The notes beneath the pieces are model-generated. The model ran no database searches. It saw only the letters and a list, made by a program, of their open reading frames with translations, and was not told the DNA's origin. A stretch of DNA of 64,000 nt, taken from Candidatus Collierbacteria bacterium (GTDB taxonomy: Bacteria; Patescibacteriota; Microgenomatia; UBA1400; JACPES01). The stretch lies in assembly GCA_016219325.1 (NCBI GenBank), contig JACRNH010000014.1, positions 132 through 64,131 of the forward strand. Reading direction: 5' to 3'. The translations under genes and the position numbers were made by a program. Of this stretch, positions 1 through 64,000 are shown piece after piece; position 1 is the stretch's first letter, and each line of letters starts with the position of its first letter.

Positions 1-264
1 AAAGTATTTAACGGTGGAACAACCGGGCAACAAAACGCAGTTAAAAAAGTTTGGGGGAAACTGAAGGCATCACGGAAAAATCTGGATGATGCTAAGCAAG
101 CCGTTATTGACAGCGGGTCATTAAAATATTCCAATGATTTGGCTAGGAGATATGCCTCCAAAGCCGCCAAAACAGCCTCCAAACTACGAAGCCTGAATTT
201 AAACGCCGAATCAATAGACTATATTCAGGGGATTGCCGAATATATGGTCAACCGTAAAGTTTAA
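1..264 (+). CDS. 3' end of a CDS that starts upstream of the window; hypothetical protein
   Basis: Frame is open from position 1 to TAA at 262-264 with no stop codons. Not in the ORF track because it has no start codon. Confidence 0.3.
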   Translation, partial: KVFNGGTTGQQNAVKKVWGKLKASRKNLDDAKQAVIDSGSLKYSNDLARRYASKAAKTASKLRSLNLNAESIDYIQGIAEYMVNRKV

Positions 265-270
265 CCTCAA

Positions 271-1902
271 ATGGAAAATTGGAATTGGACAAAACTTCTT
301 TTAATTTTTAGTTTTCTAATCTTTTTAGGATCGCTGCTTTTACGCCAAGAAACGGCAATAACGCAGGATTTGGGAAGACATTTAAGATTGGGAGAAATGA
401 TTACCGCCGATGGAGAAGCCGGAAAGTGCGCTCTTTATTCAAATTGCCTGACGTACACTTATCCTGATTATCCGTTTATAAATCATCACTGGGGATCGGA
501 AGTAATTTTCTATCTTGTCCATAAATGGTCAGGCTTTTCCGGAATTATTGTTTTTAAAACAATTATTCTGGGATTGACGTTTATAGTTACACTTCTCCAT
601 TCGCTAGAACTCAATAAAGGCCCGGCCTTTTTAAAAAGGCCGGGCCTTTTATGGCTAGCAATTGCTGTTAGTCTTGTTTTTTTCTCCGTCCAAATGATGG
701 CGGACAGGCTAACTACCCGCCCGGAAATTTTTGGATATTTCTTGTTTTCTATCTTATTCTGGATGCTGAATTCATCGTTTCCAAAACGTCTTTTATCATT
801 GTTTCTTGTTTTCTGCTCATTGCTCATTATTCTGTGGGTGAATTTACACATTTCGTTTGTGTTTGGATTGATACTTATCTGGATTTGGGCAGGGAGCCAA
901 TTATTAGCGTCATTGCGAGGGAGCGACAGCGACCGCGGCAATCTCGGAGATCGCCACGCCCCGCCGCGTCGAACGCGGCTGGGGCTCGCGATGACGGCAA
1001 CGGCGGCGGCGTCTACTATGGCAACTATTTTCAATCCTTCCGGACTCCGCGGAACGCTGATGCCGCTATCAATACTCAAAGACTACGGCTACACCATTGT
1101 GGAAAATATGAATCCTTTTTTCTTGACAGCATTTAAACCACAACCAGAATACTGGATATACATTATATTGTTGATAACGACTATTTTCTTATTTCTTTTT
1201 TCCTCCGCCAAAAAAAATCCTTTTCACCTGCTAACCTTTTTAACTTTTAGCCTTTTCCCTCTTATTGCCGTCCGCCACCTGCCATTTTTTGCGCTTGTAA
1301 TTTCACCTATCTTGGCCCCGTTACTCTTTAGCGTCTTAAAAGGCCCGGCCTTGCTTAGCAAGGCCGGGCCTTATGATGCCCATATTCCGATACTAACTAT
1401 TGGCTTCTTATTATTGACAGCATTTACCAATCCCATTCCTCTTGCCTACGCCAAACTCCCGCCGATAAATCTATCCACAGATTCCCGCCACGATCAGGCC
1501 ATCGAGTTTGTTAAACAAAATAATTTTCAGGGACCGATGTGGAATAACTACGACATCGGCAGTTTCCTGGAATGGGCGATTCCGGAACACAAGACTTTCG
1601 TTGACGGAAGACCTGAAGCATTCCCTGTTGGGTTTTTCAAAAAGACGTATATTCCGATGCAGGAATCGCAGAAAAAGTGGGACGAGGTAACCGCGGCAAA
1701 CGATATCCAGTGGGTGTTTGCGGCTCTGACAGACGCCACTCCGTGGTTTACCAAATGGTGGCAGATGATCCAAAATCATCAGGGTTGGAAGATTGTATAC
1801 ATTGATAATTACAGCACAATTCTGATCCGGACCAACGGCAAAAACAATTTAATTGAACCACAGGGAAAAGCTCGATTATTAAAAACCCTCAATTCGGATT
1901 GA
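271..1902 (+). CDS. Polytopic integral membrane protein (hypothetical). Carries two in-frame 33-34-nt palindromic inserts and a GC-rich insert.
   Basis: 543-aa ORF with many hydrophobic helices. Hairpin inserts at 616-649 and 1340-1372 and a GC-rich patch at about 897-1020 all lie in frame. Confidence 0.6.
   Translation: MENWNWTKLLLIFSFLIFLGSLLLRQETAITQDLGRHLRLGEMITADGEAGKCALYSNCLTYTYPDYPFINHHWGSEVIFYLVHKWSGFSGIIVFKTIILGLTFIVTLLHSLELNKGPAFLKRPGLLWLAIAVSLVFFSVQMMADRLTTRPEIFGYFLFSILFWMLNSSFPKRLLSLFLVFCSLLIILWVNLHISFVFGLILIWIWAGSQLLASLRGSDSDRGNLGDRHAPPRRTRLGLAMTATAAASTMATIFNPSGLRGTLMPLSILKDYGYTIVENMNPFFLTAFKPQPEYWIYIILLITTIFLFLFSSAKKNPFHLLTFLTFSLFPLIAVRHLPFFALVISPILAPLLFSVLKGPALLSKAGPYDAHIPILTIGFLLLTAFTNPIPLAYAKLPPINLSTDSRHDQAIEFVKQNNFQGPMWNNYDIGSFLEWAIPEHKTFVDGRPEAFPVGFFKKTYIPMQESQKKWDEVTAANDIQWVFAALTDATPWFTKWWQMIQNHQGWKIVYIDNYSTILIRTNGKNNLIEPQGKARLLKTLNSD
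616..649. repeat. Intragenic palindromic element, copy 1 (AAAGGCCCGGCCTTT-ttaa-AAAGGCCGGGCCTTT)
   Basis: Perfect 15-bp inverted repeat with a 4-nt spacer. Translated in-frame as KGPAFLKRPGLL. Confidence 0.8.
1340..1372. repeat. Intragenic palindromic element, copy 2 (AAGGCCCGGCCTTGC-tta-GCAAGGCCGGGCCTT)
   Basis: Perfect 15-bp stem with a 3-nt loop. 33 nt, in-frame (KGPALLSKAGP). Confidence 0.8.
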
Positions 1903-1937
1903 CAACCGGTCGGGTTTCAGTTAACCTAGGTGATATT

Positions 1938-2651
1938 ATGCCGGAATCGTCCAACAATAAAAATATTTTAATCGCCCTCCTGGCTGTTGCTGCTTTTTTA
2001 ATCGGATCGCTGTTTACCGAAGTCCGTTATTTAAAAAAATCCGGAAACCAAAATTCTCAAGTTGCCAACACCATCCCGGTTGCTGCTGAAGACAACATTT
2101 CTCCCCAACCGCTTTCTGACTCCGATCATGTTTTAGGAGACCGGAATTCCAGACTGCTATTTATAGAATATTCTGACCTCGAATGCCCGTTTTGCAAACA
2201 ATTCCATCCGACTACCAAACAAATACTAGAGGAATATAAAAATAACCTAGCTCTTGTTTATAGACATTTTCCGCTAGATATTCATCCCAAGGCCAGGAAA
2301 GAAGCCGAGGCGACCGAATGCGCCCGGGATTTGGGCAGTCCTTCTGATTTTTGGAAATTTGTCGATAAAATTTTTGAAGTTACACCGTCCAACAACGGCT
2401 TAAATCCTGACGAACTACCGAAACTTGCTGTCCAAATCGGCCTGAATGAAAATAAATTTAAAGATTGTTTGGCAAGCGGAAAATTCACCCAAAAAATCGC
2501 TGATGATTACGATCAGGGAATTAAAGCCGGAGTTGGCGTCACCCCCAGCAGTGTAATTGTCGATACTAAAACCGGCAAAAGCAAAACCATAACCGGGGCT
2601 GTCCGCCCGGAACAAATTAAGTCCGTTATTGACGCCATGCTGAAGGAATAA
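1938..2651 (+). CDS. DsbA-family thiol:disulfide oxidoreductase (thioredoxin fold), membrane-anchored
   Basis: CPFC active-site motif (SDLECPFCKQFHP) and an N-terminal hydrophobic anchor. AGGTGA lies 8 nt upstream of ATG 1938. The ORF track starts at TTG 1899, overlapping the previous stop. Confidence 0.75.
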   Translation: MPESSNNKNILIALLAVAAFLIGSLFTEVRYLKKSGNQNSQVANTIPVAAEDNISPQPLSDSDHVLGDRNSRLLFIEYSDLECPFCKQFHPTTKQILEEYKNNLALVYRHFPLDIHPKARKEAEATECARDLGSPSDFWKFVDKIFEVTPSNNGLNPDELPKLAVQIGLNENKFKDCLASGKFTQKIADDYDQGIKAGVGVTPSSVIVDTKTGKSKTITGAVRPEQIKSVIDAMLKE

Positions 2652-3305
2652 ATGAATAGACTTCTGAAGACGATCGGTTTTATTCTTCTGCTTGTTGTAA
2701 TCTCCGCCGGCGGAATATTTATCCTGACCCGGAAACCGAAAGCGGTTGAAGGGATAGAAACATTTCCCAGTCAGGGCCGCAATCACGTCCCTGCCGGAAC
2801 TATCGGAGAATATAACAGCAATCCGCCTACTTCGGGACCGCACTACACCCAATGGGAAAAACCGGGAATATACAATAAGGTTCTTCCGGACGGAAACTTA
2901 ATTCACTCGTTGGAACACGGATATGTGATAATTTCGTACGATTGTACGAAATTATCAAACTCAAAACTCAAAACTCAAAGTTCAAAATTTTGGAAGGTTT
3001 TTGCGCATGAAACGGAAGAGATCCATGAAGAACCTCCGGCCACAGATAGCGCTGATGTCAAACCAGATAATATTTCCGGATGGAAAGATAGTCCTGATTG
3101 CCAAAAATTGGTTGATCAGATAAAACAAGTTACCAAGAAAACCGGCATGGACAGGCTGATCGTAGTTCCCAGGCCAAATCTTGATGTCCCAATAGCTATG
3201 ACGTCCTGGACAAAATTGTTGAAACTGAACGACGTCAACGAAGACAAAATTATTAATTTCGTTAAAGAATTCCGGAACAAAGGTCCTGAAAAAACCATGG
3301 AATGA
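2652..3305 (+). CDS. DUF3105 family protein, membrane-anchored
   Basis: PPTSGPH and HSLEHGYVIISY motifs with an N-terminal TM. Contains a heptamer tandem repeat at 2957-2988. Confidence 0.6.
   Translation: MNRLLKTIGFILLLVVISAGGIFILTRKPKAVEGIETFPSQGRNHVPAGTIGEYNSNPPTSGPHYTQWEKPGIYNKVLPDGNLIHSLEHGYVIISYDCTKLSNSKLKTQSSKFWKVFAHETEEIHEEPPATDSADVKPDNISGWKDSPDCQKLVDQIKQVTKKTGMDRLIVVPRPNLDVPIAMTSWTKLLKLNDVNEDKIINFVKEFRNKGPEKTME
2957..2988 (+). repeat. Heptanucleotide tandem repeat (AAACTCA x3 plus a variant) inside a CDS
   Basis: caaactcaaaactcaaaactcaaagttcaaaa, encoding SNSKLKTQSSKF. Confidence 0.75.
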
Positions 3306-3327
3306 CAGGCTTTTTTTCAGGGCGAAT

Positions 3328-3621
3328 TTATCCCAATTCTTTTTCCAGTTTGGAAATCTTAAGCATTCTAAGGATATTCCCGATTAAGACGAAAAGGGAG
3401 AATCCAACTCCGATTGCCAACAACACCAAAGGCAAGTTGGCCGGAATATTCGGCAGGAATTGGTAAAGGACCGGATAAAACATCAGGGCCATAAACACTA
3501 CAAGGATTACCAAAATTGCTTCCAAAGAATAAATAATCTTCTCTAGCCTCAACTGCTGAATCCTAAATTCAAGATTTGGTTTAACCTTAACCGCCGGAGT
3601 TGTAACTGTTTTTCTTGGCAC
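3328..3621 (-). CDS. Small membrane protein (hypothetical), last gene of the metal operon
   Basis: 97 aa with two hydrophobic helices, lying downstream of the ATPase on the same strand. Confidence 0.45.
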   Translation of the reverse strand: MPRKTVTTPAVKVKPNLEFRIQQLRLEKIIYSLEAILVILVVFMALMFYPVLYQFLPNIPANLPLVLLAIGVGFSLFVLIGNILRMLKISKLEKELG

Positions 3622-3671
3622 GAAAATTATTATATATCAAAAAAATCTGCATGCAATAGGAAAAATTAATT

Positions 3672-5771
3672 TTAGACCTCAAGCTTGACTTTTTTTAAGG
3701 CCATGGCGTTAATTACCACAATCACTGAAGACAGACTCATCAAAAACGCCCCTATTCCCGGTGTAAGTTGAAAGCCAAGCGGGATAAATAAGCCTGCAGC
3801 GGCCGGAATCGCCAAAACGTTATAGCCGGTAGCCCACAGTAAGTTTTCTATCATTTTCCGGTAGACTTTTCTGGAAAGGATAACCAGCCTGGCCACGTCC
3901 TCCGGATTGCTGCGGGTTAAAACTACGTCTCCTGATTCAACCGCGACGTCAGTCCCGGCCCCAATCGCCACTCCGGCATTGGCCTGTTTCAAGGCCGGGG
4001 CGTCATTAACGCCGTCTCCCACCATAATGACTATCTCGCCTTTATCCTGAAGGCTCTTAACATATTTATATTTATCGGCCGGTAAGACTTCAGCAAAAAC
4101 TGTATCCATCTCCAGCTCTTTACCCACGTCTTCTGCCACTTGGTGGTTATCTCCGGTAACCATGGCTGCTTTGACCCCTAATCGGTGCAAGCTTTTTATG
4201 GCAGATATTGATTCGGGCTTGATTTGATCGGACAAAGAGATTGTCCCCAAAATTTGTTTCCCGTCGGCAACAAATACTGTCGTTCCCCCACCGTCTTCTC
4301 CATTTACCGAAAGCCCTTTTTCTTTCATTAATCTGAAATTGCCAATCGTATATTTAATTTTCCCAACAGTGCCCTCTATTCCTTTCCCAGCCAAATTTTT
4401 AAAATTGACAACGGACTGAAGAGATACGCCTTTTTGTTTGGCATATTTGACGATTGACAGGCCGATAACGTGAGAGGAATGGACTTCTAGGGAGGCTGCT
4501 ATTTCAATTAAGGCCTGGCCTTGCAAAGCAAGGCCAGGCCTTTTAAGACTTACGATTTTAGTCACCCCGAACTCCCCCTTCGTCAATGTTCCGGTCTTGT
4601 CAAAAATCACATAAGTAGCTTTTTTAATTACCTCTAATTTTCCTAAATCTTTCAGAAAAACGCCGTTTTTAACGGCTAAAGTTGTGGCAATAGTTGAGAC
4701 AGTTGGGATAGCCAAGCCTAAAGCATGCGGACAGGCAATTACCAAAACCGTAATCGCCAAAGTCATGGCAAAAACAAACGGCTGTCCGGCTACCGCCGAC
4801 CAAAAGAACAAAGAAAATAATCCGACCGTCAAGGCGGTAAGGGTCAAAATTCCGGCGGCCTTGTCGGCGATCTTTTGGGCGGTAGGCTTGGTTTTTTGGG
4901 CTTGAGCGATAAGGTTTTTAATCTGGCCTATAGTTGAATTTTCTCCGACTTTATCCAACTTGACTTCCACCGAACCATCAAGACAAATAGCTCCGGCTAT
5001 CGCTCTATCGCCGGTTTTTTTGGATACCGGCCGTGATTCGCCGCTGATATGAGATTCATTAAAGTTGACCGCGCCCTTAATGATTATTCCGTCGGCCGGG
5101 ACTTTCTCCCCAGGCTTGACCAATACTACGTCCCCCTCTTTCAACTCTTCAATATCTATATCTTCTGTTAATTCTGAATTCTGAATTCTGAATTCTGAAT
5201 TAATTATGCGGTGGGCCTGTTTCGGCAACAACTTTGCCACTTCTTTCAGAGCATCGCCGGCTGCAGTAGAAGATTTAGCTTCTAAGAAATGGCCGAATAA
5301 CAACACCCAAATCAGAGTAGATATTTCCAGATAAAATTCGGTTTTAATCGCCGGAATAAATGTTGAAGCGGCGGAAAATAAGTACCCTGAACCGACGGCC
5401 AATGATACTAAAGTCATCATCCCGTATTTCTTAGCCATCCATTCATGGCGGGCATGCTGGAAGAAAATCAGGCTGAAGTAGAAAATGACGGTGGCAGCTG
5501 CAAATTCTAAATAGTTCCGACCGGCGAAATCCGGCATTCCCAGAAACCTAATACCCAGTTTGCTGGTTATCAACAACGGAACCAATAACAAAGTGACGAT
5601 TAAAAATCGTCTCAAAAAATCTCCGGCGGCTTGCGGCCCGGCCATCATGGCGGCGTGATCATGAGATTCATTAGCCTCATGCTGCGGAACTAAATCCATT
5701 CCCCCGCACTTGGGACATTTTCCGGGATGATCCTGTTTAATCTCGGGGTGCATGGGACATGTATAAATCAT
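3672..5771 (-). CDS. copB: Heavy-metal translocating P1B-type ATPase with CPH motif (CopB-like) and an N-terminal CPMHPE...CPKCGM metal-binding domain
   Basis: DKTGTLT, GDGVNDAPAL and CPH (VIACPHALGLAIP) motifs are present. The N-terminus reads TCPMHPEI...GKCPKCGM. Eight TM-like segments. Confidence 0.9.
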   Translation of the reverse strand: MIYTCPMHPEIKQDHPGKCPKCGGMDLVPQHEANESHDHAAMMAGPQAAGDFLRRFLIVTLLLVPLLITSKLGIRFLGMPDFAGRNYLEFAAATVIFYFSLIFFQHARHEWMAKKYGMMTLVSLAVGSGYLFSAASTFIPAIKTEFYLEISTLIWVLLFGHFLEAKSSTAAGDALKEVAKLLPKQAHRIINSEFRIQNSELTEDIDIEELKEGDVVLVKPGEKVPADGIIIKGAVNFNESHISGESRPVSKKTGDRAIAGAICLDGSVEVKLDKVGENSTIGQIKNLIAQAQKTKPTAQKIADKAAGILTLTALTVGLFSLFFWSAVAGQPFVFAMTLAITVLVIACPHALGLAIPTVSTIATTLAVKNGVFLKDLGKLEVIKKATYVIFDKTGTLTKGEFGVTKIVSLKRPGLALQGQALIEIAASLEVHSSHVIGLSIVKYAKQKGVSLQSVVNFKNLAGKGIEGTVGKIKYTIGNFRLMKEKGLSVNGEDGGGTTVFVADGKQILGTISLSDQIKPESISAIKSLHRLGVKAAMVTGDNHQVAEDVGKELEMDTVFAEVLPADKYKYVKSLQDKGEIVIMVGDGVNDAPALKQANAGVAIGAGTDVAVESGDVVLTRSNPEDVARLVILSRKVYRKMIENLLWATGYNVLAIPAAAGLFIPLGFQLTPGIGAFLMSLSSVIVVINAMALKKVKLEV
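4510..4542. repeat. Intragenic palindromic element, copy 3 (AAGGCCTGGCCTTGC-aaa-GCAAGGCCAGGCCTT) within copB
   Basis: Perfect 15-bp stem with a 3-nt loop. 33 nt, in frame (LKRPGLALQGQAL on the minus strand). Confidence 0.8.
5171..5203 (-). repeat. Heptanucleotide tandem repeat (GAATTCT x about 4.4) in-frame within copB
   Basis: attctgaattctgaattctgaattctgaatt on the plus strand; the gene strand encodes INSEFRIQNSE. Confidence 0.85.
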
Positions 5772-6610
5772 TTTTTCCCTATCTTAAATAGTTTGACAGC
5801 TAATAAAATCATTATAATCAGAAAGATAAAATTAAGACCGGGGATTTCTTCGGCAACAGCCGATACCCCGAAGGCCACGTTTTGAATTAATTTAGTGGAT
5901 TCTGATTGACCGGAATCCATTCCCAACAATCCCAGCCTTGTCATAGAAATAGTTGCCAAACCGGTGATTAAAAAAACCGCTGACGCGACTATATTAGACA
6001 CTAACAAATCATATTTCTTACCGAATATATTTATTTCCCCGATTGACTTTCTCATGAGAGGCCGGTCAAGAATATTACGGCTGTCAATAAATGCCGATGC
6101 CAAATAAAGCGGGGCGACCATTCCCAAAACATAAAATGTTCCGACTCCCAAAGACATTAAAATTGTCGGTGATAAAGTCGATAAAGCCATCACTCCGATC
6201 AGTACCGGCGCGCAACACGAGCTGGTAATACCGGAAAAAACTCCCAAGGTGAAGCTGGACCAGACATCAACTTTTCCGGTGTTTTTACGTTGTAAATTAA
6301 TCATCGGCAATTTAATCCCCAACAAAGCAAAGATTGCCAAAATTAATAAAAAAATTCCCCCGAGATAATAAGTTTGGTCATGGAGCCGGAAAAATAACAT
6401 TGATAAGGCTTTGGCTCCCAAAACTACCGGCAACATGATGGAAAAAATTCCCAAGGAATAAATAAATGTCATCAACAGGACCTGTTTTTTCTCTCGGAAA
6501 ATATTTCCGAAATACGACGGCAACAGATAGGTAATACAGCAAGGAGCAAAAAGGGCTACCGATCCGGCAATAAAAGCAGCCAAAAATGAAATTGAGGTAT
6601 ACGCGTCCAT
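5768..6610 (-). CDS. DsbD/CcdA-family integral membrane protein with doubled (vicinal) cysteines
   Basis: FAPCCITYLLP and SSCCAPVLIG sit in positions equivalent to the two conserved Cys of the DsbD transmembrane domain. 4-bp overlap with copB. Confidence 0.6.
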   Translation of the reverse strand: MDAYTSISFLAAFIAGSVALFAPCCITYLLPSYFGNIFREKKQVLLMTFIYSLGIFSIMLPVVLGAKALSMLFFRLHDQTYYLGGIFLLILAIFALLGIKLPMINLQRKNTGKVDVWSSFTLGVFSGITSSCCAPVLIGVMALSTLSPTILMSLGVGTFYVLGMVAPLYLASAFIDSRNILDRPLMRKSIGEINIFGKKYDLLVSNIVASAVFLITGLATISMTRLGLLGMDSGQSESTKLIQNVAFGVSAVAEEIPGLNFIFLIIMILLAVKLFKIGKK

Positions 6611-7576
6611 TTAAGCCCCACAGCTCCCGCCGCGGCTTTGAATCCCCGGGACTCCCTGAATGGCTTGGTTTATCCGGGCGGCGCCCTGGGCGGAAGAATA
6701 ATCTTTGGATAGGGCCACCCGGGGATCGACTTTATCCCAACTTATTCCCTGCTGTTTTTGGAAGTAAACCGCCATTTCAACATATGTATCGGGAAACCAG
6801 AAAGAATTGAGAGCCAGAATGTCTTTATAAATTTGTTTTTCCGAAAGCCCGGCGGAAACAGCAAGTTCAATATAGGCGAGGGCGGCCATGCCGTGGTTGC
6901 AGTCGGGAAAAGCGGTGGCGTTGCCGCAGCAGGGACGGTAAACATTTTCGGCAATTTTTTTGACCATTTCCTGCTGTTGCGGAGTCAAAGGAATAATCTC
7001 TTGACTGCTATAAAGCTCAACCGCGGTTTTTTTACCCAGAGTCCAGCCGCCGGTGGAAGCGAAATTGCCCAATTTGGAGCGGTCGGAAACCATCGGGCCC
7101 TCGTCGAGAACTTTACTTTTGTTGATTAAACCCAGAGCCCATAACAAATTGACTACCAGGCGGGAATTGTTTTCGTTGATAGCGATAGGTTTATTGGAAT
7201 TACCGTTAAGAATGTCAAGATCCGCCCGACCGTCGATATCTGATTTATGGATTTGTTTAAACTTTTCAGCATCAATGGCGCCGGAGTCGACCAGTTTTTT
7301 ACCGATATCTCCCCATTTTAGCGAAGTGACATATCCGCCGGAAGGCAATACTTGAGCGGTGGCTTCTTTGACCAAAAGTTCGGGATTCTTAATTTCCGTC
7401 AGTTGCCGCCGCAGCCGATTTACTTGGCGTCTCATGATCATTTGGTCGGTCAACGCTCCCAACGCTAAAGAATCAATCGTAAATATAATTACCAACCATA
7501 GAGGAACCAATTTCTTAAAAAACTTTATCAGGCGGCCTTGTTTTCTTTTAAATAAAATTTGTTTTAATGTTTTCAT
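6611..7576 (-). CDS. Exported or membrane-anchored Cys-rich protein (hypothetical)
   Basis: N-terminal TM segment, an RPCCGNATAFPDCNHG motif and a C-terminal GGSCGA. Confidence 0.5.
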   Translation of the reverse strand: MKTLKQILFKRKQGRLIKFFKKLVPLWLVIIFTIDSLALGALTDQMIMRRQVNRLRRQLTEIKNPELLVKEATAQVLPSGGYVTSLKWGDIGKKLVDSGAIDAEKFKQIHKSDIDGRADLDILNGNSNKPIAINENNSRLVVNLLWALGLINKSKVLDEGPMVSDRSKLGNFASTGGWTLGKKTAVELYSSQEIIPLTPQQQEMVKKIAENVYRPCCGNATAFPDCNHGMAALAYIELAVSAGLSEKQIYKDILALNSFWFPDTYVEMAVYFQKQQGISWDKVDPRVALSKDYSSAQGAARINQAIQGVPGIQSRGGSCGA

Positions 7577-8064
7577 TTCACAACACTTCCTTTCAGTGTA
7601 AATTCCAGTTTAGGATTATTTTTATCATTGGTTTCAACTTCAATTTGCCTAGTCATCGCGCCTACGCCGGAAGGTCCGTGAAAAGCCGGATCAAATACTA
7701 TTTTCAACTCTGCTTCTTTTCCGGCCGGCACTTCTCCGATCCAAGACGATTTTTGATGCATCCCGAAAAAGGGACTTCCCTTTCCATCGATTATGACTTG
7801 CGCCGTAGTACACATGCAAGAGGTGGAAACGCCGGAAAGTTTTAAGGGTCCAACACCAATATTTTTGATCAAAAACACTTTCTCCGCGTTTCCGCCATTG
7901 ATTTTAATTTCTCCCCAATCGTGATTAGTTTCCCCAACTTCAACCTTAGACTGATCAGATTTTTCCACCGCAACCCCAACCGGCTTTGACAACAACCACG
8001 CCCCCGTTCCCAAAATGGCAAAAGTGATTATCCCTATAACTATAAATACTGTTTTATGTTTCAT
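7573..8064 (-). CDS. DUF1573 domain protein
   Basis: N-terminal TM, HDWGEI, and the CMCTT motif typical of DUF1573. Confidence 0.6.
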   Translation of the reverse strand: MKHKTVFIVIGIITFAILGTGAWLLSKPVGVAVEKSDQSKVEVGETNHDWGEIKINGGNAEKVFLIKNIGVGPLKLSGVSTSCMCTTAQVIIDGKGSPFFGMHQKSSWIGEVPAGKEAELKIVFDPAFHGPSGVGAMTRQIEVETNDKNNPKLEFTLKGSVVK

Positions 8065-8537
8065 TATTTATGTTTATTTACAAATTTGTTCTCGCACCCT
8101 TCGGCGCAAAAATAATAGGTCTTGCCCTTTTGTTTTAAGGCCCTGCCGGCCGTCTTCGGCGACAACCTCATTCCGCAAACCGGATCCCGCACCAAGGGTA
8201 CCATATCTTTCATTTTTAATCTTAACTCCTCTGTCAGGTTTTCATTGCCGCGGTTTTGGCCGATCAACATTTCGCGGATAAGGTCGGACGATTTAACAAT
8301 ATTTTTATGCGACAATTTATAATAAATATTTGTGCCTTTTTTTCTGGTGGTAACCAAATGAAACTCCCTTAATACCATCAAATGCTGGCTTAAATTGGCC
8401 TGCGGCAAGCCCAGCATCTCCACCATCTGGCTAACGGACATTTCCTGATCCCTTAATAAATGAACTATTTCCAGCCGCTTGGGGTTGGATAAAGCGGCGT
8501 AAACATCGGCGTGGAGTTGAAAGATTTGAGAATACAT
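8064..8537 (-). CDS. ArsR/SmtB-family metalloregulator fused to a C-terminal YHS metal-binding domain
   Basis: ArsR HTH (KRLEIVHLL...LSQHL) followed by DPVCGM...YYFCAEGC, a YHS signature. Confidence 0.75.
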   Translation of the reverse strand: MYSQIFQLHADVYAALSNPKRLEIVHLLRDQEMSVSQMVEMLGLPQANLSQHLMVLREFHLVTTRKKGTNIYYKLSHKNIVKSSDLIREMLIGQNRGNENLTEELRLKMKDMVPLVRDPVCGMRLSPKTAGRALKQKGKTYYFCAEGCENKFVNKHK

Positions 8538-8622
8538 TCGATTTGTTGAATATTATGATAACCTCTCGGCTTAGTCAAGAAGCAAATAACGGCAGCCGGC
8601 ACGAGTCGTCCACCGATAGTTG

Positions 8623-8886
8623 CTACTTTTTTCCGCCGACTTTTTCCCAGGACCAGCCGAAAAGCCAGCCGTAAATCCAGCCGGCAATCACCAACGCAAT
8701 TCCGCCGGCGATAAAGCTGATAAAGGTGATGTTGATATCACTCACCGGCCAACGGCCGTGAGTCCACCAAGACAGAATTGTTCCGGAAAAACCGGGCAGC
8801 AGCCAGACAAAGGCAGTACAAGTTACCCAGACGACCGCGGCCCAAAGAGCAACCGTGTTGGCAATAACAAGTTTATTTGATTTCAT
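8623..8886 (-). CDS. Small membrane protein (hypothetical)
   Basis: 87 aa, hydrophobic, Trp-rich, inside the operon. Confidence 0.4.
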   Translation of the reverse strand: MKSNKLVIANTVALWAAVVWVTCTAFVWLLPGFSGTILSWWTHGRWPVSDINITFISFIAGGIALVIAGWIYGWLFGWSWEKVGGKK

Positions 8887-9332
8887 GATTGATCACCTTC
8901 TTTCAAGCGCGATAGCTGTCTCCATAAGTATACCGAGCCGACGATGTTGGAGGCAATCCCGATTGCCAATAGAGGAGCTTGGAAATTTACCAACCACAGG
9001 GACAAAGCCGATAGCCCTAAAATCGGAACGACGTCGGCGAGGTGATGGGCACAGCAGGCGATCATGGAGACGGTGGAGGTGGCGGAACCGGCGGCCATCA
9101 TGCCTTTACCGACAACTGATTTAGCTAGAGATTTTAAATAATAAAATAACCCTACTTGAACGCCAAAACCGGCAACCAACGGCAGCATTAAATACCAAAG
9201 TTGCCGAAACTGCCACCAGGCCGCGTCCCACGAACCGGCCAAAAGCCGCATGGTAAGGGAATAAAACAGAAATAAACCGGCGGCTGCCAGAAATCCAATT
9301 GAAAATGAAAAGAATTTCGGTTTGGTATTCAT
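8883..9332 (-). CDS. Membrane protein with a CCAHH motif (hypothetical)
   Basis: Four hydrophobic segments and an IACCAHHLAD motif. 4-bp overlaps with neighbouring genes. Confidence 0.45.
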   Translation of the reverse strand: MNTKPKFFSFSIGFLAAAGLFLFYSLTMRLLAGSWDAAWWQFRQLWYLMLPLVAGFGVQVGLFYYLKSLAKSVVGKGMMAAGSATSTVSMIACCAHHLADVVPILGLSALSLWLVNFQAPLLAIGIASNIVGSVYLWRQLSRLKEGDQS

Positions 9333-9775
9333 TTTAATTCGTCAAACATAAACTCTTGCCTGGCGACTTCGGGCGTTTCCAAGAAAATTATTTTGAGCGG
9401 CGCAGATACCCGGTTAAACTTGACTTCGGCAGAGCGGTGATGGTTGGCGCCTTCGGTTTTGACTGCGACAGGAGAAAACTTCCGGCCGGATGCCTCCAGG
9501 ATGACGGATTTTTGAAAGTCGATATCGTCCAAATCAACCGAGTGGGTATTTAAAGAAACTTCAAAGACAATCTTGTTTTCGTCGGATTTTCCGGCCAGAT
9601 AATTCACCTCGACAGAAACTTGTCCTGCCGGTTGTTGCGTTCCGCCGGTAACCGCTTCAGGTGGCGGAATTAGAGATTTTGACGTCGTCCTGGCGCTCGA
9701 AATTCTTTGCCAAACCAGTATCCCAATAACAGCGGTTACCAAACCTAATCCCAAACTAAAATTTCTATATTTCAT
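9329..9775 (-). CDS. Exported protein (hypothetical), first gene of the metal operon
   Basis: Start is probably the internal ATG at 9775 (MKYRNFSLGL... signal-like). The ORF track extends to 9826. Confidence 0.45.
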   Translation of the reverse strand: MKYRNFSLGLGLVTAVIGILVWQRISSARTTSKSLIPPPEAVTGGTQQPAGQVSVEVNYLAGKSDENKIVFEVSLNTHSVDLDDIDFQKSVILEASGRKFSPVAVKTEGANHHRSAEVKFNRVSAPLKIIFLETPEVARQEFMFDELK

Positions 9776-9819
9776 AATATTCGAATGTTTGAATATAATC
9801 TTATCGTCTGGCTTTCTGA

Positions 9820-10563
9820 TTGTCAACTTGTCTGTATAATCAATCTGTGAATTTATTCCTAATCCTTTCCGCTTTGCTGGCGGGATTCTTAATGTTTTTT
9901 GCCCCTTGCACCCTGCCGACTGTTCCGGGATTTTTAGGCTTCATCAGCGGGTCTTCAAAAAAGAATTCCTTAAAAAACGCCCTTTTCTATGTATTTGGGT
10001 TCATGTTGATATTTATTCTGCTTGGAGGGATCTTCGGCATTGGCGGTGCGGCATTGAGACAATATCGCTTAATTCTCCAAAAAATCGGCGGGCTGTTCAT
10101 CATCTTTTTTGGACTGATGACTACCGGATTTCTTCGTCATCCTATTTTTCAATGGTCCTTTAATATTCCTTTATCTAAACATCTAAAACCGGGAAAACCA
10201 GTTAGTTCTTTTCTCTTCGGAGCTGCTTACGGACTGGGCTGGACTCCCTGTATCGGTCCGGTTCTGGGCAGTATTTTGCTTTTGGCATCATCTTTTGAAA
10301 ACGCGACTCAAGGAATCATATTATTAATAATTTTCTCCCTCGGACTAGCAATTCCCTATCTGCTTGTAGCGTCAGGATTTTCTTCAATTGTGGATAATGC
10401 TAAAAAATTCCGCCCTGTTTTCAGGGGGATTGAAATAATCGGCGGAATTCTAATGATAATCATCGGCATATTATTGGTTACCAATAAGTTCGGCCTGATG
10501 GTATCAACAACTTTTAGACTGTTCGATTTTATTAATTACGATAGCTTATTAAAATATCTCTAA
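9820..10563 (+). CDS. ccdA: Cytochrome c-type biogenesis / thiol-disulfide transporter CcdA (DsbD family)
   Basis: FFAPCTLP and GWTPCIGPVLG motifs with six TM segments. The true start may be GTG 9867, because a TATAAT-like box at 9835-9840 lies inside the TTG-start ORF. Confidence 0.7.
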   Translation: MSTCLYNQSVNLFLILSALLAGFLMFFAPCTLPTVPGFLGFISGSSKKNSLKNALFYVFGFMLIFILLGGIFGIGGAALRQYRLILQKIGGLFIIFFGLMTTGFLRHPIFQWSFNIPLSKHLKPGKPVSSFLFGAAYGLGWTPCIGPVLGSILLLASSFENATQGIILLIIFSLGLAIPYLLVASGFSSIVDNAKKFRPVFRGIEIIGGILMIIIGILLVTNKFGLMVSTTFRLFDFINYDSLLKYL

Positions 10564-10564
10564 T

Positions 10565-12160
10565 ATGTTTCCATCCTCAAAAATCATCGCCGTATTGTCT
10601 TTTTCTATCTTTTTATCAGGAGTAATAAATATTACTTCAGCCATCTGGTCGCATGCTCCCGATAGGATTTCTTTATTAATCCAATATATCCCGCTGATTG
10701 TCAGCCATACCACCAGAAGCTTGACAATTGTTCTGGGAATTTTTCTGATATTCCTGTCACAGGGATTATTAAAGCGAAAATATCGCGCCTGGCTGTTTAG
10801 CATCGGACTGTTATCCATATCTTTACTCTTGCACGCGCTCAATGGATTAAACTGGGAAGAGGCTTTGATTCTGATTTTTCCTTTGGGAATCTTGATTTTT
10901 TACAAAGATTTATTTGTCGTCGAAAGTAACCGTGCGACAGCCAAGTCCAGAATAAAATATCTTCTGTTAGTATTGACGTTCCTGTCAACCTATTTATTTA
11001 TTGGCTTTCTGGTATTCAGAGACGAACTGATCTATCTCCCATCAGCTCAAGGGCTCGTTGAAAGTCTGGTTAATTTATCCACCGGCCTTGGAAACAGCTA
11101 CATATTCCCTATAACTGATCCTGCTGATTGGTTTTTAAATTCAATCAAATTTGTTGAATTATTTGCGGTTATATTCTCCGTCAGTTCAATATTTGCTCCG
11201 CTGACAGATAAATTACAACCCTCTGAAGATGAACAATTTTTAGCCCAGAATTTAGTCCGGCTTTATTCAGTAAATTCTGTTGCTTATTTCAGCTTATCCG
11301 GCGATAAAAAATATTTTTTCCATAACAATTGTTTTGCGGCATATAAAACCGCCGGCGACACGGCGGTAGTCCTGGGCGACATTATCGGTCCTGATTCTGA
11401 GATCCAGGAATCCTTAAATGCATTTATAAAATATGTTGCCATAAAAGGCTTAACTCCCGTTTTTTTTAATATTAATGAGTCAATGGCGCAGTTAATCCAA
11501 AATTACGGATGGAAAATTATGCCAATCGGATTGGAAGCAGTTCTAGATACTTCATTATTTGACATATCTCAGCCTGAACTAAAAAGCATCCGTTACAGCG
11601 TGAATAAAATAGAAAAATTGGACGCGGCGTATAAATGGTTTTCGGCCAAAGATCTTCCTTGGGAAGCCTTAAAAGACATTGAAAATTTATATCATGAATG
11701 GATTGGGAAAAAACACGCGCCAAAATTAAAGTTTTCCCAAAATTATTATCCCTTACCGGTTGATGAAAACGTAAAAATCCTTGCTGTCTATTCTCCGCAA
11801 GGGGTTCTGTGGGCGGCGTTAAGCTTTCTGCCTTACCAAAACGGAACAAGTTACTCTCTGGATTTAATGATCAGAAGCAAAAATACCCCATACGGAGCCA
11901 TAGCAGCCGGAATAGCTCAGTCAATTGACTTTATGAAAGAGCGCGGCGTCAAGCGGATAAATTTGGGACTGGCACCTTTAGCATCAATCGGAATGCCCAA
12001 GTTTTTGCTGCACAGATTGAATACTATATATAAATACCGTTCTTTATATGAGTTCAAAAAACAATTTAATCCTATTTGGAATAAAAAATATATCGCCCTG
12101 CCAAAATACACTGGTTTGCCAAAAGCCACATTGGCCATATTTCGGGTCCATTCCGCCTGA
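10565..12160 (+). CDS. MprF-like protein: N-terminal membrane domain plus a C-terminal DUF2156 aminoacyl-phosphatidylglycerol synthase-like domain
   Basis: Hydrophobic N-terminal half. The C-terminal half reads YFSLSGDKKYFF...AAYKTAGDTAVVLGDIIGP, DUF2156-like. Confidence 0.5.
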   Translation: MFPSSKIIAVLSFSIFLSGVINITSAIWSHAPDRISLLIQYIPLIVSHTTRSLTIVLGIFLIFLSQGLLKRKYRAWLFSIGLLSISLLLHALNGLNWEEALILIFPLGILIFYKDLFVVESNRATAKSRIKYLLLVLTFLSTYLFIGFLVFRDELIYLPSAQGLVESLVNLSTGLGNSYIFPITDPADWFLNSIKFVELFAVIFSVSSIFAPLTDKLQPSEDEQFLAQNLVRLYSVNSVAYFSLSGDKKYFFHNNCFAAYKTAGDTAVVLGDIIGPDSEIQESLNAFIKYVAIKGLTPVFFNINESMAQLIQNYGWKIMPIGLEAVLDTSLFDISQPELKSIRYSVNKIEKLDAAYKWFSAKDLPWEALKDIENLYHEWIGKKHAPKLKFSQNYYPLPVDENVKILAVYSPQGVLWAALSFLPYQNGTSYSLDLMIRSKNTPYGAIAAGIAQSIDFMKERGVKRINLGLAPLASIGMPKFLLHRLNTIYKYRSLYEFKKQFNPIWNKKYIALPKYTGLPKATLAIFRVHSA

Positions 12161-12194
12161 TTGTTTTTTCTTCTAAATTGTATTTAAATAATAA

Positions 12195-12488
12195 ATGACG
12201 GAAGGAGGTGAAACATTCATGAAAAAACTTGACGCGCATCAAACAGGGATGGCGCTGGGAGTATTAACCGGCCTTATCCATGCAGCGTGGTCTGCCCTGG
12301 TTTTCCTTGGCCTTTCTAAGCCGCTATTAGACTTTATCTACGGTATTCATTTTCTGTCAAATCCGTTTATCGTCGCCAAATTCAACTTTTCTAATGCTGT
12401 TATATTGGTGATCTTTACGACTGCAGTTGGATATATTTTTGGCGGATTATTCGCCTGGATTTGGAACTGGCTGCACGGAAGAAAATAA
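12195..12488 (+). CDS. Small membrane protein (hypothetical)
   Basis: 97 aa with three hydrophobic segments. GGAGGTG RBS upstream. Confidence 0.4.
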   Translation: MTEGGETFMKKLDAHQTGMALGVLTGLIHAAWSALVFLGLSKPLLDFIYGIHFLSNPFIVAKFNFSNAVILVIFTTAVGYIFGGLFAWIWNWLHGRK

Positions 12489-12490
12489 GG

Positions 12491-12766
12491 CTAATTTAAT
12501 TTCCAAATTGCCCAATTAAGGTATGTGGCAAAAGTTACCCAAACTAAATACGGTGCTAAAAGCCAGGCAGCGGAAGTAGATTTGCGGCGGAAATCTTTGA
12601 TCGTCAGAACGATAGACAACCACAAAACTACTATATTTAATAATCCTAACCTTGGGGATCTAAGCCCAAAAAAGGATAACGACCAATTAGCGTTTAGTAT
12701 CAGTTGAATCCAAAACCAGATCAGCCGGGCACGATGACTCCAGGCTAAATACAAGGAGATCCTCAT
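12491..12766 (-). CDS. TspO/MBR-family protein, short (C-terminal part only)
   Basis: The LLAPYLVWVTFATYLNWAIWKLN signature matches the TspO C-terminus, but the ORF is 91 aa against the usual ~155. Confidence 0.4.
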   Translation of the reverse strand: MRISLYLAWSHRARLIWFWIQLILNANWSLSFFGLRSPRLGLLNIVVLWLSIVLTIKDFRRKSTSAAWLLAPYLVWVTFATYLNWAIWKLN

Positions 12767-12827
12767 TATCTAACTAACCGGCTAGCTGAGGCCAGCTGGA
12801 AAACCAAACTGCTGGTAGAATATTTTT

Positions 12828-13367
12828 ATGGACATAATCTCAAGAAATATTCCTGACGAAATTTTAATTGACAAAGTTAAAGACGGCGATGTTGAAGCCT
12901 TTGAGATGTTGGTAAAAAGATACTCCGGAAAAATCCTAAGTTTTGTTTTTAAGATATTACATGACAGATATATAAGCGAAGAAGTTGTCCAGGATTCTTT
13001 CTTCTCTTTATATAAATCAATTAACCGGGTTGATACAAAAAGGAAATTCTCATCATACTTATATAAAATTGCCAAAAATAAAGCTATTGAGAAATTTAGA
13101 ACAAGGAAAAACCAACTGGCATTGAACGAAGAAATCGTCAGCGGAAACGATGATAATATTTATGAGAAAATCATTAAGTCTGAAAATAAGATCAGAATTA
13201 GAAAGGCCGTTGATGAATTAGAGAAAAAATACAGGGACCCAATCAGCCTTTATTTTTTTGAAAATCTATCATATGACCAAATTGCAGAAAAGCTTTCTAT
13301 TCCAGTTAATACCATAAGAACAAGATTAAAAAGAGGAAAAACGGCATTAAGAAAAAAACTAATATGA
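12828..13367 (+). CDS. ECF-subfamily RNA polymerase sigma-70 factor
   Basis: Sigma region 2 and region 4 (LSYDQIAEKLSIPVNTIRTRLKRGKTALRKKL) are both present. Confidence 0.8.
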   Translation: MDIISRNIPDEILIDKVKDGDVEAFEMLVKRYSGKILSFVFKILHDRYISEEVVQDSFFSLYKSINRVDTKRKFSSYLYKIAKNKAIEKFRTRKNQLALNEEIVSGNDDNIYEKIIKSENKIRIRKAVDELEKKYRDPISLYFFENLSYDQIAEKLSIPVNTIRTRLKRGKTALRKKLI

Positions 13368-13762
13368 AAAAAGACAATAGTCTGAACGATAAAATCATGG
13401 GGCGAGTGGTTAAATTTGAGAAGAAGAGAATCTATTTATATATTTGGGAAGCAGTTATTTCAATCATATTCTTCTCGTCTATCGCTATAATCTTATTCTC
13501 TTTAGCCAAGTTCGTTCTCGAAGAGTCTGAAACTCTGGAAATTATTTCTCTTTTTAAAGAAGACCGGGAAACTATCGGGGACCTTTGGCAAGAAATTTAT
13601 TTTATATTGAAAGAAGAAATCCCCTGGCACCTAATGTTCGGTTTTCTGGGATCTTTTACAATTACCATGGTCATAAGCATAATTTTTATTAAGAATTTTC
13701 ACCTGATAAAAAATCGTCTGAAAACAATCCGCCATTATTTGCGCAAACATATTCTCTCCTAA
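13364..13762 (+). CDS. Putative membrane anti-sigma factor
   Basis: 4-bp overlap with the ECF sigma gene. Small protein with one TM segment. Confidence 0.45.
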   Translation: MKKDNSLNDKIMGRVVKFEKKRIYLYIWEAVISIIFFSSIAIILFSLAKFVLEESETLEIISLFKEDRETIGDLWQEIYFILKEEIPWHLMFGFLGSFTITMVISIIFIKNFHLIKNRLKTIRHYLRKHILS

Positions 13763-13845
13763 CCAAAACTTTCGTAGGTGAAACTTTTCTCAAGTTCCTC
13801 TCGTATTAATAGATAGGCAGTAAAAAAGAAAGGGGGTGAAATAAA

Positions 13846-14511
13846 ATGAAATCATTAAATATTCTAAAAGGATTAGCTTTCGCGAGTATCATGGGAGTGA
13901 GCACCATTCTTCCCTTGATAACCCCGCAGGTAGTTTTGGCTCGTGATTCCAAATTGGCCATGTCCGGCGATTTGAAAAAACACATTGTCAAAACTATTAT
14001 CGGTAAAAGGTCAATTGTCCGCGGGGGGATAGTAACCGCTAAAAACGATTCCTCATTAACAGTGTCAAAAGACGACAAGTCCTATGATGTAGAAATTGAT
14101 TCCGATACTAAGCTAATGAGGCGATTCGGAGGAGAAAGTTCTTTAAGCGAACTCAATGTTAACGACAAAGTTAACGTTTCCGGCACTTGGGATAGCGACG
14201 ATAAAACCAAGGTTAAGGCTAAACTTATCCGGAATCTTTCCGTCATGAAGAGAAACGCTGTTTTGTCAGGAACCGTTCAGGAAGTTTCCGACAACGGATT
14301 CAAACTGGAAACAGCTAAGAGAGGAACCGAAGAGGTGTCCGTTTCTTCAGACACAAACTTTATCAACCAAAAAGGTGAAGGTATTTCTAAGTCTGATGTC
14401 CAAACCGGCCATAAAATAAGAGTGAAGGGGGTTTGGAATAAAGAAAACCATAAGGAAGATGAAGTCAGCCAAGTTAAAGATTTTAGCTTACCGGAAAAAT
14501 CCGGCAAATAA
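13846..14511 (+). CDS. Secreted repeat protein (hypothetical, DUF5666-like)
   Basis: AAAGGGGGTGA RBS, a signal peptide, and repeated VNVSGTWD / IRVKGVWN segments. Confidence 0.5.
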   Translation: MKSLNILKGLAFASIMGVSTILPLITPQVVLARDSKLAMSGDLKKHIVKTIIGKRSIVRGGIVTAKNDSSLTVSKDDKSYDVEIDSDTKLMRRFGGESSLSELNVNDKVNVSGTWDSDDKTKVKAKLIRNLSVMKRNAVLSGTVQEVSDNGFKLETAKRGTEEVSVSSDTNFINQKGEGISKSDVQTGHKIRVKGVWNKENHKEDEVSQVKDFSLPEKSGK

Positions 14512-14537
14512 TATCTTTAAGGCTAACATCAATTTAT

Positions 14538-14570
14538 CAACAAGGCCCTTTGGCAGAAGGGCCTTGGTTG
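14538..14570. terminator. Bidirectional intrinsic terminator hairpin between convergent genes
   Basis: caaggccctt-tggcag-aagggccttg, a 10-bp stem, sits between the + gene ending at 14511 and the - gene ending at 14578. Confidence 0.5.
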
Positions 14571-14577
14571 ATTAAGT

Positions 14578-16011
14578 TTATTCCGCAAACGTTCCGAATG
14601 AATTCTCAATTAAAGGACCGTAAACTGACCACTTGGAGGCCGGGGCCCGGCCGATCATCATAAATGCCCCCTGACCGTCAGGTCTAAACAATAATGACCA
14701 AAACTCTGTAACATTAATTTTATCTTTAGGCAAATAATGTTCAATTTCCATGGAAATCCGGCGGAACCCTTTCCACGAACTCTCTTTTGGCTCTTTGATA
14801 AACTTCAACTGTTGATAATCCTCCGATTTCGACAAATAATCTTTTATCGCAGTCGTATATACCTCTTCATTCTCTCCCAACGGATTCCATGAGTTTTTAT
14901 CTACAAAAAAGAAGGCCTCTTTCGGCTTCATAAATCCGACTTCTTCCTTATCTTTGGCGTCTTCAACTTTCCAGTCTTTCGGGTAGCGCATTAACCAACC
15001 GTAATTGCTAACGTATGGTTTGTCCGTCAACAATGACTGATCAAACGGCTGTCCTCTCTGGCCGGAACGGGTAACTTTGGCGCTAAACTGCAATTTTCCT
15101 CCAGCAGCCGCCAGAATCATCAGCCCAATTATCCCCGCCAGTAAAACAGTCCATATTTTCTTCTTTTTTCCGGCCGGCTTTTTGACAGGTTTGCCAACCT
15201 CTTTATTCTTAATTAAAAATGAGGCTACTGCAGCAATTAGCCCTGTCCCAAAAACCCAAATACCGATCTTCTGGCCTATATCTATCGCCCTTTCTAATAA
15301 AATTTTAATTATCGGAAACAAAAACGGGGGAATAAAATTAAATGAAGGCAATACCGCTGAAACCTGTCCAGGGGCTGATTTAACGGCCAGAGTCAATACT
15401 GCCCCAGACACAATCAACATAACACCGCTCCCCCGCAATTTTCCTTTCAGTGTTTTTCCCAACCAAAAATGCAGAACCAGCAACAATCCTGATAATGTCA
15501 ATGCCGCTCCCCAAACTATTGGCAAAAAAGAAATTATATTTTTTATCTGTAAAAAAGTTTTCTTTAATTCTGCTCCAGATTCCGGCTTCCCCGACATTTG
15601 GCCTAAAAGATTTGGCAAATCAGTTTTTTCAGATAATTGAGACAACGGCGGTTTTTGGAATAGCTGTTTCGGCAGACCAGATTTAGAAACCGGAGCATAA
15701 AAAAACAAATCTGTATCTTTCCCAACAAAAAAACCTTCCAGTCTGGTTAAATTGGTTTCAACAACGTCTTGGAAAAAATCCGGCGTTAAACCGTTAATCA
15801 TTTGAAGGGCCATAGTATTGCCCCCAGCCGACTTTTTAGACTCCAGACTGATTTGATTATAAATTTCAGTATTCTTGAGGGTCTCAATCCAAAAATCAGC
15901 CTTTAACAATCTAAACCTGATAATGGTTAACAGGGAAAACAATAAAAACAGAACAAAAAACAAATCTCCCGTTACCCACCTGAAAAAAAATCTAAAGAAA
16001 TTTTTCACCAA
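14578..16011 (-). CDS. Large membrane protein (hypothetical)
   Basis: 477 aa with multiple TM segments and a KKPAGKKKK linker. Confidence 0.55.
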   Translation of the reverse strand: MVKNFFRFFFRWVTGDLFFVLFLLFSLLTIIRFRLLKADFWIETLKNTEIYNQISLESKKSAGGNTMALQMINGLTPDFFQDVVETNLTRLEGFFVGKDTDLFFYAPVSKSGLPKQLFQKPPLSQLSEKTDLPNLLGQMSGKPESGAELKKTFLQIKNIISFLPIVWGAALTLSGLLLVLHFWLGKTLKGKLRGSGVMLIVSGAVLTLAVKSAPGQVSAVLPSFNFIPPFLFPIIKILLERAIDIGQKIGIWVFGTGLIAAVASFLIKNKEVGKPVKKPAGKKKKIWTVLLAGIIGLMILAAAGGKLQFSAKVTRSGQRGQPFDQSLLTDKPYVSNYGWLMRYPKDWKVEDAKDKEEVGFMKPKEAFFFVDKNSWNPLGENEEVYTTAIKDYLSKSEDYQQLKFIKEPKESSWKGFRRISMEIEHYLPKDKINVTEFWSLLFRPDGQGAFMMIGRAPASKWSVYGPLIENSFGTFAE

Positions 16012-16086
16012 TGTTAATTAAGCACTTTTAATCGCCCGCCGTCAAGACCAAAACGGAAACCTGCGCTTCTTTGTTATAGTACGGCT

Positions 16087-16830
16087 ATGGAAATAAAAAT
16101 ATTAAGTTTGAATATTGAAGGCGATAAACATCTGCCGCAGGTAATTAAATTAGTTAAACAGGAGAATCCGGACATTGTTTGTTTGCAGGAAGTATTTGAG
16201 GAAGATTTTCATTTATTGCACCGCCAATTTAATATGCATGGGATATTTATGCCCACGATCTGGATCGACTTTCCGGGGGTCCCGGGATTCAACAAAAGCG
16301 GCCCTTTTGGAGTAGTTTTGCTTAACAAGTTAGCTGGAGAATTCGGGGGAGACTATTATTTTAAGCGCCGGAAACCGGAGCTGCCACTGTATAAAGGCAA
16401 ACCAAATGCCGGAAACAGATGTTTAGTTTGGCAAAAAACCGACAACGGCCTGACTATTGCCACCACTCATTTTACCTGGTCAAAAAATGGACAGACCACG
16501 GAGAAACAAAAAAGAGAGTTGAGTAGATTAATTAAGTTATTAGCTAAATTAAAACCGGATGTTTTATGCGGCGATTTCAATGCTCCCCGCGATCAAGAGA
16601 TTTGGTCGGAAATTTCCAAAAAACTAACCGATAATATTCCATCTGAAGCCAAAACCACCCTAGACCAAAATCTCCATTATTCCCATGGAGCAAAACTTGT
16701 CGTAGACGGATTCTTTACCAATCCAAGAGGCAATTTGGCCATCAAGTCAATCCGGCTGATTGGCGGAGTCAGCGACCATTTGGCAATTTCTGTTATAATG
16801 CATAGTATACAAAACCCTTTTGATAGCTGA
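16087..16830 (+). CDS. Endonuclease/exonuclease/phosphatase (EEP) family protein
   Basis: LSLNIEG, VCLQEV, GDFNAPRD and SDHLAI motifs. Confidence 0.75.
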   Translation: MEIKILSLNIEGDKHLPQVIKLVKQENPDIVCLQEVFEEDFHLLHRQFNMHGIFMPTIWIDFPGVPGFNKSGPFGVVLLNKLAGEFGGDYYFKRRKPELPLYKGKPNAGNRCLVWQKTDNGLTIATTHFTWSKNGQTTEKQKRELSRLIKLLAKLKPDVLCGDFNAPRDQEIWSEISKKLTDNIPSEAKTTLDQNLHYSHGAKLVVDGFFTNPRGNLAIKSIRLIGGVSDHLAISVIMHSIQNPFDS

Positions 16831-16926
16831 TAGTTATCGTTTAACAACTCCTTAAACAATAGTTTATTAAGCGTAGTCTCAGTTTGTCAGGGTAATGATA
16901 ATAAATGAAAGGGGGTGACAAACTGA

Positions 16927-17286
16927 ATGGCTAAAAAACTATTTGTGGGCGGACTTTCGTGGGACACTACGGATGCGACGCTATCACAATTTTTCTCTCA
17001 AGCAGGCACTGTAATTTCTGCTGTCGTCATTGTTGACAAATTTACCGGCAAATCCAGAGGATTTGGATTTGTGGAAATGTCCGATGAAGACGCTGATAAA
17101 GCAAAACAAACCTTAAACGGCCAGACTCTAGACGGCAGAGCTATTGCCGTCAATGAAGCCAGACCTTTAGAACGACGCGATGATAATCGTCCCAGAGGCG
17201 GTGGATTCGATCGTGGAGGCAGCGGAGGAGGATTCGACAGAGGCAACAGCCGCCCAAGAAGCGGTGGTTTCCGACGCGGAAGATAA
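16927..17286 (+). CDS. RRM-domain RNA-binding protein with an RGG/GFDRG-rich C-terminal tail
   Basis: RNP2 (KLFVGGLSW) and RNP1 (RGFGFVEM) motifs. GGGGGTGA RBS. Confidence 0.85.
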   Translation: MAKKLFVGGLSWDTTDATLSQFFSQAGTVISAVVIVDKFTGKSRGFGFVEMSDEDADKAKQTLNGQTLDGRAIAVNEARPLERRDDNRPRGGGFDRGGSGGGFDRGNSRPRSGGFRRGR

Positions 17287-17381
17287 TTTAAAGGAAACTT
17301 TAGATTTAATAAAATCGCCGGCGGAAACGATCATGTTGACCGCCTATGCCGGCGTATTTTAGGATTTTCTAGTTGCTGATT

Positions 17382-17627
17382 TTATTTACGTTCCACCGAA
17401 ACCGTACATTCTGTAACCAGCGCGGCAATTGCTCCGACCGCGGCCAAAACCGGAGCCAATACCGCTCCGACTATCCCGATGGTTAACGGAATATTAATCA
17501 ACACATTCCCCTTCTTATCTTTAATGCTGATTTTTCTAACATTTCCTTCTTGAATTAATTTTTTAACTTGAGTCAAAAGATGCTCTCCTTTGACTTTAAA
17601 TGATTCTTCCTTTTTCTTTGTTGGCAT
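17382..17627 (-). CDS. DUF4342 domain protein
   Basis: Reads LIQEGNVRKISIKDKKGNVLINIPLTIGIVGAVLAPVLAAVGAIAALV. Confidence 0.5.
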   Translation of the reverse strand: MPTKKKEESFKVKGEHLLTQVKKLIQEGNVRKISIKDKKGNVLINIPLTIGIVGAVLAPVLAAVGAIAALVTECTVSVERK

Positions 17628-17644
17628 GATTTTTCACCTCCTTT

Positions 17645-18049
17645 TTAATCCCAAAGCAATATGTGTTTTAGGTCTTTAGCCTTTTTGTAATATTCTTTGT
17701 CGCAAGTGATAAATATTCCGTCTAAAAGAATAGCTGCGTAATGATAGGCGCAATCGTAAACGGTAGTTTTAGTCGCAAACGCCTGTTTCATGGCTTCTAA
17801 AACATGAGAAGATTTTATATCGAAAATAGCTATTGGCAGGCCGGACATTTTTTCAAATGCTAAGGTGGCCTGTTCTTGAATGCAGCCTAAAAATCTCAAT
17901 CCATTGGCAAATTCTAATTTGACTAAAGGAATGGACATTATCCTGGCTTTTTTATCAGCAAACAATTTTTCAAATCGCTTGCGGATTTCCGGCCTTTCTC
18001 CCATCAAAGACGAAATCAGAACCGAAGCGTCAATTATATAAGTTTTCAC
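17645..18049 (-). CDS. vapC: PIN-domain toxin (VapC family)
   Basis: N-terminal IIDASVLI motif, 134 aa, 4-bp overlap with the upstream antitoxin gene. Confidence 0.75.
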   Translation of the reverse strand: MKTYIIDASVLISSLMGERPEIRKRFEKLFADKKARIMSIPLVKLEFANGLRFLGCIQEQATLAFEKMSGLPIAIFDIKSSHVLEAMKQAFATKTTVYDCAYHYAAILLDGIFITCDKEYYKKAKDLKHILLWD

Positions 18050-18276
18050 AATCTACCCTTTTCTATCGCCGCGAGGATCGCAGCAGTATTTTTTCTGGGT
18101 AAATTATCTCCTGCTTCCAGGAATTGCGCCACCGGATCAGAAACAGACTTAGCAGAAGCCATCTTTTGCTCTACGGCCTCTGTTACAAATCTGCTAATCT
18201 GTCCCACCGGCACGATCCTGACCAAATTTTGGTAAGTATAATCCGGGAGACTAACAGTAATACGACTTGTATTCAT
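18046..18276 (-). CDS. vapB: Antitoxin (ribbon-helix-helix-like, VapB)
   Basis: 76 aa, RITVSLPDYTYQNL motif, coupled to the PIN gene. Confidence 0.6.
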   Translation of the reverse strand: MNTSRITVSLPDYTYQNLVRIVPVGQISRFVTEAVEQKMASAKSVSDPVAQFLEAGDNLPRKNTAAILAAIEKGRL

Positions 18277-18338
18277 ACTTGAAATATGATACTAGTTCAT
18301 AACTATTCTGTCAAGATATTGGTTTACTCGCCAAAACA

Positions 18339-18362
18339 CTTCAATTATTTAAATAATTGAAG
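18339..18362. promoter_or_regulatory. Perfect 24-bp palindrome upstream of vapBC (candidate operator)
   Basis: cttcaattattt|aaataattgaag, about 60 bp upstream of the vapB start. Confidence 0.4.
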
Positions 18363-18544
18363 TCTATTGATGTTTTTTCTTTATCTCCCACCAGTCTTTA
18401 ACGTCATTTATAAAATGGCGGGCGGCAACTTTTGCCTTGCTAAGATAAAAATAGTATAATGAATATCAAAAATAACATTTGTTAATACTTTCTTACGATC
18501 GTAAGGAAATAGTAACAAATCCAATAGTTTAAAATTGTCGGAAG

Positions 18545-19444
18545 ATGATATTCGATAGAAAAGTTTTTCGGGAAATAATCCAAAGGTTATTTCCTAATAT
18601 CAAAGACGGACAAATCCAAATATTTGACGACGGGTGGGACTATGTTGTATTTGTGATTGAAGGACAAAAGGCGGTCCGTTTCCCCAGGCGGCCGGATTAC
18701 GCCAAAAAACTTCCGGTTGAAGTTGCTTTCTTAAACCATTTTGGCGGTCAATTTCCAGTTTCTGTCCCAAAACTTACTCTGCATGCTGATAAAAAAACCT
18801 GTTTGCCCTACGTCACATACGATTTTATCCCCGGCGTCCAGTTTAAGAAAAACGTCAGTGATACTTTTTCTAAAGAAGAATTACGCTTAATCGCTAGCCG
18901 AATTGGCAATTTCTTGGAAAAGCTCCACTCATTGTCAGTTAACAAAGTAAAAAAATTAGGTGTCCGTCAGGTTGAATCTTTGAAAACGTGGAGAAATAAG
19001 TTTGAGAAAATAAAAACAAATGTCTTCCCCCATATTTCTAGACCGGAACAGAATTGGGCAACTTCAATATTCCAGAACTTTTTTACAATTGTTCAGGAAA
19101 GCCCTATCCCCTTAACCGTTATCCATTCTGACATCATGCCAGAACATATTATCGTTAATCCCAAAACACACACCCTTTCCGGCATTATTGATTTCGGAGA
19201 TATCGAAATCGGCGATCCGGCTTATGATTTTGCTTTTTTGGCTAAATATGGAAAAAACTTTCTGGAGTGGACATACGAAAACTATAAACAGCCAAGGGAC
19301 AATGCGTTTGAAATCAGGCGGCAATTTTATCTGGACCGCTTAGTATTGACCAATCTTGAACATTCTATTGAGATAAAAAATCAAACGATGATTAAGAGAC
19401 ATAAGGCTGAATTAGGCGCTTATATCTCACGAAACGAAGGTTAA
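18545..19444 (+). CDS. Aminoglycoside/choline-kinase-type phosphotransferase (APH family)
   Basis: HSDIMPEHIIVN (Brenner-type motif) and IIDFGDIEIGDPAYDFA. Confidence 0.7.
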   Translation: MIFDRKVFREIIQRLFPNIKDGQIQIFDDGWDYVVFVIEGQKAVRFPRRPDYAKKLPVEVAFLNHFGGQFPVSVPKLTLHADKKTCLPYVTYDFIPGVQFKKNVSDTFSKEELRLIASRIGNFLEKLHSLSVNKVKKLGVRQVESLKTWRNKFEKIKTNVFPHISRPEQNWATSIFQNFFTIVQESPIPLTVIHSDIMPEHIIVNPKTHTLSGIIDFGDIEIGDPAYDFAFLAKYGKNFLEWTYENYKQPRDNAFEIRRQFYLDRLVLTNLEHSIEIKNQTMIKRHKAELGAYISRNEG

Positions 19445-20626
19445 GGCGACACCGGTTTTTCCGGCCCGGCCGGTCCGGCCGATGCGGTGGATATAATCGT
19501 CATACGACTGCGGCTCGTCATAATTAATTACGTGAGTCACGTCATCAATATCGATTCCGCGGGCGGCCACGTCTGTTGCCAAAAGCGCCTGGACATAGCC
19601 TCTTTTAAAATCATCTAATGATCTTTGTCTGGCTCCGTGAGTTTTGTTGCCGTGAATTGAAGACACTCTTATTCCCCTATCGGATAATTGCTGTTCCAAT
19701 TTATTAATTCCATGTTTTGTTCTGCCAAAAACAATTACTTTCCCAAAATCCTGCTGTAATAGAAGTTTATGCAAAACATCAACCTTATTTTCTCCGGGAC
19801 GGACGTTGACCACGTCCTGATGAATATGATTGCTGGTTTCTTTGGTTTTGACGGTAAATTGAACCGGATCTGTCAAAAACTCACGCATGATCTGCTCGGC
19901 GTCGCGGTTCATGGTGGCGCTAAGAAATGCGGAATGGCGCCTGGTTGATAGTTTTGAAATTAAAAAGCGGATATCTTCTCTAAACCCAATATCCAGCATC
20001 CGGTCAACTTCATCCAAGACCACGTTGGTAAACATCGCCGGATTAAACGCCCTTCTATTTATCAAATCTTTAATTCTTCCCGGAGTCCCGATCACGAAAT
20101 GCGGATTGCGATGGAGAGTTTTGATTTGAGCGGAGATACTGGTGCCGCCAATGCATAAACAAGACCCAATCGGCAGGCCGGCCGAAAACATCCGCAGTTC
20201 AGTATTGATCTGCAGGGCTAATTCGTGGGTCGGAGCCAAAATAAGTACGCCTTGTTCCGGATCCAAAGCAACCTTATTAATGAAGGGAAGCAAAAAAACC
20301 GCGGTTTTGCCGGTGCCGGTATTGGCGATAGCCACTACGTCCCGCCCCTCTAACATAGCCGGAATCGCTTGATCCTGAATCGGAGTCGGAATATCATATT
20401 GATGGCGGCGGATATTCTCCATTAACTTCGGGTGCAAAGCGAAGTCGGCAAATTTGTGCGTAGCAACATACGGAACTTCCGCTTCCGGAGCAGCGGCCAT
20501 ATTTTTGTATAGCGATGGATTTAGCGAAGGCCTCCCGCTTCGACGCGAGGCGAGCCGCCCCCGGTTTCCGTTGAAACGGGGATGCCCACCGAAAGGACGG
20601 GCACGCCGTTGAAATTGGTATGACAT
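19427..20626 (-). CDS. DEAD-box ATP-dependent RNA helicase with an RG-rich N-terminal extension
   Basis: Q motif (TPIQDQAIP), AIANTGTGKT, DEVD, SAT and HRIGRTGRAG motifs. The first ~40 codons are GC-rich and encode an Arg/Gly-rich segment. Confidence 0.9.
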   Translation of the reverse strand: MSYQFQRRARPFGGHPRFNGNRGRLASRRSGRPSLNPSLYKNMAAAPEAEVPYVATHKFADFALHPKLMENIRRHQYDIPTPIQDQAIPAMLEGRDVVAIANTGTGKTAVFLLPFINKVALDPEQGVLILAPTHELALQINTELRMFSAGLPIGSCLCIGGTSISAQIKTLHRNPHFVIGTPGRIKDLINRRAFNPAMFTNVVLDEVDRMLDIGFREDIRFLISKLSTRRHSAFLSATMNRDAEQIMREFLTDPVQFTVKTKETSNHIHQDVVNVRPGENKVDVLHKLLLQQDFGKVIVFGRTKHGINKLEQQLSDRGIRVSSIHGNKTHGARQRSLDDFKRGYVQALLATDVAARGIDIDDVTHVINYDEPQSYDDYIHRIGRTGRAGKTGVALTFVS

Positions 20627-20701
20627 AAATTAGTATCGGAGAGAATCACATGGGGTGGAGTACACCTTTTCAAACCGAAGAACTATAGTATAGCACAATT
20701 T

Positions 20702-21316
20702 CTAACTTAAGTCTTTCTTCTTTTCCTCAAACTCTTTTTTCTCGATTTCTCCGCCGGCGTAACGCTGTTTCAAAATATCCAACGGAGTTTTGCCGTCTTT
20801 ACTATCCCCGGATCTAATTATGTATCGGATTAAAGCCGCCACTCCGAGAACAAACAAAGCCCAAAACAGAAGCATGGACACCCAGCTTAATCCAAAACCG
20901 CCCCAACCTCCATATCCCATCATATAATTTCCACCTCCCTTCGTCGCGACATTAGAACCGCAGCCGCTCAATCTTTTGCCCATTGCGGCGTGCATTTGCT
21001 CTTCGCCCTCTTTCCCCATCATTTGTTCCATCATTTTGTTCATGGATTCGTGAGAATCACCGGCCGTCTGCCCCATAAAATACTCACCCAGCAATTCAAA
21101 GCTGCTATCGGTCAGATCTTTACATTCAAGTTGTTTGGCCTGAAGTTTTTCCCAAATTGCCTTGCCTTCGATTTCTTCGGAAGCAGCGTATATCCTGCCG
21201 GCCCTAGCCGAAAAAACTAATAAAAATAAAATCAAAAGAAATGTCCGGAAAATTGATTTCAACTTGTACCCCTTCTTATTGTTTTTCATTTTAGCACTAT
21301 TGTTGATTTTTCCCAA
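20702..21316 (-). CDS. Membrane protein with a C-terminal SHOCT domain
   Basis: Signal/TM segment and a C-terminal LDILKQRYAGGEIEKKEFEEKKKDL. Confidence 0.5.
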   Translation of the reverse strand: MGKINNSAKMKNNKKGYKLKSIFRTFLLILFLLVFSARAGRIYAASEEIEGKAIWEKLQAKQLECKDLTDSSFELLGEYFMGQTAGDSHESMNKMMEQMMGKEGEEQMHAAMGKRLSGCGSNVATKGGGNYMMGYGGWGGFGLSWVSMLLFWALFVLGVAALIRYIIRSGDSKDGKTPLDILKQRYAGGEIEKKEFEEKKKDLS

Positions 21317-21326
21317 CTCGTTTGTT

Positions 21327-21379
21327 AGTCTATACTAGACTGATGATTAGACTAATCGCTGGACTAATTTTAGACTGAT
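21327..21379. promoter_or_regulatory. Operator-like repeat cluster upstream of the Fic gene
   Basis: Inverted repeat agtcta-tac-tagact (21327-21341) plus three direct (T/G)AGACT(A/G)AT repeats at about 21348, 21361 and 21371. Confidence 0.4.
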
Positions 21380-21383
21380 TCCT

Positions 21384-22592
21384 ATGACAAATACAACGAT
21401 TCAAAAACCATTTTTTCATCCGTTTTTATCCGCGTTTGCGCTGGCGCCGGAGACGGTGCCGTTTTCCGACAAAGAAATAGCCGAATTTGACCGGGAGTTA
21501 TCAGAATACGAACAAATATTTCTGAATCCGGATGTTGAAAAAAGCTTGATCAGCAAGAACGAACTGCTGGCTTCGTTTGCCATTTCTAAGGCCGAAAATT
21601 CACAGCTGACGCTGACAGAAGCACGAGATGTTTATGATCTGATGATTTCCGACCCTGATTATGATTTTATTAATGAAAAGCTCAAAACCCGAAAAAAACT
21701 GACTCAAAAAGATCACGATAAACTGGAATTTTTTAATATCGCGAAAACGTTTAGGGCTGTCAATCAGAAATCCCTGACGATAGCGGATCTGACTCCGCAT
21801 TTTTTGCGAAGCATCCACCAACAACTAACTCAAGGGCTTGACGTATTCGCGGATTCTCTCCCCGACTTTACCCCATATAAATCAGGCGAATGGAGAAACA
21901 ACGATCTGATTCGAGTCGGAAATTATGTTCCGGCGCCGCACGTCCAGATCGAAACGGGAGTAACGGAACTGTTGGGTTGGCTGAAAAAACATTTTACCGT
22001 TACCGGCGTTGCAATTTTCCATACCGCTTTATACGCCCTACACCCATTTAATAACGGAAATAAACGGGTCTGCCGAGTCCTGGAACACTTATTGCTACGC
22101 AGCCTGGGACTCAACACTAAAAACCTCTACAGCACATCATATTACTACCATAAACAAAAACCTCGGTACTATAAATATCTCCTTTACTCGCTGGAACGAA
22201 AGAACCTAGACCACTTTGTATCATTTGCACTGGAGGCCCTGGTCCTTTCAATCGTGTCAGTGGTAAAAACGAGTTTGGAAGTAAAGCGGAGCGAATTCTT
22301 AGATCGACAAAACTTAGAAGGGCTGATGAAAACGGCGCTACAACCTCTTGTCAAACATCAAGAGGTGCAATTCAAAAACCTTTTCCGTCACGCCCGAAAG
22401 AAAATGGCGCGGCAAACATTAGTGACATACCTTCAGAAAGCCACCGAACAAGACATGCTGGCGAAGCGAGAATCGGGACGGACCACCTTCTACGGCCTAA
22501 ACATTGACTTTCCCGAGGTAAATACGCTTAAGAAATGGCGCGATGTTATCGCGAAAAAATTGACATTCATTCCCGACGAGATTCGATTATAA
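21384..22592 (+). CDS. Fic/DOC family protein
   Basis: Fic core motif HPFNNGNKRVCR, a variant of HPFx[DE]GNGR. Confidence 0.7.
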   Translation: MTNTTIQKPFFHPFLSAFALAPETVPFSDKEIAEFDRELSEYEQIFLNPDVEKSLISKNELLASFAISKAENSQLTLTEARDVYDLMISDPDYDFINEKLKTRKKLTQKDHDKLEFFNIAKTFRAVNQKSLTIADLTPHFLRSIHQQLTQGLDVFADSLPDFTPYKSGEWRNNDLIRVGNYVPAPHVQIETGVTELLGWLKKHFTVTGVAIFHTALYALHPFNNGNKRVCRVLEHLLLRSLGLNTKNLYSTSYYYHKQKPRYYKYLLYSLERKNLDHFVSFALEALVLSIVSVVKTSLEVKRSEFLDRQNLEGLMKTALQPLVKHQEVQFKNLFRHARKKMARQTLVTYLQKATEQDMLAKRESGRTTFYGLNIDFPEVNTLKKWRDVIAKKLTFIPDEIRL

Positions 22593-22752
22593 GCAGCTAT
22601 TTTACCGACTAAGGCGTTGCACTTCTAATGCGAACTCATGATTCCTCTATGTTAAAATTAAATTTGATGGACAACACAGAAGCTGTTAGATATTGGCTAA
22701 AAATCGGGAAAGGGCTTTATGAAGGATTTGCTAAGAAATTGGAGGAAAATAT

Positions 22753-23079
22753 ATGAGCCGGCAAAACGCTTTACAATTAGCTTCGAAATTTATAAACATT
22801 GTCAAAAATGAAGGAATCCCGGTAAAGAAAGCTTTTTTATTCTGTTCGTGGGCCAAAGGAACTGCTGACGAAAACAGCGATATCGATGTTTGCGTAATAT
22901 CGCCGGTATTTGGAGCGGATTACACCGGCGAAATGGCCAAGCTGCTAACTATCGCCCAAAAAGTTGACAGCCGGATTGAATCTATCCCTTTTAATCCGGA
23001 AGATATGCTTGACCCCTATAGCTCTCTGGCTTCAGAAATAAAAGCAACGGGCGTAGCGATTCCTATGAGCATTAACTAA
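22753..23079 (+). CDS. Nucleotidyltransferase (MNT-type, Pol-beta superfamily), no HEPN partner seen
   Basis: GS-x-AKG...SDIDVCVIS motif. GGAGGA RBS. Confidence 0.7.
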   Translation: MSRQNALQLASKFINIVKNEGIPVKKAFLFCSWAKGTADENSDIDVCVISPVFGADYTGEMAKLLTIAQKVDSRIESIPFNPEDMLDPYSSLASEIKATGVAIPMSIN

Positions 23080-23420
23080 TGCCTGGTAATTGTAATTTTG
23101 GGGTTGTCTTTAATCAAATCCCAATCAATATATTTTAAAAGCTGATTGCTGTTGAATCCGCCGATAACTGTAATTATGGCTTTGACATTTTTATCCCCAA
23201 AAGCTTGGTGTAAATCTTCAATTCTGGATTGAATGCTGGTCGAGGCAAAATCGTCAATTTCCTCAACATGTTTTCCGAAGCTCAACTTTAATCCCAAATC
23301 CGCAAATCTTTTATCGGCAATCTCCCGGCTTCTTTTAGTGATAATCGAGAGCGATCTGGACGGAGCGATAATCCTAACTTCATCCCCGGCTTTTAGTTTT
23401 CGCGGATAAATCTTTTGCAT
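23076..23420 (-). pseudogene. LD-carboxypeptidase (peptidase S66, LdcA) N-terminal fragment, truncated
   Basis: LKAGDEVRIIAPS and VKAIITVIGGFNSNQLL match the S66 N-domain, but the ORF stops at 114 aa against the usual ~300. The C-terminal catalytic region is absent. Confidence 0.5.
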
Positions 23421-23431
23421 GAAAAATTTTT

Positions 23432-24670
23432 TTACATTAAATACACTTCCTCTTCTGAAATTAAATAAAACTTTTTTTTAAGATGCAGCGCCGATTCCTG
23501 GTATTTCTTCTCATCTGTATTCACCCCGGACTTTATTTCAAAAGCCGCTTTTTCTACCACAAAGTCCAATTCCCTATTGTTAATTCTATAATAATCCACT
23601 TTCCCATATTGTTCTAAAAGCCTCATAAAAACATAGTTTTCAAAATATCGGCCAAAAACCCTAGTATCGTTCAAATAAGAAGTATCAAATCCATTAAGGC
23701 AAAGCGCTAAATTTAAATTTAACCCGTAAATTTTTTTGGTACCAGATAGTTTTCTTCTCATGCTTTTAAAACCAGCGTTATAACAAACATTAAATAAGGC
23801 AATTTCTTCCAGAATTTTCACGTATTCCGCTATTTCCCGCCTATCAGCATCCAATGTTTTTGCCAAGTTATTCGCGCTGTATTCTTGCGCCAGATCAAAA
23901 AATAAAGTCTTAACTACGCTTAAAAACAACTGTCTGTTAATTTTTGCTGAAAAATATGGAATGTCAAAATTAATAATTTGATCGCTCAAGTCCAGAATAT
24001 ATTTACTAGGATTTAATTCCGGATTGGTAATTAATTCCGGGTATTGTCCATAAACCAAATATTTTTTAAACTCTGTCTTGTAAATAGGTAAATTAGATAT
24101 GAATTTCGCTCGATCCTCTGATGGCTCTTCAATATTTTTGAATCTCAAATACTCATGAAAATTTAAGGCCCCAAGCTTATATTTCGCTATCCTTCCTCCC
24201 AAACTTTCTTTTGACCTCTGACGATAAAATAAAGAGGTTGAACCGCTGACAACAAATTTAACGTCGTCCAAAAGATCGTAAGAATATTTAATTTGATCCT
24301 GCCAAAAATCAATGTATTGGATTTCGTCAAAGAAGACATATTTTTTTCCCTGACCCGCGTATTTTTTCAAAAACAAACCTAAAATCGCGTTAATTATATC
24401 TTTTTCGTTTAAACTTCCTGAAAACTGAAAATAACAGATGTTTTTTGATGGGACGCGCTTATTTCTGATGAGCCACGCCATCACTTGTTTCATCAGGAAT
24501 GTTTTTCCGTTTCTTCTGGGACCCGATAGAGTCACAATCAGTCTTTTTTTTCTTGTCTCTTGGCAAAAATTATCAAAAATATCCCGCCTAAAACCAATTG
24601 TTTCAATTTTACTTGAAATCCATTGCGGGTTTTGTTTAATCAATAATTCTTCAAGGTTGTACAAATTCAT
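23432..24670 (-). CDS. AAA+ ATPase of the AAA_14/DUF4143 family
   Basis: Walker A LSGPRRNGKTFL, then a DUF4143-like C-terminal half. Confidence 0.75.
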   Translation of the reverse strand: MNLYNLEELLIKQNPQWISSKIETIGFRRDIFDNFCQETRKKRLIVTLSGPRRNGKTFLMKQVMAWLIRNKRVPSKNICYFQFSGSLNEKDIINAILGLFLKKYAGQGKKYVFFDEIQYIDFWQDQIKYSYDLLDDVKFVVSGSTSLFYRQRSKESLGGRIAKYKLGALNFHEYLRFKNIEEPSEDRAKFISNLPIYKTEFKKYLVYGQYPELITNPELNPSKYILDLSDQIINFDIPYFSAKINRQLFLSVVKTLFFDLAQEYSANNLAKTLDADRREIAEYVKILEEIALFNVCYNAGFKSMRRKLSGTKKIYGLNLNLALCLNGFDTSYLNDTRVFGRYFENYVFMRLLEQYGKVDYYRINNRELDFVVEKAAFEIKSGVNTDEKKYQESALHLKKKFYLISEEEVYLM

Positions 24671-24762
24671 GACAGTTTTATGCTAATAGTTGTACATTAG
24701 TTTGTCAAGTATCTATTAACACTCGTATTAAATCGCGCAGAAAATCGCGTAAACAAATCATT

Positions 24763-25251
24763 CTAAGCCTCCTTTTTTGCTCTAATAATCTCCAGCACCG
24801 GCGTCAGGTGAAATTTAACCTGAATGTCCTTGTCCAGCCTTAACTTAATCATCGGAAAATCCGGTTGGCCGATGGCGCTGATGTCCCAAGAAATATTGAG
24901 GTATTTTTTCATAAACGATTCAAAATCGCCAATCACAAATTCAACATGTTCCAATGCTGATGGACAAACTTGGCCTTCTTTCGGGGCCACCAATTCAATT
25001 GCCATATTTGTGTACTGATGATAGTGGAACGGATTGTTAAGTTTGTAAATTCCAACTCTGCGTCCGCCGACAATTTTTTCTGAAACGAATTGGCCGAGTT
25101 TATCAAACTCTGCTTTTAGATTGTCATAATCTTCGTTGGATGAGGCCTGATAGCCGATATGATCCATGTTCAGGCCGGATACGTCAATCTTCAATTCGCC
25201 AAGCTTGTCCAAAACTCCTTTAATAAAAGTTTCGTAATTCTCTAAAATCAT
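24763..25251 (-). CDS. Hypothetical protein (VOC/YecM-like fold suggested)
   Basis: 162-aa ORF with His/Glu-rich segments. Weak resemblance only. Confidence 0.35.
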   Translation of the reverse strand: MILENYETFIKGVLDKLGELKIDVSGLNMDHIGYQASSNEDYDNLKAEFDKLGQFVSEKIVGGRRVGIYKLNNPFHYHQYTNMAIELVAPKEGQVCPSALEHVEFVIGDFESFMKKYLNISWDISAIGQPDFPMIKLRLDKDIQVKFHLTPVLEIIRAKKEA

Positions 25252-25436
25252 ATTTTTTATTGTTGAAATATCCTTCTATTGTTGTTTATTGCTTAATTTT
25301 ACCTTAAACTTTGACAGCATGTTTAATTATTCCATTGCCGACGAAGAACACTGGAATTATATAAAATGTTATATAACATTTTATATTTATCATCATAATA
25401 AAAAGGGGTTAATTTTTTCTTTTGACATGACATCAA

Positions 25437-26306
25437 TTATTTAGATGCCTTCATCTTAGCGTATGCCTCTGCCGGAGATAAACCGTTTAAACATTTATGG
25501 GGAAAATAATTCCATATATCCTGCATTATTTCCGGCTTCTCGTACAAAAACTTCTCGGATAACCCTTTCTTAGTTAAGCTCTTCCAGAAGTCTAATATAT
25601 TTACCCTGTTCTCTTGATAAATTTCACTTATCAAAGCGTCAAAAGTAAGGCTGAAACGATACTTCTCCGCGTTTTCTTCAAAAACCTGTTTGAGCTGTTT
25701 CCTTCTGTTTTTGATTTGTTTTTTAGTTACCGCTTCCGGAGGCGCCTGATTATTGTTATGCGCCATCAGCAACTCAACCGTATCTCTCGGTGAATAATTT
25801 GTAATCTTAAACCTCCTCATGTGTTTTTTAGATCTTTCGGTATACGTTATAGGAAAATAAACGGAATTTGCCCCAACCAAATACCAATTACCGTTAACTT
25901 TAGCGATTCTACCGGGAATTGACCCCTTATCTTTTAAGGTTATAGTGCCTGTTTTTTCCAATACTTTATAGATTTTTCCGGTATGAAGGTCTTCCAGAAT
26001 AAACCATTTCCCTTTATTGATCTCTTGGATTTCAAACATGCTGTAAAATTGAGATCGGGAGATTTGCTCAAATTGGCCAATCTTTTCAGCGTCAAAATTG
26101 TCAGGGTTCCGGAGAATATACTCAACCAAAAATGTGGTCCCGCCTTTTTGTTTATACTCAAAAGTCAACCATTCTAAAAATAGCTCTTCCCACTCTGTTC
26201 GCAATTGGTCTACAGGCAAATGCCCAAAAAACTCCCTATACGCTTTGTCGACCTCACCGGGCTTGGTCATCGAAAAATCTATCACTTTCCGTAACGGAAA
26301 CCTCAT
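25437..26306 (-). CDS. Hypothetical protein
   Basis: 289-aa ORF with coding-like composition. No recognised motif. Confidence 0.4.
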   Translation of the reverse strand: MRFPLRKVIDFSMTKPGEVDKAYREFFGHLPVDQLRTEWEELFLEWLTFEYKQKGGTTFLVEYILRNPDNFDAEKIGQFEQISRSQFYSMFEIQEINKGKWFILEDLHTGKIYKVLEKTGTITLKDKGSIPGRIAKVNGNWYLVGANSVYFPITYTERSKKHMRRFKITNYSPRDTVELLMAHNNNQAPPEAVTKKQIKNRRKQLKQVFEENAEKYRFSLTFDALISEIYQENRVNILDFWKSLTKKGLSEKFLYEKPEIMQDIWNYFPHKCLNGLSPAEAYAKMKASK

Positions 26307-26348
26307 ATTTGCTAGTCTAACATGCCAGCCCGTAGCTGTAAAAACAGA

Positions 26349-26966
26349 TCAGAAGCCTAAATTTTCTTCAACCAAAATCATGCGGACTTTCCGGCCCAAT
26401 TTCGGATTCTCGCCTTTAAAAACAACAATTTTATTCACGGCTGTCCCAACCCCGTACTTTTCCATCATATGTTTATCTTCCAGCGGGACAACGTAATCTT
26501 CCAAACGCTTCATGGCTTCAGCAAACGAGGAAACAATTTTTTTGGTGCTGACGACAAAGATTAAATTCGGCGAGGTAAAAACAATGTGCGGCAGCTGGCT
26601 GCCGGTATTTGAAGCAATGATAAATTCGCCATTTTCCGTCAAGGCATGAACGCTGCCTAAATAATAATCCGACAGAACCGCCTGTTTCCGCAAGGCGGAT
26701 TGTTTAACCTGATCTTTTTCCGCCACGATCCCCTCGTGTAAATTATTCCATCCATGCGTTCCGGATTTAAGATAATCCACAAACCCGATTTGCTCCAGAG
26801 TCACCGAGGCTCCATTCATAACCGAGGCCCCCTGAGGAATTAATGATTTGATTTTTTCTAAGGCTTCCGCCCCGTTTTTTACCACCGCCGCTTCAACATG
26901 CTTTTCCGCCAAAGCCATAACCGTCCGGTCAACAATTTCTTTTGATGCCAATAAAGTGTAATCCAT
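26349..26966 (-). CDS. LUD-domain (DUF162, lactate-utilisation B/C-like) protein
   Basis: LSDYYLGSVHALTENGEFIIASNTGSQL resembles the LUD-domain core. Confidence 0.55.
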   Translation of the reverse strand: MDYTLLASKEIVDRTVMALAEKHVEAAVVKNGAEALEKIKSLIPQGASVMNGASVTLEQIGFVDYLKSGTHGWNNLHEGIVAEKDQVKQSALRKQAVLSDYYLGSVHALTENGEFIIASNTGSQLPHIVFTSPNLIFVVSTKKIVSSFAEAMKRLEDYVVPLEDKHMMEKYGVGTAVNKIVVFKGENPKLGRKVRMILVEENLGF

Positions 26967-27055
26967 TTAATTTTAGTATGACTATAAAGCGGTCTGAAGT
27001 CAAATATTCCGGGGACTTTCACAAGGTGGCATAACGCCAGTATACCCTCTTGAAA

Positions 27056-27631
27056 TTAAATAGTAGACAGATAGTTTCTAAGTTTTTCCAAGGCAATTTT
27101 TCTTGATGAAATCGCATTTTTTTCTGACATTTCCAACTCCCCAAAAGTTTTATCGTTTCCATTTGGCACGAAAACAGAATCCCAGCCAAACCCTTTATCA
27201 CCTCTTGGCTCATCAGGGATAGATCCGTCTATTTTCCCGGAAACAATCTTCAGGTTTTTCCCGTCATAGTAGGCGATAGCCGACTCTGAATAAGCCGTCC
27301 TGTTAGTTTCAGCACGCATCATCTTACAGATTCCCTCGCACCCTACCGTATCTAGAAACCAACGCACCAAGGCTCCGAGCAATCCTTTCCATGCATTAAA
27401 ATACAACGATGTATCTTCTACTAAAATGGCATAACCCAGCGATTTATATGCTTCTTCGGCTTTGTTCTTAATTACTTCTTTCCCGTCAACTGTTTGTATT
27501 TCATCAAGATCGAGTTTTTTAAGTTCAACTTGGAATCCGTCTCCCAAGATGTCCTGGGCCTCTCTTACTTTTCCCTCGGTATTAGTAACAAAAATTATCT
27601 TTTTCATCCCTTTATGGTTTTTCTGCCGCAA
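27056..27631 (-). CDS. rdgB: Non-canonical purine NTP pyrophosphatase (Ham1/RdgB ITPase family)
   Basis: N-terminus KIIFVTNTEGKVREAQDIL and conserved ILVEDTSL / FGWDSVFVP segments. Confidence 0.75.
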   Translation of the reverse strand: MRQKNHKGMKKIIFVTNTEGKVREAQDILGDGFQVELKKLDLDEIQTVDGKEVIKNKAEEAYKSLGYAILVEDTSLYFNAWKGLLGALVRWFLDTVGCEGICKMMRAETNRTAYSESAIAYYDGKNLKIVSGKIDGSIPDEPRGDKGFGWDSVFVPNGNDKTFGELEMSEKNAISSRKIALEKLRNYLSTI

Positions 27632-28370
27632 TGACCACCCTATGTCTTGGGAATCTAATTCCCTTTTCCGTTTGGAAATTTACCACATATTCTCTTAGAG
27701 ATTGTTTGTCTTTTTCAGAGTCAAAGTCTTCAAATATCGGCACGCCTTGTAAAAATAGATCCAGGTCATCGTGCGATGCGTAATATTCGTCATAGATATA
27801 GTCTTGGGAAAAGACAATTTCAAAACCCACCCTTTTCAGTTCTTGTTTATCCTTTACTAATCTTGAGGTATTCCATTGGCCAAAATCCTGACCCCGGCCA
27901 AATATTTCTTTGATTCCCTGACAATCTTTTTCGCCAATATCTATCCCGATAAAGTAACCGCCTGATTTTAATAATCTGTGAAACTCGGCAAAAGGCGTCG
28001 GACCGCGGCGGCTATAAATTACATCAAAAGATTTAGCCGGAAACGATGTTTTAGCGGCATTTTGAAGTTTAAAAATAACATTTTTGACGCGTAAGACACT
28101 TCTTTTATGCCCGGCAATTTTTAATAATTCTTTAGATGTGTCAATTCCGGTGATGCTTAAAAAGTATTTGGCTATTTGGAAAGCAAACTTTCCGTCGCCG
28201 CAGCCGGCGTCGAGGGCAATTTTGTTTTTATTTGCCAATCCAAGCAGTTTTTTCTTAAAAATTTTCTCGGGGTCTCCGTCCGGATATTCGGTAAGATGCT
28301 TTACATGGCCTTTGCCGAAGGCATATCCGCCGAATTTTTTAGCGACTTTATCGTAGAAATTAGATGTCAT
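27612..28370 (-). CDS. Class I SAM-dependent methyltransferase
   Basis: Motif I ALDAGCGDGKF. 20-bp overlap with the ITPase gene. Confidence 0.75.
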   Translation of the reverse strand: MTSNFYDKVAKKFGGYAFGKGHVKHLTEYPDGDPEKIFKKKLLGLANKNKIALDAGCGDGKFAFQIAKYFLSITGIDTSKELLKIAGHKRSVLRVKNVIFKLQNAAKTSFPAKSFDVIYSRRGPTPFAEFHRLLKSGGYFIGIDIGEKDCQGIKEIFGRGQDFGQWNTSRLVKDKQELKRVGFEIVFSQDYIYDEYYASHDDLDLFLQGVPIFEDFDSEKDKQSLREYVVNFQTEKGIRFPRHRVVIAAEKP

Positions 28371-28376
28371 AACAGT

Positions 28377-29024
28377 TTACGGACAGGCTTTGGCTTTGGC
28401 AAAGCCGGCTGTTTGGGCTTGTTTTTCGGAACAAAACCATTGATCGCCGCGAAAAAGATCGACGGAAATATTATCGTATCTGACTCCGCAGCTAGGAAGA
28501 TAATATATTTTGTCGCCGGTAGCATCATTTATATTTGCCTTAACCCGGCATTTTCCGTCCGGAGGGATAGTTTGAGAGCATTTTTGGCTGTAAATTCCGA
28601 TTTTATTTTTCCTGGCATTCTCTCCGCTTTCCCTCATGGCCTTCGCGTCCAAAGAGTCGGAACTATCGTAGGCTGCCCAACCGGAAGCGATCATCAGGTT
28701 ATTGACCGAAGCTCCGTCAAGATAAACATCCGAAACCAGCCTTTTGAAAGTGTCGTTGGCCGTAGAAGAAATTTTAACTTTTTTATTTAATATTAATTTT
28801 TCCAATTCATCTTTGGCTTCCTGCGATCCGCAGAGTCCCATTTCCGGAGCGTCTATTCCCAGAATTCTGACTTTTGCTCCAGTATTAGTTACAAAAGTAT
28901 CTCCGTCGGTCACTTCGGTTACCGTATAAAAATCTTTGTTTCTGGTTTTTATTTTGTCCGCGGTAAGGTAAATGTTGAAGAAGACAGAGAGAACAATAAA
29001 AAGAATTCCAAAAATCTTTTTCAC
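28377..29024 (-). CDS. Secreted thermonuclease (SNase-like) with a Cys-rich C-terminal tail
   Basis: Signal/TM segment, VTDGDTF...RILGIDAPE SNase motif, and a C-terminal CGVRY...CSEKQAQTAGFAKAKACP. Confidence 0.7.
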   Translation of the reverse strand: MKKIFGILFIVLSVFFNIYLTADKIKTRNKDFYTVTEVTDGDTFVTNTGAKVRILGIDAPEMGLCGSQEAKDELEKLILNKKVKISSTANDTFKRLVSDVYLDGASVNNLMIASGWAAYDSSDSLDAKAMRESGENARKNKIGIYSQKCSQTIPPDGKCRVKANINDATGDKIYYLPSCGVRYDNISVDLFRGDQWFCSEKQAQTAGFAKAKACP

Positions 29025-29055
29025 AAGTTAAATGTAGCATAAAAGGAAACTAGAT

Positions 29056-29595
29056 TTAAACCTCTAACCAACCGCGGAAACCGCGGCCGGCATAATAAGA
29101 GTCTGCACCGTTGTGATAGATAAAAACATGATCGTAACGGCGGTCGGCAAAGACGGCTCCCCCGAGTTTTCTGATTTCAGCCGGCGTTTTTATCCAACTT
29201 GAAGTTTTCGTATCAAAAGCGCCAAGTATCTGCAACTCCTGATATTGTTCTTCCGTTAAAAGTTCGATTCCCATGGCGTTTGCCATTTCAACGGCGCTAC
29301 TTTTCGGCTTATATTCTTTCCTTGACTCCAGCGCTTCGCGGTCATAACAAACGCTTCTCCGGCCTTTGGGGCTTTCCGCGCTGCAATCATAAAAAATGTA
29401 TTCACCCGTATTTTTATTCAACCCAACAACATCCGGCTCACCGTCGGTTCTTTCCATTTCCGAAAGCGACCATAATTTTTGGGGATTTTCTTCCAGCCGT
29501 TTTTGGACCTTAATCCATTCAAGGCCTTTATGGCGGTTCATGTTTTTCTCAAACCGGGGTTTCAATACCTTAAACAATTTTTCCTTATCGTTCAT
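29056..29595 (-). CDS. Hypothetical protein (DUF4256-like)
   Basis: MERTDGEPDVVG...YIFYDCSAESPKGRRSVCYD segment. Confidence 0.4.
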   Translation of the reverse strand: MNDKEKLFKVLKPRFEKNMNRHKGLEWIKVQKRLEENPQKLWSLSEMERTDGEPDVVGLNKNTGEYIFYDCSAESPKGRRSVCYDREALESRKEYKPKSSAVEMANAMGIELLTEEQYQELQILGAFDTKTSSWIKTPAEIRKLGGAVFADRRYDHVFIYHNGADSYYAGRGFRGWLEV

Positions 29596-29645
29596 GCTTT
29601 TATTTTAACAGTCTCCTTTTTTGTCTTTTGGAAAAAATTAAAAAC

Positions 29646-29672
29646 TTCTCTACCGCGCCGCTATCCGCGCCA
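29646..29672. repeat. GC-rich tandem motif (tctctaCCGCGCC gctatCCGCGCCa), copy A
   Basis: Lies in the promoter region of the 29056-29595 gene. Near-identical to the core of copy B at 31141-31178. Confidence 0.6.
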
Positions 29673-29680
29673 AATACCAA

Positions 29681-31117
29681 TTATGCCGTGGTCTTGGTAA
29701 AAAAATATAGCCAGGCGGGAATTACAGTTACCTGAATACCTTCCTGCTCTAATTGCTCCTCATGATCAAAAGTGAGAATGATTCCGCTCGATAAACCGAA
29801 TTTTAGACAAGCCTGCACCAACCCTTTCATTTCTCGCTCTTTTGTTTTAGGATCCACAAAATCAGCAGCCACCTGAATCGCCGCAGCAACTTTTCCTTTT
29901 TCAATTACTACAAAATCGCATTCGCTGCCATTTTGCTGATAAGCTATTTGCTTGCCTTGTTTTAAAAGTTCCAAGGCCACAGTAGTTTCCAGCAATCTAC
30001 CTTTGTCCTGACTCAACTTATAATCCAAAGCCGCTCCCATCCCTTGGTCAATTACATAGCATTTTTTCAAGGAACCTTCAGCTTTAACCACTGAATGTGA
30101 ATATTTATTAATAAGTCGATTTAGGTAGATTGCCTCCGCATACTCTTGATATAAATATAATGTATCTTTGCCTACCTGATATCCTTGGGACTTTAGCTCG
30201 TTATAAATTTTGTTGACGCTAAATTCTCCCGCCGACGCGCCGACTATCCGCTTACAAAAATACTTAAGCGTCGAACTATTAGTAATTTTATAACGTTCAA
30301 TTAAATCCCTCAGGACCATGACATTAAAGTATTCCTGTAATATCTTGTCTTTCAATTCACCTTCTTGCTTAACCAACTCGGGGAACCCACCCTGATGCAT
30401 GAAGTGTTCAAAAAGGCTAACGAGAGTGGCCCTATCAGCGCTGCTGTGAAAATTTAACTTTGGAGACAAAACGCCAACATATTCGGCAAACGATAAGGGG
30501 TAAATTTCAAAAGTAATCGTTCTCCCCCGTAAAGCAGTAGCAATTTCCTTTGACAACAATTTGGCATTAGAACCGGTAATAAAAACATGCCGGCTAATCG
30601 AAGCATAAATCCTGCTAACGAACTTCTCCCAGCCGTAAACTTCCTGAACTTCATCAAAAAAGAAATAACAATCTGACAATTTCTGATTCGGATACAATTC
30701 TTGATATGCCTGAAGAATTAAATCTAATTCTTTGCTTGATAGATGCAGCCGCTCGTCTTCAAAATTAAAATAGAGAATCTTCTCGCCTGATACGCCCCTT
30801 GCCTTCAGCTGATTGATCAAATGGAATAAATGATAGGTCTTGCCGCTTCGCCTCACTCCGGCCAAAGTTATAATCTTGCCGCTATCTGCCGGTATTTTAA
30901 GCGCCCTCTCCCATACCTCCGGAATTACTCTCCTTTGACCGTCAATGATGATTGTTTTTATTAAGTCTTTCCCTGTCATAAGGAAAGAATACATCAAATA
31001 TTTCCTTCTGTCAAGGAAATATTTGAAACCGTCAGGCACAGCACTGGCAATTTCAGGCCATGAGCTCAATTCCAGGCACAAATCCGGCTTATTCCAGACA
31101 GGGTCGAGGAATAACAC
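29681..31117 (-). CDS. AAA+ ATPase of the AAA_14/DUF4143 family (paralog of the 23432-24670 gene)
   Basis: Walker A GVRRSGKTYHL with a DUF4143-like C-terminal half. Confidence 0.75.
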   Translation of the reverse strand: MLFLDPVWNKPDLCLELSSWPEIASAVPDGFKYFLDRRKYLMYSFLMTGKDLIKTIIIDGQRRVIPEVWERALKIPADSGKIITLAGVRRSGKTYHLFHLINQLKARGVSGEKILYFNFEDERLHLSSKELDLILQAYQELYPNQKLSDCYFFFDEVQEVYGWEKFVSRIYASISRHVFITGSNAKLLSKEIATALRGRTITFEIYPLSFAEYVGVLSPKLNFHSSADRATLVSLFEHFMHQGGFPELVKQEGELKDKILQEYFNVMVLRDLIERYKITNSSTLKYFCKRIVGASAGEFSVNKIYNELKSQGYQVGKDTLYLYQEYAEAIYLNRLINKYSHSVVKAEGSLKKCYVIDQGMGAALDYKLSQDKGRLLETTVALELLKQGKQIAYQQNGSECDFVVIEKGKVAAAIQVAADFVDPKTKEREMKGLVQACLKFGLSSGIILTFDHEEQLEQEGIQVTVIPAWLYFFTKTTA

Positions 31118-31140
31118 TGATTCTGAGGAAAATTGAAAAT

Positions 31141-31178
31141 GTCTCTACCGCGCCATATTCGCGCCACTATCCGCGCCA
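31141..31178. repeat. GC-rich tandem motif (tctctaCCGCGCC atattCGCGCC actatCCGCGCCa), copy B
   Basis: Three 11-12-bp units immediately upstream of the ATPase start. Same orientation as copy A. Confidence 0.6.
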
Positions 31179-31432
31179 GGTTTGATTAGATTAAGAAATA
31201 ACTGGCTCCCTAAATCTTGTTCTAATATAAAAGGCATAAATATACAAGCAATACTCGCTTCTTTTCAAAATGTTGCCTATATAGGTGTTCTTAAGCAGCG
31301 ATGGGAAGAAATCAAAAAACTACAAAACCCAATTCAATTAGCTGTTGTTCCTAACCTGAAGTAAGCCCGCTTTCTTTAATCCTTGTATAATCTTCTTAAT
31401 CTTGTTATGACTGCCCGTAATTAAGTTCGGAT

Positions 31433-32248
31433 GTGAGAATTATGAAAAATATGAATCTACCAGCCTATCCTAAAAGAAAGATGAAGGGCAATATTGGGGA
31501 AGCTTTGGCTCAATATGTTTTATCAAAGTTTTGTCTTGTCCATAAAATCGACGGAAGCAACGATATCGGTAACGATTTAATATGCGAGCTTATCAGAGAT
31601 GAATCGCCTACTAATTTGCTTTTTTATGTCCAAGTAAAATACTCAAACAAGAACCCGCAGATAAGAAAAGAAACGCTCGAATACTGGAAAGATTCTCCAG
31701 TTCCCGTATATCTGTTTTGGATTAAAGATAAAAACCCCACCCCTATTTACTCTTCTGATAATTTTTCCGAACTTGAAAAATATTATAAAAGATATACTCC
31801 CATATTGCACAATCCACAGAAGCACTCTAGCGAAAAATTCAAATTATACGAAGAGCTCCAATTCAAAAGAGATCTTATCATTGACTATTCAAGAACACAA
31901 TTTTTCAAGGGTTATGCACCTATTATCGAGCCAAGAGATTTTCTGAACATGAACGAAAAGATGAAGCTAGAATTCAGACAATATGTCTTTTATATTAAAG
32001 ATGTCATTCCAGAATACTCAAAACAAATACTTTCACAAAGCTGGCTTCATATTTTCACCTCTGCTGTTTTGTTGTTCCTAAGGGGCGATATTCAAAGTCT
32101 TCAGCAAGCGAAGGGATCTATCGCAATGGCTAAGAAATACCTAAAATATGCTGATGAGAAAAAAGTGTTTATATTTGAAGAAACTTTAAATGTTTATGAA
32201 AGCAAAATAAACGAGGCAATTCAAGTATTGAACGCAAATAAAAAGTAG
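31433..32248 (+). CDS. Hypothetical protein, DUF4365-like (possible PD-(D/E)xK nuclease fold) N-terminus
   Basis: GNIGEALAQYVL...DGSNDIGNDLICEL...YVQVKYS pattern. Confidence 0.4.
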   Translation: MRIMKNMNLPAYPKRKMKGNIGEALAQYVLSKFCLVHKIDGSNDIGNDLICELIRDESPTNLLFYVQVKYSNKNPQIRKETLEYWKDSPVPVYLFWIKDKNPTPIYSSDNFSELEKYYKRYTPILHNPQKHSSEKFKLYEELQFKRDLIIDYSRTQFFKGYAPIIEPRDFLNMNEKMKLEFRQYVFYIKDVIPEYSKQILSQSWLHIFTSAVLLFLRGDIQSLQQAKGSIAMAKKYLKYADEKKVFIFEETLNVYESKINEAIQVLNANKK

Positions 32249-32273
32249 TTCATTAGTTTTTGTTACAAATCCA

Positions 32274-32489
32274 TCATCTAAAGAATTCAGGAATTTCAAC
32301 CTTTAATGCCTTTGCAATCTTGTATAGCACGTAAACACTAGGAGAATAGCGGGCATTCTCCAAATGCCCCACATACGTCCTGTAAAGCCCTGCACGGTCT
32401 GCTAGCTCTTCTTGGGAGACATTCCTCTTCTTCCTCCACTTTTTGATTCTTTTACCGACTTCAACTGTAAGCTCTCTTTTGGATAACAT
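32274..32489 (-). CDS. XRE-family helix-turn-helix transcriptional regulator
   Basis: VSQEELADRAGLYRTYVGHLENARYSPSVYVLYKIAKAL. Confidence 0.7.
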   Translation of the reverse strand: MLSKRELTVEVGKRIKKWRKKRNVSQEELADRAGLYRTYVGHLENARYSPSVYVLYKIAKALKVEIPEFFR

Positions 32490-32564
32490 CCTATCTAAAT
32501 TCTCTCTGATTATCAGAAAACGACAACGCGGTAAACATAGACTTTATAAGGAAAATCGTTTATA

Positions 32565-33419
32565 ATGAGGCTAATCAAGTTATGGATAAAATCGATGAAA
32601 AACAAACTTCCTCAGGTAAAATTTATGCCTGCCTTCCTTGTTTTTTTAGTAATCGTTACTCTTATCTGTGCAAACGAAATAATCAAATTCAATCAATTCA
32701 ATAATTATCTTAAACAAGCCGTGGTTTTATCCGCTTATGGAAAATCCCAAGAAGCCCAAGAGAGCTTACGGTTAGCAAAAGAGAGGATAAATACCACTAT
32801 TCTTGTTAAGATCATCAAAAATTGGGAAATTGACCGGACAGAAAAGCAAATCAATGAAATTGGACAATTAGTAGACGAAAAAGTGAGAAGGGTGATTAAT
32901 GAGGAAATGACAACTTCCTCGTCAACATCTACTCCAACTCCCGCGCCCATACAACAAAAACTTTCAACTTTAATTCCGGATCCAACGCGTCCACCAGAAG
33001 ATAAATCCTCTTACGGATATGATTCCTATTACCCGATAATACTGTCTTTTTCCGATAATAAGGGCGGGCTAATCAAATACTCGCAATACAATCAGTATCC
33101 ATATGGCTCGCAAAATACAGGCATCACTCTAAAGACTGGCGATTCCATAACTTGGAAGGCTGAAGCAAGCGACCCAAAAGGCAGACAAATTTCATACAAT
33201 CTAAACTCAAATTCACAACGGTTTAACGATATTTATGGACGAGGAGAATATAAAACTACGAGTCAGTTTGACTATGCGATTACAGAAGAAGATATAAAAA
33301 GTGCAGGAGATACCTTGCGGATGGTTTTATACATTAGGTCTGAAAAGGATAACTACAGAACGGGTGGCGGCGGAAATGATGATTCAACTTATCTTGACTA
33401 TAAACTCCAACCTAATTAA
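32565..33419 (+). CDS. Secreted or membrane-anchored protein with a Ser/Thr/Pro linker (hypothetical)
   Basis: N-terminal TM, an SSSTSTPTPAP linker, and a Tyr/Gly-rich C-terminus. Confidence 0.45.
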   Translation: MRLIKLWIKSMKNKLPQVKFMPAFLVFLVIVTLICANEIIKFNQFNNYLKQAVVLSAYGKSQEAQESLRLAKERINTTILVKIIKNWEIDRTEKQINEIGQLVDEKVRRVINEEMTTSSSTSTPTPAPIQQKLSTLIPDPTRPPEDKSSYGYDSYYPIILSFSDNKGGLIKYSQYNQYPYGSQNTGITLKTGDSITWKAEASDPKGRQISYNLNSNSQRFNDIYGRGEYKTTSQFDYAITEEDIKSAGDTLRMVLYIRSEKDNYRTGGGGNDDSTYLDYKLQPN

Positions 33420-33424
33420 AAAAT

Positions 33425-33853
33425 ATGGAAAACAAAACAAATTGGTCTTTAATTAAGCAAATACCTTTGTGGGGATGGGGGTTAATTCTGATTCTGTCTA
33501 TTGGTTTTTTATCATCTCTTTCAATCCCCAACAGAGAAACAAAAAACAATAGTAACTCCAATGTAGTCAAGGAGGTCAACAAGCAAACTCAGGCCAAAGT
33601 TAACTTCACTGGCACTCAATTTGTGATAACCAATGCTAATGATTTTGACTGGGAAGAAGTCGAAATCATCATTAATGAAAAATATCGGTACAAAACTGGT
33701 CTAATGAAATCTGGCTCAACCTACGAAATCGGAGCGAGACAATTTACCGATGGCAAAAATGTTCGATTTAATCCTTTCGAGATAAAGCCAGCAGAGATAA
33801 GGATTTGGGTTAAAGAGCCATGGAGTGATGATTGGTACGGAGAACTGAAGTAA
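33425..33853 (+). CDS. Membrane-anchored protein (hypothetical)
   Basis: 142 aa with a single N-terminal TM segment. Confidence 0.4.
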   Translation: MENKTNWSLIKQIPLWGWGLILILSIGFLSSLSIPNRETKNNSNSNVVKEVNKQTQAKVNFTGTQFVITNANDFDWEEVEIIINEKYRYKTGLMKSGSTYEIGARQFTDGKNVRFNPFEIKPAEIRIWVKEPWSDDWYGELK

Positions 33854-33860
33854 GTTGCAA

Positions 33861-36800
33861 CTATTTTTTCTTGTTCAATGCTTCCAACCGAATACCAATC
33901 TGTTTAGTCACATTTTCTTTAACTTTGGCAAAGACTGGTTTAGATAAGATTTGAGGCAATCTCCTCTCTAGTTTTATCAATTCTTCTTTTGTTGCTGATT
34001 TAATGGCAATAGACCATAAAGCACCGAAGTCGGTAGCCGTTTCTAATATTGGCTGAACTGGTGTTTTTGCTGCAATCGCTCTCGAAACTAAATCTGCAAA
34101 AATATTGCTGATATAGTCTATCCAGTAAATTTTATCTTCAGTTATAAGACCAGGTCTCCACATCTTTGAGATGAACTGGAGAAACACGGCACTAAAACTC
34201 CTCAGGTCGGAACCAGGCAGAAAGATTTGATTTATCAAATGATAGCTTCTTGCACGAAACTTAAAATCATCCTCTGCGACTATTACATAGAGGTCATCAC
34301 CACTGAAACTTACAAAGGTGTAAAAACATTCCGCGAGTTTACCAATTGCTTTTGAATACATTGTTGGGTCTAACAATCCCTGCTCTCGAATTTTTTGGAT
34401 AATTAACCAAGTATTCAATGGGGTTATAGCCTCTGATTTAAGAAGCCTATATAACCTAAAATCATCTGTGACCATGATCGTCCCCCTCTTTTTAGCGAGG
34501 TTCATCGAATCAATGAGCCAGCTTTCAAAAAGGTCATTTGTCTTTTGCCCTTTCAATTTACCTTTTGGAACGTGCTTTATGATTTTTATAGCAGTGCTAC
34601 TTCTAAGAAAGTTCCACAACCTCCTAAGACTTTCATTTTCTTCTTGCAAAAGCTCATCTTGAATTTTTTGAAAAAGCGAAAAGGAAATCTCCATCTGTGG
34701 GCATATTTTCTCGGTATCATTAAGAAGATTTAACTTTGACAGTGTGAGTAAGGATAGGTAATCAAATACAAAGACCTTATCTTTTGAATAGTTATCTTCT
34801 AGTTCTTTTCTAAACTCAACCGATGGCAGGGTGTACTCAAACGGCATTTCTGGATCTCTGCCAGACCATACGGTTATATACGGCTTCTTAAAAGTATTCT
34901 GCAGGAAGTAGGAGGGAATAGGCTGTTGTACGTATATTTGCTTAATTCTATTCGTCCACTCTCTCCTATCTTGAATCATTTTGATAATTTTTCCCTTATC
35001 CTTTCTATAGTCTATCTTTTGGATAGATTTTAGTTCTGGAAATTTTTCATCGAAAGCTAGCGCTCCCTCTAACAATCTGTCTCCACCTTCCTCGGAGGCA
35101 TACCTTAACATAACTGCCCCATAATGAGATAAAACCATTTGTACAGCAGGACCTTTTGGCAGTTGCTCAGCAAACCCCCTTGCTTTTGAGGCGGCTAATA
35201 TTGCCTTGTTTTTATCTCCTAGTAATACTTCGACAAGGCTTACGTCCAACCAGTACTGAAAATCATGTTTGTTTGTGGCTTCCTCCTCAATTTTTTGAAA
35301 TAGACCCCGAGCTATTTCTGGACAGCCATTATAAAGAAATGCTCGAGCGATTCTTATGGTTTCTTTATAGGAAATTTTGTCAAAATCAGGTAAAGATTGT
35401 AGTAGTGATAACGAAACTTCAAAGTCCCTCTTTCTAAATGCCTCAACTGCTTTCAGGAATTTGTCTCCTAGAGTGGATTCATTGGGTATATCACTAATCG
35501 GTAAAGCCATTCTCTTAAGCTTTTGCTCTCCCAACCATGTCCTAACTACATTTTGAAAGTAAAAAACTTCGTCATAGAACAGTGTTAGCTCCTTCTCTCT
35601 AGCCACAGACATCGCTTCATCAAAGTCTGCCTTCGCTTGGTTTAAATGCGTCTTTTTTTGAAACTCTGGGGCAATGTCTGAATAGCCAACGGAGTACGGT
35701 ACGGCATCTTTCTCAAGAGCTATAGCAAGCATGACGCGTCCTCTTAACAATAGACTTTCAACATCGTGCTTAAGCTTACAAGAAATATCTGCAAACTTAA
35801 AAGCATTATCTAACTGCCCAGCTTCTAGGTAAAAATGCCCTACAGTAAGCGATAAGACGTCATCGGAAGTAAACAGCTGCGAATATTGAACGCCTTTTTC
35901 TATGAAACCAATTACACCAGACACTCCTTCTTTAACTCTGACTAGTTTCAAATACACTTGTAATATCGCGGGGTCCTGATCCCTTCTTGTTTCTACCATC
36001 AGTGGTTGAAGTATCTGTTGTGCTTTATCTAGTTCACTTTTAGCTTCTTGTTCTTGTAGCTTTTGGCTTTTGTTTATGTGAACCGTAGCCAAGTTTTTGA
36101 CAGCAATTATGAAATCTGTATTTGCCTTAACTGCTTTCCTGAAGTACTCAATAGCTTCATCTAATTCATCTTCAATGCTGCAAGCAACTCCTATGTTGTT
36201 GTAGACTTTCGCTAATTCATTCCCAAAGTCAGGTTTATCTTCAATCTTCCCAAGAATTTTGAACAATAGTGTTTTGGCTTCTCCAATACTGCCCCTATCG
36301 AGCAAGTCTTTTGCTATTTTAATCTCTTCGTCTATAACTGATCTCTCTATGCCTTTGCCACTTAGGGCAATTGAGGTGGGTTTTTGTTCGTTTTGAGGAG
36401 TGTAAATCGACAACACATCTTTTTTCTGTTCTAACTGCTTTGCTTTCTTTACATCCTTATCTGTTGGTATTCTTTTTTGTCTTCTCGGTGTCGTTTTCAC
36501 AGAGAAAATCTTTTGTTCCTCTTTTCCTTCAAGACCCTTCTTTATCACTTGCTCTTTCCAAACCCCTAATATTCTTTTTCTCTCTGTAAGAGAAAGTTTG
36601 ATAGTCTCCCCATAAATATCTTTATAAATCTTAGGAAAACAGCCTATGAGGTCTTTAATCTGTTGTCTTACGGTCCAAAGGACAATTCTAAACGGATAAC
36701 TATGCTTCTGGAGGGAACCATCTACTACTTCTCTAAATTCGTTGTCAACAAAGCCGAATGGAGCAAATATACACCAACAATCACTGGGGGTACTGGAAGA

Positions 36801-37085
36801 GTAAAACTGACTAAGTTTGGTGTGTGTTTCGGTTTTTGGGATTAGTGTTTCCTTGCGACTCTCACAACCGTGACTTTTTGACTCTATTGCCCAGGCAAAC
36901 TCAATCTCTTTATCGTCAATTTTTGCAGACCACTTAGATATGTGATCCTTGCCAAATTGCAATCCACCACTTTGTGGATTTAATTCTAAAGGTAGGAATT
37001 TCCATTCTTTCAGAAGACAAGTTAAAAATTCGTGCAGTATTTTTTCATACTTGTCGCCCTTAGGCTTAGAGCCCTGTATTTTCAT
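33861..37085 (-). CDS. Large TPR-repeat protein (1074 aa), hypothetical
   Basis: TPR-like helical repeats in the central region, e.g. VYNNIGVACSIEDELDEAIEYFRKAVKANTDF. The N-terminal ~200 aa and the C-terminal third are unassigned. Confidence 0.65.
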   Translation of the reverse strand: MKIQGSKPKGDKYEKILHEFLTCLLKEWKFLPLELNPQSGGLQFGKDHISKWSAKIDDKEIEFAWAIESKSHGCESRKETLIPKTETHTKLSQFYSSSTPSDCWCIFAPFGFVDNEFREVVDGSLQKHSYPFRIVLWTVRQQIKDLIGCFPKIYKDIYGETIKLSLTERKRILGVWKEQVIKKGLEGKEEQKIFSVKTTPRRQKRIPTDKDVKKAKQLEQKKDVLSIYTPQNEQKPTSIALSGKGIERSVIDEEIKIAKDLLDRGSIGEAKTLLFKILGKIEDKPDFGNELAKVYNNIGVACSIEDELDEAIEYFRKAVKANTDFIIAVKNLATVHINKSQKLQEQEAKSELDKAQQILQPLMVETRRDQDPAILQVYLKLVRVKEGVSGVIGFIEKGVQYSQLFTSDDVLSLTVGHFYLEAGQLDNAFKFADISCKLKHDVESLLLRGRVMLAIALEKDAVPYSVGYSDIAPEFQKKTHLNQAKADFDEAMSVAREKELTLFYDEVFYFQNVVRTWLGEQKLKRMALPISDIPNESTLGDKFLKAVEAFRKRDFEVSLSLLQSLPDFDKISYKETIRIARAFLYNGCPEIARGLFQKIEEEATNKHDFQYWLDVSLVEVLLGDKNKAILAASKARGFAEQLPKGPAVQMVLSHYGAVMLRYASEEGGDRLLEGALAFDEKFPELKSIQKIDYRKDKGKIIKMIQDRREWTNRIKQIYVQQPIPSYFLQNTFKKPYITVWSGRDPEMPFEYTLPSVEFRKELEDNYSKDKVFVFDYLSLLTLSKLNLLNDTEKICPQMEISFSLFQKIQDELLQEENESLRRLWNFLRSSTAIKIIKHVPKGKLKGQKTNDLFESWLIDSMNLAKKRGTIMVTDDFRLYRLLKSEAITPLNTWLIIQKIREQGLLDPTMYSKAIGKLAECFYTFVSFSGDDLYVIVAEDDFKFRARSYHLINQIFLPGSDLRSFSAVFLQFISKMWRPGLITEDKIYWIDYISNIFADLVSRAIAAKTPVQPILETATDFGALWSIAIKSATKEELIKLERRLPQILSKPVFAKVKENVTKQIGIRLEALNKKK

Positions 37086-37107
37086 AGTTATATTGTATCG
37101 AAGCAGC

Positions 37108-37326
37108 TCATCCGTTTATGAGTTTTTGAATATCTTCCAAACGGTAGCGTCTGTCTCCTGTAACATTGGGATTACTCCTTTTAGGGTGTGCCCTCGAACC
37201 AATCCTTATAGCCACCAATCGACTTTCTTTATCCCACCTTCTCAGCGTGGCGGGGTGGACGCTCAAAAGTTTGGCGGCTTCTTTAATTTTTAACAATCTT
37301 GAAATTTTTGTTTTTGTTTCGTCCAT
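37108..37326 (-). CDS. Excisionase/AlpA-like (HTH_17) DNA-binding protein
   Basis: LLKIKEAAKLLSVHPATLRRW...RYRLEDI. Confidence 0.6.
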   Translation of the reverse strand: MDETKTKISRLLKIKEAAKLLSVHPATLRRWDKESRLVAIRIGSRAHPKRSNPNVTGDRRYRLEDIQKLING

Positions 37327-37404
37327 AGTCGACTCGTTTCTTTAGCTTAATTATGTTAAATTATACATTAGCACTGGTTAATTATAAAGACAATCAAGAT
37401 AAAT

Positions 37405-38157
37405 ATGAGTTTTGAACCCATAAGCATAAAGATTGATGACTTAAAACTATTTGCAGACGTAGCTTTTGCAATTGATAGTCCATTTTTCATCAACGAAGCT
37501 GTCAAACTCAGAAAACAATACGGTATCACTGAACCCCTTGGGGGGAGTTCTTATCAAACTTGGGCTGTCGAACACTTAAGCGAGAAGGGTATTAAAATTC
37601 TCTTTAAACAAGTATCTGAAATTCGAGCCCGCATGATACTGACCGCTAATTATCAAGAAGTTTTCGAAAAAGCTGTTTTTGGTTGTGATATTGAAAATGG
37701 AGATTACGAAACAACTATGCTTATCAACTTTCAAAAACTACCCAACTATTTGAGCTATAAGCTACCAATATCTGAAATGTATGCAATTCTTCTTTCACCC
37801 CAAACAAGATATGACGATGTTAAAAACACATTTGCCAGATATGAAAAGCTCATGGCTTCGTTTAGAGAAAAAATAGATACCGTTAACTTGTTTGATAATT
37901 ATAATCAAAGTAAAAGCAACATCAAAACTGTTAGGAAATGGTACTGGATTAGGTACGGGGATGTAGTTTCGAATCGGTCGGAAAAACCAAAAACCTACCC
38001 TGAAATATTAAAGGAGTGGGGGCGTAAATGTCCAAAATGTGAAGAGGGTCATGCGACTGCTGGAGAAAATGCAAGATGCCCCTATTGTCGTATTACAGAC
38101 CAAAATATCCTAGAAAAACTTGTTCCCGAGTATAGAAAAAGGTTAAGACAGCCCTGA
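37405..38157 (+). CDS. Hypothetical protein with a C-terminal Cys4 zinc ribbon
   Basis: CPKCEEGH...CPYCRI motif. Confidence 0.45.
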   Translation: MSFEPISIKIDDLKLFADVAFAIDSPFFINEAVKLRKQYGITEPLGGSSYQTWAVEHLSEKGIKILFKQVSEIRARMILTANYQEVFEKAVFGCDIENGDYETTMLINFQKLPNYLSYKLPISEMYAILLSPQTRYDDVKNTFARYEKLMASFREKIDTVNLFDNYNQSKSNIKTVRKWYWIRYGDVVSNRSEKPKTYPEILKEWGRKCPKCEEGHATAGENARCPYCRITDQNILEKLVPEYRKRLRQP

Positions 38158-38379
38158 CGGTTTTCCTCATCAAATCTTCCGTGACTCTCTTTCTTTAATT
38201 TGTAACCATATGGTTAGACAGATAATTTTGTCTGACTGATATGGGTAATCAAAAAATTAATCAATCTAAAAAGGAAGGCGAGCCTACGCTTGAGGGCATC
38301 GTGGAAGCGTGGGTTAAGTTGTGCCTTTTCCATATCAAAAAAACCAAAGAATTGGTTAATCAATATAAAGATAAAAAAT

Positions 38380-38655
38380 ATGAAAGCAAAACAATATAAC
38401 AAACCAGTATTTTCGACAGACAACTTTGCTTTGGCGGTTTTCCTTAAAACCAAATCGTGCAGGTACCTGCACATTTCAAAAGACAATCCTCGACACGCAA
38501 CATTCCATTTTGAAGATAGCTCCGAAAGAGAAAGGCTAACCGCTGGGTTTTGGCAAGGTACAGCGTTAGTCGAACCCCGTGCTTTTTATAACAACCAGAG
38601 AGAGTTTAAGACATTACTTTACGACAGCAGCTATCCAACCAAAATGACAACCTAA
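38380..38655 (+). CDS. DUF5659-like small protein (phage-associated)
   Basis: Start is probably ATG 38380 (MKAKQYNKPVFSTDNFALAVFLKT...). The ORF track starts at 38290. Confidence 0.4.
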   Translation: MKAKQYNKPVFSTDNFALAVFLKTKSCRYLHISKDNPRHATFHFEDSSERERLTAGFWQGTALVEPRAFYNNQREFKTLLYDSSYPTKMTT

Positions 38656-38683
38656 CTTACTTTGAAAATTTATCAAAATAAAT

Positions 38684-39088
38684 ATGACTGAATTACTAGA
38701 GTTAGCAACCATAAAAATAGATTTAAAAATGCAGGGTAATTTTTTAGCTAAAGTAACACTAAATTGGCGAGATGAGTTTGAAGTACGTTTTTTTCGAATT
38801 CTTCGCTCAAGCACGGGTAAGGCGTGGCTTCAGCCACCCTGCCTGGAAAAATTTGGGTGGGCGAAATGTTTTGGCGTACTTGATCGTGATAACTGGAAAG
38901 AGTTTATGAGCAGGGTAATCGTTCAATTCAAAGAAGAATTAAAGGAAAAGGTTAAAGAAGGCACCTATTCGCCAGCGGTTTTAAGGAAGATAGAAGAAGC
39001 AGAAGACGAAAGCATCGATCTCAATGATATTCCCGATGATCTGGGAGGGGTAAATATTAAACCTATACGCACTTATGAGAACAAATAG
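38684..39088 (+). CDS. Hypothetical protein
   Basis: 134-aa ORF within the element, with an acidic C-terminus. Confidence 0.4.
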   Translation: MTELLELATIKIDLKMQGNFLAKVTLNWRDEFEVRFFRILRSSTGKAWLQPPCLEKFGWAKCFGVLDRDNWKEFMSRVIVQFKEELKEKVKEGTYSPAVLRKIEEAEDESIDLNDIPDDLGGVNIKPIRTYENK

Positions 39089-39178
39089 TAACTATATAGT
39101 TACAAGTGACTATATGTAACTATAAAAGAGGATGGATAACGAAAGGATTGTGCATTGATTGTGCATTGATTGTGCATC
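39088..39178. promoter_or_regulatory. Repeat-rich region upstream of serine recombinase 1
   Basis: Perfect 16-bp palindrome GTAACTATATAGTTAC at 39088-39103, an extra GTAACTATA copy at 39116-39124, and three 11-bp tandem repeats GATTGTGCATT at 39146-39178. Confidence 0.5.
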
Positions 39179-39260
39179 AAAAACTGAATAGAAACACAAT
39201 TTGCTTAATTAAATATAATTAGTTATAATTAAGTTTAATTAACTAATTTTAAGAAACAAA

Positions 39261-40850
39261 ATGAAAAATTGTTTCATCTATATAAGGGTTTCGACCGATA
39301 CGCAGGCAACTGAGGGTTACTCTTTGGACAACCAAAAAAGAGCTTGCAAAGAGTACGCAGTAAACAAGGAGTATCACCCAAAAGAGGTATTTGTTGACGA
39401 TGGAAAATCTGGGAGAACCGCCAATAGGCCTGAATTTCAGGAAATGTTGAAGAAATTGAAGGATAAACAGGCAGAGTGTGTCATCATCTACAAAATTGAC
39501 CGTTTTGCCCGTAATGTAACTGATTTTTCAAGGGTGAGAAAAGAATTCATTGAGGCGGGCATTGATTTTCTTTCAGTTATGGAGGGCGACCTAACCAATG
39601 GATCAAGCCTTATCTCGAACATCTTCGCCTCGGTCGCAGAATGGGAATCGGAAGTTAATAGTACCAGAACAATAGATGCTCTGGAACAAAAATTTCGAGG
39701 CGGTTGGCAGCCCACCCCACCGCCGATAGGTTATATGACAGTCGGAGAAAAGAATGAGAGAAAATCGTGCGAGCCAGACCCCTATACCGCTCCCATAATC
39801 AAAGAATTGTTTGAGCTCTACGCAACTGGCAACTACTCCCTATTGGAACTACAAGACTGGTTAAGTCAAAAAGATATTGTTTCAAAAAGCGGGACCATCA
39901 TTGGTCACTCAGTAATCAACAACATCTTGAGGAACCCTTTCTACTACGGTCTTATCCGTTGGCACGGAGTGTCAAAAATAGGTAAGCAGAAACCTATCCT
40001 CAAAAAGGATCTCTTTGACACCTGCCAATATGTTCTAGCTAAGCATCGAAGTTTTTTAATCAGGAAAAGGAAACACGATTTTCTGTTGCGGGGTTTTATA
40101 TTCTGTGACAATTGCGAACAACGATATACCGCCGAGTGGCATTATGATGCCCACAAGCTAAAAAACAGAGGTGGCAAAATTGGCTATTACCACTGTCAGA
40201 AAAGGGATAGGAATGGTTGTTCCGCTCCATATGTGGAAATTGAAGATTTACAGAAGCAAGTTGAAGATCAATTTAAGAAAATGCAGTTCTCGCAAAAGTT
40301 TATCGAGATGGTAGTCGTTAAGACTAAAGAGGCAATGACTGAAGGACGAAGTTATCTTAATAATCAACGAATGCAATTAGTGAACCGTAAGACATCGCTT
40401 GAAACAAAGCGAAACAAGCTTGAAGATTCGCTTCTTAACGAAGCTGTTGATAAAGATACCTACAAGAGGCTCCACGTCAAGATCCAAGACAAAATATACG
40501 CAATTAATGACAGGATTGAAGAACTTGAAGATAAGGCTAATATCGATACCAATCTAATTGAGGAAGTGCTGTCCTTTACAAGGGATATTTACAATACATA
40601 CAAGCAGTCACCCGCATTTCTTAAACGCCACTATTTACGGTTCTTCTTTGAGAAGCTGTATGTCAATAATTGTAAGATTTCTAAAATTGAACCGACCCCG
40701 ATTTTCGCGATACTACGGGAAAATCAAGAGGTTATAATAACGGATAATCAGCTCAAGAAATGGAATGAGTTTAGGACTCTAAGCCTTCTGGGTGAAGAAA
40801 TAGAATATTCAGAAATCATCATGGAACAAACAAGGGAGTTGCTTTCCTGA
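39261..40850 (+). CDS. Large serine recombinase (resolvase/invertase catalytic domain plus recombinase and zinc-ribbon domains)
   Basis: YIRVSTDTQ catalytic Ser motif with the conserved DRFAR motif, a Cys cluster (CDNCEQRY...CQKRD..GC) and a coiled-coil C-terminus. Confidence 0.9.
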   Translation: MKNCFIYIRVSTDTQATEGYSLDNQKRACKEYAVNKEYHPKEVFVDDGKSGRTANRPEFQEMLKKLKDKQAECVIIYKIDRFARNVTDFSRVRKEFIEAGIDFLSVMEGDLTNGSSLISNIFASVAEWESEVNSTRTIDALEQKFRGGWQPTPPPIGYMTVGEKNERKSCEPDPYTAPIIKELFELYATGNYSLLELQDWLSQKDIVSKSGTIIGHSVINNILRNPFYYGLIRWHGVSKIGKQKPILKKDLFDTCQYVLAKHRSFLIRKRKHDFLLRGFIFCDNCEQRYTAEWHYDAHKLKNRGGKIGYYHCQKRDRNGCSAPYVEIEDLQKQVEDQFKKMQFSQKFIEMVVVKTKEAMTEGRSYLNNQRMQLVNRKTSLETKRNKLEDSLLNEAVDKDTYKRLHVKIQDKIYAINDRIEELEDKANIDTNLIEEVLSFTRDIYNTYKQSPAFLKRHYLRFFFEKLYVNNCKISKIEPTPIFAILRENQEVIITDNQLKKWNEFRTLSLLGEEIEYSEIIMEQTRELLS

Positions 40851-40853
40851 TGA

Positions 40854-41600
40854 TTATTTAGAAACTTCTATAAAGCAATTTGTATCTAACTTACATCTAT
40901 ATCGGATTTCCATTTTTAGTATCTGATTGGGCAATTTGGTTGTAGAAACGAATCCTCCAATAAAATATTGACGTTTTTTATTTGTCTTATAAGAAAGGTC
41001 TTTGTCTAGAAATTCTTCAGTAATATTTACTTCTTTTTTCTTTGGTTCTAATGGAAATGGCAACTGTCCTAATGGTAATTTGGTCATGTCATATAAAAAT
41101 TCTGAAGCAGAGCTAGAAACTAGACTTTCAGAATTTACTAGGTGTCCCTGTTTGCTATGGCCATTAACAATGAAAAAATAAACAGACTCATTTTTGACAT
41201 CTATGGCACCCGTCTTTATATAAAGATATGCTTCAGACAGATCCCCTTGGATATTGATTTCTACGCTATTTCGCTCTAAATAATCTCTTAATCAGTCGGG
41301 GTTTGTAATAAAAGCTGGAGTCATCAACGGTTTGTCTTCGCTAGAGATTGTTGCGACCTTAAATCGTGATGTCTGGATTAAGAGGTCTACTTGTTCTCCC
41401 TTTTTCTTCTCTATACCTTCTGTCGTAACATCGGGGACCACCACCCCTTCTTCTTTTTCTTTAGGAGTAATCCTGGAGATCGCAACAGGAAAAATCGTTG
41501 TAAATACCGATGCCAAAAATACGAGAAGAATACCCGTTAGAATTAGATCCCATTGGATTTTGCCATTTCCGCTAACTTGATTTACTGTCATTTTCAACAA
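40854..41600 (-). pseudogene. Membrane-anchored protein gene interrupted by a single in-frame TGA
   Basis: ORFs 41292-41600 and 40854-41087 are in the same frame. The 204 nt between them has no stop codons, and the only interruption is the TGA at 41292-41294. Confidence 0.4.
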
Positions 41601-41949
41601 TTGATTTTATCTTAGCAGGACTTAATATTAGCAGAAATAATGAAATGTATCCATAAGTTAATGTCCATGCGGATAATGATTCCTTATTGAGGTATGGGAA
41701 TAGTCTCCTATAAAATAAGACGCCGATAACCCCAAAAGCTACTTCCGGCATTCCCTGTCTGTATATATTGCCAACAGTGTTTCAATAATTAACTTCAATG
41801 AAGTCCGTAAACCTAGCTCCGATAAGAAACAATATAAATCCTGAAAAGATTACTATATAGAGCTGAGAGTAAGACACAAAAGCTTTTGGGTTTCCCCAAA
41901 GTGAAGCTTTTCCGATAGCTCTTATAAAATTAGTCTTCATCAAGTTTAA

Positions 41950-42528
41950 TTATTCTTCCTTTATTTCGTCTAATTTTTCTCCAATTTCGTAGATAAAATA
42001 TAATAGTGCTTCAATGAATTTTAGAATTCCTGTCGCCTCTTCTTGTTCTCCAATTTTAATTTCATGGTTTTTCTCGTTCCCTATATTTTTCAAGTATTCT
42101 AACAATCTCCCTGCATTAGGTGGAATGTAGTTGGACGAGGCAAGATGTTTTATGTAATCTTTGAATGACTCTCCTTCTTTTGCTTGAGCAACATCAACAG
42201 CAATATGCATGATTAGTTTACGACCGAGCAATATAGCTGCTGTGTAACAATCGTTTTTCATTGACTCTCTTATTTCGTAATAAATCCTTTCTATGCCTAT
42301 TGGTAAATTTAGAATCGTTTTTCCCAGCATCGGACCAGGATACTGCATCTGGCTATAGAAGAAAGTAGGCCTTCCACAGTTGGTACAAATATAAATCCTG
42401 GCGCTGAAATTTTTATGAAAATATCCTTTATCTGATCCAACTTTATCCCCACAGAATCCGCAGACATAACTTTGAGGATTTAACTGCAAAAGCCCCTGCC
42501 AATCTGGCCAGCCGATATTGAACTCCAT
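41950..42528 (-). CDS. DUF4145-like protein with an N-terminal Cys4 zinc finger
   Basis: CGFCGDKV...CTNCGRP, then a helical C-terminal domain. Confidence 0.45.
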   Translation of the reverse strand: MEFNIGWPDWQGLLQLNPQSYVCGFCGDKVGSDKGYFHKNFSARIYICTNCGRPTFFYSQMQYPGPMLGKTILNLPIGIERIYYEIRESMKNDCYTAAILLGRKLIMHIAVDVAQAKEGESFKDYIKHLASSNYIPPNAGRLLEYLKNIGNEKNHEIKIGEQEEATGILKFIEALLYFIYEIGEKLDEIKEE

Positions 42529-42601
42529 AACTTGGCTATTATCTCACAAATTCTGATAATCTCATCACTGTAATTTTCAATTTTTGTGGTCTAAACTAAG
42601 G

Positions 42602-42835
42602 TTACAGAAAATCTCGTAGTTTTACTTTCAATACTTTTGCTATTTTATAGAGGCCGCGTAACGAAATATTGCTTTCACCCCTCTCAATCCGTCCGTAGGT
42701 GGTCCAGTGGATACCAAGTCTATCAGCAATTTCCTCTTGGGTTAGGCCTTTTACTTTTCTAACCCTTTTCATCCTTCTGCCAACTAGATTGGAAATTTTA
42801 TAGCGCTTCATGCTATCTTTGAACATAGACAGCAT
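42602..42835 (-). CDS. XRE-family HTH transcriptional regulator
   Basis: LTQEEIADRLGIHWTTYGRIERGESNISLRGLYKIAKVL. Confidence 0.7.
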   Translation of the reverse strand: MLSMFKDSMKRYKISNLVGRRMKRVRKVKGLTQEEIADRLGIHWTTYGRIERGESNISLRGLYKIAKVLKVKLRDFL

Positions 42836-42917
42836 TTTGCAATTACTCCATAGCGTCTGACGCTTTATTTGGCTTGACTTTAGATTGAAAATTTGTTAGT
42901 CTCCTCTCCGAGATGAT

Positions 42918-43448
42918 ATGGAACTAAAAAAATATATGAAAATCTTAAAAATTGGCTGTATTTCTTTCTTTGTAATCGCATTGATAACAGTTATTCTTTC
43001 GTTTAACTATGGGAAGTATGAAAACGAACCAAAGAGAGAAACCAAACAGACTCAAGCTGTTGACGCTCAAGTCGTAATCCCCACGACCGCCTTTCCGATT
43101 TATGAAAAACTAAGCCATGAGAAATCAGAAACTACCGAAAACTTTTCTTTTCTAGTTAAAGTTGAAGATAAATCAGCCAAGAATTTAAAGCGATTGGCAC
43201 TAGAAATCAAGAGTAAAGAATGTAAAATGTCCTGTAATATCAGCTTGTTTGATGATAGACGAGCGGCGGAACTTGACGGTGAGTACAAGAGACTGAATAC
43301 CATAGAAGAACAAAACGGTTGGAAGGAGAGAAACTATATTTATGTGGCCGATCACTTAGCAGGATTTCTGGAATTTAGTAGCGAAACATTTTCTTACTAT
43401 CCGTATAGAGACTGGTATTACGAAGAGTTGAAAGCAAAACAACAATGA
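42918..43448 (+). CDS. Membrane-anchored or secreted hypothetical protein
   Basis: N-terminal TM, 176 aa. Confidence 0.4.
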   Translation: MELKKYMKILKIGCISFFVIALITVILSFNYGKYENEPKRETKQTQAVDAQVVIPTTAFPIYEKLSHEKSETTENFSFLVKVEDKSAKNLKRLALEIKSKECKMSCNISLFDDRRAAELDGEYKRLNTIEEQNGWKERNYIYVADHLAGFLEFSSETFSYYPYRDWYYEELKAKQQ

Positions 43449-43804
43449 AAAAAAACATTATTGTAGGTATTCTGATTGCCGCTATTAGCGGAGTTATTGC
43501 TTCGCTAACCACACTGAAGATTAGCGGTGTCAAATGGCAGAAAGAACAGCAGGCAAATCTTGATTCCTCGGCGTTGCCTATTATTGCGTCGGAAGGCGGT
43601 ATTGATGATAGCCAGGAAATCTCTACTAATCTAGTTCAGACTCGGTACGTTACTGGACCAGGAAGCGACGGTTACTGGGCGTTGTATTGCCTCTATCCCA
43701 AAGACGAATTTGGATTTTCTACCCGGTGGGCGGTACTTAAGGCAAAAGGCGAAGGGTGTCCGGCAGATTACACCTCTGTTCAACTTTGGGGAAAGAAGAA
43801 TTAA
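43445..43804 (+). CDS. Secreted hypothetical protein
   Basis: Signal-like N-terminus and a 4-bp overlap with the upstream gene. Confidence 0.4.
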   Translation: MKKNIIVGILIAAISGVIASLTTLKISGVKWQKEQQANLDSSALPIIASEGGIDDSQEISTNLVQTRYVTGPGSDGYWALYCLYPKDEFGFSTRWAVLKAKGEGCPADYTSVQLWGKKN

Positions 43805-43812
43805 ACGCTTGT

Positions 43813-44259
43813 CTAAATGTTTGTTTGGCAACTTTGTATTTTTTGGTGAATAGTCCGAACTATATTCTTGAAGGAAAGCGAGTTGTCAGTAGTCGGTGTG
43901 TTATTCAGCAACAATCCATTGGCTATCTTTCGGTCAAAGCAGTTGAGCTGTGAGGCGAAAACTACTTGTAGGGCCATTAGACGATGTCTGGGGTTCAATC
44001 TTTCATTATTAGCAATTTCTGCTCCGATTCGGCTGACCCAGTTCGCTACATCTTCAAGTACTGCCATTTCTTCTGTAATAAAACGGTCTTTAAATCTGTT
44101 TAATCGCTCGCCCCTTACCTTCCTTAGGCGTTTAGCGATGAAATTCTTGTCATGATTTAAAAGTTGAGCCAGCGATCTGACTGACGCCTTAGGATTCTGC
44201 ATGAGGCATTGTTGAATTTGGGAATCTATCTCGCGGATGTAAACAGAACTTAACTTCAT
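43813..44259 (-). CDS. Hypothetical protein (possible DNA-binding)
   Basis: 148-aa ORF. The overlapping + strand ORF was rejected. Confidence 0.35.
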   Translation of the reverse strand: MKLSSVYIREIDSQIQQCLMQNPKASVRSLAQLLNHDKNFIAKRLRKVRGERLNRFKDRFITEEMAVLEDVANWVSRIGAEIANNERLNPRHRLMALQVVFASQLNCFDRKIANGLLLNNTPTTDNSLSFKNIVRTIHQKIQSCQTNI

Positions 44260-44300
44260 GTATGTTATTGTACGTTAATAATCAAAATATCTAAATCAAT

Positions 44301-44918
44301 ATGGCGTTTGATCAAATAAAAATCAAAATCTCTAATAAGCGAAGATTTGAGTCAGTATCAACTCTGGTTGATAGAACAGACTTTGAAGAATTGGTTGTTT
44401 TTTTACGGAACAAGATTGGCCTTACTAACAAACTTATTCCATATGAACACTTTGATCAATTCTATAAATCACTTGATTACCACCTTAATTCAGAAGAACT
44501 TTCAGAATATAACCAAATGATTGATGAAATGGAACTCCTAGAAAATAGGAATCAAAAAACACCTGAGGAAGCAAAAACCTACTCCATTTTACGGCAAGAA
44601 ATTAGGAGATGGCAAAATCCCAAGCATAACTTTCTTACCCGCTTAGACAAATACCTATCTGATCACAAAATTGCTTCTGGATATAAAACAGTAGTAATAA
44701 AAGCGATTGTCTGTGGGGAAATTAAAGAAAACGACTTCACACTGAGTGTGGTTTCTAAAGGACTTAGAAATATAGACCGAGATAGAAGATGGTACTGGGT
44801 AAACCGCCGATTGTCTGGGGCAAAGAGGATGGGGTACATGAAAATTGCAAAAAGGCATAAAGAATATCTAAGAACAGTTGAAAACGCCATAAAGACCTAC
44901 GCATCAAGATTAACTTAA
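44301..44918 (+). CDS. Hypothetical protein
   Basis: 205-aa ORF, basic C-terminus. Confidence 0.4.
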   Translation: MAFDQIKIKISNKRRFESVSTLVDRTDFEELVVFLRNKIGLTNKLIPYEHFDQFYKSLDYHLNSEELSEYNQMIDEMELLENRNQKTPEEAKTYSILRQEIRRWQNPKHNFLTRLDKYLSDHKIASGYKTVVIKAIVCGEIKENDFTLSVVSKGLRNIDRDRRWYWVNRRLSGAKRMGYMKIAKRHKEYLRTVENAIKTYASRLT

Positions 44919-44987
44919 CCTCTAGGGGTATCTAAAGTAAGGTTGGGAAATTTTAAAATTGTTTTTCATCGGGGAAAATAACCCCAA

Positions 44988-45239
44988 ATGGAAAATAAGA
45001 ATCATCTATATAAATCAGATTCGCTTCATTTAGCAGCATTTCTCATAGCTAAAGGGTGTGAGTTGGCAGAGGTTGAAAGACTCTCTGATGACAGTAGAAA
45101 GCTGTTATTTTGTTTTCCCGATACTAACAAGCTTCAGAATTTATTAAGTGAATTTTTCGCCCTCCGAGCTAAAGTTAGGCCTCAAGACTTTGCTAATGCC
45201 CAAAGGACATTGAAGACAATTATTTTTGCTCAAAAATAA
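44988..45239 (+). CDS. Hypothetical small protein
   Basis: 83-aa ORF. Confidence 0.3.
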   Translation: MENKNHLYKSDSLHLAAFLIAKGCELAEVERLSDDSRKLLFCFPDTNKLQNLLSEFFALRAKVRPQDFANAQRTLKTIIFAQK

Positions 45240-45799
45240 TTGGGGCGAAATGATAAATAAACAGCTAATTAAGGAACTAAAAACGATATTGAATGACGAG
45301 TTCGGGATCAATGAAAAGGATGGTGTTGTTGCTGAAGTAGCTAACTATCTCATCAATATGTTTGAAGTTCTAATTGAAGTAAAAACTGAGATAAAAACCA
45401 AGAATAACCCCGCTTTCTGTTCCGGCGCGATACTTAATGTGTGTATTGCTCAAACACTGTAGGCAAGATGAATATTGCTATCCTGGCCAAAGAACCATTG
45501 CCGATACTCTTGGTTATAGTCCTAGATACATCAGGAATCTTGTTTCAGAGCTGGAAAGCCAACATCTGGTTTCTAAAAAACGGAGAGGCTTTAATAAAAC
45601 AAATACCTATAGAGTAATCAAAGACTTGACACTTGATGGGAACTCTACTTCCCCTCACTTAAGAACTAAGTATCCGCTCAATCAAGGAAACCAGTTTCCG
45701 ACTAATATAAATTATAGAATAGGAAAAAGTAATATAAAAGGAATGAAATCTTTAAGAGAAGCATTAATCAAAATCGGGGTTAAACAAAAAATTGACTAG
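45226..45799 (+). CDS. HTH_36-type helix-turn-helix protein (phage replication/initiator-like), possibly frameshifted between ORFs 45226-45462 and 45437-45799
   Basis: The second ORF carries CYPGQRTIADTLGYSPRYIRNLVSELESQHLV. The first ends with NPAFCSGAILNVCIAQTL. They overlap out of frame. Confidence 0.4.
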
Positions 45800-45823
45800 C
45801 CGTGTTTAGCGAAAAACCAATAT

Positions 45824-47467
45824 TTGTTACTATGCGAGCCTAAGGATAAACAATATATGAAGGCTGTACTACTTTGCAGGGTATCAAGTAAGGAACAAGG
45901 AGAGTCTGGTTACTCACTTCCGGCACAGGAAAAACTCCTCAGTAGTTATACGACCGGAAAAGGCTTCAAAATAGCCAGGGTGTTTTCTATATCAGAATCA
46001 GCAAGCGGCAAGAAACAAAGGGAAGTATTTAACTCAATGATAGCCTACGTAAAAGAAAACGACATTAAGGTTATTATCATTGAGAAGGCAGATAGGTTTA
46101 CCAGAAATTTCAAGGACTCAGTTGCTTTGTATGAGTGGTTAAATGAAGATGAAGAAAGACAACTCCACTCAGTAAAAGATTCTCTTATCCTTCATAAAAA
46201 TTCACGGTCTCAGGAAAAACTAAACTGGGACATCAGAATCGTTTTTGCTAAGAACTACATAGATAACCTATCCGAAGAGGTTAAGAAGGGCCAAAAAGAG
46301 AAATTATCTCAAGGGTGGCTACCAACGAAACCACCACTGGGATATAAGACGGTCGGGGTTCAAGGCCATAAGATTCACATTATTGACGAAGAAATTGCTC
46401 CCTTGGTCAAGAAAATGTTTGAGCTATATGCTACCGGCGACTACTCTATTAAACGGTTGGTTAAAGTGATGAATGCCAATGGCCTAAGAAACAAGCTAGG
46501 AAGGAAATTAGTCGGCAGCAGAATTCATCAACTCCTGACCGATCCTTTCTATGTTGGGAAAAACCGTTGGCTAGGGAATTTATATGATGGGAAGCAGGAT
46601 ACTTTTATCAGCAGAGAAATATTTGATAGGGTCCAACAGCTTCTAAAAAGCAAATCGGCACCAAGAGTTCGTATCCATGATTTCTTATTCCGAGGCCTTT
46701 GCCGATGCGCTCGCTGTGAAGGAATGATTACATGGGAGACCCACAAAGGCATCATCTACGGCCATTGCAATATTTACTATCACCAATGTACGGCTCGCAA
46801 ATGGGCAACAGAGGCAATTGTTGAATCACAATTAACTGATGTATTTGAGAAACTACAGATCCGCAACCAGCGGCTTTTGGAATGGGTTAGAAAAGCACTT
46901 AAGGAGAGCCATCAGGATGAAGTCGTCTATAGAACATCATCTTTGAATGAGCTTAACGAGTATCAAAAACAGATTAGGCGGCGGCTGGATCGCTTGTATG
47001 ACGATAAGATTGACGGCAAGATCACGGAAGAATTTTATCAGCGAAAATATCGCCAATATTCAGATGAGCTGGATGATGCAAGCCGAAAAATCAAAGGCCA
47101 TGATGTGGCTAACCTCAAATACATGGAGTTAGGAATCAATCTTTTTGAATTATCGCAACAAGCCAAGGATATTTATCTTAATGCGGGTATTGAGCGAAAG
47201 CGAAAGCTGCTCCGCCTTTTCTTCAGCCGATTAATGCTTGATGAGAAAAAGCTAACCTATAACTTCACCAAGCCCTATGAAATTCTTTCCCAAGCCGTAG
47301 ATGTTACCAATAGTTCTAAACTGGTAAAAGTTGAAGAAAAGTCGGACAGAATTATAGAACATAAAATAATGATTGATGATTCAGAACAAATAGGTGATTT
47401 ACAACATCTTCGTTCTATCGTGCTCCCCCGGCTGGACTCGAACCAGCGACATCCTCGTTACAGGTAA
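45824..47467 (+). CDS. Large serine recombinase 2. The annotated 3' end runs antisense across the tRNA-Asn 3' exon.
   Basis: LLCRVSSKEQ catalytic Ser motif, a recombinase domain and Cys clusters. The last ~15 codons (PRLDSNQRHPRYR) are the antisense translation of the tRNA exon. Confidence 0.85.
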   Translation: MLLCEPKDKQYMKAVLLCRVSSKEQGESGYSLPAQEKLLSSYTTGKGFKIARVFSISESASGKKQREVFNSMIAYVKENDIKVIIIEKADRFTRNFKDSVALYEWLNEDEERQLHSVKDSLILHKNSRSQEKLNWDIRIVFAKNYIDNLSEEVKKGQKEKLSQGWLPTKPPLGYKTVGVQGHKIHIIDEEIAPLVKKMFELYATGDYSIKRLVKVMNANGLRNKLGRKLVGSRIHQLLTDPFYVGKNRWLGNLYDGKQDTFISREIFDRVQQLLKSKSAPRVRIHDFLFRGLCRCARCEGMITWETHKGIIYGHCNIYYHQCTARKWATEAIVESQLTDVFEKLQIRNQRLLEWVRKALKESHQDEVVYRTSSLNELNEYQKQIRRRLDRLYDDKIDGKITEEFYQRKYRQYSDELDDASRKIKGHDVANLKYMELGINLFELSQQAKDIYLNAGIERKRKLLRLFFSRLMLDEKKLTYNFTKPYEILSQAVDVTNSSKLVKVEEKSDRIIEHKIMIDDSEQIGDLQHLRSIVLPRLDSNQRHPRYR

Positions 47468-47980
47468 TCCACTACTTTCGTAGAAGCTTGGACTATATCT
47501 TTGCCATGCTCAAATGAGTTTAGGCACTTTGGTATTTAGTCTCTACGGCGTCCCGCAAAAAATGTGGGTTCCCACGGTGTTACCGCTTAAATCGTAAAAG
47601 GCTTCACCGTTATCCCAAAGAGTTCATCCCTAAGTTTCCTTAGGAAGCTGCGTTTTGCCTGCGTGTATCTCTCTATGGCAATTTGCGCATACCAAAACGC
47701 ACTTGTCTATTTCTTTCTTAATCTTTTCCCATGATCGCGTAAGGCCGCGAACCGAAAGCCCAAAATCTTTTTGTTTCGGATCTCTATGGTGAAAATCAAG
47801 GGCATCTTGACAGCGCTGATATCCACAAATGACGCATTTCCCGCCTTTGTATTCACGAGCCATTTCTCGAAGGCGTTTTCGCCTTTCTGAAACAGCTCTC
47901 TTTAAATACTCGGAACGGTCGGCATAAGTCCTTGTATCTGGCATATACATCTGAGTATACCAAACTTATGACTTAATTCC
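47461..47980 (-). ncRNA. Group I intron in the tRNA-Asn anticodon loop
   Basis: The 5' exon ends in U and the intron ends in G. The 3' portion on the gene strand carries AGACUAAAU and AGAUAUAGUCC, matching the J6/7-P7 and P7' core strings of group I introns. The ORF lies in the 5' part. Confidence 0.65.
47630..47950 (-). CDS. HNH homing endonuclease encoded within the group I intron
   Basis: CVICGY...DFHHRDPKQKD...CANCHREIH, an HNH motif with Zn-binding cysteines. Confidence 0.7.
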   Translation of the reverse strand: MYMPDTRTYADRSEYLKRAVSERRKRLREMAREYKGGKCVICGYQRCQDALDFHHRDPKQKDFGLSVRGLTRSWEKIKKEIDKCVLVCANCHREIHAGKTQLPKET

Positions 47981-48095
47981 ACAGCGAGGCGCTCTACCAA
48001 CTGAGCTACAGGGGAATGTCAATGTACAAGTCAGATTATATCAGGCAATAAATCCTGTCCGCCTGAATTTTTAATCAGAATGTTACAATTTTACG

Positions 48096-48728
48096 ATGTC
48101 GCAAACATTGCTTTTGACTTCAGCCGGAATGCGGATACAGGATGAAATTTTAAAACTTCTGCCAAAACCTCCGGCAGAAATTAAACTTGCCCACATAATT
48201 ACGGCTTCAAATGAAGTTAACCCGCACCCTTGGAGAGATAACGACAAAAAAGCCATGCTTAAATTAGGAATTCAGGTTGAAGATATTGACGTTAAGGGAA
48301 AAACCGAAAATGAGTTAAGACGAATCTTGAAAAATAAAAATGTAATTTATGTTCAAGGTGGAAGCCCATATTATCTTTTAAGATATGTTATTGAAAGCGG
48401 ATTTGACAAAGTGGCAAAAGATTTAATAGACAAAGGAGCAATATATATCGGGGCCAGCGCCGGCTCGTATATAACCTGTCCGACAATTGAACAGGCCTTA
48501 TGGAAAAAACCGAACAGAAATACGTACGGTCTGGCAGACAACGGACCAGCGATGGATCTCGTCCCATTTTTAATCGTCGCCCACTATGAACCAAAATTCG
48601 CAGAAAGTGTGATCGCCGGAATCAACAAAACCAAATATCCGGTTAAAGTGCTGACAGATGATCAGGCGATTTTAGTGAAAGATGGGATAATGAAGCTTAT
48701 GGAGATAAAACATGTCCGAAGAAAGTAA
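48096..48728 (+). CDS. Peptidase S51 (dipeptidase E/cyanophycinase-like) family protein
   Basis: VIYVQGGSPYYLL and IYIGASAGSYI (Ser nucleophile motif). Confidence 0.6.
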   Translation: MSQTLLLTSAGMRIQDEILKLLPKPPAEIKLAHIITASNEVNPHPWRDNDKKAMLKLGIQVEDIDVKGKTENELRRILKNKNVIYVQGGSPYYLLRYVIESGFDKVAKDLIDKGAIYIGASAGSYITCPTIEQALWKKPNRNTYGLADNGPAMDLVPFLIVAHYEPKFAESVIAGINKTKYPVKVLTDDQAILVKDGIMKLMEIKHVRRK

Positions 48729-49371
48729 AATAGGAAAGCTAGCAGATCAATTGTCAGAATCAAGAGGCATTGACCAAAATAAAATTCTGTCAATTTTATA
48801 CACCAGAATTGCCACCGGCATTGAGCTAAAAGATAAACTAACTGCCGACGAAAAATTGCGTTTTGACCCAAACGAAACTTGGAATGTAGCAAACAAACAT
48901 TTGCTTGAAATTGCAAAGGCTGATCCCCAAAAAGCACTTAAACTAGCATTGTCATTTATCAATCTTCCAGAAAGCCGGGACCCAAAACAAGAAGCAGTAA
49001 ATGAATGGGTGCGGACAAGCGGATTATCAATGCTTGGATTTGATCAATTGAAAGAAACACTTTCTGGCTTTTTGATCAACGACTCTCCAGAATCGGAATT
49101 ACTAATAAATAAATTAAAATCTCTCATGGAAATAGATTTATCCGACATTACTAGTTCCAGTCGTTTTGGCGAGAACCCGAAAGGGTTTTCTGCCATTCAA
49201 TCAGCTTATATCTGCCTAGGACTGAAAAATGAAACCGGGGATTCAGCGGATAAATTATATCTCCAAGCAAAAGAAAGAACGTCAAAACCGGATTTTGAAA
49301 CTGCCTATCGACTGCTAATAGTTTCCTCTCCAGATTGCGCTTATTTAATGTCCAGAATCGATAGGTCATAA
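48712..49371 (+). CDS. Hypothetical protein
   Basis: 219-aa ORF that overlaps the upstream gene's end. Confidence 0.4.
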   Translation: MSEESKIGKLADQLSESRGIDQNKILSILYTRIATGIELKDKLTADEKLRFDPNETWNVANKHLLEIAKADPQKALKLALSFINLPESRDPKQEAVNEWVRTSGLSMLGFDQLKETLSGFLINDSPESELLINKLKSLMEIDLSDITSSSRFGENPKGFSAIQSAYICLGLKNETGDSADKLYLQAKERTSKPDFETAYRLLIVSSPDCAYLMSRIDRS

Positions 49372-49434
49372 AGATTTATTAAATTCCCAAAAGTCACATA
49401 AAACCTTGTATAATTATTAAGCTAGAATAAAAAT

Positions 49435-49668
49435 ATGTCAGAAAATGGAGGAGAAACACCAAGAGGTTGGCGAGCTTATTTCCCAAGCTTATTCAGACAT
49501 GGCAGACAAAAAGTAGATCTGACTAATGTTACTATAGGGAAACTACAGGATGCACGTGATAAAAGAGGAATTGTAATTGACGATATAACGTCCACGGGAA
49601 TCAATGCGACCGCCACAGTTAACAAAGAAGTTGTCCAAGGCGACGGACCGCTTGTTCCTCCCTCTTGA
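49435..49668 (+). CDS. Hypothetical small protein
   Basis: 77-aa ORF. Confidence 0.3.
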   Translation: MSENGGETPRGWRAYFPSLFRHGRQKVDLTNVTIGKLQDARDKRGIVIDDITSTGINATATVNKEVVQGDGPLVPPS

Positions 49669-49776
49669 CGCGGACTGGAAAAAACTTCATGATTATTGCT
49701 AATGTGTTAATTAAAAATTTTCCTGCGAAGCAGGATCTGGCTCTGCCAGAAAAATTACAATTTATTCTTAAGGGGG

Positions 49777-49992
49777 GTGAGATCATTGAAAAAATCAAAA
49801 TCAGTCAAATCGGTTAAATCCGCTGCCAAAGAGCCATTTTACTCTTGCTGTACCAGCACCGTCGGAGTCGTCCACCTTATTGCCGGCATCGGCCTTGGAA
49901 TGTTATTGGCCGGATATTTGGATATTGCCAACTTAACATTATGGGGATGGGCTTTCACAGCCGCGGGCGCGATAATGCATTTTATGAAATGA
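49777..49992 (+). CDS. Small membrane protein, translationally coupled to the downstream gene
   Basis: GGGGGTGA RBS and two hydrophobic helices. Its TGA stop (49990-49992) overlaps the ATG (49989-49991) of the next gene. Confidence 0.45.
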   Translation: MRSLKKSKSVKSVKSAAKEPFYSCCTSTVGVVHLIAGIGLGMLLAGYLDIANLTLWGWAFTAAGAIMHFMK

Positions 49993-50690
49993 AAGAAGCC
50001 TTACGCCAATATTTTATCGCCGGATCGATTTCTGTAACCATAACGGGGGGGTTAATTCTATACCTGACTGCCAGGCGCGGTTATTTTGATTTGTCGATTA
50101 TTAACAAAAGTTTGGCCAGCGGTTCGCTGGTACTATTGGGGATAGTGCTTTTACTGGGCCCATTGTCACGGTTTTACAGCCGGTTTGACAACTGGATAAA
50201 TTACCGCAAGGAACTGGGGATTTTGGCTTTTTTAACCGGAGCGGTCCACGTTTATTTATCAATGTTTCCTCTGGCCCGCCGCGGCCCGTTCGGACTGTAC
50301 CAATCAAGGCCATTAGTCGCCTATTCCGGCCTGCTGGGACTTGTAATCATGGCATATCTATTTATTATTTCATTTGAAAAACTCAAGGAAAAAATCGGCA
50401 TGGCTAAATGGTGGAAAATGCAATATTGGGGGGCTAGAATTACCGTCTTGGCAATTTTTATCCATATGGCGGTATTTAAATATCCGGAATGGAACGCGTG
50501 GCTTGGCGGCGAAGCCGGGAAGCTGGCGCGGCCGGGATGGCCGCCGGCAAGTTTATTGGTAGCTATATTTATATCCTTCGTCCTTTTGACCAGATTAAGC
50601 GAATTGTTTGGCGCCAAAGCTGCCAGATTCTTAACTCCGGTTTGGCTGGGGACCGCCATTGTTACTTCTTTCCTATTGTTTAACTTGTAG
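49989..50690 (+). CDS. Ferric-reductase-like (MsrQ/YedZ-type) transmembrane protein
   Basis: Six TM segments with conserved His (GAVHVYLSMF, IFIHMAVF). Start ATG 49989 is chosen over the ORF-track start at 49845. Confidence 0.45.
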   Translation: MKEALRQYFIAGSISVTITGGLILYLTARRGYFDLSIINKSLASGSLVLLGIVLLLGPLSRFYSRFDNWINYRKELGILAFLTGAVHVYLSMFPLARRGPFGLYQSRPLVAYSGLLGLVIMAYLFIISFEKLKEKIGMAKWWKMQYWGARITVLAIFIHMAVFKYPEWNAWLGGEAGKLARPGWPPASLLVAIFISFVLLTRLSELFGAKAARFLTPVWLGTAIVTSFLLFNL

Positions 50691-50702
50691 TATCATCGGC
50701 TA

Positions 50703-52850
50703 ATGAATTGGCCAAAAATTGCCGGTGTCAGCTTCCTGATTTTATTTTCAGAGCTTTTGGTTATCAGGCTTTTGGGGACAGAAATCAGAATCTTTGCTTA
50801 CCTAGGAAATCTAACGCTTCTTATGATTTTCCTGGGATCCGGGATCGGAATGTACATTAAAAAAACCCTTCCCTTGTCATGGACCGCTACCGCTTTTTTC
50901 TTGCTGGCGGCTTTAGTTTCAACTTCATATATTTTGCGGACCCCCAGATTTGACGTTAAATTATTTTCCGGAATTTCGGAGTTATTGGCCCCATTGTCCG
51001 AATCGTATGTTTGGCAGTCCTTAAATACATTCAGTAAAACCGGAGCGGTTTTAGGATTAGGGCTGACTTTGGGAATATTGGGATTAACCGCTTTTGGATT
51101 CATGCCGTTGGGAAACTTATTGGGGAAATTATTGGCAAAAGATCCGCATCCGCTGCGGGCGTATTCAATTAATATCGCCGCCTCGCTATCGGGAATGTGG
51201 GCTTTGCAAATATTTTCACTGGGGCAGCTACCGCTGCTATTGGGGCTGACCCTAGTAATTTGGACGCTATTATTTTTGGAAGATAATCCGACTGCCAGAG
51301 CCGTTATTATGGCCGTGGCCGTTGCCACTATTGCCTTAACAATTCCTAAAACAGCCAATCAGCCATACGAAGGCCCGACGACTTTTTGGTCACCGTACCA
51401 AAAATTGACTTTGTCCCTAATCAATAAAACTAAAATCCAACAACCGCCGGGATATTATCTGGAAGTAAATAACGTCGGCTACATGGGCCTTCTTAATTTA
51501 GGCCCCGATCATCAGGCCACTGTTTCGGCCTGGGCCAAAAACAACGATGTTCTATTCCAAGACCAATACTTAATTCCCTACCGGTTTAAGCCTGATCCGG
51601 AGAACGTTCTGATTATCGGGGCCGGCGGCGGCAATGACGCTTACGGGGCGATCAGGGGCGGAGCCAAAAATGTGGACGCTGTGGAAATCGATCCGGTAAT
51701 AGTTAAAATCGGCAAAAAATATCATCCCAATCTTCCGTACCAAAATTCAAGAATTAATTTAGTTACCGCTGACGGCCGGGCGTTTATGGAAAAAACCAAG
51801 AAGCGCTACGATTTAATCGTCATGGGTCTGGCTGATTCTCATACTTTAAGTTCATCCCTGACCAATCTCCGGCTGGACCACTATTTATATACCAAGGAAA
51901 GTTTGGAGAAGGCCAAGCAACTGCTTAAACCCGACGGGATTTTAGTCTTAAGTTTTGAAGTTCCCCGCCGGTGGATCGGGCAAAGACTGTCCAAAACTGT
52001 TGCCGAAGTTTTTGGGGTTACTCCGCTGACTTTTGAAGTCAGAAGCGATGGGGCTTTCGGCTGGGGCGGATATTTCTTCGTGGCTTCCAAAGACCCCGAC
52101 CTGCTCCCGCGCATTCTTAACCAGAATCCTGATTTTGCCAACTTCATCAAAGAACACGAAAGAACTTTCCCCCCATTAACCATTAACTCATCAACTATTA
52201 ACTCATTGTCTGACGATTGGCCGTATTTATATCTAGACTCTCCCCGTTTACCGGTCCTTCATCTGATTATCGCCGGAATTGCCGCGATCGGACTTTTTTT
52301 AGGGAGGAAGATTATCTTTAAGGACACGAAATTTAACTGGCCGATGTTTTGGTGGGGAGCCGGATTTATGTTATTTGAATTTCAGAACATTACTAAATTC
52401 AGCCTGTTGTTCGGGTTGACATGGCAAACTAATATTATCGTGATTTCCGCGGCATTGATTATGATTCTAGGAGCAAATTGGTTGGTGGAAAGAAAAATGA
52501 TTTCTTCAGGGCTTATGTTTGTCGGACTGATGGCAACGCTGCTCATTCAGGCCGTTATCCCGATTAAATTATTTAATACCCTGCCGGATCTTCATAAGAT
52601 ATTGATTGCCGGGACAATTCTCAATCTCCCCTTTTTCTTCGGCGGAGCGGTTTTTTCCGGGTGGTTCAAAAACGCCAAAGACAAAAAGGCGGCTTTTGCC
52701 GGAAATTTATTGGGCAGCGCCGCCGGTGGTTTAATGGAAATGTTTTCATTTCTTTTAGGAATAAAGGCGATTATTTTTATGGCCGCGGCAATTTATGGAT
52801 TGGGATGGATAGCGGCTTCCGGGAAATTTGCTAAGATAATTAAACGATGA
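50703..52850 (+). CDS. Membrane-fused spermidine-synthase-like (polyamine aminopropyltransferase fold) protein
   Basis: TM-rich N- and C-terminal regions around LIIGAGGGNDAYGAI...NVDAVEIDPVIVK...YDLIVMGLADS. Confidence 0.7.
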   Translation: MNWPKIAGVSFLILFSELLVIRLLGTEIRIFAYLGNLTLLMIFLGSGIGMYIKKTLPLSWTATAFFLLAALVSTSYILRTPRFDVKLFSGISELLAPLSESYVWQSLNTFSKTGAVLGLGLTLGILGLTAFGFMPLGNLLGKLLAKDPHPLRAYSINIAASLSGMWALQIFSLGQLPLLLGLTLVIWTLLFLEDNPTARAVIMAVAVATIALTIPKTANQPYEGPTTFWSPYQKLTLSLINKTKIQQPPGYYLEVNNVGYMGLLNLGPDHQATVSAWAKNNDVLFQDQYLIPYRFKPDPENVLIIGAGGGNDAYGAIRGGAKNVDAVEIDPVIVKIGKKYHPNLPYQNSRINLVTADGRAFMEKTKKRYDLIVMGLADSHTLSSSLTNLRLDHYLYTKESLEKAKQLLKPDGILVLSFEVPRRWIGQRLSKTVAEVFGVTPLTFEVRSDGAFGWGGYFFVASKDPDLLPRILNQNPDFANFIKEHERTFPPLTINSSTINSLSDDWPYLYLDSPRLPVLHLIIAGIAAIGLFLGRKIIFKDTKFNWPMFWWGAGFMLFEFQNITKFSLLFGLTWQTNIIVISAALIMILGANWLVERKMISSGLMFVGLMATLLIQAVIPIKLFNTLPDLHKILIAGTILNLPFFFGGAVFSGWFKNAKDKKAAFAGNLLGSAAGGLMEMFSFLLGIKAIIFMAAAIYGLGWIAASGKFAKIIKR

Positions 52851-53278
52851 GTATTAGAAATCAAATTCAATCGCAAATTATAACCAGCATGAAAAGCCAT
52901 GATCAAAAAAGGCTGGATGCTTTCCGGTTTTTATTTTCACAAATCAGATATAGGGAAATTGACGCCAAAAGAGAACTAACCGACGAAGAAACAGTTAAAC
53001 TTTTGCAGGGGGAAGCCAAAAAACGCCGGGAGGTAATCACGGCCTACAAACAAGGCGGACGGCAGGATTTGGCAGATAAAGAACAATATGAGTTATCCGT
53101 AATTGAAGAATTTTTGCCAAAACAATTAACCGACGAAGAAATCAAAGCAATCATTACTGAAGTAAAAGCCGCTAACTCCAACGGAGATTTTGGAGCTTTG
53201 ATGAAAACCGTGATGGTGAAAGTTGCGGGAAGGGCGGAAGGGGCAAAAGTGGCGGGGATGATAAAACAAAAAGGTTAA
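52847..53278 (+). CDS. GatB/YqeY domain protein
   Basis: C-terminal GDFGALMKTVMVKVAGRAEGAKVAGMIKQ. 4-bp overlap with the upstream gene. Confidence 0.75.
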   Translation: MSIRNQIQSQIITSMKSHDQKRLDAFRFLFSQIRYREIDAKRELTDEETVKLLQGEAKKRREVITAYKQGGRQDLADKEQYELSVIEEFLPKQLTDEEIKAIITEVKAANSNGDFGALMKTVMVKVAGRAEGAKVAGMIKQKG

Positions 53279-53345
53279 AATGGTTTAAATGGTTAGAAAG
53301 TTAAAATGACTCAAAGGGTCAATACATTAATGTTAAATTCGAAAC

Positions 53346-54083
53346 TTACTTATAAGTTTGTGTGGTAAAAGTTGGCAAACCTGGTTCATTGCTTACATAA
53401 GGACTCTTTGGAACCCTATTGAACAAACGCTCTAATGTTGTAGGCGGGCGATGTTGCTGCCAAAAGGCGCGAAGAAAACTGATGTCATCCCACGATTTTT
53501 GAAGATCCGCAGGAAAAGAAGCTTCTTTTCGCAGAATAACACAAAGGCAATGTCCTATAAAATCAGATCCTATATAATCCCTATTCGCCATCATAGAGAA
53601 ACCCTGCTCCATAATCCAAGAATAGCCATTTATATCTCTAGCCTTCGTCCATTCTTCGTTCCATGTCTCCCTCCCCCATTGATCAACAGCTTGTCTAACT
53701 TCTATTGGGATCTCAAAAGATGGCAATTTAGAAAATTGTGTTTGTTGCGAATCGGTACACATTTCAATTAAAGAAGTGGCGGCGCGGAGCAACCCGAGCC
53801 GCTCTTGAGAAACAACTGTTAAATCATTTTTTGTCTTCTTCGTTAAAGTTATAAGTTGTTGTAGAGAGTCTAAGATAATTCTGCCTTTTTGTTCTTGTGT
53901 CAATCTATTTCTAGAATCGTCTAACCCGTTAATAAGGGCATATAAACCGTTTCCGCAATAGGCAGCACCTAAAATAAAATTGCTCAATTCTGTTTGAGGG
54001 GCTATTCTTGCAAACCGTTCCTTCGCCAAAGGAATTTCATAAAGATTAATTTGTTGAGATTGTTCAAGTTCTTTCAATTCCAT
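53346..54083 (-). CDS. Hypothetical protein
   Basis: 245-aa ORF. Confidence 0.4.
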   Translation of the reverse strand: MELKELEQSQQINLYEIPLAKERFARIAPQTELSNFILGAAYCGNGLYALINGLDDSRNRLTQEQKGRIILDSLQQLITLTKKTKNDLTVVSQERLGLLRAATSLIEMCTDSQQTQFSKLPSFEIPIEVRQAVDQWGRETWNEEWTKARDINGYSWIMEQGFSMMANRDYIGSDFIGHCLCVILRKEASFPADLQKSWDDISFLRAFWQQHRPPTTLERLFNRVPKSPYVSNEPGLPTFTTQTYK

Positions 54084-54279
54084 TTATCTTTTTCCTTTGA
54101 GCGCTTCATGGCGGACCAAGAGGAAAGCACCGATTCCTGACAGAATTGATAAAACCGCCATAATCCATAATGTTGGCATAGTTATCCACCTCTTTTCATA
54201 AACAGATAAATGATAAATATTAACAAGGCGCTGGCAAAACCGCCGACAATAAAACCAATCATTAACTGTTCAAATGTAA

Positions 54280-54489
54280 TCATCTCGCGCCTTTCAAAAT
54301 AAATGTTCCAGTTCCCAAAAATACCAGACTCCAACCTATCCCCCATAAAAACGAAAACATCGTTTGGGCGACTGTCTTAATATTGCCGAAAAATATTCCA
54401 ATTACTCCGGCAACGAACCAAGCGGCGCCAATTTGAGAAAAATAATCGGCAATCAATTTTCGCTGCTCGGCAGAAAACCTCTTCATCAA
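54280..54489 (-). CDS. Small membrane protein (hypothetical)
   Basis: 69 aa with two hydrophobic helices. Confidence 0.35.
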   Translation of the reverse strand: MMKRFSAEQRKLIADYFSQIGAAWFVAGVIGIFFGNIKTVAQTMFSFLWGIGWSLVFLGTGTFILKGAR

Positions 54490-54504
54490 AACAATATATC
54501 ACAA

Positions 54505-55623
54505 CTACCCCAAATAATCCTGTAATTTTTTTCTCTTGCTCGGGTGTTTTAATTTTCGCAATGCCTTAGCCTCTATTTGCCTGATTCTTTCTCTGGTTAC
54601 CCCGAATTCCCGGCCGACTTCTTCCAGGGTCAACGGCCGTTGGCCGTCGAGGCCAAAACGCAGCCTTAAGACTTTGTTTTCCCTTTCCGACAACATTCCC
54701 AACACTTCTTCCACGTTTTCTTTTAACAATTGCTTGCTGGTAGCGTCATACGGAGAAAGTTGCGATTCGTCCGGAATAAAATCTCCCAAAAAGCTGTCTT
54801 CTTCATCGCCAATCGGAGTTTCCAGAGAGGTGGTTTTTTGGGCGATTTTCAAAACCTCGCGGACTTTGATCGCGGTCATTTCTTCCATTTCTGCCGCGAC
54901 TTCTTCCGGCTCGGGCTCCCGGCCTAATTTTTGTAAAAGCTGGCGGCTGGTGCGGATGACTTTATTAATCGTTTCCACCATATGGACTGGAATCCTGATG
55001 GTCCGGGCCTGATCGGCAATCGCCCGGGTAATTGCCTGCCTGATCCACCAAGTGGCATAGGTGGAAAACTTATAGCCCTTTTTCCAATCGTATTTCTCCA
55101 CCGCCCGGATCAAACCCTTATTGCCTTCCTGAATCAAATCCAAAAATGACAAGCCGCGGCCGATGTATTTTTTGGCAATGGAGACCACCAGCCGCAAATT
55201 GGCTTTAGTCAGCATGGCTTTGGCCTTCAGATCGCCCTTTTCATATCTCTGGGCCAGATCAATTTCCTGCTCTCTGATCAAAAGCGGAATCCGGCCGATT
55301 TCCTTTAAATACATCCTAACCGGATCGGAACTACCTAATTTGCTGATCTCTTCAAACGATTCCAATTCTTTGGTCAAATCGGTGGAAGCGCTTTTCTCCA
55401 GAGCCCTTTGATCTTCGGCGAAGGTATCAAAGACGTCAATTTTCTCTTGAAATAGCTTGCCGAAAAAAGCGTCCAGATCGTCCAAATGCTTCTCCGCTTC
55501 CGGCAAAATTTCCATGATCTGATCAACGGTAACGAAGCCATCACTTTTACCCTGTTTCCTTAACCGCAGCATGGCTCTTTTCTGTTCCGGAGCCAGAGGC
55601 AGATTCTTTTTAGTCTTCGCCAT
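54505..55623 (-). CDS. rpoD: RNA polymerase primary sigma factor (sigma-70)
   Basis: Regions 1.2 to 4 present, including [18 protein letters not shown]...[20 protein letters not shown] and region 4 [27 protein letters not shown]. Confidence 0.92.
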
Positions 55624-55713
55624 GATACTGATTATAACAAGAAAGCGAAACCCATGACCATAAGGTCATGGATGAAGCGCTTAAAATCCCGCCGTAGGCG
55701 CACAAGGCGTTTA

Positions 55714-55747
55714 AAAATCAGACAAACATATGAATGTCTGATTTTTA
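55714..55747 (-). terminator. Hairpin plus U-tract between dnaG and rpoD (attenuator or terminator)
   Basis: aaaatcagaca-aacatatgaa-tgtctgatttt, an 11-bp stem followed by T-runs. A second hairpin catgacc-ataag-ggtcatg lies at 55652-55672. Confidence 0.45.
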
Positions 55748-55749
55748 TA

Positions 55750-57546
55750 TCAGTCTTTTCGCACCAATTGTTTTAAACGGGCTGCCAGGTGGGACAAGGC
55801 CTGTGGCGGAAGCTTCCCGTCTTTGAGCTGGTTCCTGACCAATTCAGCCTCCAGATCGCGTAAAATCAAGCCTAATTCGCTTTTGGCTTCTTCCGAATCT
55901 TCGCCTTTTAACGGCTGAATTGCGGCCTCATCAAACAGCCCGATTAGTTCTGGCGGCAGCGATTGCCGGAAAATTTTAAAATCTCCGTTTTGAAGTTTAA
56001 TAAACTCTTTCAACAGCTCCATCAGTTTCCTCCGGCCAACCGGCTTCACCCAGTTTAAATCAAAATTCTCCGGCAATGGAAGCTTAAACTGAATTAATAG
56101 CCCCAATAAATAATGGCTCAAAATTTCCGCTCTGCTCATGGCGCTTTCATTACCAGCAGGAGCAACTAAGGATGGAGAAACGTGATTTTGTTTCCAGGCT
56201 GACATTTGGCGCCTGACGGCTTCATCCCTGACTCCCAATCTTTTCGCCAGAATACTCACCCAATGATCCTGTTCAATCGCGTTGCTTATTTCGGACAGCA
56301 ACGGCACCAAAACATCTCCTGCCTGACGTTTGGCCTCGGCTGTATCTTTTCCGAATTTTTCCAAAGTACTTTCGATAATCACCCCATAGGCATTTTTAGA
56401 CTTTTCAACCGATTCTCTCCATTTAGAAGGAGATGATTTGGCCAGTTCATCAGGGTCTTTTTCACTTTCCGGCAAAACTACCGCCCGCGAAGACAAGCTA
56501 TGATGCTCTAAAATCGGCAAGCTGCGGATTAGAGCTTCCTGGCCGGCTGAATCGGAGTCCAGGCAAACAACAACTTTTCTGCCGTAACGGCGGACCAATT
56601 TCACCTGGCCCGAAGTCAATGCCGTCCCTTTCACCGCAACTACATTTTTGATTCCGGCCTGCCAGGAGCTGATACAGTCAAATTCCCCTTCCACTAAAAC
56701 AGCCTCGCCTTTTTTGCGGATATCCTCATGATTTTCAAAAATTCCGAACAGATTTTTTGATTTGCGATAAACCGCGGTTTCCGGTGAATTAATATATTTG
56801 GCTTCTTTAATTTCCGGATCGAGCAAACGGCCGGCAAATCCTAAGATTTGCCCGCGGACGTCCCGCAAAGGAAACATCACCCGGCCGCGGAAACGGTCAT
56901 AGTAAGAATTCTGAATTCTGAATTCTGAATTCTGAATGGCGGAAGATCTGGCTTGTTTGTTTTTATTCAGTATTCGGTATTCAGTATTCGGTATTCTTTT
57001 TATTGCCAAGCCAGATTGCTCAATGTGTTCCGGCAGATAACCCTTTTTGGTTAAAAACTTAAACAGATTATCCCATTGGTTTGGAGAATAACCAATACAA
57101 AACGTCTCAATCGCAGATTTGGTGATATAGCGTGATTTTAAATATTCCCGGGCTTTTCCCCCGGCTTTATGTTTAGTTAAAATATAATGATAGAACTCCG
57201 CCGCCAAATGATTAATTTCAAAAATCTGTTTTTCAATTTGCTGCAACCGGTCGTCAACCGCCCGCCTTTCCAATTTAACTCCGGTTTTTTCGGCTAAAAA
57301 TTCCAGCGCTTCGACGAAGGTCATGCCGTCGTGCTTTTCCAAAAAAGTAAACACGTCGCCAGCCGCGCCGCAGCCGAAGCACTTAAAAATTCCCATTTCC
57401 GGGGAAACGGTAAAGCTGGGGGTTTTTTCAGAATGGAACGGACATAGGCCTAAAAATCGCCGGCCGCGCTGTTTCAAGGCAACTTTTTCGCCGATTATTT
57501 GCGCAATATCTACCCGGGATTTTATCTCCGCTACCTGATCGGACAT
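55750..57546 (-). CDS. dnaG: DNA primase DnaG with a repeat-encoded insertion in the linker
   Basis: Zinc-ribbon CPFHSEKTPSF...CFGCG and TOPRIM VLVEGEFDCIS motifs. Two heptamer arrays at 56907-56996 encode NTEYRIL...NSEFRIQNS. Confidence 0.9.
   Translation of the reverse strand: MSDQVAEIKSRVDIAQIIGEKVALKQRGRRFLGLCPFHSEKTPSFTVSPEMGIFKCFGCGAAGDVFTFLEKHDGMTFVEALEFLAEKTGVKLERRAVDDRLQQIEKQIFEINHLAAEFYHYILTKHKAGGKAREYLKSRYITKSAIETFCIGYSPNQWDNLFKFLTKKGYLPEHIEQSGLAIKRIPNTEYRILNKNKQARSSAIQNSEFRIQNSYYDRFRGRVMFPLRDVRGQILGFAGRLLDPEIKEAKYINSPETAVYRKSKNLFGIFENHEDIRKKGEAVLVEGEFDCISSWQAGIKNVVAVKGTALTSGQVKLVRRYGRKVVVCLDSDSAGQEALIRSLPILEHHSLSSRAVVLPESEKDPDELAKSSPSKWRESVEKSKNAYGVIIESTLEKFGKDTAEAKRQAGDVLVPLLSEISNAIEQDHWVSILAKRLGVRDEAVRRQMSAWKQNHVSPSLVAPAGNESAMSRAEILSHYLLGLLIQFKLPLPENFDLNWVKPVGRRKLMELLKEFIKLQNGDFKIFRQSLPPELIGLFDEAAIQPLKGEDSEEAKSELGLILRDLEAELVRNQLKDGKLPPQALSHLAARLKQLVRKD
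56907..56937 (-). repeat. Heptanucleotide tandem repeat (GAATTCT x about 4.4) in-frame within dnaG
   Basis: gaattctgaattctgaattctgaattctgaat, identical to the array in copB. Confidence 0.85.
56965..56996 (-). repeat. Heptanucleotide tandem repeat (ATTC[A/G]GT x about 4.5) in-frame within dnaG
   Basis: attcagtattcggtattcagtattcggtattc. The gene strand encodes NTEYRILN. Confidence 0.8.
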
Positions 57547-57596
57547 CTTGACAGAATAATAACACTATCGTAAAATAATGACAAGGAGATAAAATA

Positions 57597-57902
57597 ATGA
57601 ATTACATCGCTTCCATTACCAGCCAGGGTCAAATTACAATCCCGAAACCGCTAAGGGATCAATTTGGTATTCTGGGCCAAGCCAAAGCGCATCTGGTTAA
57701 AAAGGGCGACAAAATTGAGCTAAAGCTCTATACGCCACATGATCTTGAATTTTGGTATGGAGCGCTAAAAAACAATCCTATAGTGAAAGCAAATAAAGGT
57801 AAACCGCTACAGCAAATTATTGAAGAAGAAAGCGCGGCTTTTGAAAAAGCTATCGCTGATAATGTGGCCGAAGAAATGGGATTGCCGCCGCTAAAAGAAT
57901 AA
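57597..57902 (+). CDS. vapB: AbrB/SpoVT-domain antitoxin (VapB/MazE-like)
   Basis: ITSQGQITIPKPLRDQFGI motif. Immediately upstream of the PIN gene. Confidence 0.7.
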   Translation: MNYIASITSQGQITIPKPLRDQFGILGQAKAHLVKKGDKIELKLYTPHDLEFWYGALKNNPIVKANKGKPLQQIIEEESAAFEKAIADNVAEEMGLPPLKE

Positions 57903-57903
57903 C

Positions 57904-58308
57904 ATGGAGAATTATCAGCTTGATACTAATGCTTTACTCCGATATCTAGCTCATGATATCCCCAGTAAATATCAAAAGGTCCGCTACCTATTCAACAAAG
58001 CGAAGAACGGGCAGGTAACGTTGAATATCTGCGAGCCTGTTTTTATTGAAACTGCGGTAATGTTAAAACAATATTTCAAGTTCCCAAAAGATAAGGTTGT
58101 TGACTTCCTGCATGATTTGCTTAACGCTTCTTATTTAAATATAGAAAATTCTTCCCGGCTGGCTCCGGCAATTGATATTTACTCGCAGAATTCCATCGAT
58201 TTAGTTGATGCGATTGTCCTAGTCCGCGCTTACATTAATAATCAACAAATTTTTACTTTTGACTCCAAATTATCATTATTGGCTTCGTCACGGGAAAAAG
58301 CAAATTAA
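57904..58308 (+). CDS. vapC: PIN-domain toxin (VapC family)
   Basis: 134 aa with QLDTNALL at the N-terminus and conserved acidic residues. Confidence 0.7.
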   Translation: MENYQLDTNALLRYLAHDIPSKYQKVRYLFNKAKNGQVTLNICEPVFIETAVMLKQYFKFPKDKVVDFLHDLLNASYLNIENSSRLAPAIDIYSQNSIDLVDAIVLVRAYINNQQIFTFDSKLSLLASSREKAN

Positions 58309-58329
58309 GGGTATAATTTTACTTTATTA

Positions 58330-58415
58330 GGAGGAGTGTGCCGAATGGTAAGGCACCGCTCTCGAAAAGCGGCGGGCGCAAGCCCTTGCAGGTTCGATTC
58401 CTGTCTCCTCCGCCA
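58330..58415 (+). tRNA. tRNA-Ser(CGA), class II with a long variable arm
   Basis: GGAGGAG/CTCCTCC acceptor stem, 3-bp D-stem, CUCGAAA anticodon loop, GGGC-GCAA-GCCC variable arm, TTCGATT T-loop, and an encoded CCA. Confidence 0.85.
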
Positions 58416-58484
58416 ATTGGAAAATGTCTTTGTTGGCTCGCCCGCTAAGAGGCGTTCCGATGAAAGATTTAGTAAAATAATTTT

Positions 58485-58811
58485 ATGAAACTCGGTATCA
58501 TCTTACAATCCAACAAACCGGAGCACGCGTGGAATACATTCCGCCTGGGAATTACTGCGCTTAAAGCGGGTTATCAAGTAGAAATCTTTTTAATGAACGA
58601 AGGTTCGGAACTTGATGCCATTTCCGACAGCAAAGATTTTGATATCTCTGTAAGAGTGGCGGAATTCAAAGAATTGAGGGGTGAAATTTACGCTTGCGGA
58701 ACCTGTCTTAAAGTGCGCGGTAAAGAAGAAAGTAAAATTTGCCCCATTGCCACCATGTCCGATTTATTAAAAATGGTAGAAGAGTCGGATAAAGTTTTAG
58801 TCTTTGGCTAA
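58485..58811 (+). CDS. DsrE/DsrF-like (YchN) family protein
   Basis: 108 aa with DsrE-like layout: MKLGIIL...EIFLMNEG...ACGTCLK. Confidence 0.55.
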   Translation: MKLGIILQSNKPEHAWNTFRLGITALKAGYQVEIFLMNEGSELDAISDSKDFDISVRVAEFKELRGEIYACGTCLKVRGKEESKICPIATMSDLLKMVEESDKVLVFG

Positions 58812-59043
58812 TATGAAACTAAAAAGAGTAGTATTAACAATTGTTAGTATTATTACAGTACTTCTTGGTTTATTGTGGTTTTTGCAAGGCTCTGACATTG
58901 TTCATCTACAACCCATATTGTGCTTTGCAGACTGCGAGCCCATAACTGGAAAGTCGCCATTATGGCAAGTAATAGGAGCGAGTGTCTTTATAGTAGGACT
59001 TGTCATTTTTATTAAAAGTGTAAGAGGAAGAAATAAACCTTAA
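58804..59043 (+). CDS. Small membrane protein (hypothetical)
   Basis: 79 aa with two TM segments, overlapping the upstream gene's end. Confidence 0.4.
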   Translation: MANMKLKRVVLTIVSIITVLLGLLWFLQGSDIVHLQPILCFADCEPITGKSPLWQVIGASVFIVGLVIFIKSVRGRNKP

Positions 59044-59126
59044 AAAATAATTTGTCGCCAAAGCATTGGTGTTTAGATAGAAAAATTGGTAAAATAAAAC
59101 TATTAACAAGGCAATAAATAATCTCT

Positions 59127-59600
59127 ATGAAAAAAACAAAGTATATCGTTGATTTTCAAAATGTATCTACTGTTGGTTTAGAGTCTTCACCTGTAGCAGA
59201 AGCACTTGCTGGTTTACGTGCAAATGAAGCCCGTTACTTTATGAATAAATACAAGCATGAGTTTACGGTTGTACCAGCTAGCGAAAGCCAGGAGACCCTT
59301 GATTATGTGAACCGAATTTTGAAAGAAGACCGTGATATCGAGTTTGCGGCCAAACCTTTAGAAACGTCGCGTTTTCAAGTGGAAAATATTAAATTTGCCT
59401 ACGTGTTTTATGAGGATGGGCTTGCGGTTAACGTAATGTATACGGTTGATGACCCTAAGAAGCGAGCCGTTGGTTTTAAGCTTTCTGAAGGGATGGAGGT
59501 ACCAAAGGAGTTAGAAGAGAAGTTTAAGTTTGCTAGGCAGAAGTCTAAACTAGCTGGGACAATCCGGGGCTCGTTTTTTGTAATTAAAGGGAAATATTAA
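59127..59600 (+). CDS. Hypothetical protein
   Basis: 157-aa ORF. Confidence 0.4.
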   Translation: MKKTKYIVDFQNVSTVGLESSPVAEALAGLRANEARYFMNKYKHEFTVVPASESQETLDYVNRILKEDRDIEFAAKPLETSRFQVENIKFAYVFYEDGLAVNVMYTVDDPKKRAVGFKLSEGMEVPKELEEKFKFARQKSKLAGTIRGSFFVIKGKY

Positions 59601-59811
59601 AGGGCCTCGACTAAATTTGTGTATTGTCGCAAAGCAACAAGAGAACGTTGGAAATTTGCCGCCAAAGAAAAATTTGTGGTTCGACAGACTCACCATTCTG
59701 AGCCCAGCCAGTTCCGTTCGGATCCATTCGGCAAGCTCAGGACAAGTATTTTCAAACAGACACCGCCAGCGCCTTATGACGCCTACATTTGAAGATTTGT
59801 TGAAATAAATT

Positions 59812-60573
59812 ATGAACATCATAAAAAAGAAAATACCATCTACCAAGGGCAATCTTGCGGCTGCGATCCATCGTTCCGAAAAGAAAACGGATAAGCTCGC
59901 CATTCTTTGCCCCGGCTATCTTGACTCGAAAGACTACGAACATTTAGTCGGCTTGGCAGAAGCATTGAGTGAACGAGGGTACACTGTCGTCAGGTTTGAG
60001 CCGACGGGAACATGGGAAAGCGAGGGCGATATTTCCGATTACACCACCTCGCAATATCTTGAGGACATCAAAAGTGTTCTTAAATATATGATAAATCAAG
60101 GGGGCTACAAACAAATTCTACTTGGCGGACATAGCCGAGGCGGACAAGTTTCAATTCTATACGCCGCGCGAGATTCCAGAGTTTCTGTTGTTTTGGGAAT
60201 TATGCCGTCGTCCGGACCCATAACAGGCCAACGGCGCGAAGAGTGGGAAAAAGCCGGCGTAAGCGTTTCTCAAAGAGATTTACCAAACGATAAAGAAAAA
60301 AAGAAAGAATTCCGCGTCCCGTTTCAGCATGTTTTAGATAGAGACCAATATGATGTCGTCGGAGATGCAAAGAAAATTAAAGCTCCTATAATTTTAATTG
60401 CAGGAGAAATAGATGTCCTTGTCCCGCCAAATGAAGTAAAGGAAATCTTCGATAACGCCAATAAGCCGAAAAAATTTATTATTATCCCGGACATCGGGCA
60501 TGATTATCGAAATAAAGATAACGAAATTTCCCTAGTAAACAAAATAATATTAAAAGAACTAAATTCAATTTGA
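59812..60573 (+). CDS. Alpha/beta hydrolase (esterase/lipase-like)
   Basis: Nucleophile elbow GGHSRGG, plus downstream Asp and His (GHDY) residues. Confidence 0.7.
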   Translation: MNIIKKKIPSTKGNLAAAIHRSEKKTDKLAILCPGYLDSKDYEHLVGLAEALSERGYTVVRFEPTGTWESEGDISDYTTSQYLEDIKSVLKYMINQGGYKQILLGGHSRGGQVSILYAARDSRVSVVLGIMPSSGPITGQRREEWEKAGVSVSQRDLPNDKEKKKEFRVPFQHVLDRDQYDVVGDAKKIKAPIILIAGEIDVLVPPNEVKEIFDNANKPKKFIIIPDIGHDYRNKDNEISLVNKIILKELNSI

Positions 60574-60667
60574 TTAATCTAAAATATGATTCACAACAAT
60601 ATCGAAATTAAGATTCAGGTCAAAAAGGCACTGCTCGTTTATATCTTAAGAAAACTATAATTAAATC

Positions 60668-60736
60668 ATGAAATGGAAGGTGGTCGAATATGAAACTGGA
60701 AGAGGAGAAAGGCCAATCAAGGGTATTTATCTTTGA
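60668..60736 (+). pseudogene. Remnant (first ~22 codons) of a HigB/RelE-type (Gp49-like) toxin gene
   Basis: MKWKVVEYETGRGERPIKGIYL then a stop. It lies directly upstream of a HigA-like XRE gene. Confidence 0.4.
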
Positions 60737-60790
60737 CATAATATAACGTCTATGTTATATTCTACTTGTTAGGCCTAAAGATAATGCCAA

Positions 60791-61072
60791 ATGCTTATGA
60801 AAAACTGGAAACAATTAAAATCAGAGCTTTTGCAAAACAAATCCGTCAAAAAAGAATATGATCGGTTAACTCCCCGGTATAAGGCGATTTCCGCGCTTAT
60901 TTCCGCTCGGATTAAACAGGGAATTACTCAAAAAGAATTGGCCCGGAAAACCGAAACAAAACAATCAGCGATTGCCCGCTTTGAAGCCGGAAATGTTAAT
61001 CCCTCGCTTGGATTCTTGGAAAAAATAGCTGGCGTGATGGGATACGGGATAAATATCAGCCTATCAAAATAA
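60791..61072 (+). CDS. XRE-family HTH protein (HigA-like antitoxin)
   Basis: GITQKELARKTETKQSAIARFEAGNVNPSLGFLEKIA. Confidence 0.65.
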   Translation: MLMKNWKQLKSELLQNKSVKKEYDRLTPRYKAISALISARIKQGITQKELARKTETKQSAIARFEAGNVNPSLGFLEKIAGVMGYGINISLSK

Positions 61073-61074
61073 GC

Positions 61075-61531
61075 ATGATTACGCCTTCAAAAGATTGGAT
61101 AAGTCCTAAAATTGAAATCAGGAAAACTTCCGGCAAAGGAAAAGGGATGTTTGCCCTCGAAAAAATCACCTCTGGCGAGCCATTGATTACTTTTGGCGGA
61201 GAATATACCGATGCGAAAGGAGCGGAAAAAGCCAGGGCCGGCGGCAAACTCATAATGCAATGGGACGATAACTGACCCGAATGCCTGGATGAAAGACGCA
61301 TTTACCATAACCGCCATGAGAGATATTAAAATCGGCGAAGAGATAACTGCCGATTACGCGATCTGGGAAGCGGACGAAAATTATATTTCAAAATGGGAAT
61401 GTAATTGCGGATCAGCTTTCTGTCGTCAGAGAGTAACGGGGAAAGATTGGCGACTGCCGGAACTGCAAGCGCGATATAAAAATCATTTCAGTCCATTGAT
61501 AAATAAAAGGATTAATAAGTTAAATTATTGA
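61075..61531 (+). pseudogene. SET-domain protein gene split by a frameshift (ORFs 61075-61275 and 61289-61531)
   Basis: The N-terminal part (GKGMFALEKI...FGGEY) and C-terminal part (ITADY...WECNCGSAFCR, post-SET Cys cluster) are in different frames. Confidence 0.5.
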
Positions 61532-62139
61532 CATATGCTGATTTGGGAGAGACTGGAAAGTACTTCTTCTTTAGATGTTTCAAATCCCGGCATCCAATCT
61601 ACAGGTTCTATATAATTTATATCTTGGTGAAAATCCAGTTGTCCGCGAAAAAGTTTGTCGCTAAATTCCCCCTCGCCATAAAATTCATGGGCGCGATCTA
61701 TCACCGCTTGCATCGAATGGTGTTTGAAAATAAAATATAGATCAACATAATCTTTCCATTTGGCTCGACGCCCGAGGGCAAAAGCTTTCATGGCGGCAAT
61801 AGATAAATCATCGGGCATGGTGACAATGGCTTCGAATTTTTCGTTGTGGGTGACCGGATATTCATATTGATAGAAAGTCATTTTAATATGATCGGCAACA
61901 AGCGTGAGCTGATTTAGTCCGTCAATGTGAATTTGATTAATACTGTGATTTTTGCGAATTGTCCGAATAATCGGTTGTGTTTCAAATGATTTGGGGGTAA
62001 ATAGATCAAAGTCCAGTGATCGACGATGACCATATTGCAGGGCAAGAGCCGTACCTCCAACAAGGTAATAATCGGTAGAAAATTGTTTTATAAGCGGAAG
62101 CATCGCAGTTTGTTCCGCGCTAAGGATATTTTTATGCAT
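61525..62139 (-). CDS. AbiEii/AbiGii-family nucleotidyltransferase toxin (DUF1814)
   Basis: LVGGTALALQYGHRRSLDFDLF motif. Confidence 0.65.
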   Translation of the reverse strand: MHKNILSAEQTAMLPLIKQFSTDYYLVGGTALALQYGHRRSLDFDLFTPKSFETQPIIRTIRKNHSINQIHIDGLNQLTLVADHIKMTFYQYEYPVTHNEKFEAIVTMPDDLSIAAMKAFALGRRAKWKDYVDLYFIFKHHSMQAVIDRAHEFYGEGEFSDKLFRGQLDFHQDINYIEPVDWMPGFETSKEEVLSSLSQISICQ

Positions 62140-62482
62140 AATGATAGAAGTAATGGCGGAAATAATTTCGATATATTGGCAAAAGATTGTTTCTAGGCAT
62201 ATTATCCAGTTTTACAAAAATCCGGGCAAGATTTCGCACACCTAGGATTTCTTTTAATTGTAAAAACTCTTGCCATGTGCCATAGTTAATAATAGCCTCG
62301 GCAATGGACTCTATTGACAATTGGTCGTATGATTTGGTGTACCAGATAAGGGATGGATTTTGGCGGATAAGGTTTTGAGCGGAAGCAAGTTGCCGGTTTC
62401 CCATGAACAAATTATAACAAAACAATGTCCCATAAACACACTTTAACCAAAGGCAGAGCGGTATTTTTAGAATATTACTCAA
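62132..62482 (-). CDS. Putative AbiEi-like antitoxin partner (hypothetical)
   Basis: Upstream of the AbiEii gene with an 8-bp overlap. The assignment rests on position alone. Confidence 0.35.
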   Translation of the reverse strand: MSNILKIPLCLWLKCVYGTLFCYNLFMGNRQLASAQNLIRQNPSLIWYTKSYDQLSIESIAEAIINYGTWQEFLQLKEILGVRNLARIFVKLDNMPRNNLLPIYRNYFRHYFYHYA

Positions 62483-63369
62483 AGCTCTTGCCTCAATTTT
62501 CCGTTCCGGAATTAACCGCCCATCTTAATACCAGAAACACGCCGATACTATTGATTTCTAAAGTTTTCGAGGCAAAATTAATGAAGCTCTGGCAGGAAAA
62601 CAGCCTGACATGGGCTCCTTTACGATGGTTTCCGTTTGCGCTGCAATGGCCGCCGGAAATTCCGGTCGGGGAAACTTTGCCGGGATTTACCGAAGGCTGG
62701 ATTTATCCAATGAATAAATCCTCCCTTCTGCCTGTTCTATTGGTAAATCCGCGGATAGGCGAGAATATTTTAGACGCGGCGGCGGCTCCGGGCGGAAAAA
62801 CTTTGGCAATCGCCAATCAAATAGATCTAAATAAAACTCTGTTGATCGCCAATGATTCGTCATTTCCCAGATTTAAGCGGCTAAGAACAGCTCTTAAATT
62901 TTTTGGGTACCCGGATATCCCGACTTGGAGATTTCCGGCCCAGACAATCGTTCGTAATTCCGAATATACTTTTGACAAAATTTTATTGGACGCTCCCTGC
63001 AGCAGCGAAAAACACGTTTTTAATTCCAAGAAACATCTTAAGATTTGGTCTCCCAACAGAATTAAAAAATTGTCCGAATTGCAATTATCATTAATAGAGT
63101 CTCTTTTGCCGTTGCTTAGATCGGGCGGAACTTTGATTTACAGCACCTGCGCTTTAACCCCGGAAGAAAATGAAGGAATTGTCGCAAAAGTATTGGAAAA
63201 GCATCCATTGGAAATTGCCTTGAAAAATCCGCCTGACGGGCTGCCGGTTTCCGGATCCGGCCTATCCGGTTTTGGCCTGACCGATTCCCAATCCGGCCAA
63301 GTTCTTAGGATCAATAATAATGATTTTGGTTTTGACCCGATGTTTGTAGCCGGATTGAGAAAAGTTTAG
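62425..63369 (+). CDS. RsmB/RsmF (NOP2/Sun) family rRNA cytosine-C5 methyltransferase, catalytic domain only
   Basis: LDAAAAPGGKT, LLDAPCSSEK (motif IV PC) and IYSTCALTPEENE (motif VI TC). The true start may lie downstream of 62425, which overlaps the divergent gene. Confidence 0.8.
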   Translation: MSHKHTLTKGRAVFLEYYSKLLPQFSVPELTAHLNTRNTPILLISKVFEAKLMKLWQENSLTWAPLRWFPFALQWPPEIPVGETLPGFTEGWIYPMNKSSLLPVLLVNPRIGENILDAAAAPGGKTLAIANQIDLNKTLLIANDSSFPRFKRLRTALKFFGYPDIPTWRFPAQTIVRNSEYTFDKILLDAPCSSEKHVFNSKKHLKIWSPNRIKKLSELQLSLIESLLPLLRSGGTLIYSTCALTPEENEGIVAKVLEKHPLEIALKNPPDGLPVSGSGLSGFGLTDSQSGQVLRINNNDFGFDPMFVAGLRKV

Positions 63370-63432
63370 AGTTGATGCAAATTTATGAACGATAACAAGA
63401 AATAAAATACTGAAAGTAGTATATTAACAACA

Positions 63433-63657
63433 ATGAATCCTTTCGCTGAAACCCAACCAGCATCGCCTCTCCAAAAAGTTGATTGGGCGGATCGGCTTGC
63501 TCACCTTGTCTTTACTGGAATTTGGATTAAGGATCCAAAAATTCTTTTATCGTCAATGAGATTGGCCGGATTAAGCGGAAGAGGAACAAATCTTATGGTT
63601 AATGCTTATTTTTCTCCAGAGATTTTTGACATTCAACCAGACGACCTTGCTAAATAA
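63433..63657 (+). CDS. Hypothetical small protein
   Basis: 74-aa ORF. Confidence 0.3.
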   Translation: MNPFAETQPASPLQKVDWADRLAHLVFTGIWIKDPKILLSSMRLAGLSGRGTNLMVNAYFSPEIFDIQPDDLAK

Positions 63658-63683
63658 TTTTTACTTCTGTTAGAATGGAATTG

Positions 63684-64000
63684 TGAGTGATAATCCTGCG
63701 CCAAAACAACCGGAAATTGACTTCGGAAATCCGATGGAAGAAGAAAAAGTTCTGATCGGATGGAAAGCCCCGGAAAGACTGCATAAAACCCACGGCAAAG
63801 AATTCTTTACTACGATCGGGGCTTTCGTATTTTTACTTTCCATAATTGCCCTATTTTTTAAAGAAGTATTATTGATGATTACAATTTGGGCATTTGCGTT
63901 TGTAGCAATCGCCATGTCTAAAACCCAGCCTGAAATTATCGATTACGCCATCACTACACGCGGACTGAAGGTTGACAAAAACAAATACCGGTTTAGCGAA
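63684..64000 (+). CDS. Membrane protein, 5' part (runs off the window end)
   Basis: GTG start at 63684. The frame stays open to the window end and includes a TM segment (IGAFVFLLSIIALFF). The antisense ORF 63670-63915 was rejected. Confidence 0.35.

Follow-up and report, generated by a model that had tools for sequence, protein, structure and literature searches.

In-frame heptanucleotide repeats in coding genes of Collierbacteria-like CPR bacteria, and their probable nature as dispersed, loop-tolerated elements

Introduction

Why should two genes on one bacterial contig carry the same heptanucleotide array, in frame and in the same orientation, and how did it come to lie in both? The question is raised by a 64-kb stretch of DNA from a Candidatus Collierbacteria bacterium (hereafter the window, meaning the whole stretch that was analysed), in which copB and dnaG each contain a (GAATTCT)n repeat. 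A sequence-only reading of the window had flagged the pair as a surprising microsatellite, with the argument that a 7-nt unit should be prone to slippage and that every change in copy number would frameshift an essential gene. The genomes of CPR bacteria are tiny and leave little room between genes, yet their housekeeping proteins carry unexplained extra segments. Herein we describe the anatomy, genomic setting and relatives of the two arrays, and weigh the explanations that could account for them.

Results

TRF located perfect (AATTCTG)x4.6 runs of 32 bases each (period 7, 100% matches) at 5170-5201 and 56906-56937, within 1-2 nt of the positions first given for them. The two share 31 identical bases (AATTCTG x4 + AAT), as had been claimed, and by simple arithmetic such an identical pair would be expected by chance about 4e-10 times per 64 kb. 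In each case the host ORF is on the minus strand, the array lies on its gene strand, and the in-frame reading is ...NSEFRIQNSE.... Frame analysis bore out the proposed coding asymmetry: an AGAATTC repeat yields the cyclic heptapeptide NSEFRIQ in three of three frames, and a GAATTCT repeat, as read from the opposite strand, contains TGA in all three. Among perfect arrays of at least three copies with periods of 5-15 nt, the 64-kb window holds only period 7 (three arrays), and period 4 is represented by a single 12-nt run. Imperfect period-7 arrays were observed four times versus 0.4 expected from dinucleotide shuffles, and the arrays are thus more than chance would give. All five period-7 arrays of the window lie within ORFs, at 4.4-4.7 units each (TRF). 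One of them, (AAACTCA)x4.4 at 2957..2987 on the plus strand, is in frame in the gene of a DUF3105 protein (ORF 2652..3305; TRF, Pfam), at a hypervariable site where the segment after ISYDCTK could not be aligned with syntenic orthologues; the DUF3105 genes of two relatives (L128 and L134) have heptamer arrays with other units, whose peptides fall in the same segment. Another, a degenerate CCATTAA-like array at 52173..52207 (plus strand; TRF), reads PLTINSSTINSLS in frame within ORF 50703..52850, which encodes a membrane protein in which Pfam recognises a spermidine-synthase domain.

The first GAATTCT array lies in the gene of a 699-aa CopB-type heavy-metal P-type ATPase with a CPH motif (3672..5771, minus strand), assigned from homologues, Pfam (PF19335, PF00122, PF00702) and PDB matches to CopA/CopB, whose product is 100% identical to the NCBI entry 'copper-translocating P-type ATPase [Candidatus Collierbacteria bacterium]'. 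Here (CAGAATT)x4.6, perfect over 5170-5201, stands alone; the array occupies 5169..5204 on the minus strand and encodes residues 190-201 (INSEFRIQNSEL); as a nucleic acid it forms only a weak self-hairpin (-10.4 kcal/mol). In the AF2 model (mean pLDDT 69), these residues connect the paired strands E185-189 and E202-206; at positions 193-200 pLDDT falls below 50, and the array site is accordingly modelled, with modest structural confidence, as the loop of a beta-hairpin in the actuator-domain region. The structures 7r0g and 3j08 show an 8-residue gap opposite residues 190-201, and the net gain, measured against distant CPR homologues and A. fulgidus CopA (7r0g), is about 8 residues, rather than the 11 that had been proposed from the sequence. 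Every close CopB relative (76-86% identical) carries a heptamer array with other units at this site, among them (AAGGACG)5, (AAGGACG/AAGGATG)4.6 and (AAGCAGG/AATCAGG)5.4 in DNA and KTENRKQ and QTENREQ repeats in protein; the orthologous arrays span 4.6-5.4 units. Homologues of no more than about 71% identity show a short native turn without an array. The earlier description of the residues as inserted is therefore upheld against distant homologues, in alignments and structures alike, but not within the close clade of 76-86% identical proteins, to the whole of which an array at the copB site is ancestral on these comparisons. The description of copB as an essential gene found no support.

The second array proved to be part of a larger structure. 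dnaG encodes a DNA primase of 598 aa (55750..57546, minus strand; homologues, PDB, AF2 mean pLDDT 89), and its array is the right (3') arm of a composite hairpin of 93 nt, or 31 codons, at 56905..56997 on the same strand, which encodes residues 184-214 (RIPNTEYRILNKNKQARSSAIQNSEFRIQNS). From 5' to 3' on the gene strand, the composite consists of a left arm of (GAATACC/GAATACT)x4.7 at 56964..56997 (TRF, period 7 and period 14), which reads IPNTEYRIL; an A-rich loop of 26 nt at 56938..56963; and the (CAGAATT)x4.6 right arm at 56905..56937 (TRF). The inverted partner array at 56964-56997, 27 nt away from the flagged one, had been missed by the sequence-only reading. Where a pure CTGA unit would place an in-frame TGA, the left arm has a CGA codon. 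The composite RNA is predicted to fold at -22.7 kcal/mol (z -5.4), and its termini form the inverted repeat AAGAAT...ATTCTT. In the protein, the insert lies between the paired strands E181-183 and E215-217 with pLDDT of 52-55 (AF2) and has no counterpart in the structures 5guj or 2au3.

The dnaG site is occupied unevenly among relatives. DnaG proteins 85% identical to that of the window lack the insert, and other close relatives have unrelated inserts at the same position. Inserts from two other unit families at this site also fold as hairpins; the folds of other copies reach z -5.5 to -5.9, with that of L137 at -25.8 kcal/mol. Between dnaG genes that carry the composite, the insert is 75-91% identical in DNA, compared with 55-62% for the rest of the gene, where third codon positions are 34-43% identical. 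Since the dnaG copies share a related loop, they would descend from one old insertion, and their arms must then have been long conserved or homogenised; a purely neutral element would have decayed over that time, so that the conservation of the arms hints at constraint, and hence function, or at ongoing conversion.

A metagenome scan for the composite, followed by alignment of 11 copies, showed that it is not confined to dnaG. In-frame copies were found in uL10 (from two strains), in an RluA-family pseudouridine synthase, in a ribonucleotide reductase, in a pilin-like protein and in the orthologue of window ORF 271..1902, that is, in at least five gene contexts besides dnaG, together with one intergenic copy. 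No functional connection between the host genes is evident. The peptide RIPNTEYRI(L/P)NK...SEFSIQNS is shared by dnaG, uL10, PseudoU_synth_2, the RNR barrel, a membrane protein and the pilin-like protein. Across the 11 copies (length 85-93 nt) the arms are conserved and always measure ~4.6-4.7 units, the flanks are unrelated and the loop is variable, differing among host genes while remaining similar among dnaG orthologues and keeping a recurrent A-rich start. The right arms of the other copies alternate CAGAATT and CAGTATT. Only one of the six reading frames of the composite is open, and all copies within CDSs use it. No direct target-site duplication was evident at the borders of the 11 copies, as judged from these filled sites, and the pattern was absent from IMG/VR viral contigs. 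A 45-aa protein query around the insert peptide returned only short spurious ORFs and also missed the window's own DnaG, and so carries no weight.

Heptamer arrays in general are frequent in this lineage. In 182 kb of related DNA we counted 43 period-7 arrays of 32-42 nt, nearly all within long ORFs, and this number, along with the recurring composite, means that the pair in the window is no isolated oddity, even though its excess over chance stands. Over 895 kb of DNA from unit-bearing genomes, period 7 accounted for 183 arrays of at least three copies versus at most 16 for any other period, with the caveat that ~129 of the 183 are GAATTCT arrays and present by construction. The (GAATTCT)n repeat itself occurs at no fewer than 120 loci in many phyla, its unit also in viral contigs, and 125 of 129 arrays have no perfect stretch longer than 34 nt. 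Of the 32 (GAATTCT)n arrays within long ORFs, 30 are in the NSEFRIQ orientation, in agreement with the earlier proposal that the repeat is tolerated within a CDS in one orientation only. We considered whether every genome might carry one exclusive unit family and rejected this, as L134 carries the composite plus (AAGGACG) arrays and three different units occur in the L128/L131 genome.

The copy number of the arrays is stable. Within 10 clusters of proteins at least 90% identical (27 sequences from independent assemblies), the insert peptides were identical and no copy-number variation was seen. Two fragmentary CopB/DnaG members (P0246, P0261) were examined as possible frameshift alleles and discarded, because they stem from the L130 contig, in which many genes contain indels and dnaG lacks the insert; no frameshifted allele could be attributed to an array. 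The expectation that the repeats would be slippage-prone is thus contradicted by these identical peptides, by arms of ~4.6-4.7 units and by orthologous copB arrays of 4.6-5.4 units.

Discussion

On balance we favour, with some reserve, the explanation that dispersed heptanucleotide-repeat elements compatible with open reading frames have colonised the coding genes of Collierbacteria-like CPR bacteria and are tolerated there in permissive loops. Each array or arm comprises ~4.6-5.4 units (32-38 nt), and the dnaG copy is the right arm of a dispersed hairpin composed of (GAATACY)n, an A-rich loop and (CAGAATT/CAGTATT)n. At the copB site, units would turn over in situ through point mutation and intra-array homogenisation, with the alternating 14-nt states as intermediates. 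The elements would be translated as disordered or hairpin-extending loop insertions, with no evident role in the host protein, and selection would act only as a filter that admits stop-free inserts of a length divisible by three at sites where the structure allows them; such a filter would explain the single orientation and frame as well as the repeated use of the same hotspots. The elements are presumably selfish or neutral and appear to have spread via a copy-and-insert or conversion process. We saw no insertion event between near-identical strains, no target-site duplication and no trans-acting enzyme, so that mobility is read from dispersal only. That the copB array and the dnaG arm are identical probably reflects conversion or homogenisation toward a favoured unit, quasi-palindromic and with GAATTC in it; it could also be convergence on a common unit.

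A more specific version, which we regard as tentative, would make the composite an active, undescribed and very small mobile element, an 85-95-nt hairpin with heptamer arms and a single stop-free frame. A trans-acting protein with an affinity for heptamer-periodic DNA, in single-stranded or hairpin form, would mobilise or homogenise it, and the element would spread within and between CPR genomes, possibly wider, with solo arrays such as that of copB as half-elements or conversion products. If this were true, loops of essential proteins would be remodelled by the spread of an element.

A less probable account, though one that explains part of the data, is that the arrays are pure in-situ microsatellites, which grew by local slippage from chance heptamers and never moved, the common unit of copB and dnaG being convergence on a slippage-favoured quasi-palindrome (GAATTC plus 1). 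In many bacteria no class of long SSR is more abundant than that of heptamers, an abundance ascribed to polymerase slippage (Mrazek 2007, as cited in PMC4679880 and PMC4692102), and local growth fits the graded, related units with 14-nt alternating intermediates at the copB site, the recurrence of (GAATTCT)n in many unrelated phyla, and the right arm of the window's dnaG copy, which has been homogenised to the pure unit at a cost to hairpin pairing (-22.7 versus -25.8 kcal/mol in L137). However, the whole composite of 85-93 nt is present in at least six unrelated genes, each time between unrelated flanks, for which local slippage cannot be the source. Array length is moreover capped near 5 units where slippage-driven loci would show a broad distribution, and no variation in copy number was seen.

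It is rather unlikely that the arrays are functional cis-elements at the DNA or mRNA level, acting as structures or binding sites (recognised by a protein with each domain reading one heptamer, or used for RNase action or pausing) and making up a regulatory network over housekeeping genes. Such a role would suit arms far more conserved than the synonymous positions of the host gene, a dnaG-site hairpin kept across three unit families and a fixed number of units, and regulatory roles have been proposed for the heptamer arrays of Geobacter and Beggiatoa (PMC2700814, PMC4679880), although as hypotheses only. It is hard to reconcile with close relatives in which the dnaG insert is absent or replaced by an unrelated one, with the free change of unit at the copB site and with host genes that have no evident connection in function; Rfam at gathering threshold, over the whole window, matched one tRNA and no other family.

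The notion that the arrays are contingency loci, switching copB or dnaG by one-unit changes in the manner of neuO, is very improbable. A 7-nt unit does shift the frame, and neuO of E. coli K1 is phase-variable through a translated poly-heptad repeat, (AAGACTC)n, of 3-53 units (PMC13001214). The arrays described here have only 4.6 units and are gene-internal, with dnaG essential; their insert peptides are the same in all members of the 10 clusters, the arm length is constant in 11 of 11 composite copies, and the L130 gene fragments stem from contig-wide indels rather than from array-borne frameshift alleles. Lastly, an assembly, adapter or chimera artefact, as two identical low-complexity 32-mers on one contig might suggest, can be all but dismissed, given that the copB and dnaG ORFs are intact and in frame, that the arrays are shorter than a read and that homologous arrays and composites occupy the same codon positions in independent NCBI, ENA, JGI and Logan assemblies.

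Dispersed, loop-tolerated elements of the favoured kind have several partial precedents. Heptamer elements are known as the cyanobacterial STRR, as GGGAATC/GGGGAYT in Xanthomonas and Nostoc, in Geobacter metallireducens as dispersed four-heptamer (GGACCGG) and five-heptamer (MTYCTGA) elements that also occur 'within genes' (PMC2700814), and in Beggiatoaceae as TAACTGA repeats (PMC4679880). Like the arrays described here, these have a 7-nt unit, 4-5 units and many dispersed copies; they occur in either orientation, sometimes as inverted pairs, and within ORFs only in the stop-free orientation. The Geobacter consensus MTYCTGA includes ATTCTGA, a rotation of the window unit. Those of Xanthomonas, Nostoc and Beggiatoa are mainly intergenic, whereas the Collierbacteria arrays are overwhelmingly intragenic, in frame and in housekeeping genes; loop hotspots with unit turnover, a two-arm hairpin with a single open frame and a CPR host also set them apart. 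Our literature search found no report of heptamer-repeat elements of such kind for CPR.

Among translated repeats, the closest parallel is the RPE of Rickettsia, described as a short palindromic element in frame in many, often essential, genes at fold-compatible positions (Ogata et al. 2000, as summarised in PMC10969869). The likeness lies in a palindromic sequence, in-frame presence in several unrelated genes, a conserved peptide and a surface-loop site, and is functional and architectural only: RPEs are ~100-150 bp long, do not consist of tandem heptamers and belong to another lineage, and the solo copB array is not palindromic in their sense. With neuO the arrays share an in-frame heptanucleotide repeat and a 7-residue periodic peptide, the frame being kept only at a length that is a multiple of three; the neuO repeat differs in being a hypervariable switch at the 5' end, where the Collierbacteria arrays are internal, 4.6 units long and invariant. 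MITEs and REP/BIME elements are likewise small, non-autonomous, hairpin-forming and dispersed, and the composite, too, has inverted-repeat termini; it differs from them in having arms of tandem heptamers, no visible target-site duplication and no parent IS or RAYT identified within the 64 kb. REPs are, moreover, extragenic by definition.

As this case shows, part of the extra protein segments of CPR bacteria is repeat DNA held in frame in permissive loops, and the same loops are reused by different elements across lineages. The elements offer a concrete, countable marker for the spread of small repeats in reduced genomes, and link the old question of why bacterial heptanucleotide repeats of 4-5 units are common to a system in which selection on the reading frame exposes the orientation and phase of insertion. 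For annotators and structural modellers, low-complexity loop peptides such as NSEFRIQ, NTEYRIL and RTKDEGR are a warning, as they are features of the DNA and not protein motifs.

Two minor observations concern the remainder of the window. A large serine recombinase at 39261..40850 was the only recombinase noticed there, and nothing ties it to the arrays. A candidate third GAATTCT-like copy at 3552-3570 (ORF 3328..3621) was set aside, as the peptide that it encodes, LEFRIQQ, is native and conserved in all syntenic orthologues.

Heptamer arrays of the window and their frames

The window has a G+C content of 40.5%, and among periods 5 to 15 only period 7 is represented by arrays with at least three perfect copies; imperfect period-7 arrays number four, against 0.4 expected from dinucleotide shuffles of the window. 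Two perfect arrays lie on the gene strand of their hosts, (AATTCTG)x4.6 at 5170-5201 in the (-) ORF 3672..5771 and (GAATTCT)x4.6 at 56906-56937 in the (-) ORF 55750..57546, with 31 bases identical between them. The first ORF encodes a 699-aa P-type ATPase (N-terminal HMBD domain, CPH motif), 100% identical to an NCBI copper-translocating P-type ATPase from Candidatus Collierbacteria bacterium, and the second encodes DnaG. Further period-7 arrays were found at 2957-2987 (+) (AAACTCA x4.4, inside the DUF3105 gene 2652..3305), at 56964-56997 (TATTCAG/TATTCGG, inside dnaG) and, in degenerate form, at 52173-52207, and all period-7 arrays of the window lie in ORFs. The DUF3105 array encodes SNSKLKTQSS; beyond ISYDCTK, the four syntenic orthologues cannot be aligned in this segment, and two of them have arrays with different units, AAGAAAC (L128) and GGCCCTT/AGCCCTT (L134).

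The sequence-only reading argued that a coding sequence could tolerate the repeat in one orientation only, and its frame argument is correct: (AGAATTC)n gives cyclic NSEFRIQ in every frame, while (GAATTCT)n gives TGA in every frame.

The dnaG array within a hairpin composite

The DnaG insert comprises 31 extra codons (residues 184-214) with no counterpart in solved primases, and a confident AF2 model (mean pLDDT 89) places it between strands E181-183 and E215-217 at pLDDT 52-55. This loop, between GLAI and YDRFRGR, is hypervariable across homologues, as is the copB site. Along the gene strand, the insert is made up of (GAATACC/GAATACT)x4.7, a 26-nt A-rich spacer and (CAGAATT)x4.6; its arms are imperfect inverted repeats that are predicted to form an extended hairpin (-22.7 kcal/mol, z -5.4). 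The two dnaG arrays are thus inverted arms of one hairpin, and the array flagged from sequence alone is the right arm of a composite (56905..56997 (-)). Just one of its six frames is open, and the C-variant unit gives a CGA codon precisely where a CTGA unit would yield an in-frame TGA.

The composite is present in the dnaG genes of three other loci (L121-L123), though the proteins are just 53-62% identical, and is missing from 85% identical DnaGs. Its DNA is 75-91% identical between dnaG genes, compared with 55-62% for the remaining gene and 34-43% at third codon positions. The dnaG copies share a related loop and hence go back to a single insertion. Other lineages carry inverted pairs of different units at this site, GAATGAM/ATTCAAC (L131) and AAGGATG/CCTTCAG-like (L132), which likewise fold as hairpins. 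The best-supported reading of the dnaG array is as an arm of a hairpin member.

The C-terminal region of the L123 dnaG contains an additional array, (CCCGACA)x4.7, and the adjoining YqeY-like gene carries (ATAACYG)x3, related to the Beggiatoaceae TAACTGA unit (L123 1538-1572 and 3889-3911). Directly upstream of dnaG in the window lies a MazE/AbrB-like antitoxin and PIN-domain toxin pair (57597..58308 (+)), followed by a tRNA gene (58330-58412); the same PIN pair adjoins the L122 dnaG.

An old array site in copB

Among 120 CopB homologues compared, those up to about 71% identical have a short native turn (AHLKTKNGVKEVELTSLKEGD) at the array site, and every relative of 76-86% identity has a 7-residue-periodic peptide at exactly this site (e.g., RTKDEGRRTKDG, KTENRKQKTENSN, QTENREQRTENRE, KQESGSRNQEAG and GVGSKKYGVRD). 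The underlying DNA of three relatives is (AAGGACG)5, (AAGGACG/AAGGATG)x4.6 and (AAGCAGG/AATCAGG)x5.4. With periodic peptides in all close relatives and heptamer DNA in three, the loop has been array-occupied since the clade ancestor; its unit has turned over since then, and the 14-nt states in which two units alternate resemble arrays caught midway through homogenisation. The window CopB has 8 extra residues at the site relative to A. fulgidus CopA (7r0g), and its AF2 model (mean pLDDT 69) sets residues 190-201 between two paired strands at pLDDT below 50. The copB array is best explained as a solo member at an old hotspot.

Dispersal among genes and phyla

Scanning JGI metagenome contigs with the pattern CGAATRCYGAATA-N(10-40)-ATTCAGAATTCAG found seven composite loci, six of them in long ORFs and all six using the single open frame RIPNTEYRI(L/P)NK...SEFSIQNS. 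The hosts, identified by Pfam and alignment, were ribosomal protein uL10 (two strains), an RluA-family pseudouridine synthase, a ribonucleotide reductase, a pilin-like protein and an orthologue of window ORF 271..1902. Across 11 aligned composite copies the arms are conserved, all at about 4.6-4.7 units, the loop start is A-rich, the rest of the loop is variable and the flanks are unrelated. No target-site duplication was seen at the borders of these copies, no enzyme for spreading copies in the 64-kb window and no recent insertion among the sequences compared.

In 182 kb of Collierbacteria-like DNA we counted 43 period-7 arrays, nearly all within long ORFs, with an (AAGGACG) family recurrent in copB, a SufC-like ABC ATPase and dnaG. 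In L126 and L134, the AAGGACG unit of their copB genes turns up again, in the opposite orientation but still in frame, within the SufC-like gene (KSFVLRP...; L126 12924-12945, L134 1422-1458), and the left arm of the L132 dnaG insert is built from a unit of this family.

More broadly, (AATTCTG)2.7 occurs at at least 120 loci of GTDB species representatives, whose hosts among the matches listed include Nostoc and other cyanobacteria, Bacteroidota, Planctomycetota, Verrucomicrobiota, Clostridia, Acidobacteriota and CPR. Perfect arrays among these matches run for 19 to 34 nt and then stop (at most 34 nt in 125 of 129), and other heptamer units in those loci have a similar length cap. Of the 129, 32 are located deep within ORFs of 150 aa or more, and here the one-orientation claim was borne out, 30 of the 32 reading NSEFRIQ and the other two both being 19 nt with one frame left open. 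Arrays of (AATTCTG)n were also found in 23 viral contigs (IMG/VR, L140-L162), several with two, and 10 of 27 lie inside long ORFs. In members of other phyla, arrays of variant heptamers such as AATTCCT, CGTATTC, CTGACCC, CTGACTC and TAATTCT often directly adjoin the (GAATTCT) array (L003 5214-5313, a Bacteroidetes MAG; L010, L097, L060), which suggests unit turnover along one array.

Interpretation and known systems

The best-supported interpretation is that the arrays belong to dispersed heptanucleotide-repeat elements that are ORF-compatible and that permissive loops can tolerate; their orientation, frame and site then follow from filtering by selection. The right arm of the window dnaG is pure CAGAATT, equal to the copB array, where other copies alternate CAGAATT/CAGTATT, a pattern that fits a favoured unit containing GAATTC, toward which arrays were homogenised or converted. 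Convergence could also have produced the identity of the copB and dnaG arrays. As the arms have been conserved over a long time, the element may also be functional or actively maintained.

Within 10 clusters of CopB or DnaG proteins at least 90% identical and from independent assemblies (27 sequences), insert peptides are identical bar one substitution, unlike the phase-switching neuO, in which anywhere from 3 to 53 units of a heptanucleotide repeat are translated (PMC13001214).

In many bacteria, heptamers outnumber every other class of long SSR, according to Mrazek 2007 as cited in PMC4692102 and PMC4679880. Dispersed four-heptamer elements, 49 in all, are described from Geobacter metallireducens in both intragenic and intergenic positions, together with 16 sites of which 15 are made up of five MTYCTGA units (PMC2700814); this consensus covers ATTCTGA, which is the present unit rotated. 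The same orientation logic holds for TAACTGA arrays of 2-6 units (PMC4679880), and Rickettsia palindromic elements set a precedent for palindromes lying in frame within essential genes that are unrelated to one another (PMC10969869). In the literature searched, elements of this sort were not reported from CPR bacteria.

Hotspots and other in-frame inserts

One hotspot has received unrelated elements, a heptamer composite in the L134 orthologue and, in window ORF 271..1902, a palindromic element (908-996 (+); GTCATTGCGAG...CTCGCGATGAC) of 67% G+C in a 40% G+C genome, which translates in frame as ASLRGSDSDRGNLGDRHAPPRRTRLGLAMT and folds at -60 kcal/mol. Other in-frame inserts of relatives (e.g., SLRATVGNVAISFSSE, RHPEPAEGGRRISSISEILRFAQNDG, SFLPSEASSLAPVKGDGAGSGR) look like translated GC-rich palindromic repeats; they occur in CopB homologues P0010 and P0254, DnaG homologues P0123, P0128 and P0139 and ORFs of L137/L139, including several in the YchF-like ORF of L139, and some of them adjoin or sit within heptamer arrays. 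Some relatives also have inteins (LAGLIDADG/Hint Pfam matches), selfish in-frame sequences of another type, within this set of genes (DnaG P0129, P0136 and P0263; SufB, L128 20113-22148). Finally, the intergenic region of the window that immediately precedes a large serine recombinase gene (39261..40850; Resolvase, Recombinase, Zn_ribbon_recom) contains an 11-mer (GATTGTGCATT) repeated perfectly three times in tandem, as well as an array of AT-rich 10-mers (39146-39242); an integrated element may have its edge here.

Follow-up and report, generated by a model that had tools for sequence, protein, structure and literature searches.

The gene for a copper ATPase in a bacterium of the candidate phyla radiation (CPR), assigned to Candidatus Collierbacteria, carries in frame a perfect 33-nt inverted repeat, and the question raised by this locus is how such an element came to lie within a coding sequence and what has kept it there. 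The DNA analysed is a stretch of 64,000 nucleotides, referred to here as the window, and the features on which the argument depends are as follows.

271..1902, plus strand: second host gene, encoding a polytopic membrane protein of 543 aa that matches no Pfam family
616..649: sister doublet AAAGGCCCGGCCTTTTTAAAAAGGCCGGGCCTTT, within ORF 271-1902, read there as NKGPAFLKRPGL
1340..1372: sister doublet AAGGCCCGGCCTTGC-TTA-GCAAGGCCGGGCCTT, within ORF 271-1902, read there as LKGPALLSKAGPY
3672..5771, minus strand: host gene copB, for a P1B-type copper ATPase with HMBD, E1-E2 and HAD domains and a CPH motif
4510..4542: REPIN-like doublet of two inverted 13-nt modules and a 7-nt spacer, together a perfect 15+3+15 hairpin
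4510..4522: left module AAGGCCTGGCCTT, with its own 13-nt palindrome about the centre base
4523..4529: spacer GCAAAGC, whose GC/GC ends lengthen the stem and whose AAA loop is TTT on the gene strand
4530..4542: right module AAGGCCAGGCCTT; the centre bases of the two modules are complementary

The stretch 4510-4542 reads AAGGCCTGGCCTTGC-AAA-GCAAGGCCAGGCCTT, and the perfect hairpin ascribed to it in the original prediction is indeed present: the two 15-nt arms are 100% complementary and enclose a 3-nt loop. The unit is not, however, a simple hairpin. It consists of the 13-nt module AAGGCCNGGCCTT twice over, in inverted orientation and 7 nt apart, and each arm contains a 13-nt palindrome of its own. 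Folding of the element as single-stranded DNA is predicted to yield -19.6 kcal/mol (z -7.1). A 15-mer search of the window, allowing up to two mismatches, gave 12 overlapping matches where 0.39 were expected, a number reached in none of 100 shuffles, and all 12 fall in three doublets, the one in copB and the sisters at 616-649 and 1340-1372. Inverted doublets of the general form AAGG-N5-CCTT, of which the window holds three, appeared in none of 200 Markov randomisations. The copB element is thus the third copy that it had been said to be, and the element does occur, as also claimed, in an unrelated gene on the opposite strand, the membrane-protein ORF 271-1902, which holds both sisters. The statement that the copy at 1340-1372 differs from that in copB only in the central base is right for the arms, which are equal save for that base (C/G against T/A), but not for the element as a whole, the loops being TTA and AAA respectively; C/G module centres are found in both sisters.

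On the gene strand the first base of the element is the third of codon K410 and its last base the second of codon L421; it lies within the local translation ...VSLKRPGLALQGQALIE... and is itself read as KRPGLALQGQAL. The host ORF 3672-5771 carries the CPH motif, the mark of the CopB (P1B-3) type in the established classification. In an alignment to Archaeoglobus CopA the site of the element matches VPLNG-----DERELLRLAAIAE, and in the AlphaFold model of CopB (mean pLDDT 69.6) residues 411-415 form one of nine segments with pLDDT below 50, placed between a strand at 403-408 and a helix at 418-429. Alignment and model together indicate that the element occupies the N domain's first loop, which joins the first strand to helix a1, and lies outside the nucleotide pocket, so that its earlier assignment to the nucleotide-binding region of CopB has to be corrected.

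When CopB homologs are aligned, a check proposed at the outset, it is found that orthologs do not conserve the stretch 4510-4542. The loop from DKTGTLT to LE.HSSH has a fixed length of 25 aa in 76 of 104 CPR CopB orthologs, all without any such element, while the same loop is 30 aa long in the window gene and 31 aa in the orthologs P0002 and P0007. Two Collierbacteria orthologs, P0004 and P0009, have an 'empty' allele of 20 aa, which is 5 aa below the canonical length, and the loops of P0002 and P0007 exceed this empty allele by 33 nt, which is also how long the palindrome is. At the DNA level, where Collierbacteria copB orthologs with 70-81% nucleotide identity to the window gene were compared, P0002 and P0007 have the same arms as the window gene, P0007 with the loop GAA. 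P0011 has instead a different yet perfect 36-nt palindrome, AAGGCCTGGCCCCGCCAG/CTGGCGGGGCCAGGCCTT; P0003 and P0014 share a TC type, AAGGTC(T/C)GACCTT...AAGGTC(A/G)GACCTT; P0005 has an unrelated palindrome; and the loops of P0008 and P0013 are filled by the heptamer arrays (CCATCAA)n and (GTCAAGA)n. These comparisons show the copB hairpin to be additional DNA in a loop of variable content. Divergence of the loop flanks is so strong that the insertion junction relative to the empty alleles is not fixable to the base, and among the orthologs compared no target-site duplication is visible at the copB loop across these diverged flanks. A conserved target motif was also sought and rejected, the flanks being merely A/T-rich, with the strings TTGAT, TCAGA and AATAGAT recurring inconsistently. 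The family of ORF 271-1902 shows the same behaviour as copB, with variable contents at four loops, and its distant homologs (about 33% identity) are free of the insertions.

In a neighbour-joining (NJ) tree the window gene, P0002, P0003, P0004 and P0009 form one clade with 100% bootstrap support, within which the empty and TC-type alleles are nested, leaving the carriers of the element paraphyletic; a TC-type loop is found also in the distant ortholog P0014. Since the carriers are paraphyletic, one old insertion followed by later loss or replacement is sufficient. A separate gain in each carrier is not required by the tree, which a single old insertion with loss or replacement fits equally well.

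The arms of the doublet have changed less than the gene around them. All 30 arm nucleotides are identical between the window, P0002 and P0007, while whole-gene nucleotide identity among these three is 0.74-0.79 and that at third positions 0.48-0.56; at the gene-level identity, 30 matching arm nucleotides would have a likelihood of 0.786^30, or about 7e-4. On this comparison the doublet is evidently more conserved than the gene background in copB. Its symmetry is also maintained. Of the 57 copies that the pattern retrieved, 50 have modules with complementary centre bases (P ~ 3e-23), and the symmetry of the spacers exceeds chance, and in loci fetched via protein homology 20 of 21 doublets have the inverted orientation. 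At orthologous sites the centres occur in the compensated combinations C..G, T..A and A..T, and these covarying sequences mark the hairpin as a constrained unit.

The family was defined by the pattern AAGGCCNGGCCTT-N4-10-AAGGCCNGGCCTT, with which 185,579 species genomes were searched. The pattern was found at 54 loci, overwhelmingly in Patescibacteria (CPR), with 16 copies in the Collierbacteria genome JACPES01 and five in Daviesbacteria GW2011_GWA2_42_7. About three quarters of the CPR doublets lie within long open frames; all three reading frames are used, and these give unrelated peptides (RPGL.., KGQAL.. and KARP..). In JACPES01, identical 33-mers occur at separate loci with differing flanks, and one and the same 36-mer is present in copB in one genome and in a homolog of ORF 271 in another. 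Together with the variable ortholog loops, such identical or near-identical doublets in unrelated genes and genomes bear out the mobility or templated spread that had been suggested for the element. Carriage by phage was considered and set aside, a search of viral contigs having given 0 matches. The copB copy is without stop codons in all six frames, but this freedom is not a rule of the family, being true for only 28 of 75 copies.

A candidate for the enzyme that moves the element emerged from the surroundings of the module in other CPR genomes. Initial tblastn queries with IS200 TnpA and E. coli RayT, which were approximate sequences, gave no clear match, but one weak match (E 0.015) at locus L038 led to a CPR Y1/HUH gene, the product of which contains the motifs LMPNHFHLMM and YIHLNPV. 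The CPR Y1 enzymes have both the HUH (NHFHLL) and the YIH.NP motifs, and score 38-49 bits against Pfam Y1_Tnp (PF01797), for which the cut-off is 23. Their best NCBIfam match, NF047646 REP_Tyr_transpos, gives the full-length proteins 30-42 bits and the L038 fragment 58, below the curated cut-off of 80. Among the 54 loci fetched by DNA pattern alone, four contain Y1_Tnp genes, where about 0.4-0.6 would be expected (P 0.0007-0.004). In three CPR genomes the module AAGGCCNGGCCTT brackets the gene for such a RAYT-like Y1/HUH transposase, in the following arrangement.

L019 (Daviesbacteria): module 34 nt upstream of the start codon and again 69 nt past the stop
L039 (Microgenomates): module 34 nt upstream of the start codon and again 17 nt past the stop
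L075: module about 30 nt upstream of the start codon and again about 75 nt past the stop

Related transposases are bracketed by repeats of their own. The genes at L071 and L073, which in the two genomes compared are syntenic between rplS and dnaE, are flanked by a different AAGG-N5-CCTT repeat, AAGGCGTCCCCTT, and that at L028 by AAGGCACTTCCTT, a further AAGG-N5-CCTT repeat which there too forms an inverted doublet. The Daviesbacteria genome that has a module-bracketed transposase gene has doublets within argS and pheT. No Y1 transposase was found among the approximately 56 ORFs of the 64-kb window, or by tblastn in about 285 kb of Collierbacteria DNA, and among the 120 matches listed for RAYT homologs, few of which carry names, none is named Collierbacteria. 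An enzyme of this type may act, or may once have acted, in the Collierbacteria genome from which the window comes.

The explanation that suits these results best, and probably the correct one, is that the copB hairpin is a non-autonomous, REPIN-like REP doublet which has been mobilised in trans and survives in a permissive surface loop. In CPR Microgenomates, a divergent RAYT-like Y1/HUH tyrosine transposase would then have the module AAGGCCNGGCCTT as its cognate repeat. As single-stranded DNA the doublet would form one long hairpin, which, by analogy with the REP/RAYT and IS200/IS605 systems, the transposase may cut and rejoin at the foot of the stem, where AAGG and CCTT form a clamp; the hairpin could then be pasted elsewhere without target duplication. 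Because CPR genomes offer scant intergenic space, insertions would tend to fall in genes, and the survivors would be those copies that preserve the reading frame in tolerant surface loops. In copB the element appears to have taken the place of part of the ancestral loop, the first of the N domain, and it presumably survives because the net change in length preserves the frame and because the site is a tolerant loop.

The alternative that survives best, though it is improbable, is that template switching during replication, by hairpin-templated correction and ectopic copying, has produced the pattern alone with no dedicated transposase, the copB copy being old and passively kept. Several observations speak for it. 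The loop AAA of P0002 is the reverse complement of the gene-strand TTT in the window, with arms and flanks unchanged; P0011 diverges symmetrically; the elements are mosaics of module and interior; and the window is without a transposase. Template switching leaves unexplained, however, why in three genomes a Y1 transposase gene should be bracketed, at fixed distances, by the same 13-mer and why related enzymes should have AAGG-N5-CCTT repeats of their own, nor does it say why identical 33-36-mers should turn up in genes that are unrelated and belong to different genomes.

A good deal less probable is a selected regulatory structure of copB, namely an mRNA hairpin that serves for a translation pause at the P/N boundary, for message stability or for transcription termination. 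The element does lie at a domain boundary, its arms are conserved far beyond the gene background, and the mRNA folding that had been proposed as a check gave a very stable stem (MFE -37.4 kcal/mol in mRNA context, z -3.9). Yet close orthologs lack the hairpin, or have heptamer arrays or unrelated palindromes in the same loop, and the same sequence recurs in all three frames across many unrelated genes. Nor is an intrinsic terminator, with a GC-rich stem and a T tract after it, supported: a terminator scan of both strands reported none of the three doublets (tails TTTAAGAC and AATTGAAA), and in an Rfam scan of the window, in which the sole match was a tRNA, the doublet fell into no Rfam family.

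There is a similarly slight chance that the two modules are paired sites for a dimeric DNA-binding protein, for example a nucleoid or segregation factor, which would recognise a pair of 13-bp dyads spaced by about 20 bp. Such a role would suit modules that are dyads with a free centre base, whose centre-to-centre spacing clusters at 19-23 bp and of which there are tens of copies per genome. Independent dyads, on the other hand, could do without complementary centres and symmetric spacers, yet complementarity of the centres holds in 50 of 57 copies; such sites usually come from point mutation and not from 30-36-nt insertions into conserved genes; and single, unpaired modules, which the 15-mer search with up to two mismatches would report, are absent from the window. 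Hardly credible is the remaining suggestion, that KRPGLALQGQAL is a selected peptide insertion adapting CopB function and the DNA palindrome incidental, for although the insert preserves the reading frame and is placed in a surface loop, copies in all three frames give unrelated peptides, the DNA is conserved beyond the synonymous sites of the gene, and the loops of orthologs are filled with unrelated sequences. Across orthologs it is the symmetry of the DNA, and not the peptide, that has been kept.

The reading of the element as a mobilised REP doublet invites comparison with known systems. Members of the IS200/IS605 family move by single-strand 'peel and paste' transposition, in which a Y1/HUH enzyme recognises DNA hairpins. 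The CPR enzymes belong to the same HUH/Y1 family (PF01797), the element is a hairpin, and at the copB loop there is a 33-nt gain equal to the palindrome and no visible target-site duplication; the CPR element differs in being gene-less, so that its mobilisation would be in trans. E. coli REPs, according to work associated with Messing and Ton-Hoang in 2012, reportedly consist of GTAG plus a hairpin, in contrast to the AAGG-N5-CCTT frame of the CPR module. An origin as a MITE was rejected, as there is no visible duplication, the length gain equals the palindrome, conserved flanks are lacking and the window holds no IS.

REPINs and RAYTs are known in Pseudomonas and Escherichia, where the published hallmarks are that a single-copy RAYT has its own REPs as flanks and that the mobile unit is a REP doublet in inverted orientation (PMC3116915, PMC3337134, PMC5581495). 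The CPR element resembles these in that it pairs two inverted copies of a short palindromic module, which together would form one hairpin, with the doublet and not the singlet conserved, and in that the module flanks a Y1/HUH transposase gene and the dispersed copies are better conserved than their surroundings. It differs in size, at 33 nt against the approximately 70-110 nt of described doublets (PMC3116915), and in location: REPs are extragenic both by definition and by census, only 14 of 1,067 16-mers overlapping genes in strain SBW25 (PMC3116915), whereas the three copies in the window are all inside ORFs. The enzymes, moreover, fall under the NCBI RAYT cut-off and the host belongs to the CPR. 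What is new relative to known REPINs is therefore an intragenic and ultra-short element in the CPR, and a literature search of limited scope returned nothing on in-frame palindromes or REP/RAYT systems in this group. Rickettsia palindromic elements (RPE) are similar in that palindromic repeats lie in frame in conserved, unrelated genes of a bacterium with a small genome, at positions that protein folding tolerates (PMC10969869). They are, however, about 150 bp long (~100-150 bp), encode a peptide conserved in one frame and have no known transposase (PMC10969869), while the CPR element is of 33 nt, is read in all three frames as different peptides, and has a candidate transposase.

Homologs of the CPR enzyme number at least 7,998 in public data, and those that are named come from Microgenomates lineages. 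It is tempting to suggest, as a speculation which is on balance doubtful, that CPR Microgenomates may harbour a large, undescribed RAYT-REPIN radiation in which the repeats have shifted from intergenic to coding DNA and, together with heptamer arrays, time and again enter, replace and leave the same surface loops (in CopB, ArgRS, PheRS-beta and DnaG). If so, a selfish hairpin would be a routine source of loop diversity in ultra-small genomes, and the element may in addition target existing repeats or owe its retention to some function for the host, in RNA or in DNA.

REP and REPIN sequences are textbook extragenic repeats, whose persistence and ties to single-copy RAYT genes are debated. The CPR case places a REPIN-like element in the frames of conserved, probably essential genes, where it is more conserved than neighbouring codons, and so offers a natural system in which to study the limits on REPIN spread where intergenic DNA is nearly absent. 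Each RAYT clade with its own AAGG-N5-CCTT core makes a testable enzyme-substrate pair. The element also offers an explanation for odd low-complexity peptides across CPR protein annotations, and a caution to annotators and structure predictors, in that a short Pro/Gly/Ala-rich insertion in a loop of a CPR protein can be selfish DNA and not an adaptation.

The heptamer arrays deserve separate mention. They occupy, as do unrelated palindromes, the same loops in other orthologs, for which a RAYT mechanism alone does not account. In cyanobacteria, tiny palindromic repeats are said (Elhai et al., Genome Res, 2008) to occur alongside heptamer STRR arrays, sometimes within genes and at shared sites, and we know of no reported link between those small dispersed repeats and a transposase. 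Likened by description, the cyanobacterial and CPR elements have in common the combination of palindromes with heptamer arrays, and differ in phylum and in sequence. The copB gene of the window does contain both, as had been noted from the start: in addition to the hairpin it carries the array AATTCTG, repeated 4.6 times, at 5170-5201.

All three doublets (pairs of inverted copies of a 13-nt module) in the 64-kb window lie within 4 kb of one another, between 616 and 4542, and one to three were counted per homolog of ORF 271-1902, which encodes a polytopic membrane protein, in the genomes examined. This clustering may reflect either local hopping or the tolerance of membrane-protein loops. ORF 271-1902 also houses a GC-rich element of about 80 nt (908-990) with inverted ends, GTCATTGCGAG...CTCGCGATGAC, which is translated as SLRGSDSDRGNLGDRHAPPRRTRLGLAMTA. 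The element is present at the same loop in orthologs P0128 and P0130, and at a different loop in P0129; in other orthologs the loop that holds the element in the window is occupied by AAGGCCNGGCCTT doublets.

Perfect or near-perfect palindromes, of which CATGGGACTCATGAGTCCCATG is an example, were found in orthologs of the copper ATPase gene copB, at the following related loci:

L057, 1151-1181
L059, 141-162
L060, 3091-3121
L061, 3102-3125

Palindromes such as CATGGGACTCATGAGTCCCATG encode a His-rich N-terminal stretch (HGTHESH), and the copB gene of the window is without these N-terminal palindromes. A further string, CAAGGTC(A/G)GACCTTAATAGAT, read as QG(Q/R)TLID, is repeated downstream of doublets with AAGGTC-type (TC-core) modules in three contexts, of which two belong to copB and the third to a different gene:

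L058, 4209-4255
L062, 2057-2103
L069, 1255-1299

This recurrence may point to the copying of a longer unit, or to a target preference.

Coding sequences of the window also contain tandem arrays of heptamers, at 2957-2987 and 52173-52207 and at the following positions:

5170-5201, AATTCTG, 4.6 copies, in copB
56906-56937, GAATTCT, 4.6 copies, in dnaG (55750-57546)
56964-56996, TATTCAG, 4.7 copies, in dnaG

An array of AAACTCA (4.4 copies) lies in a DUF3105 gene. The AATTCTG array of copB and the GAATTCT array of dnaG share one repeat in shifted register, and the same loops in orthologs carry heptamers that differ from those of the window. The copB array falls in a loop of low confidence in the structural model, residues 193-199.

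Two different genomes, represented by a metagenome contig (L071, 10001-10690) and an NCBI Daviesbacteria assembly (L073, 10001-10693), have the RAYT-like transposase gene at the same syntenic position, with rplS and dnaE as its neighbours, which is consistent with vertical, single-copy inheritance.

Elsewhere, the window includes a stretch of low GC content (37-38%) at 32000-48000, which is likely to be either an integrated element or a defence island and contains:

33861-37085, a TPR-GreAB-C-PIN type protein
39261-40850, a large serine recombinase
45824-47467, a second large serine recombinase

The GC-rich hairpin AACAAGGCCCTTTGGCAGAAGGGCCTTGGT (14539-14568), between the convergent ORFs 13846-14511 (forward) and 14578-16011 (reverse), has AAGG/CCTT-like ends and is probably an ordinary bidirectional terminator.

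Follow-up and report, generated by a model that had tools for sequence, protein, structure and literature searches.

Positions 31,205 to 47,425 of the 64,000-nt window (the whole stretch of DNA that we analyzed) very probably hold a 16.2-kb head-to-tail tandem array of two unrelated small integrative elements, E1 and E2, which were inserted next to the 3' end of a tRNA-Asn(GUU) gene, each by the large serine recombinase (LSR) that it encodes. The host is a Patescibacteria genome, Microgenomates-like. All three junctions of the array carry the core GCTC (tRNA positions 71–74, read antisense), and the flanking sequences swap exactly at 31205, 40751, and 47422. Only 4–6 bp are shared between junctions or ends, and GCTC is the only part that is common to all three.

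[quoted passage not shown] This is indeed integrated mobile DNA, and the right end is correct. Instead of one element, there are two in tandem, and relatives of each occur separately. The real left end lies 5.9 kb further left, at 31205; an orphan recombinase tail marks it, and similarity to the related locus L002 breaks off there.

Two elements at a split tRNA-Asn gene

The features of the array and its target are:

31137..31204, +, left arm of attL, ending in TGG (antisense of the encoded CCA)
31205..31208, +, GCTC core of attL and left end of E1; nucleotide similarity to L002 begins at 31205
31205-40754, E1, the element of recombinase 1 (9,546 bp, ~9.5 kb)
31206..31365, +, orphan recombinase tail LPKSCSNIKGINIQAILASFQNVAYIGVLKQRWEEIKKLQNPIQLAVVPNLK*, P' arm of E1 (by tblastn against tails fused to recombinases elsewhere)
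31433-32248, +, DUF4365, E1 cargo/backbone
32274-32489, -, XRE, E1 cargo/backbone
32565-33419, +, 284-aa ORF, E1 cargo/backbone
33425-33853, +, 142-aa ORF, E1 cargo/backbone
33861-37085, -, 1074-aa TPR/PIN-TPR-GreABC protein, E1 cargo/backbone
37108..37326, -, MerR/HTH_17 excisionase-like protein
37405..39088, +, E1 backbone: 250-aa ORF, DUF5659 (38380-38655), 134-aa ORF
39088..39178, palindrome and three tandem 11-bp repeats, upstream of recombinase 1
39261..40850, +, recombinase 1 (LSR of E1); residues from L497 on (40752-40850) are encoded by E2
40751..40754, +, GCTC core of the E1/E2 junction, joining the P arm of recombinase 1 to the P' arm of E2
40751-47425, E2, the element of recombinase 2 (6,671 bp, ~6.7 kb)
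40752..40850, +, native tail of E2, LKKWNEFRTLSLLGEEIEYSEIIMEQTRELLS*, now fused to recombinase 1
41600..40854, -, E2 gene with an in-frame TGA at 41292-41294
41950-42528, -, DUF4145, E2
42602-42835, -, XRE, E2
within 40854..45799, +, 176-aa and 119-aa ORFs, E2
43813-44259, -, 148-aa wHTH protein, E2
within 40854..45799, 205-aa ORF and 78-aa ORF, E2
44988-45239, DUF5659, E2 (a second copy, in E1, is at 38380-38655)
45437-45799, HTH_36 replication-initiator-like protein, E2
45857..47467 (alternative start 45824), +, recombinase 2 (LSR of E2), with its stop codon inside the intron
47422..47425, +, GCTC core of attR; C47423 is the antisense of discriminator G73
47423..48015, -, intron-split tRNA-Asn(GUU), the target (5' exon 48015..47981, 3' exon 47460..47423)
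47980..47461, -, group I intron (RF00028, 44.7 bits, E = 4e-10)
47950..47630, -, HNH ORF within the intron

L002 is the closest relative of E1, and its similarity to the window is lost exactly at 31205. From 31433 to 37085, which we annotated using Pfam and PADLOC, E1 and L002 are 72–82% identical at the nucleotide level and gene order is kept. In L207, a circular relative, a tail of the same class as 31206-31365 is joined in frame to the recombinase. The HTH protein that had been described as excisionase-like is a MerR/HTH_17 protein by Pfam and matches PHROG 66, "excisionase and transcriptional regulator" (E = 6e-7). L002, L003, and the circular L207 have its gene at the corresponding position, and the protein is our candidate for E1's directionality factor. 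The other cargo that was first reported (DUF5659, DUF4145, XRE, and HTH_36) is also present, as is the in-frame TGA.

No tRNA-derived direct repeat was reported for the left end, and we agree. This absence is expected, because serine recombination duplicates nothing beyond the short core.

Both recombinases are full length, as originally described, with Resolvase, Recombinase (PF07508), and Zn_ribbon_recom (PF13408) domains (Pfam; for the resolvase domain, PF00239, E = 4e-34 in recombinase 1 and 3e-19 in recombinase 2). They are 27% identical to each other. The R-V-S motif, with the catalytic Ser and Arg, is invariant in both family alignments, and there is a weak match to the structure of A118 integrase (4KIS). 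With a catalytic domain that has the nucleophilic serine, Recombinase and zinc-ribbon domains, and putative att sites that are short, both enzymes would be classified as LSRs. AlphaFold predicts long paired helices at residues 345–441, within the C-terminal domain (the coiled-coil insertion of the zinc ribbon). The junction falls directly after the last confident strand (491–493), and confidence drops at residues 497–501; the tail is modeled as a separate helix with low confidence. At the nucleotide level, recombinase 1 stops resembling its relatives at 40754-40757.

The unspliced tRNA was missed by both ARAGORN and Rfam (at the gathering threshold), and the spliced exon sequence is called as tRNA-Asn(gtt). 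Recombinase 2 crosses the whole 3' exon antisense, with 13 codons beyond the junction leucine (47423-47425). That the second recombinase runs antisense through the exon had been noted before; given the pattern described below, we think that its entry into the tRNA is meaningful and not incidental.

The region upstream of recombinase 1 had been suggested to be an attP-like site or an operator. The palindrome (GTAACTATATAGTTAC, 39088-39103) and the three tandem repeats (GATTGTGCATT, 39146-39178) are there, and the third copy of GTAACTATA is at 39116. The motif GTAACTATA occurs four times in the window, versus 0.25 times expected by chance. This region (39088-39178) is not conserved among E1's relatives, whose alignments have gaps there. 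It is probably an operator or iteron-like region. We rejected it as attP: it is the GCTC cores, where the recombinase genes have their 3' ends, that serve as att sites.

Junctions and circles in two recombinase families

Each recombinase family has over 2,000 homologues, in Patescibacteria. In roughly 130 loci, the junction is the 3' end of a serine recombinase gene. Among the resolvable junctions, antisense tRNA-Asn follows GCTC in 88 of 132 (40/58 for the recombinase-1 family and 48/74 for the recombinase-2 family; for sampled loci, ARAGORN confirmed the tRNA). GCTC is in phase at 29 of 32 recombinase-1-family junctions that were located by protein motif, independently of GCTC. Upstream of the recombinase, at a distance of 6–11 kb, an orphan tail that begins at GCTC is present in at least 14 loci of the recombinase-1 type and at least 6 of the recombinase-2 type. 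The "WDDFRT" class of tail, now attached to recombinase 1, is one that recombinase-2-type genes carry as a fusion in L190 (circular) and at other loci; where recombinase-2-type elements are integrated, it is found orphaned upstream of them.

Relatives of the two elements are found apart from each other. Four relatives of recombinase 1 (L003, L047, L048, and L096) adjoin tRNA-Asn directly, without E2, and the right-hand neighbor of E1's relatives can be the tRNA itself, E2, or another type of element. Relatives of recombinase 2 are found alone or as a free circle: the ends of the 8,037-bp contig L190 share a 123-bp repeat. L207, L208, and L209 are a single 9,646-bp circle from three sequencing runs, at different rotations and with 0 mismatches. 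In both free circular relatives, the tail is fused in frame and there is no tRNA. L207 encodes a protein with HTH_36 and DnaB_2; within the window, only E2 has an HTH_36 protein that is similar to replication initiators, and it is short. Both E1 and E2 are probably plasmid-like.

The att geometry also fits the serine-integrase model. A T-loop-like motif (similar to TTCGAAC) is at +12 after GCTC in all 81 tRNA arms, and the same motif is at +17 in 10 of 13 recombinase-2-type P' arms. In the published model, the motif for the zinc-ribbon domain is shifted 5 bp outward in attP relative to attB (Rutherford et al. 2013, PMC3783163). The +12 (B') and +17 (P') positions match that 5-bp shift. The attP of the recombinase-1 type consists of an inverted repeat (GTTATAATAA, 10 nt, GCTC, 13 nt, TTAATATAAC), and its repeats stand 27 bases apart, which is an odd number.

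Proposed assembly of the array and exchange of tails

On comparative evidence, we propose that in both LSR families, attP extends across the final codons of the recombinase gene. The crossover would occur within the 4-bp GCTC, whose antisense covers the last bases of the acceptor stem, the discriminator, and the base that follows it. The tRNA-side half-site (B') would be the 3' strand of the acceptor plus the T arm. Upon integration, the tRNA body would remain host-encoded, with only the 3' trailer replaced. The recombinase ORF would become fused to the antisense tRNA, and the DNA for its native C-terminal tail of 30–50 residues (the P' arm) would shift to the far end of the element. Because attP would lie inside the recombinase gene, the integrated ORF would lose its native tail and read into the tRNA (recombinase 2) or a neighbor's tail (recombinase 1). 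And because B' would be left intact, a later element could insert at the same tRNA and displace the older element outward. If E2 inserted after E1, as we infer, this explains why recombinase 1 bears the tail of E2 and why E1's tail is orphaned at 31206-31365.

The left arm at 31137-31204 complicates this proposal. It matches the recombinase-1-type P-arm consensus at 12 of 16 positions, in the same register (by manual count), and a recombinase HMM gave no detection in this arm. It may be the fossil of an older element. Given a P-register arm there and not a B-type one, the site that each of E1 and E2 entered seems to have been attR-like, a substrate that the canonical LSR model disfavors. The left half-site may be of little importance here, or else the array has a more complex history.

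The tail swap may alter the enzyme's behavior. The block of the tail at 57–117 nt past the core has a mean pS of 0.92 and a mean pN of 0.21, with pN < pS in 105 of 105 pairs, although these blocks were chosen by protein pattern, which biases pN downward. As synonymous changes are saturated, non-synonymous changes are low, and the block is outside the typical 25-bp half-site, it seems to be selected as a translated peptide, and conserved as protein and not as DNA. It is quite possible, if somewhat less plausible to us, that the swap is functionally meaningless: the first codons would double as the P' half-site, the rest would be dispensable, and directionality would come from a conventional factor alone. 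The most conserved residues, WDDFRT and INIT, do coincide with the P' DNA motifs TGGGACGATTTTAGAAC and TTAATATAAC; integrated copies end in arbitrary short peptides; the AlphaFold confidence for the tail is low; and E1-type elements carry the excisionase-like HTH. The peptide-level selection on the 57–117 block, with the bias just mentioned, argues against this.

Our working view is that both elements could still be active. We consider it unlikely that they are a static, decayed genomic island, now immobile, in which the ORFs read into the tRNA by chance. Because of the in-frame TGA in one of its genes, E2 may be decaying, and its P' arm is degenerate (it deviates from the family consensus at 4 of 17 positions). 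Also, we found no empty site for this species (the reconstituted 25-mer attB was absent from the metagenome contigs that we searched, and searches with the flanking proteins found no close relatives), no circular form of E1 or E2 themselves was found, and relatives such as L211 contain fossil junctions. But both recombinase ORFs are full length and keep the catalytic Ser/Arg motif, the read-through is in phase across families, which is not expected by chance, and the orphan tail is still open and conserved. Furthermore, inactivity today would leave our account of how the array assembled unchanged.

A single prophage at ~37.1–47.5 kb, with two serine recombinases and one integration at the tRNA, is very improbable and already largely refuted. 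The genes are contiguous, and among them are HTH regulators, an excisionase-like gene, and DUF5659, all common in phage regions. However, PHROGs identified no capsid, portal, terminase, or tail genes among the 20 ORFs of E1 and E2; it matched only regulators, the excisionase-like HTH, a DNA-binding protein, and the replication-initiator-like HTH. As 11 of the 20 ORFs had no match, they could include novel virion genes. Neither recombinase family has a member among the viral contigs of IMG/VR (the best match is 38% identical). Also, relatives of recombinase 1 all have an end that matches the GCTC junction inside the block, at 40751, elements of the two types occur separately, including as separate circles, and E1's backbone reaches left to 31205. 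So "phage-like" does not describe these elements. As for integrative conjugative or mobilizable elements, Pfam found no relaxase, coupling protein, or type IV secretion genes in E1 or E2, where many ORFs are unannotated.

Finally, tRNA 3' ends are classic targets of tyrosine integrases (Islander), but a classical tRNA-targeting island integrated by an unseen tyrosine integrase, with the serine recombinases as cargo or resolvases, has almost no probability and is already contradicted, by the lack of any tyrosine recombinase ORF or Phage_integrase domain (Pfam) within 31.2–47.4 kb, by the lack of a displaced tRNA fragment repeat (just 4–6 bp being common to the junctions), and by the ~130 loci whose junctions are 3' ends of serine recombinase genes.

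Comparison with known systems

We found no description of this design, with the att site inside the LSR gene and a tail swap on integration, in the literature that we searched. LSRs such as those of A118/LI, Bxb1, phiC31, and TP901-1 have the same domains (Resolvase, Recombinase, and a zinc ribbon with a coiled-coil insertion), and likewise have short att sites, no target duplication, and the 5-bp outward shift of the attP motif. A survey of 6,207 LSR/att pairs does not mention tRNA (Durrant et al. 2022). In contrast to those LSRs, the target here is a tRNA 3' end, and attP would be inside the recombinase ORF, so the C-terminus of the protein would change upon integration. Also, the hosts are Patescibacteria, the carriers are non-viral elements of 6–11 kb, and insertion beside another element's P arm is seemingly tolerated.

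In SSV1-type archaeal integrases, attP is inside the int gene and integration splits the gene. They resemble the system described here in having attP in the integrase gene, a tRNA target, and an ORF that differs between the free and integrated forms. However, they are tyrosine recombinases of archaeal viruses and plasmids, and the gene is cut into two large pieces; here, a bacterial serine recombinase exchanges only its last 30–50 residues and keeps its catalytic and DNA-binding domains whole. In the mycobacteriophages BPs and Brujita (the work of Broussard et al. 2013), attP is reportedly in the 3' end of a phage gene, whose product's C-terminus and behavior are altered by integration; in this integration-dependent immunity, the cut gene is said to encode the repressor, which loses a degradation tag. 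Here, the cut gene is that of the recombinase itself.

The Ralstonia filamentous phage phiRSM integrates into a tRNA-Ser gene via a serine recombinase, so it also uses a tRNA 3' end as attB. phiRSM is an inovirus with a small resolvase-type recombinase and a longer identical core, and it is not known to have a tail swap or the LSR architecture. The tycheposons of Prochlorococcus are also small, tRNA-specific cargo elements with replication genes, in streamlined genomes, that pile up in tandem into islands; 910 of 937 use tyrosine recombinases, and they carry a partial tRNA copy (bioRxiv 10.1101/2020.12.28.424599). In contrast, the elements described here use LSRs, duplicate nothing, and would have attP within the recombinase gene, a tail-swap design that appears to be common to thousands of relatives in candidate-phyla-radiation bacteria.

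Two tandem elements at a split tRNA-Asn gene

The initial annotation described one phage-like element at 37108-47467, with two large serine recombinases (LSRs) and the tRNA-Asn 3' exon at its right end. All of the features in that annotation are present in the sequence. This DNA is indeed integrated and linked to the tRNA, but instead of a single phage-like element with those bounds, we find two tandem integrative elements, E1 and E2. The window has three junctions with GCTC as their common core, and it is precisely at this core that the flanks are exchanged:

31205-31208: aataactgGCTC / cctaaatc, left arm / orphan tail (a right attP arm, P', not preceded by a recombinase)
40751-40754: ataatcaGCTC / aagaaatgg, recombinase 1 (of E1) / WDDFRT-type tail (the native tail of E2)
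47422-47425: ctatcgtGCTC / ccccggctgg, recombinase 2 (of E2) / tRNA-Asn antisense

At the third junction, tRNA positions 71-74 read in antisense give GCTC, and the discriminator G73 pairs with C47423. At the first junction, LPKSCSNIKGINIQAILASFQNVAYIGVLKQRWEEIKKLQ... is encoded at 31206-31365 with no recombinase preceding it; elsewhere, tails of this class continue the reading frame of recombinase-1-type proteins such as P0184. The block's similarity to its closest relative, the contig L002, begins at 31205 (L002 has the same gene order as E1, with 82% identity through the TPR-PIN gene), and relatives of recombinase 1 remain similar to it in nucleotide sequence only as far as 40754-40757. These two limits and the junctions indicate that the array is E1 plus E2. 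As delimited in this way, E1 is 9,546 bp (31205 to 40750) and E2 6,671 bp (40751 to 47421). The left boundary had been left open; the left end of E1 is now placed 5.9 kb to the left of the original start.

A strict search for orphan tails of the WDDFRT type, meant to reveal the left end, matched only the tail on recombinase 1; the true left end has another class of tail, and we reached it via L002. An HMM search of the six-frame translated window found no further recombinase fossils, and the P-like left arm (31137-31204) is too short for scoring. Inside this arm, just upstream of attL, is a GC-rich patch in an AT-rich region: three copies of CGCGCCA (31149-31178), spaced by 11 and 12 nt.

Neither ARAGORN nor Rfam (at the gathering threshold) detects a tRNA at this site. 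A minus-strand tRNA is present nonetheless, and its spliced sequence is called as tRNA-Asn(gtt):

48015..47981, minus strand: tRNA-Asn 5' exon
47980..47461, minus strand: 520-nt group I intron in tRNA-Asn, with an HNH ORF (RF00028, 44.7 bits, E = 4e-10)
47460..47423, minus strand: tRNA-Asn 3' exon

As reported initially, the recombinase 2 ORF runs antisense through the entire 3' exon, with the terminus ...SIVL/PRLDSNQRHPRYR and then a stop codon. With the insertion in place, the tRNA has a new 3' trailer, which reads CAC where CCA was encoded. The intron splits tRNA-Asn(GUU) between anticodon-loop positions 35 and 36. Its RF00028 score of 44.7 bits is under the gathering score of 50, and the HNH endonuclease ORF is 106 aa. 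The identical insertion point (antisense TTAC...) occurs in 26 of 88 surveyed tRNA-Asn targets, with varying intron lengths; the intron at locus L003 is ~230 nt and has no ORF. By exact look-up of the right-flank peptidase, the sole other contig with this protein is L001 (5 kb, Logan SRR12113407). Position 1 of L001 corresponds to 47981, so the contig terminates exactly at the boundary of the tRNA 5' exon and the intron. Intron-plus and intron-minus alleles, or some other variant, may therefore be present together in the SRR12113407 sample, which contains the same species.

From the arms, we reconstructed three inferred junctions (B and B' are the attB arms, with B' on the tRNA side; P1 and P2 are the left attP arms of recombinases 1 and 2):

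Empty site, B/B': ...GAAATAACTGGCTC / CCCCGGCTGG...
E1 circle, P1/P'e: ...ACGGATAATCAGCTC / CCTAAATCTTG...
E2 circle, P2/P'b: ...GTTCTATCGTGCTC / AAGAAATGGAATG...

In the search for an empty site, a peptidase scan of genome contigs found no relative, the reconstituted attB 25-mer had no match in metagenome contigs, and no circle of E1 or E2 themselves was found. The exact proteins of recombinase 2 and of the left-flank ATPase are not on record elsewhere. This ATPase (AAA_14/DUF4143; 29681-31117, minus strand), the left neighbour of the array, matches the PADLOC candidate defence family PDC-S01 (E = 1e-103), and the neighbourhood of the tRNA-Asn resembles a defence-gene hotspot.

Gene content of E1 and E2

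33861-37085, minus strand: 1,074-aa TPR + PIN-TPR-GreABC gene (E1)
37108-37326, minus strand: MerR/HTH_17 protein
39088-39178: palindrome and tandem repeats
39261-40850: recombinase 1
41292-41294, minus strand: in-frame TGA, within the frame 41600..40854
45857-47467: recombinase 2 (alternative upstream TTG at 45824)

Pfam searches confirm the MerR/HTH_17 protein, the two full-length LSRs, and the DUF4145, XRE, and HTH_36 cargo that had been described; DUF5659 is present as two genes. The reported in-frame TGA could also be located. (We rejected an alternative genetic code as its explanation, since TGA also serves as the stop of recombinase 1 and of further genes in the window.) Both the palindrome GTAACTATATAGTTAC and the tandem repeats (three copies of GATTGTGCATT) are present, and GTAACTATA occurs four times in the window, versus 0.25 expected by chance. 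The palindrome and repeats had been proposed as an attP-like or operator site; we reject the attP reading because of their location upstream of recombinase 1, their lack of conservation in relatives, and the location of the junctions elsewhere.

According to PHROGs and Pfam, E1 and E2 encode regulators, an excisionase-like HTH (E1), and a replication-initiator-like HTH_36 (E2), and no virion, conjugation, or tyrosine-integrase genes were recognised in either element. Single-protein scans of IMG/VR viral contigs found no member of either recombinase family, and an alignment scan of IMG/VR found distant LSRs only (at most 38% identity). Because of the gene content, the lack of virion genes, and the lack of IMG/VR members, we read E1 and E2 as probable small integrative plasmid-like elements and not prophages.

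Some of the cargo has a defence flavour (the PIN-TPR-GreABC protein, DUF4365, and DUF4145). The TPR-PIN gene of E1 is 82% identical at the nucleotide level to L002 2103-5327, which is from a different sample; among other relatives of E1, L003 has a methyltransferase in its slot and L207 a KAP NTPase. Run SRR22388067 contains a relative of E1. That TPR-PIN, DUF4365, DUF4145, KAP NTPase, and methyltransferase genes, all defence-type cargo, pile up at a single tRNA points to a hotspot for defence islands there in these small genomes. To the left of the array, at 23000-26000, is a second low-GC stretch (0.35 versus 0.42-0.45 elsewhere).

Swapped tails and att sites across the Patescibacteria

Recombinases 1 and 2 are just 27% identical to each other. 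A search with recombinase 2 found 2,584 homologues, and all of the named ones are from Patescibacteria (Levybacteria, Woesebacteria, and Minisyncoccia among them). Their C-termini are conserved up to ...RPxWL and diverge beyond it. Past this point, most have PREDSNLQP-like peptides, which are the translated antisense of the tRNA T arm, and a minority have the conserved tail WDDFRTLKW..I..PEL...Q..QLL. The 2,144 homologues of recombinase 1 behave in the same way: most span just 93-95% of it, followed by tRNA-antisense peptides. Recombinase 1 itself ends in a WDDFRT-type tail (KKWNEFRTL...). Since both families draw on the same few tail classes and diverge at a fixed point, the tails must be encoded beyond the recombination junction.

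We scanned representative genomes with the alignment of the recombinase 1 family and JGI metagenomes with that of the recombinase 2 family, for a combined 137 family loci. When junctions were located by protein motif, independently of GCTC, an in-phase GCTC was found at 29 of 32 recombinase-1-family junctions. Structure-aware parsing identifies GCTC, then the acceptor, T arm, variable region, and anticodon stem; in the antisense of the loop, TTAACAG indicates an intron-less tRNA-Asn and TTAC... an intron-bearing allele. Antisense tRNA-Asn follows GCTC at 40 of 58 resolvable recombinase 1 junctions and 48 of 74 recombinase 2 junctions, and in sampled loci ARAGORN calls a minus-strand tRNA-Asn from the junction on. 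Sublineages use other tRNAs (Gln at 10 loci, Arg at 1, and His in distant relatives of recombinase 1). The same antisense abutment is seen for Gln (L151, L158, L175, L176), Arg (L132), and His (L099, L101), and the junction of the Gln-targeting group is GCTG, not GCTC.

Orphan tails of the QRWEEIKKL class (the type native to E1) start at GCTC and lie 6-11 kb upstream of recombinase-1-type genes at 14 or more loci; WDDFRT-type orphan tails have the same arrangement upstream of recombinase-2-type genes at 6 or more loci. Extra tail classes, fused or orphaned (ALVDYVGTYYR, PLVDIFKNRQIEFGF, LEDRNVNIT...; L002 8848-8915, L064 11484, L090 1149, L102 8530, L211 586 and 12747), imply more types of elements with the same GCTC core. 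Arrays evidently decay and rearrange, as at L211 (ENA contig k141_3081331, 586-15624). No tRNA lies within 10 kb of this complex locus. Its recombinase-1-type gene ends in a WDDFRT-type tail, and alongside it are two orphan P' arms and, at 15421-15624, the fossil C-terminus of a recombinase (E = 5e-8).

We also found free circles of relatives. The whole contig L190 (8,037 bp) lacks a tRNA and has a terminal repeat of 123 bp; its recombinase-2-type gene has an in-frame WDDFRT-type tail. P0184, a recombinase-1-type protein with a QRWEEIKKL-type tail, was recovered in three sequencing runs, each time on a contig of 9,676 bp whose ends overlap by 30 bp. The contigs differ in rotation and, once rotated, are identical over 9,646 bp. 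The gene order is E1-like (cargo, MerR HTH, XRE, DUF5659, HTH_36 + DnaB_2 replication-type protein, recombinase), with no sequence similarity to the backbone genes of E1, so the analogy is of position only. Both circles are the attP forms that our model predicts.

The two kinds of arms differ in spacing. The T-loop motif TTCGAAC begins 12 nt past GCTC in 81 of 81 tRNA arms, while TTT(A/C)GAAC begins at 17 nt in 10 of 13 recombinase-2-type P' arms. This is exactly the attP/attB shift of the A118-type integrase, whose zinc-ribbon-domain motif is 5 bp further out in attP than in attB (Rutherford et al., PMC3783163). In the recombinase-1-type attP, the order GTTATAATAA, 10 nt, GCTC, 13 nt, TTAATATAAC makes up an inverted repeat. 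In the left arms of attL at L089 (~370-390), L093 (~1365-1383), and L062 (~5300-5317), a GATTATACAA- or GATAATAAA-like motif is ~5 bp nearer to GCTC than in recombinase-1-type P arms, as expected of a genuine B-type half-site; the window, L050, and L073 are in the P register (a small sample).

The first residues of the tails, which are the most conserved (WDDFRT, INIT), are attP DNA motifs in translation. Further out, 57-117 nt past the core, the tail appears to be conserved as protein: mean pS is 0.92 and mean pN is 0.21, with pN < pS in 105 of 105 pairs, although choosing the blocks by protein pattern biases pN downward. AlphaFold, given the recombinase 1 family alignment, is confident up to the strand at 491-493 and drops below 50 at residues 497-501, which is the junction; the tail is a separate helix of low confidence.

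Proposed mechanism and comparison with known systems

Sequence comparison shows how the junctions are built, how general this layout is, that circular relatives exist, and how attP and attB differ in geometry. Our joint reading goes further and is tentative, and we consider it somewhat doubtful as a whole. These enzymes would form a Patescibacteria LSR clade whose attB sites are tRNA 3' ends (mostly Asn, with Gln, His, and Arg in sublineages), with the T arm as the outer DNA motif. As attP lies within the recombinase's own coding sequence, the free circle would encode an enzyme with the native conserved tail, and the integrated copy a different protein, with the tail swapped for tRNA antisense or for a neighbour's tail. 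This switch of isoforms would help to decide between integration and excision as the direction of recombination, and it may explain the stacking of elements at one tRNA. Outside this reading, crossover probably falls within GCTC, the tail may have a role in the free form, and the MerR-like protein is the candidate directionality factor of E1. E2 probably arrived after E1, because the tRNA half-site is kept only at the tRNA-proximal junction.

Some observations fit less neatly. Just to the left of 31205, the arm looks like a P arm of the recombinase-1 type and is in the P register (12 of 16 consensus positions match). It would follow that E1 and E2 each integrated at an attR-like site, an event that the canonical LSR model disfavours. 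E2 also looks partly decayed, with an in-frame TGA and with mismatches at 4 of 17 positions of its P' motif.

The mobile DNA of Patescibacteria is poorly charted. Besides settling the boundaries that had been left open here, the array supplies a simple criterion for finding the limits of similar elements: GCTC as the core, an orphan tail marking one end and, at the opposite end, a recombinase whose frame enters tRNA-Asn. Natural attL, attR, and attP sites can be read directly in their hundreds, a rich dataset on which to test the half-site model of serine-integrase specificity, and the switching of targets (the Gln, Arg, and His sublineages) could be mapped on a tree. Should the activity depend on which tail is present, the exchange would amount to a new, very compact sensor of the free versus integrated state, of interest to students of mobile elements and to those who engineer directional integrases.

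At the sequence level, recombinases 1 and 2 have the features of LSRs. LSRs are usually described as inserting in protein-coding genes. In contrast to characterised systems, the target here is a tRNA 3' end and attP is inside the recombinase ORF. Durrant et al. surveyed 6,207 LSR/att pairs and nowhere mention tRNA. In the open-access papers and preprints that we searched, neither a description of this arrangement nor anything relevant on LSRs that target tRNAs in Patescibacteria turned up. By this comparative evidence, the design adds a tRNA-targeting mode to the known repertoire of LSRs. The nearest analogy for attP within an integrase gene is the SSV1-type archaeal tyrosine integrases, whose attP is inside int. 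For a C-terminus that is altered by integration, the analogy is the integration-dependent immunity of some mycobacteriophages. And the nearest analogy for tandem elements that target tRNAs is the tycheposons, which mostly use tyrosine recombinases (bioRxiv 10.1101/2020.12.28.424599).
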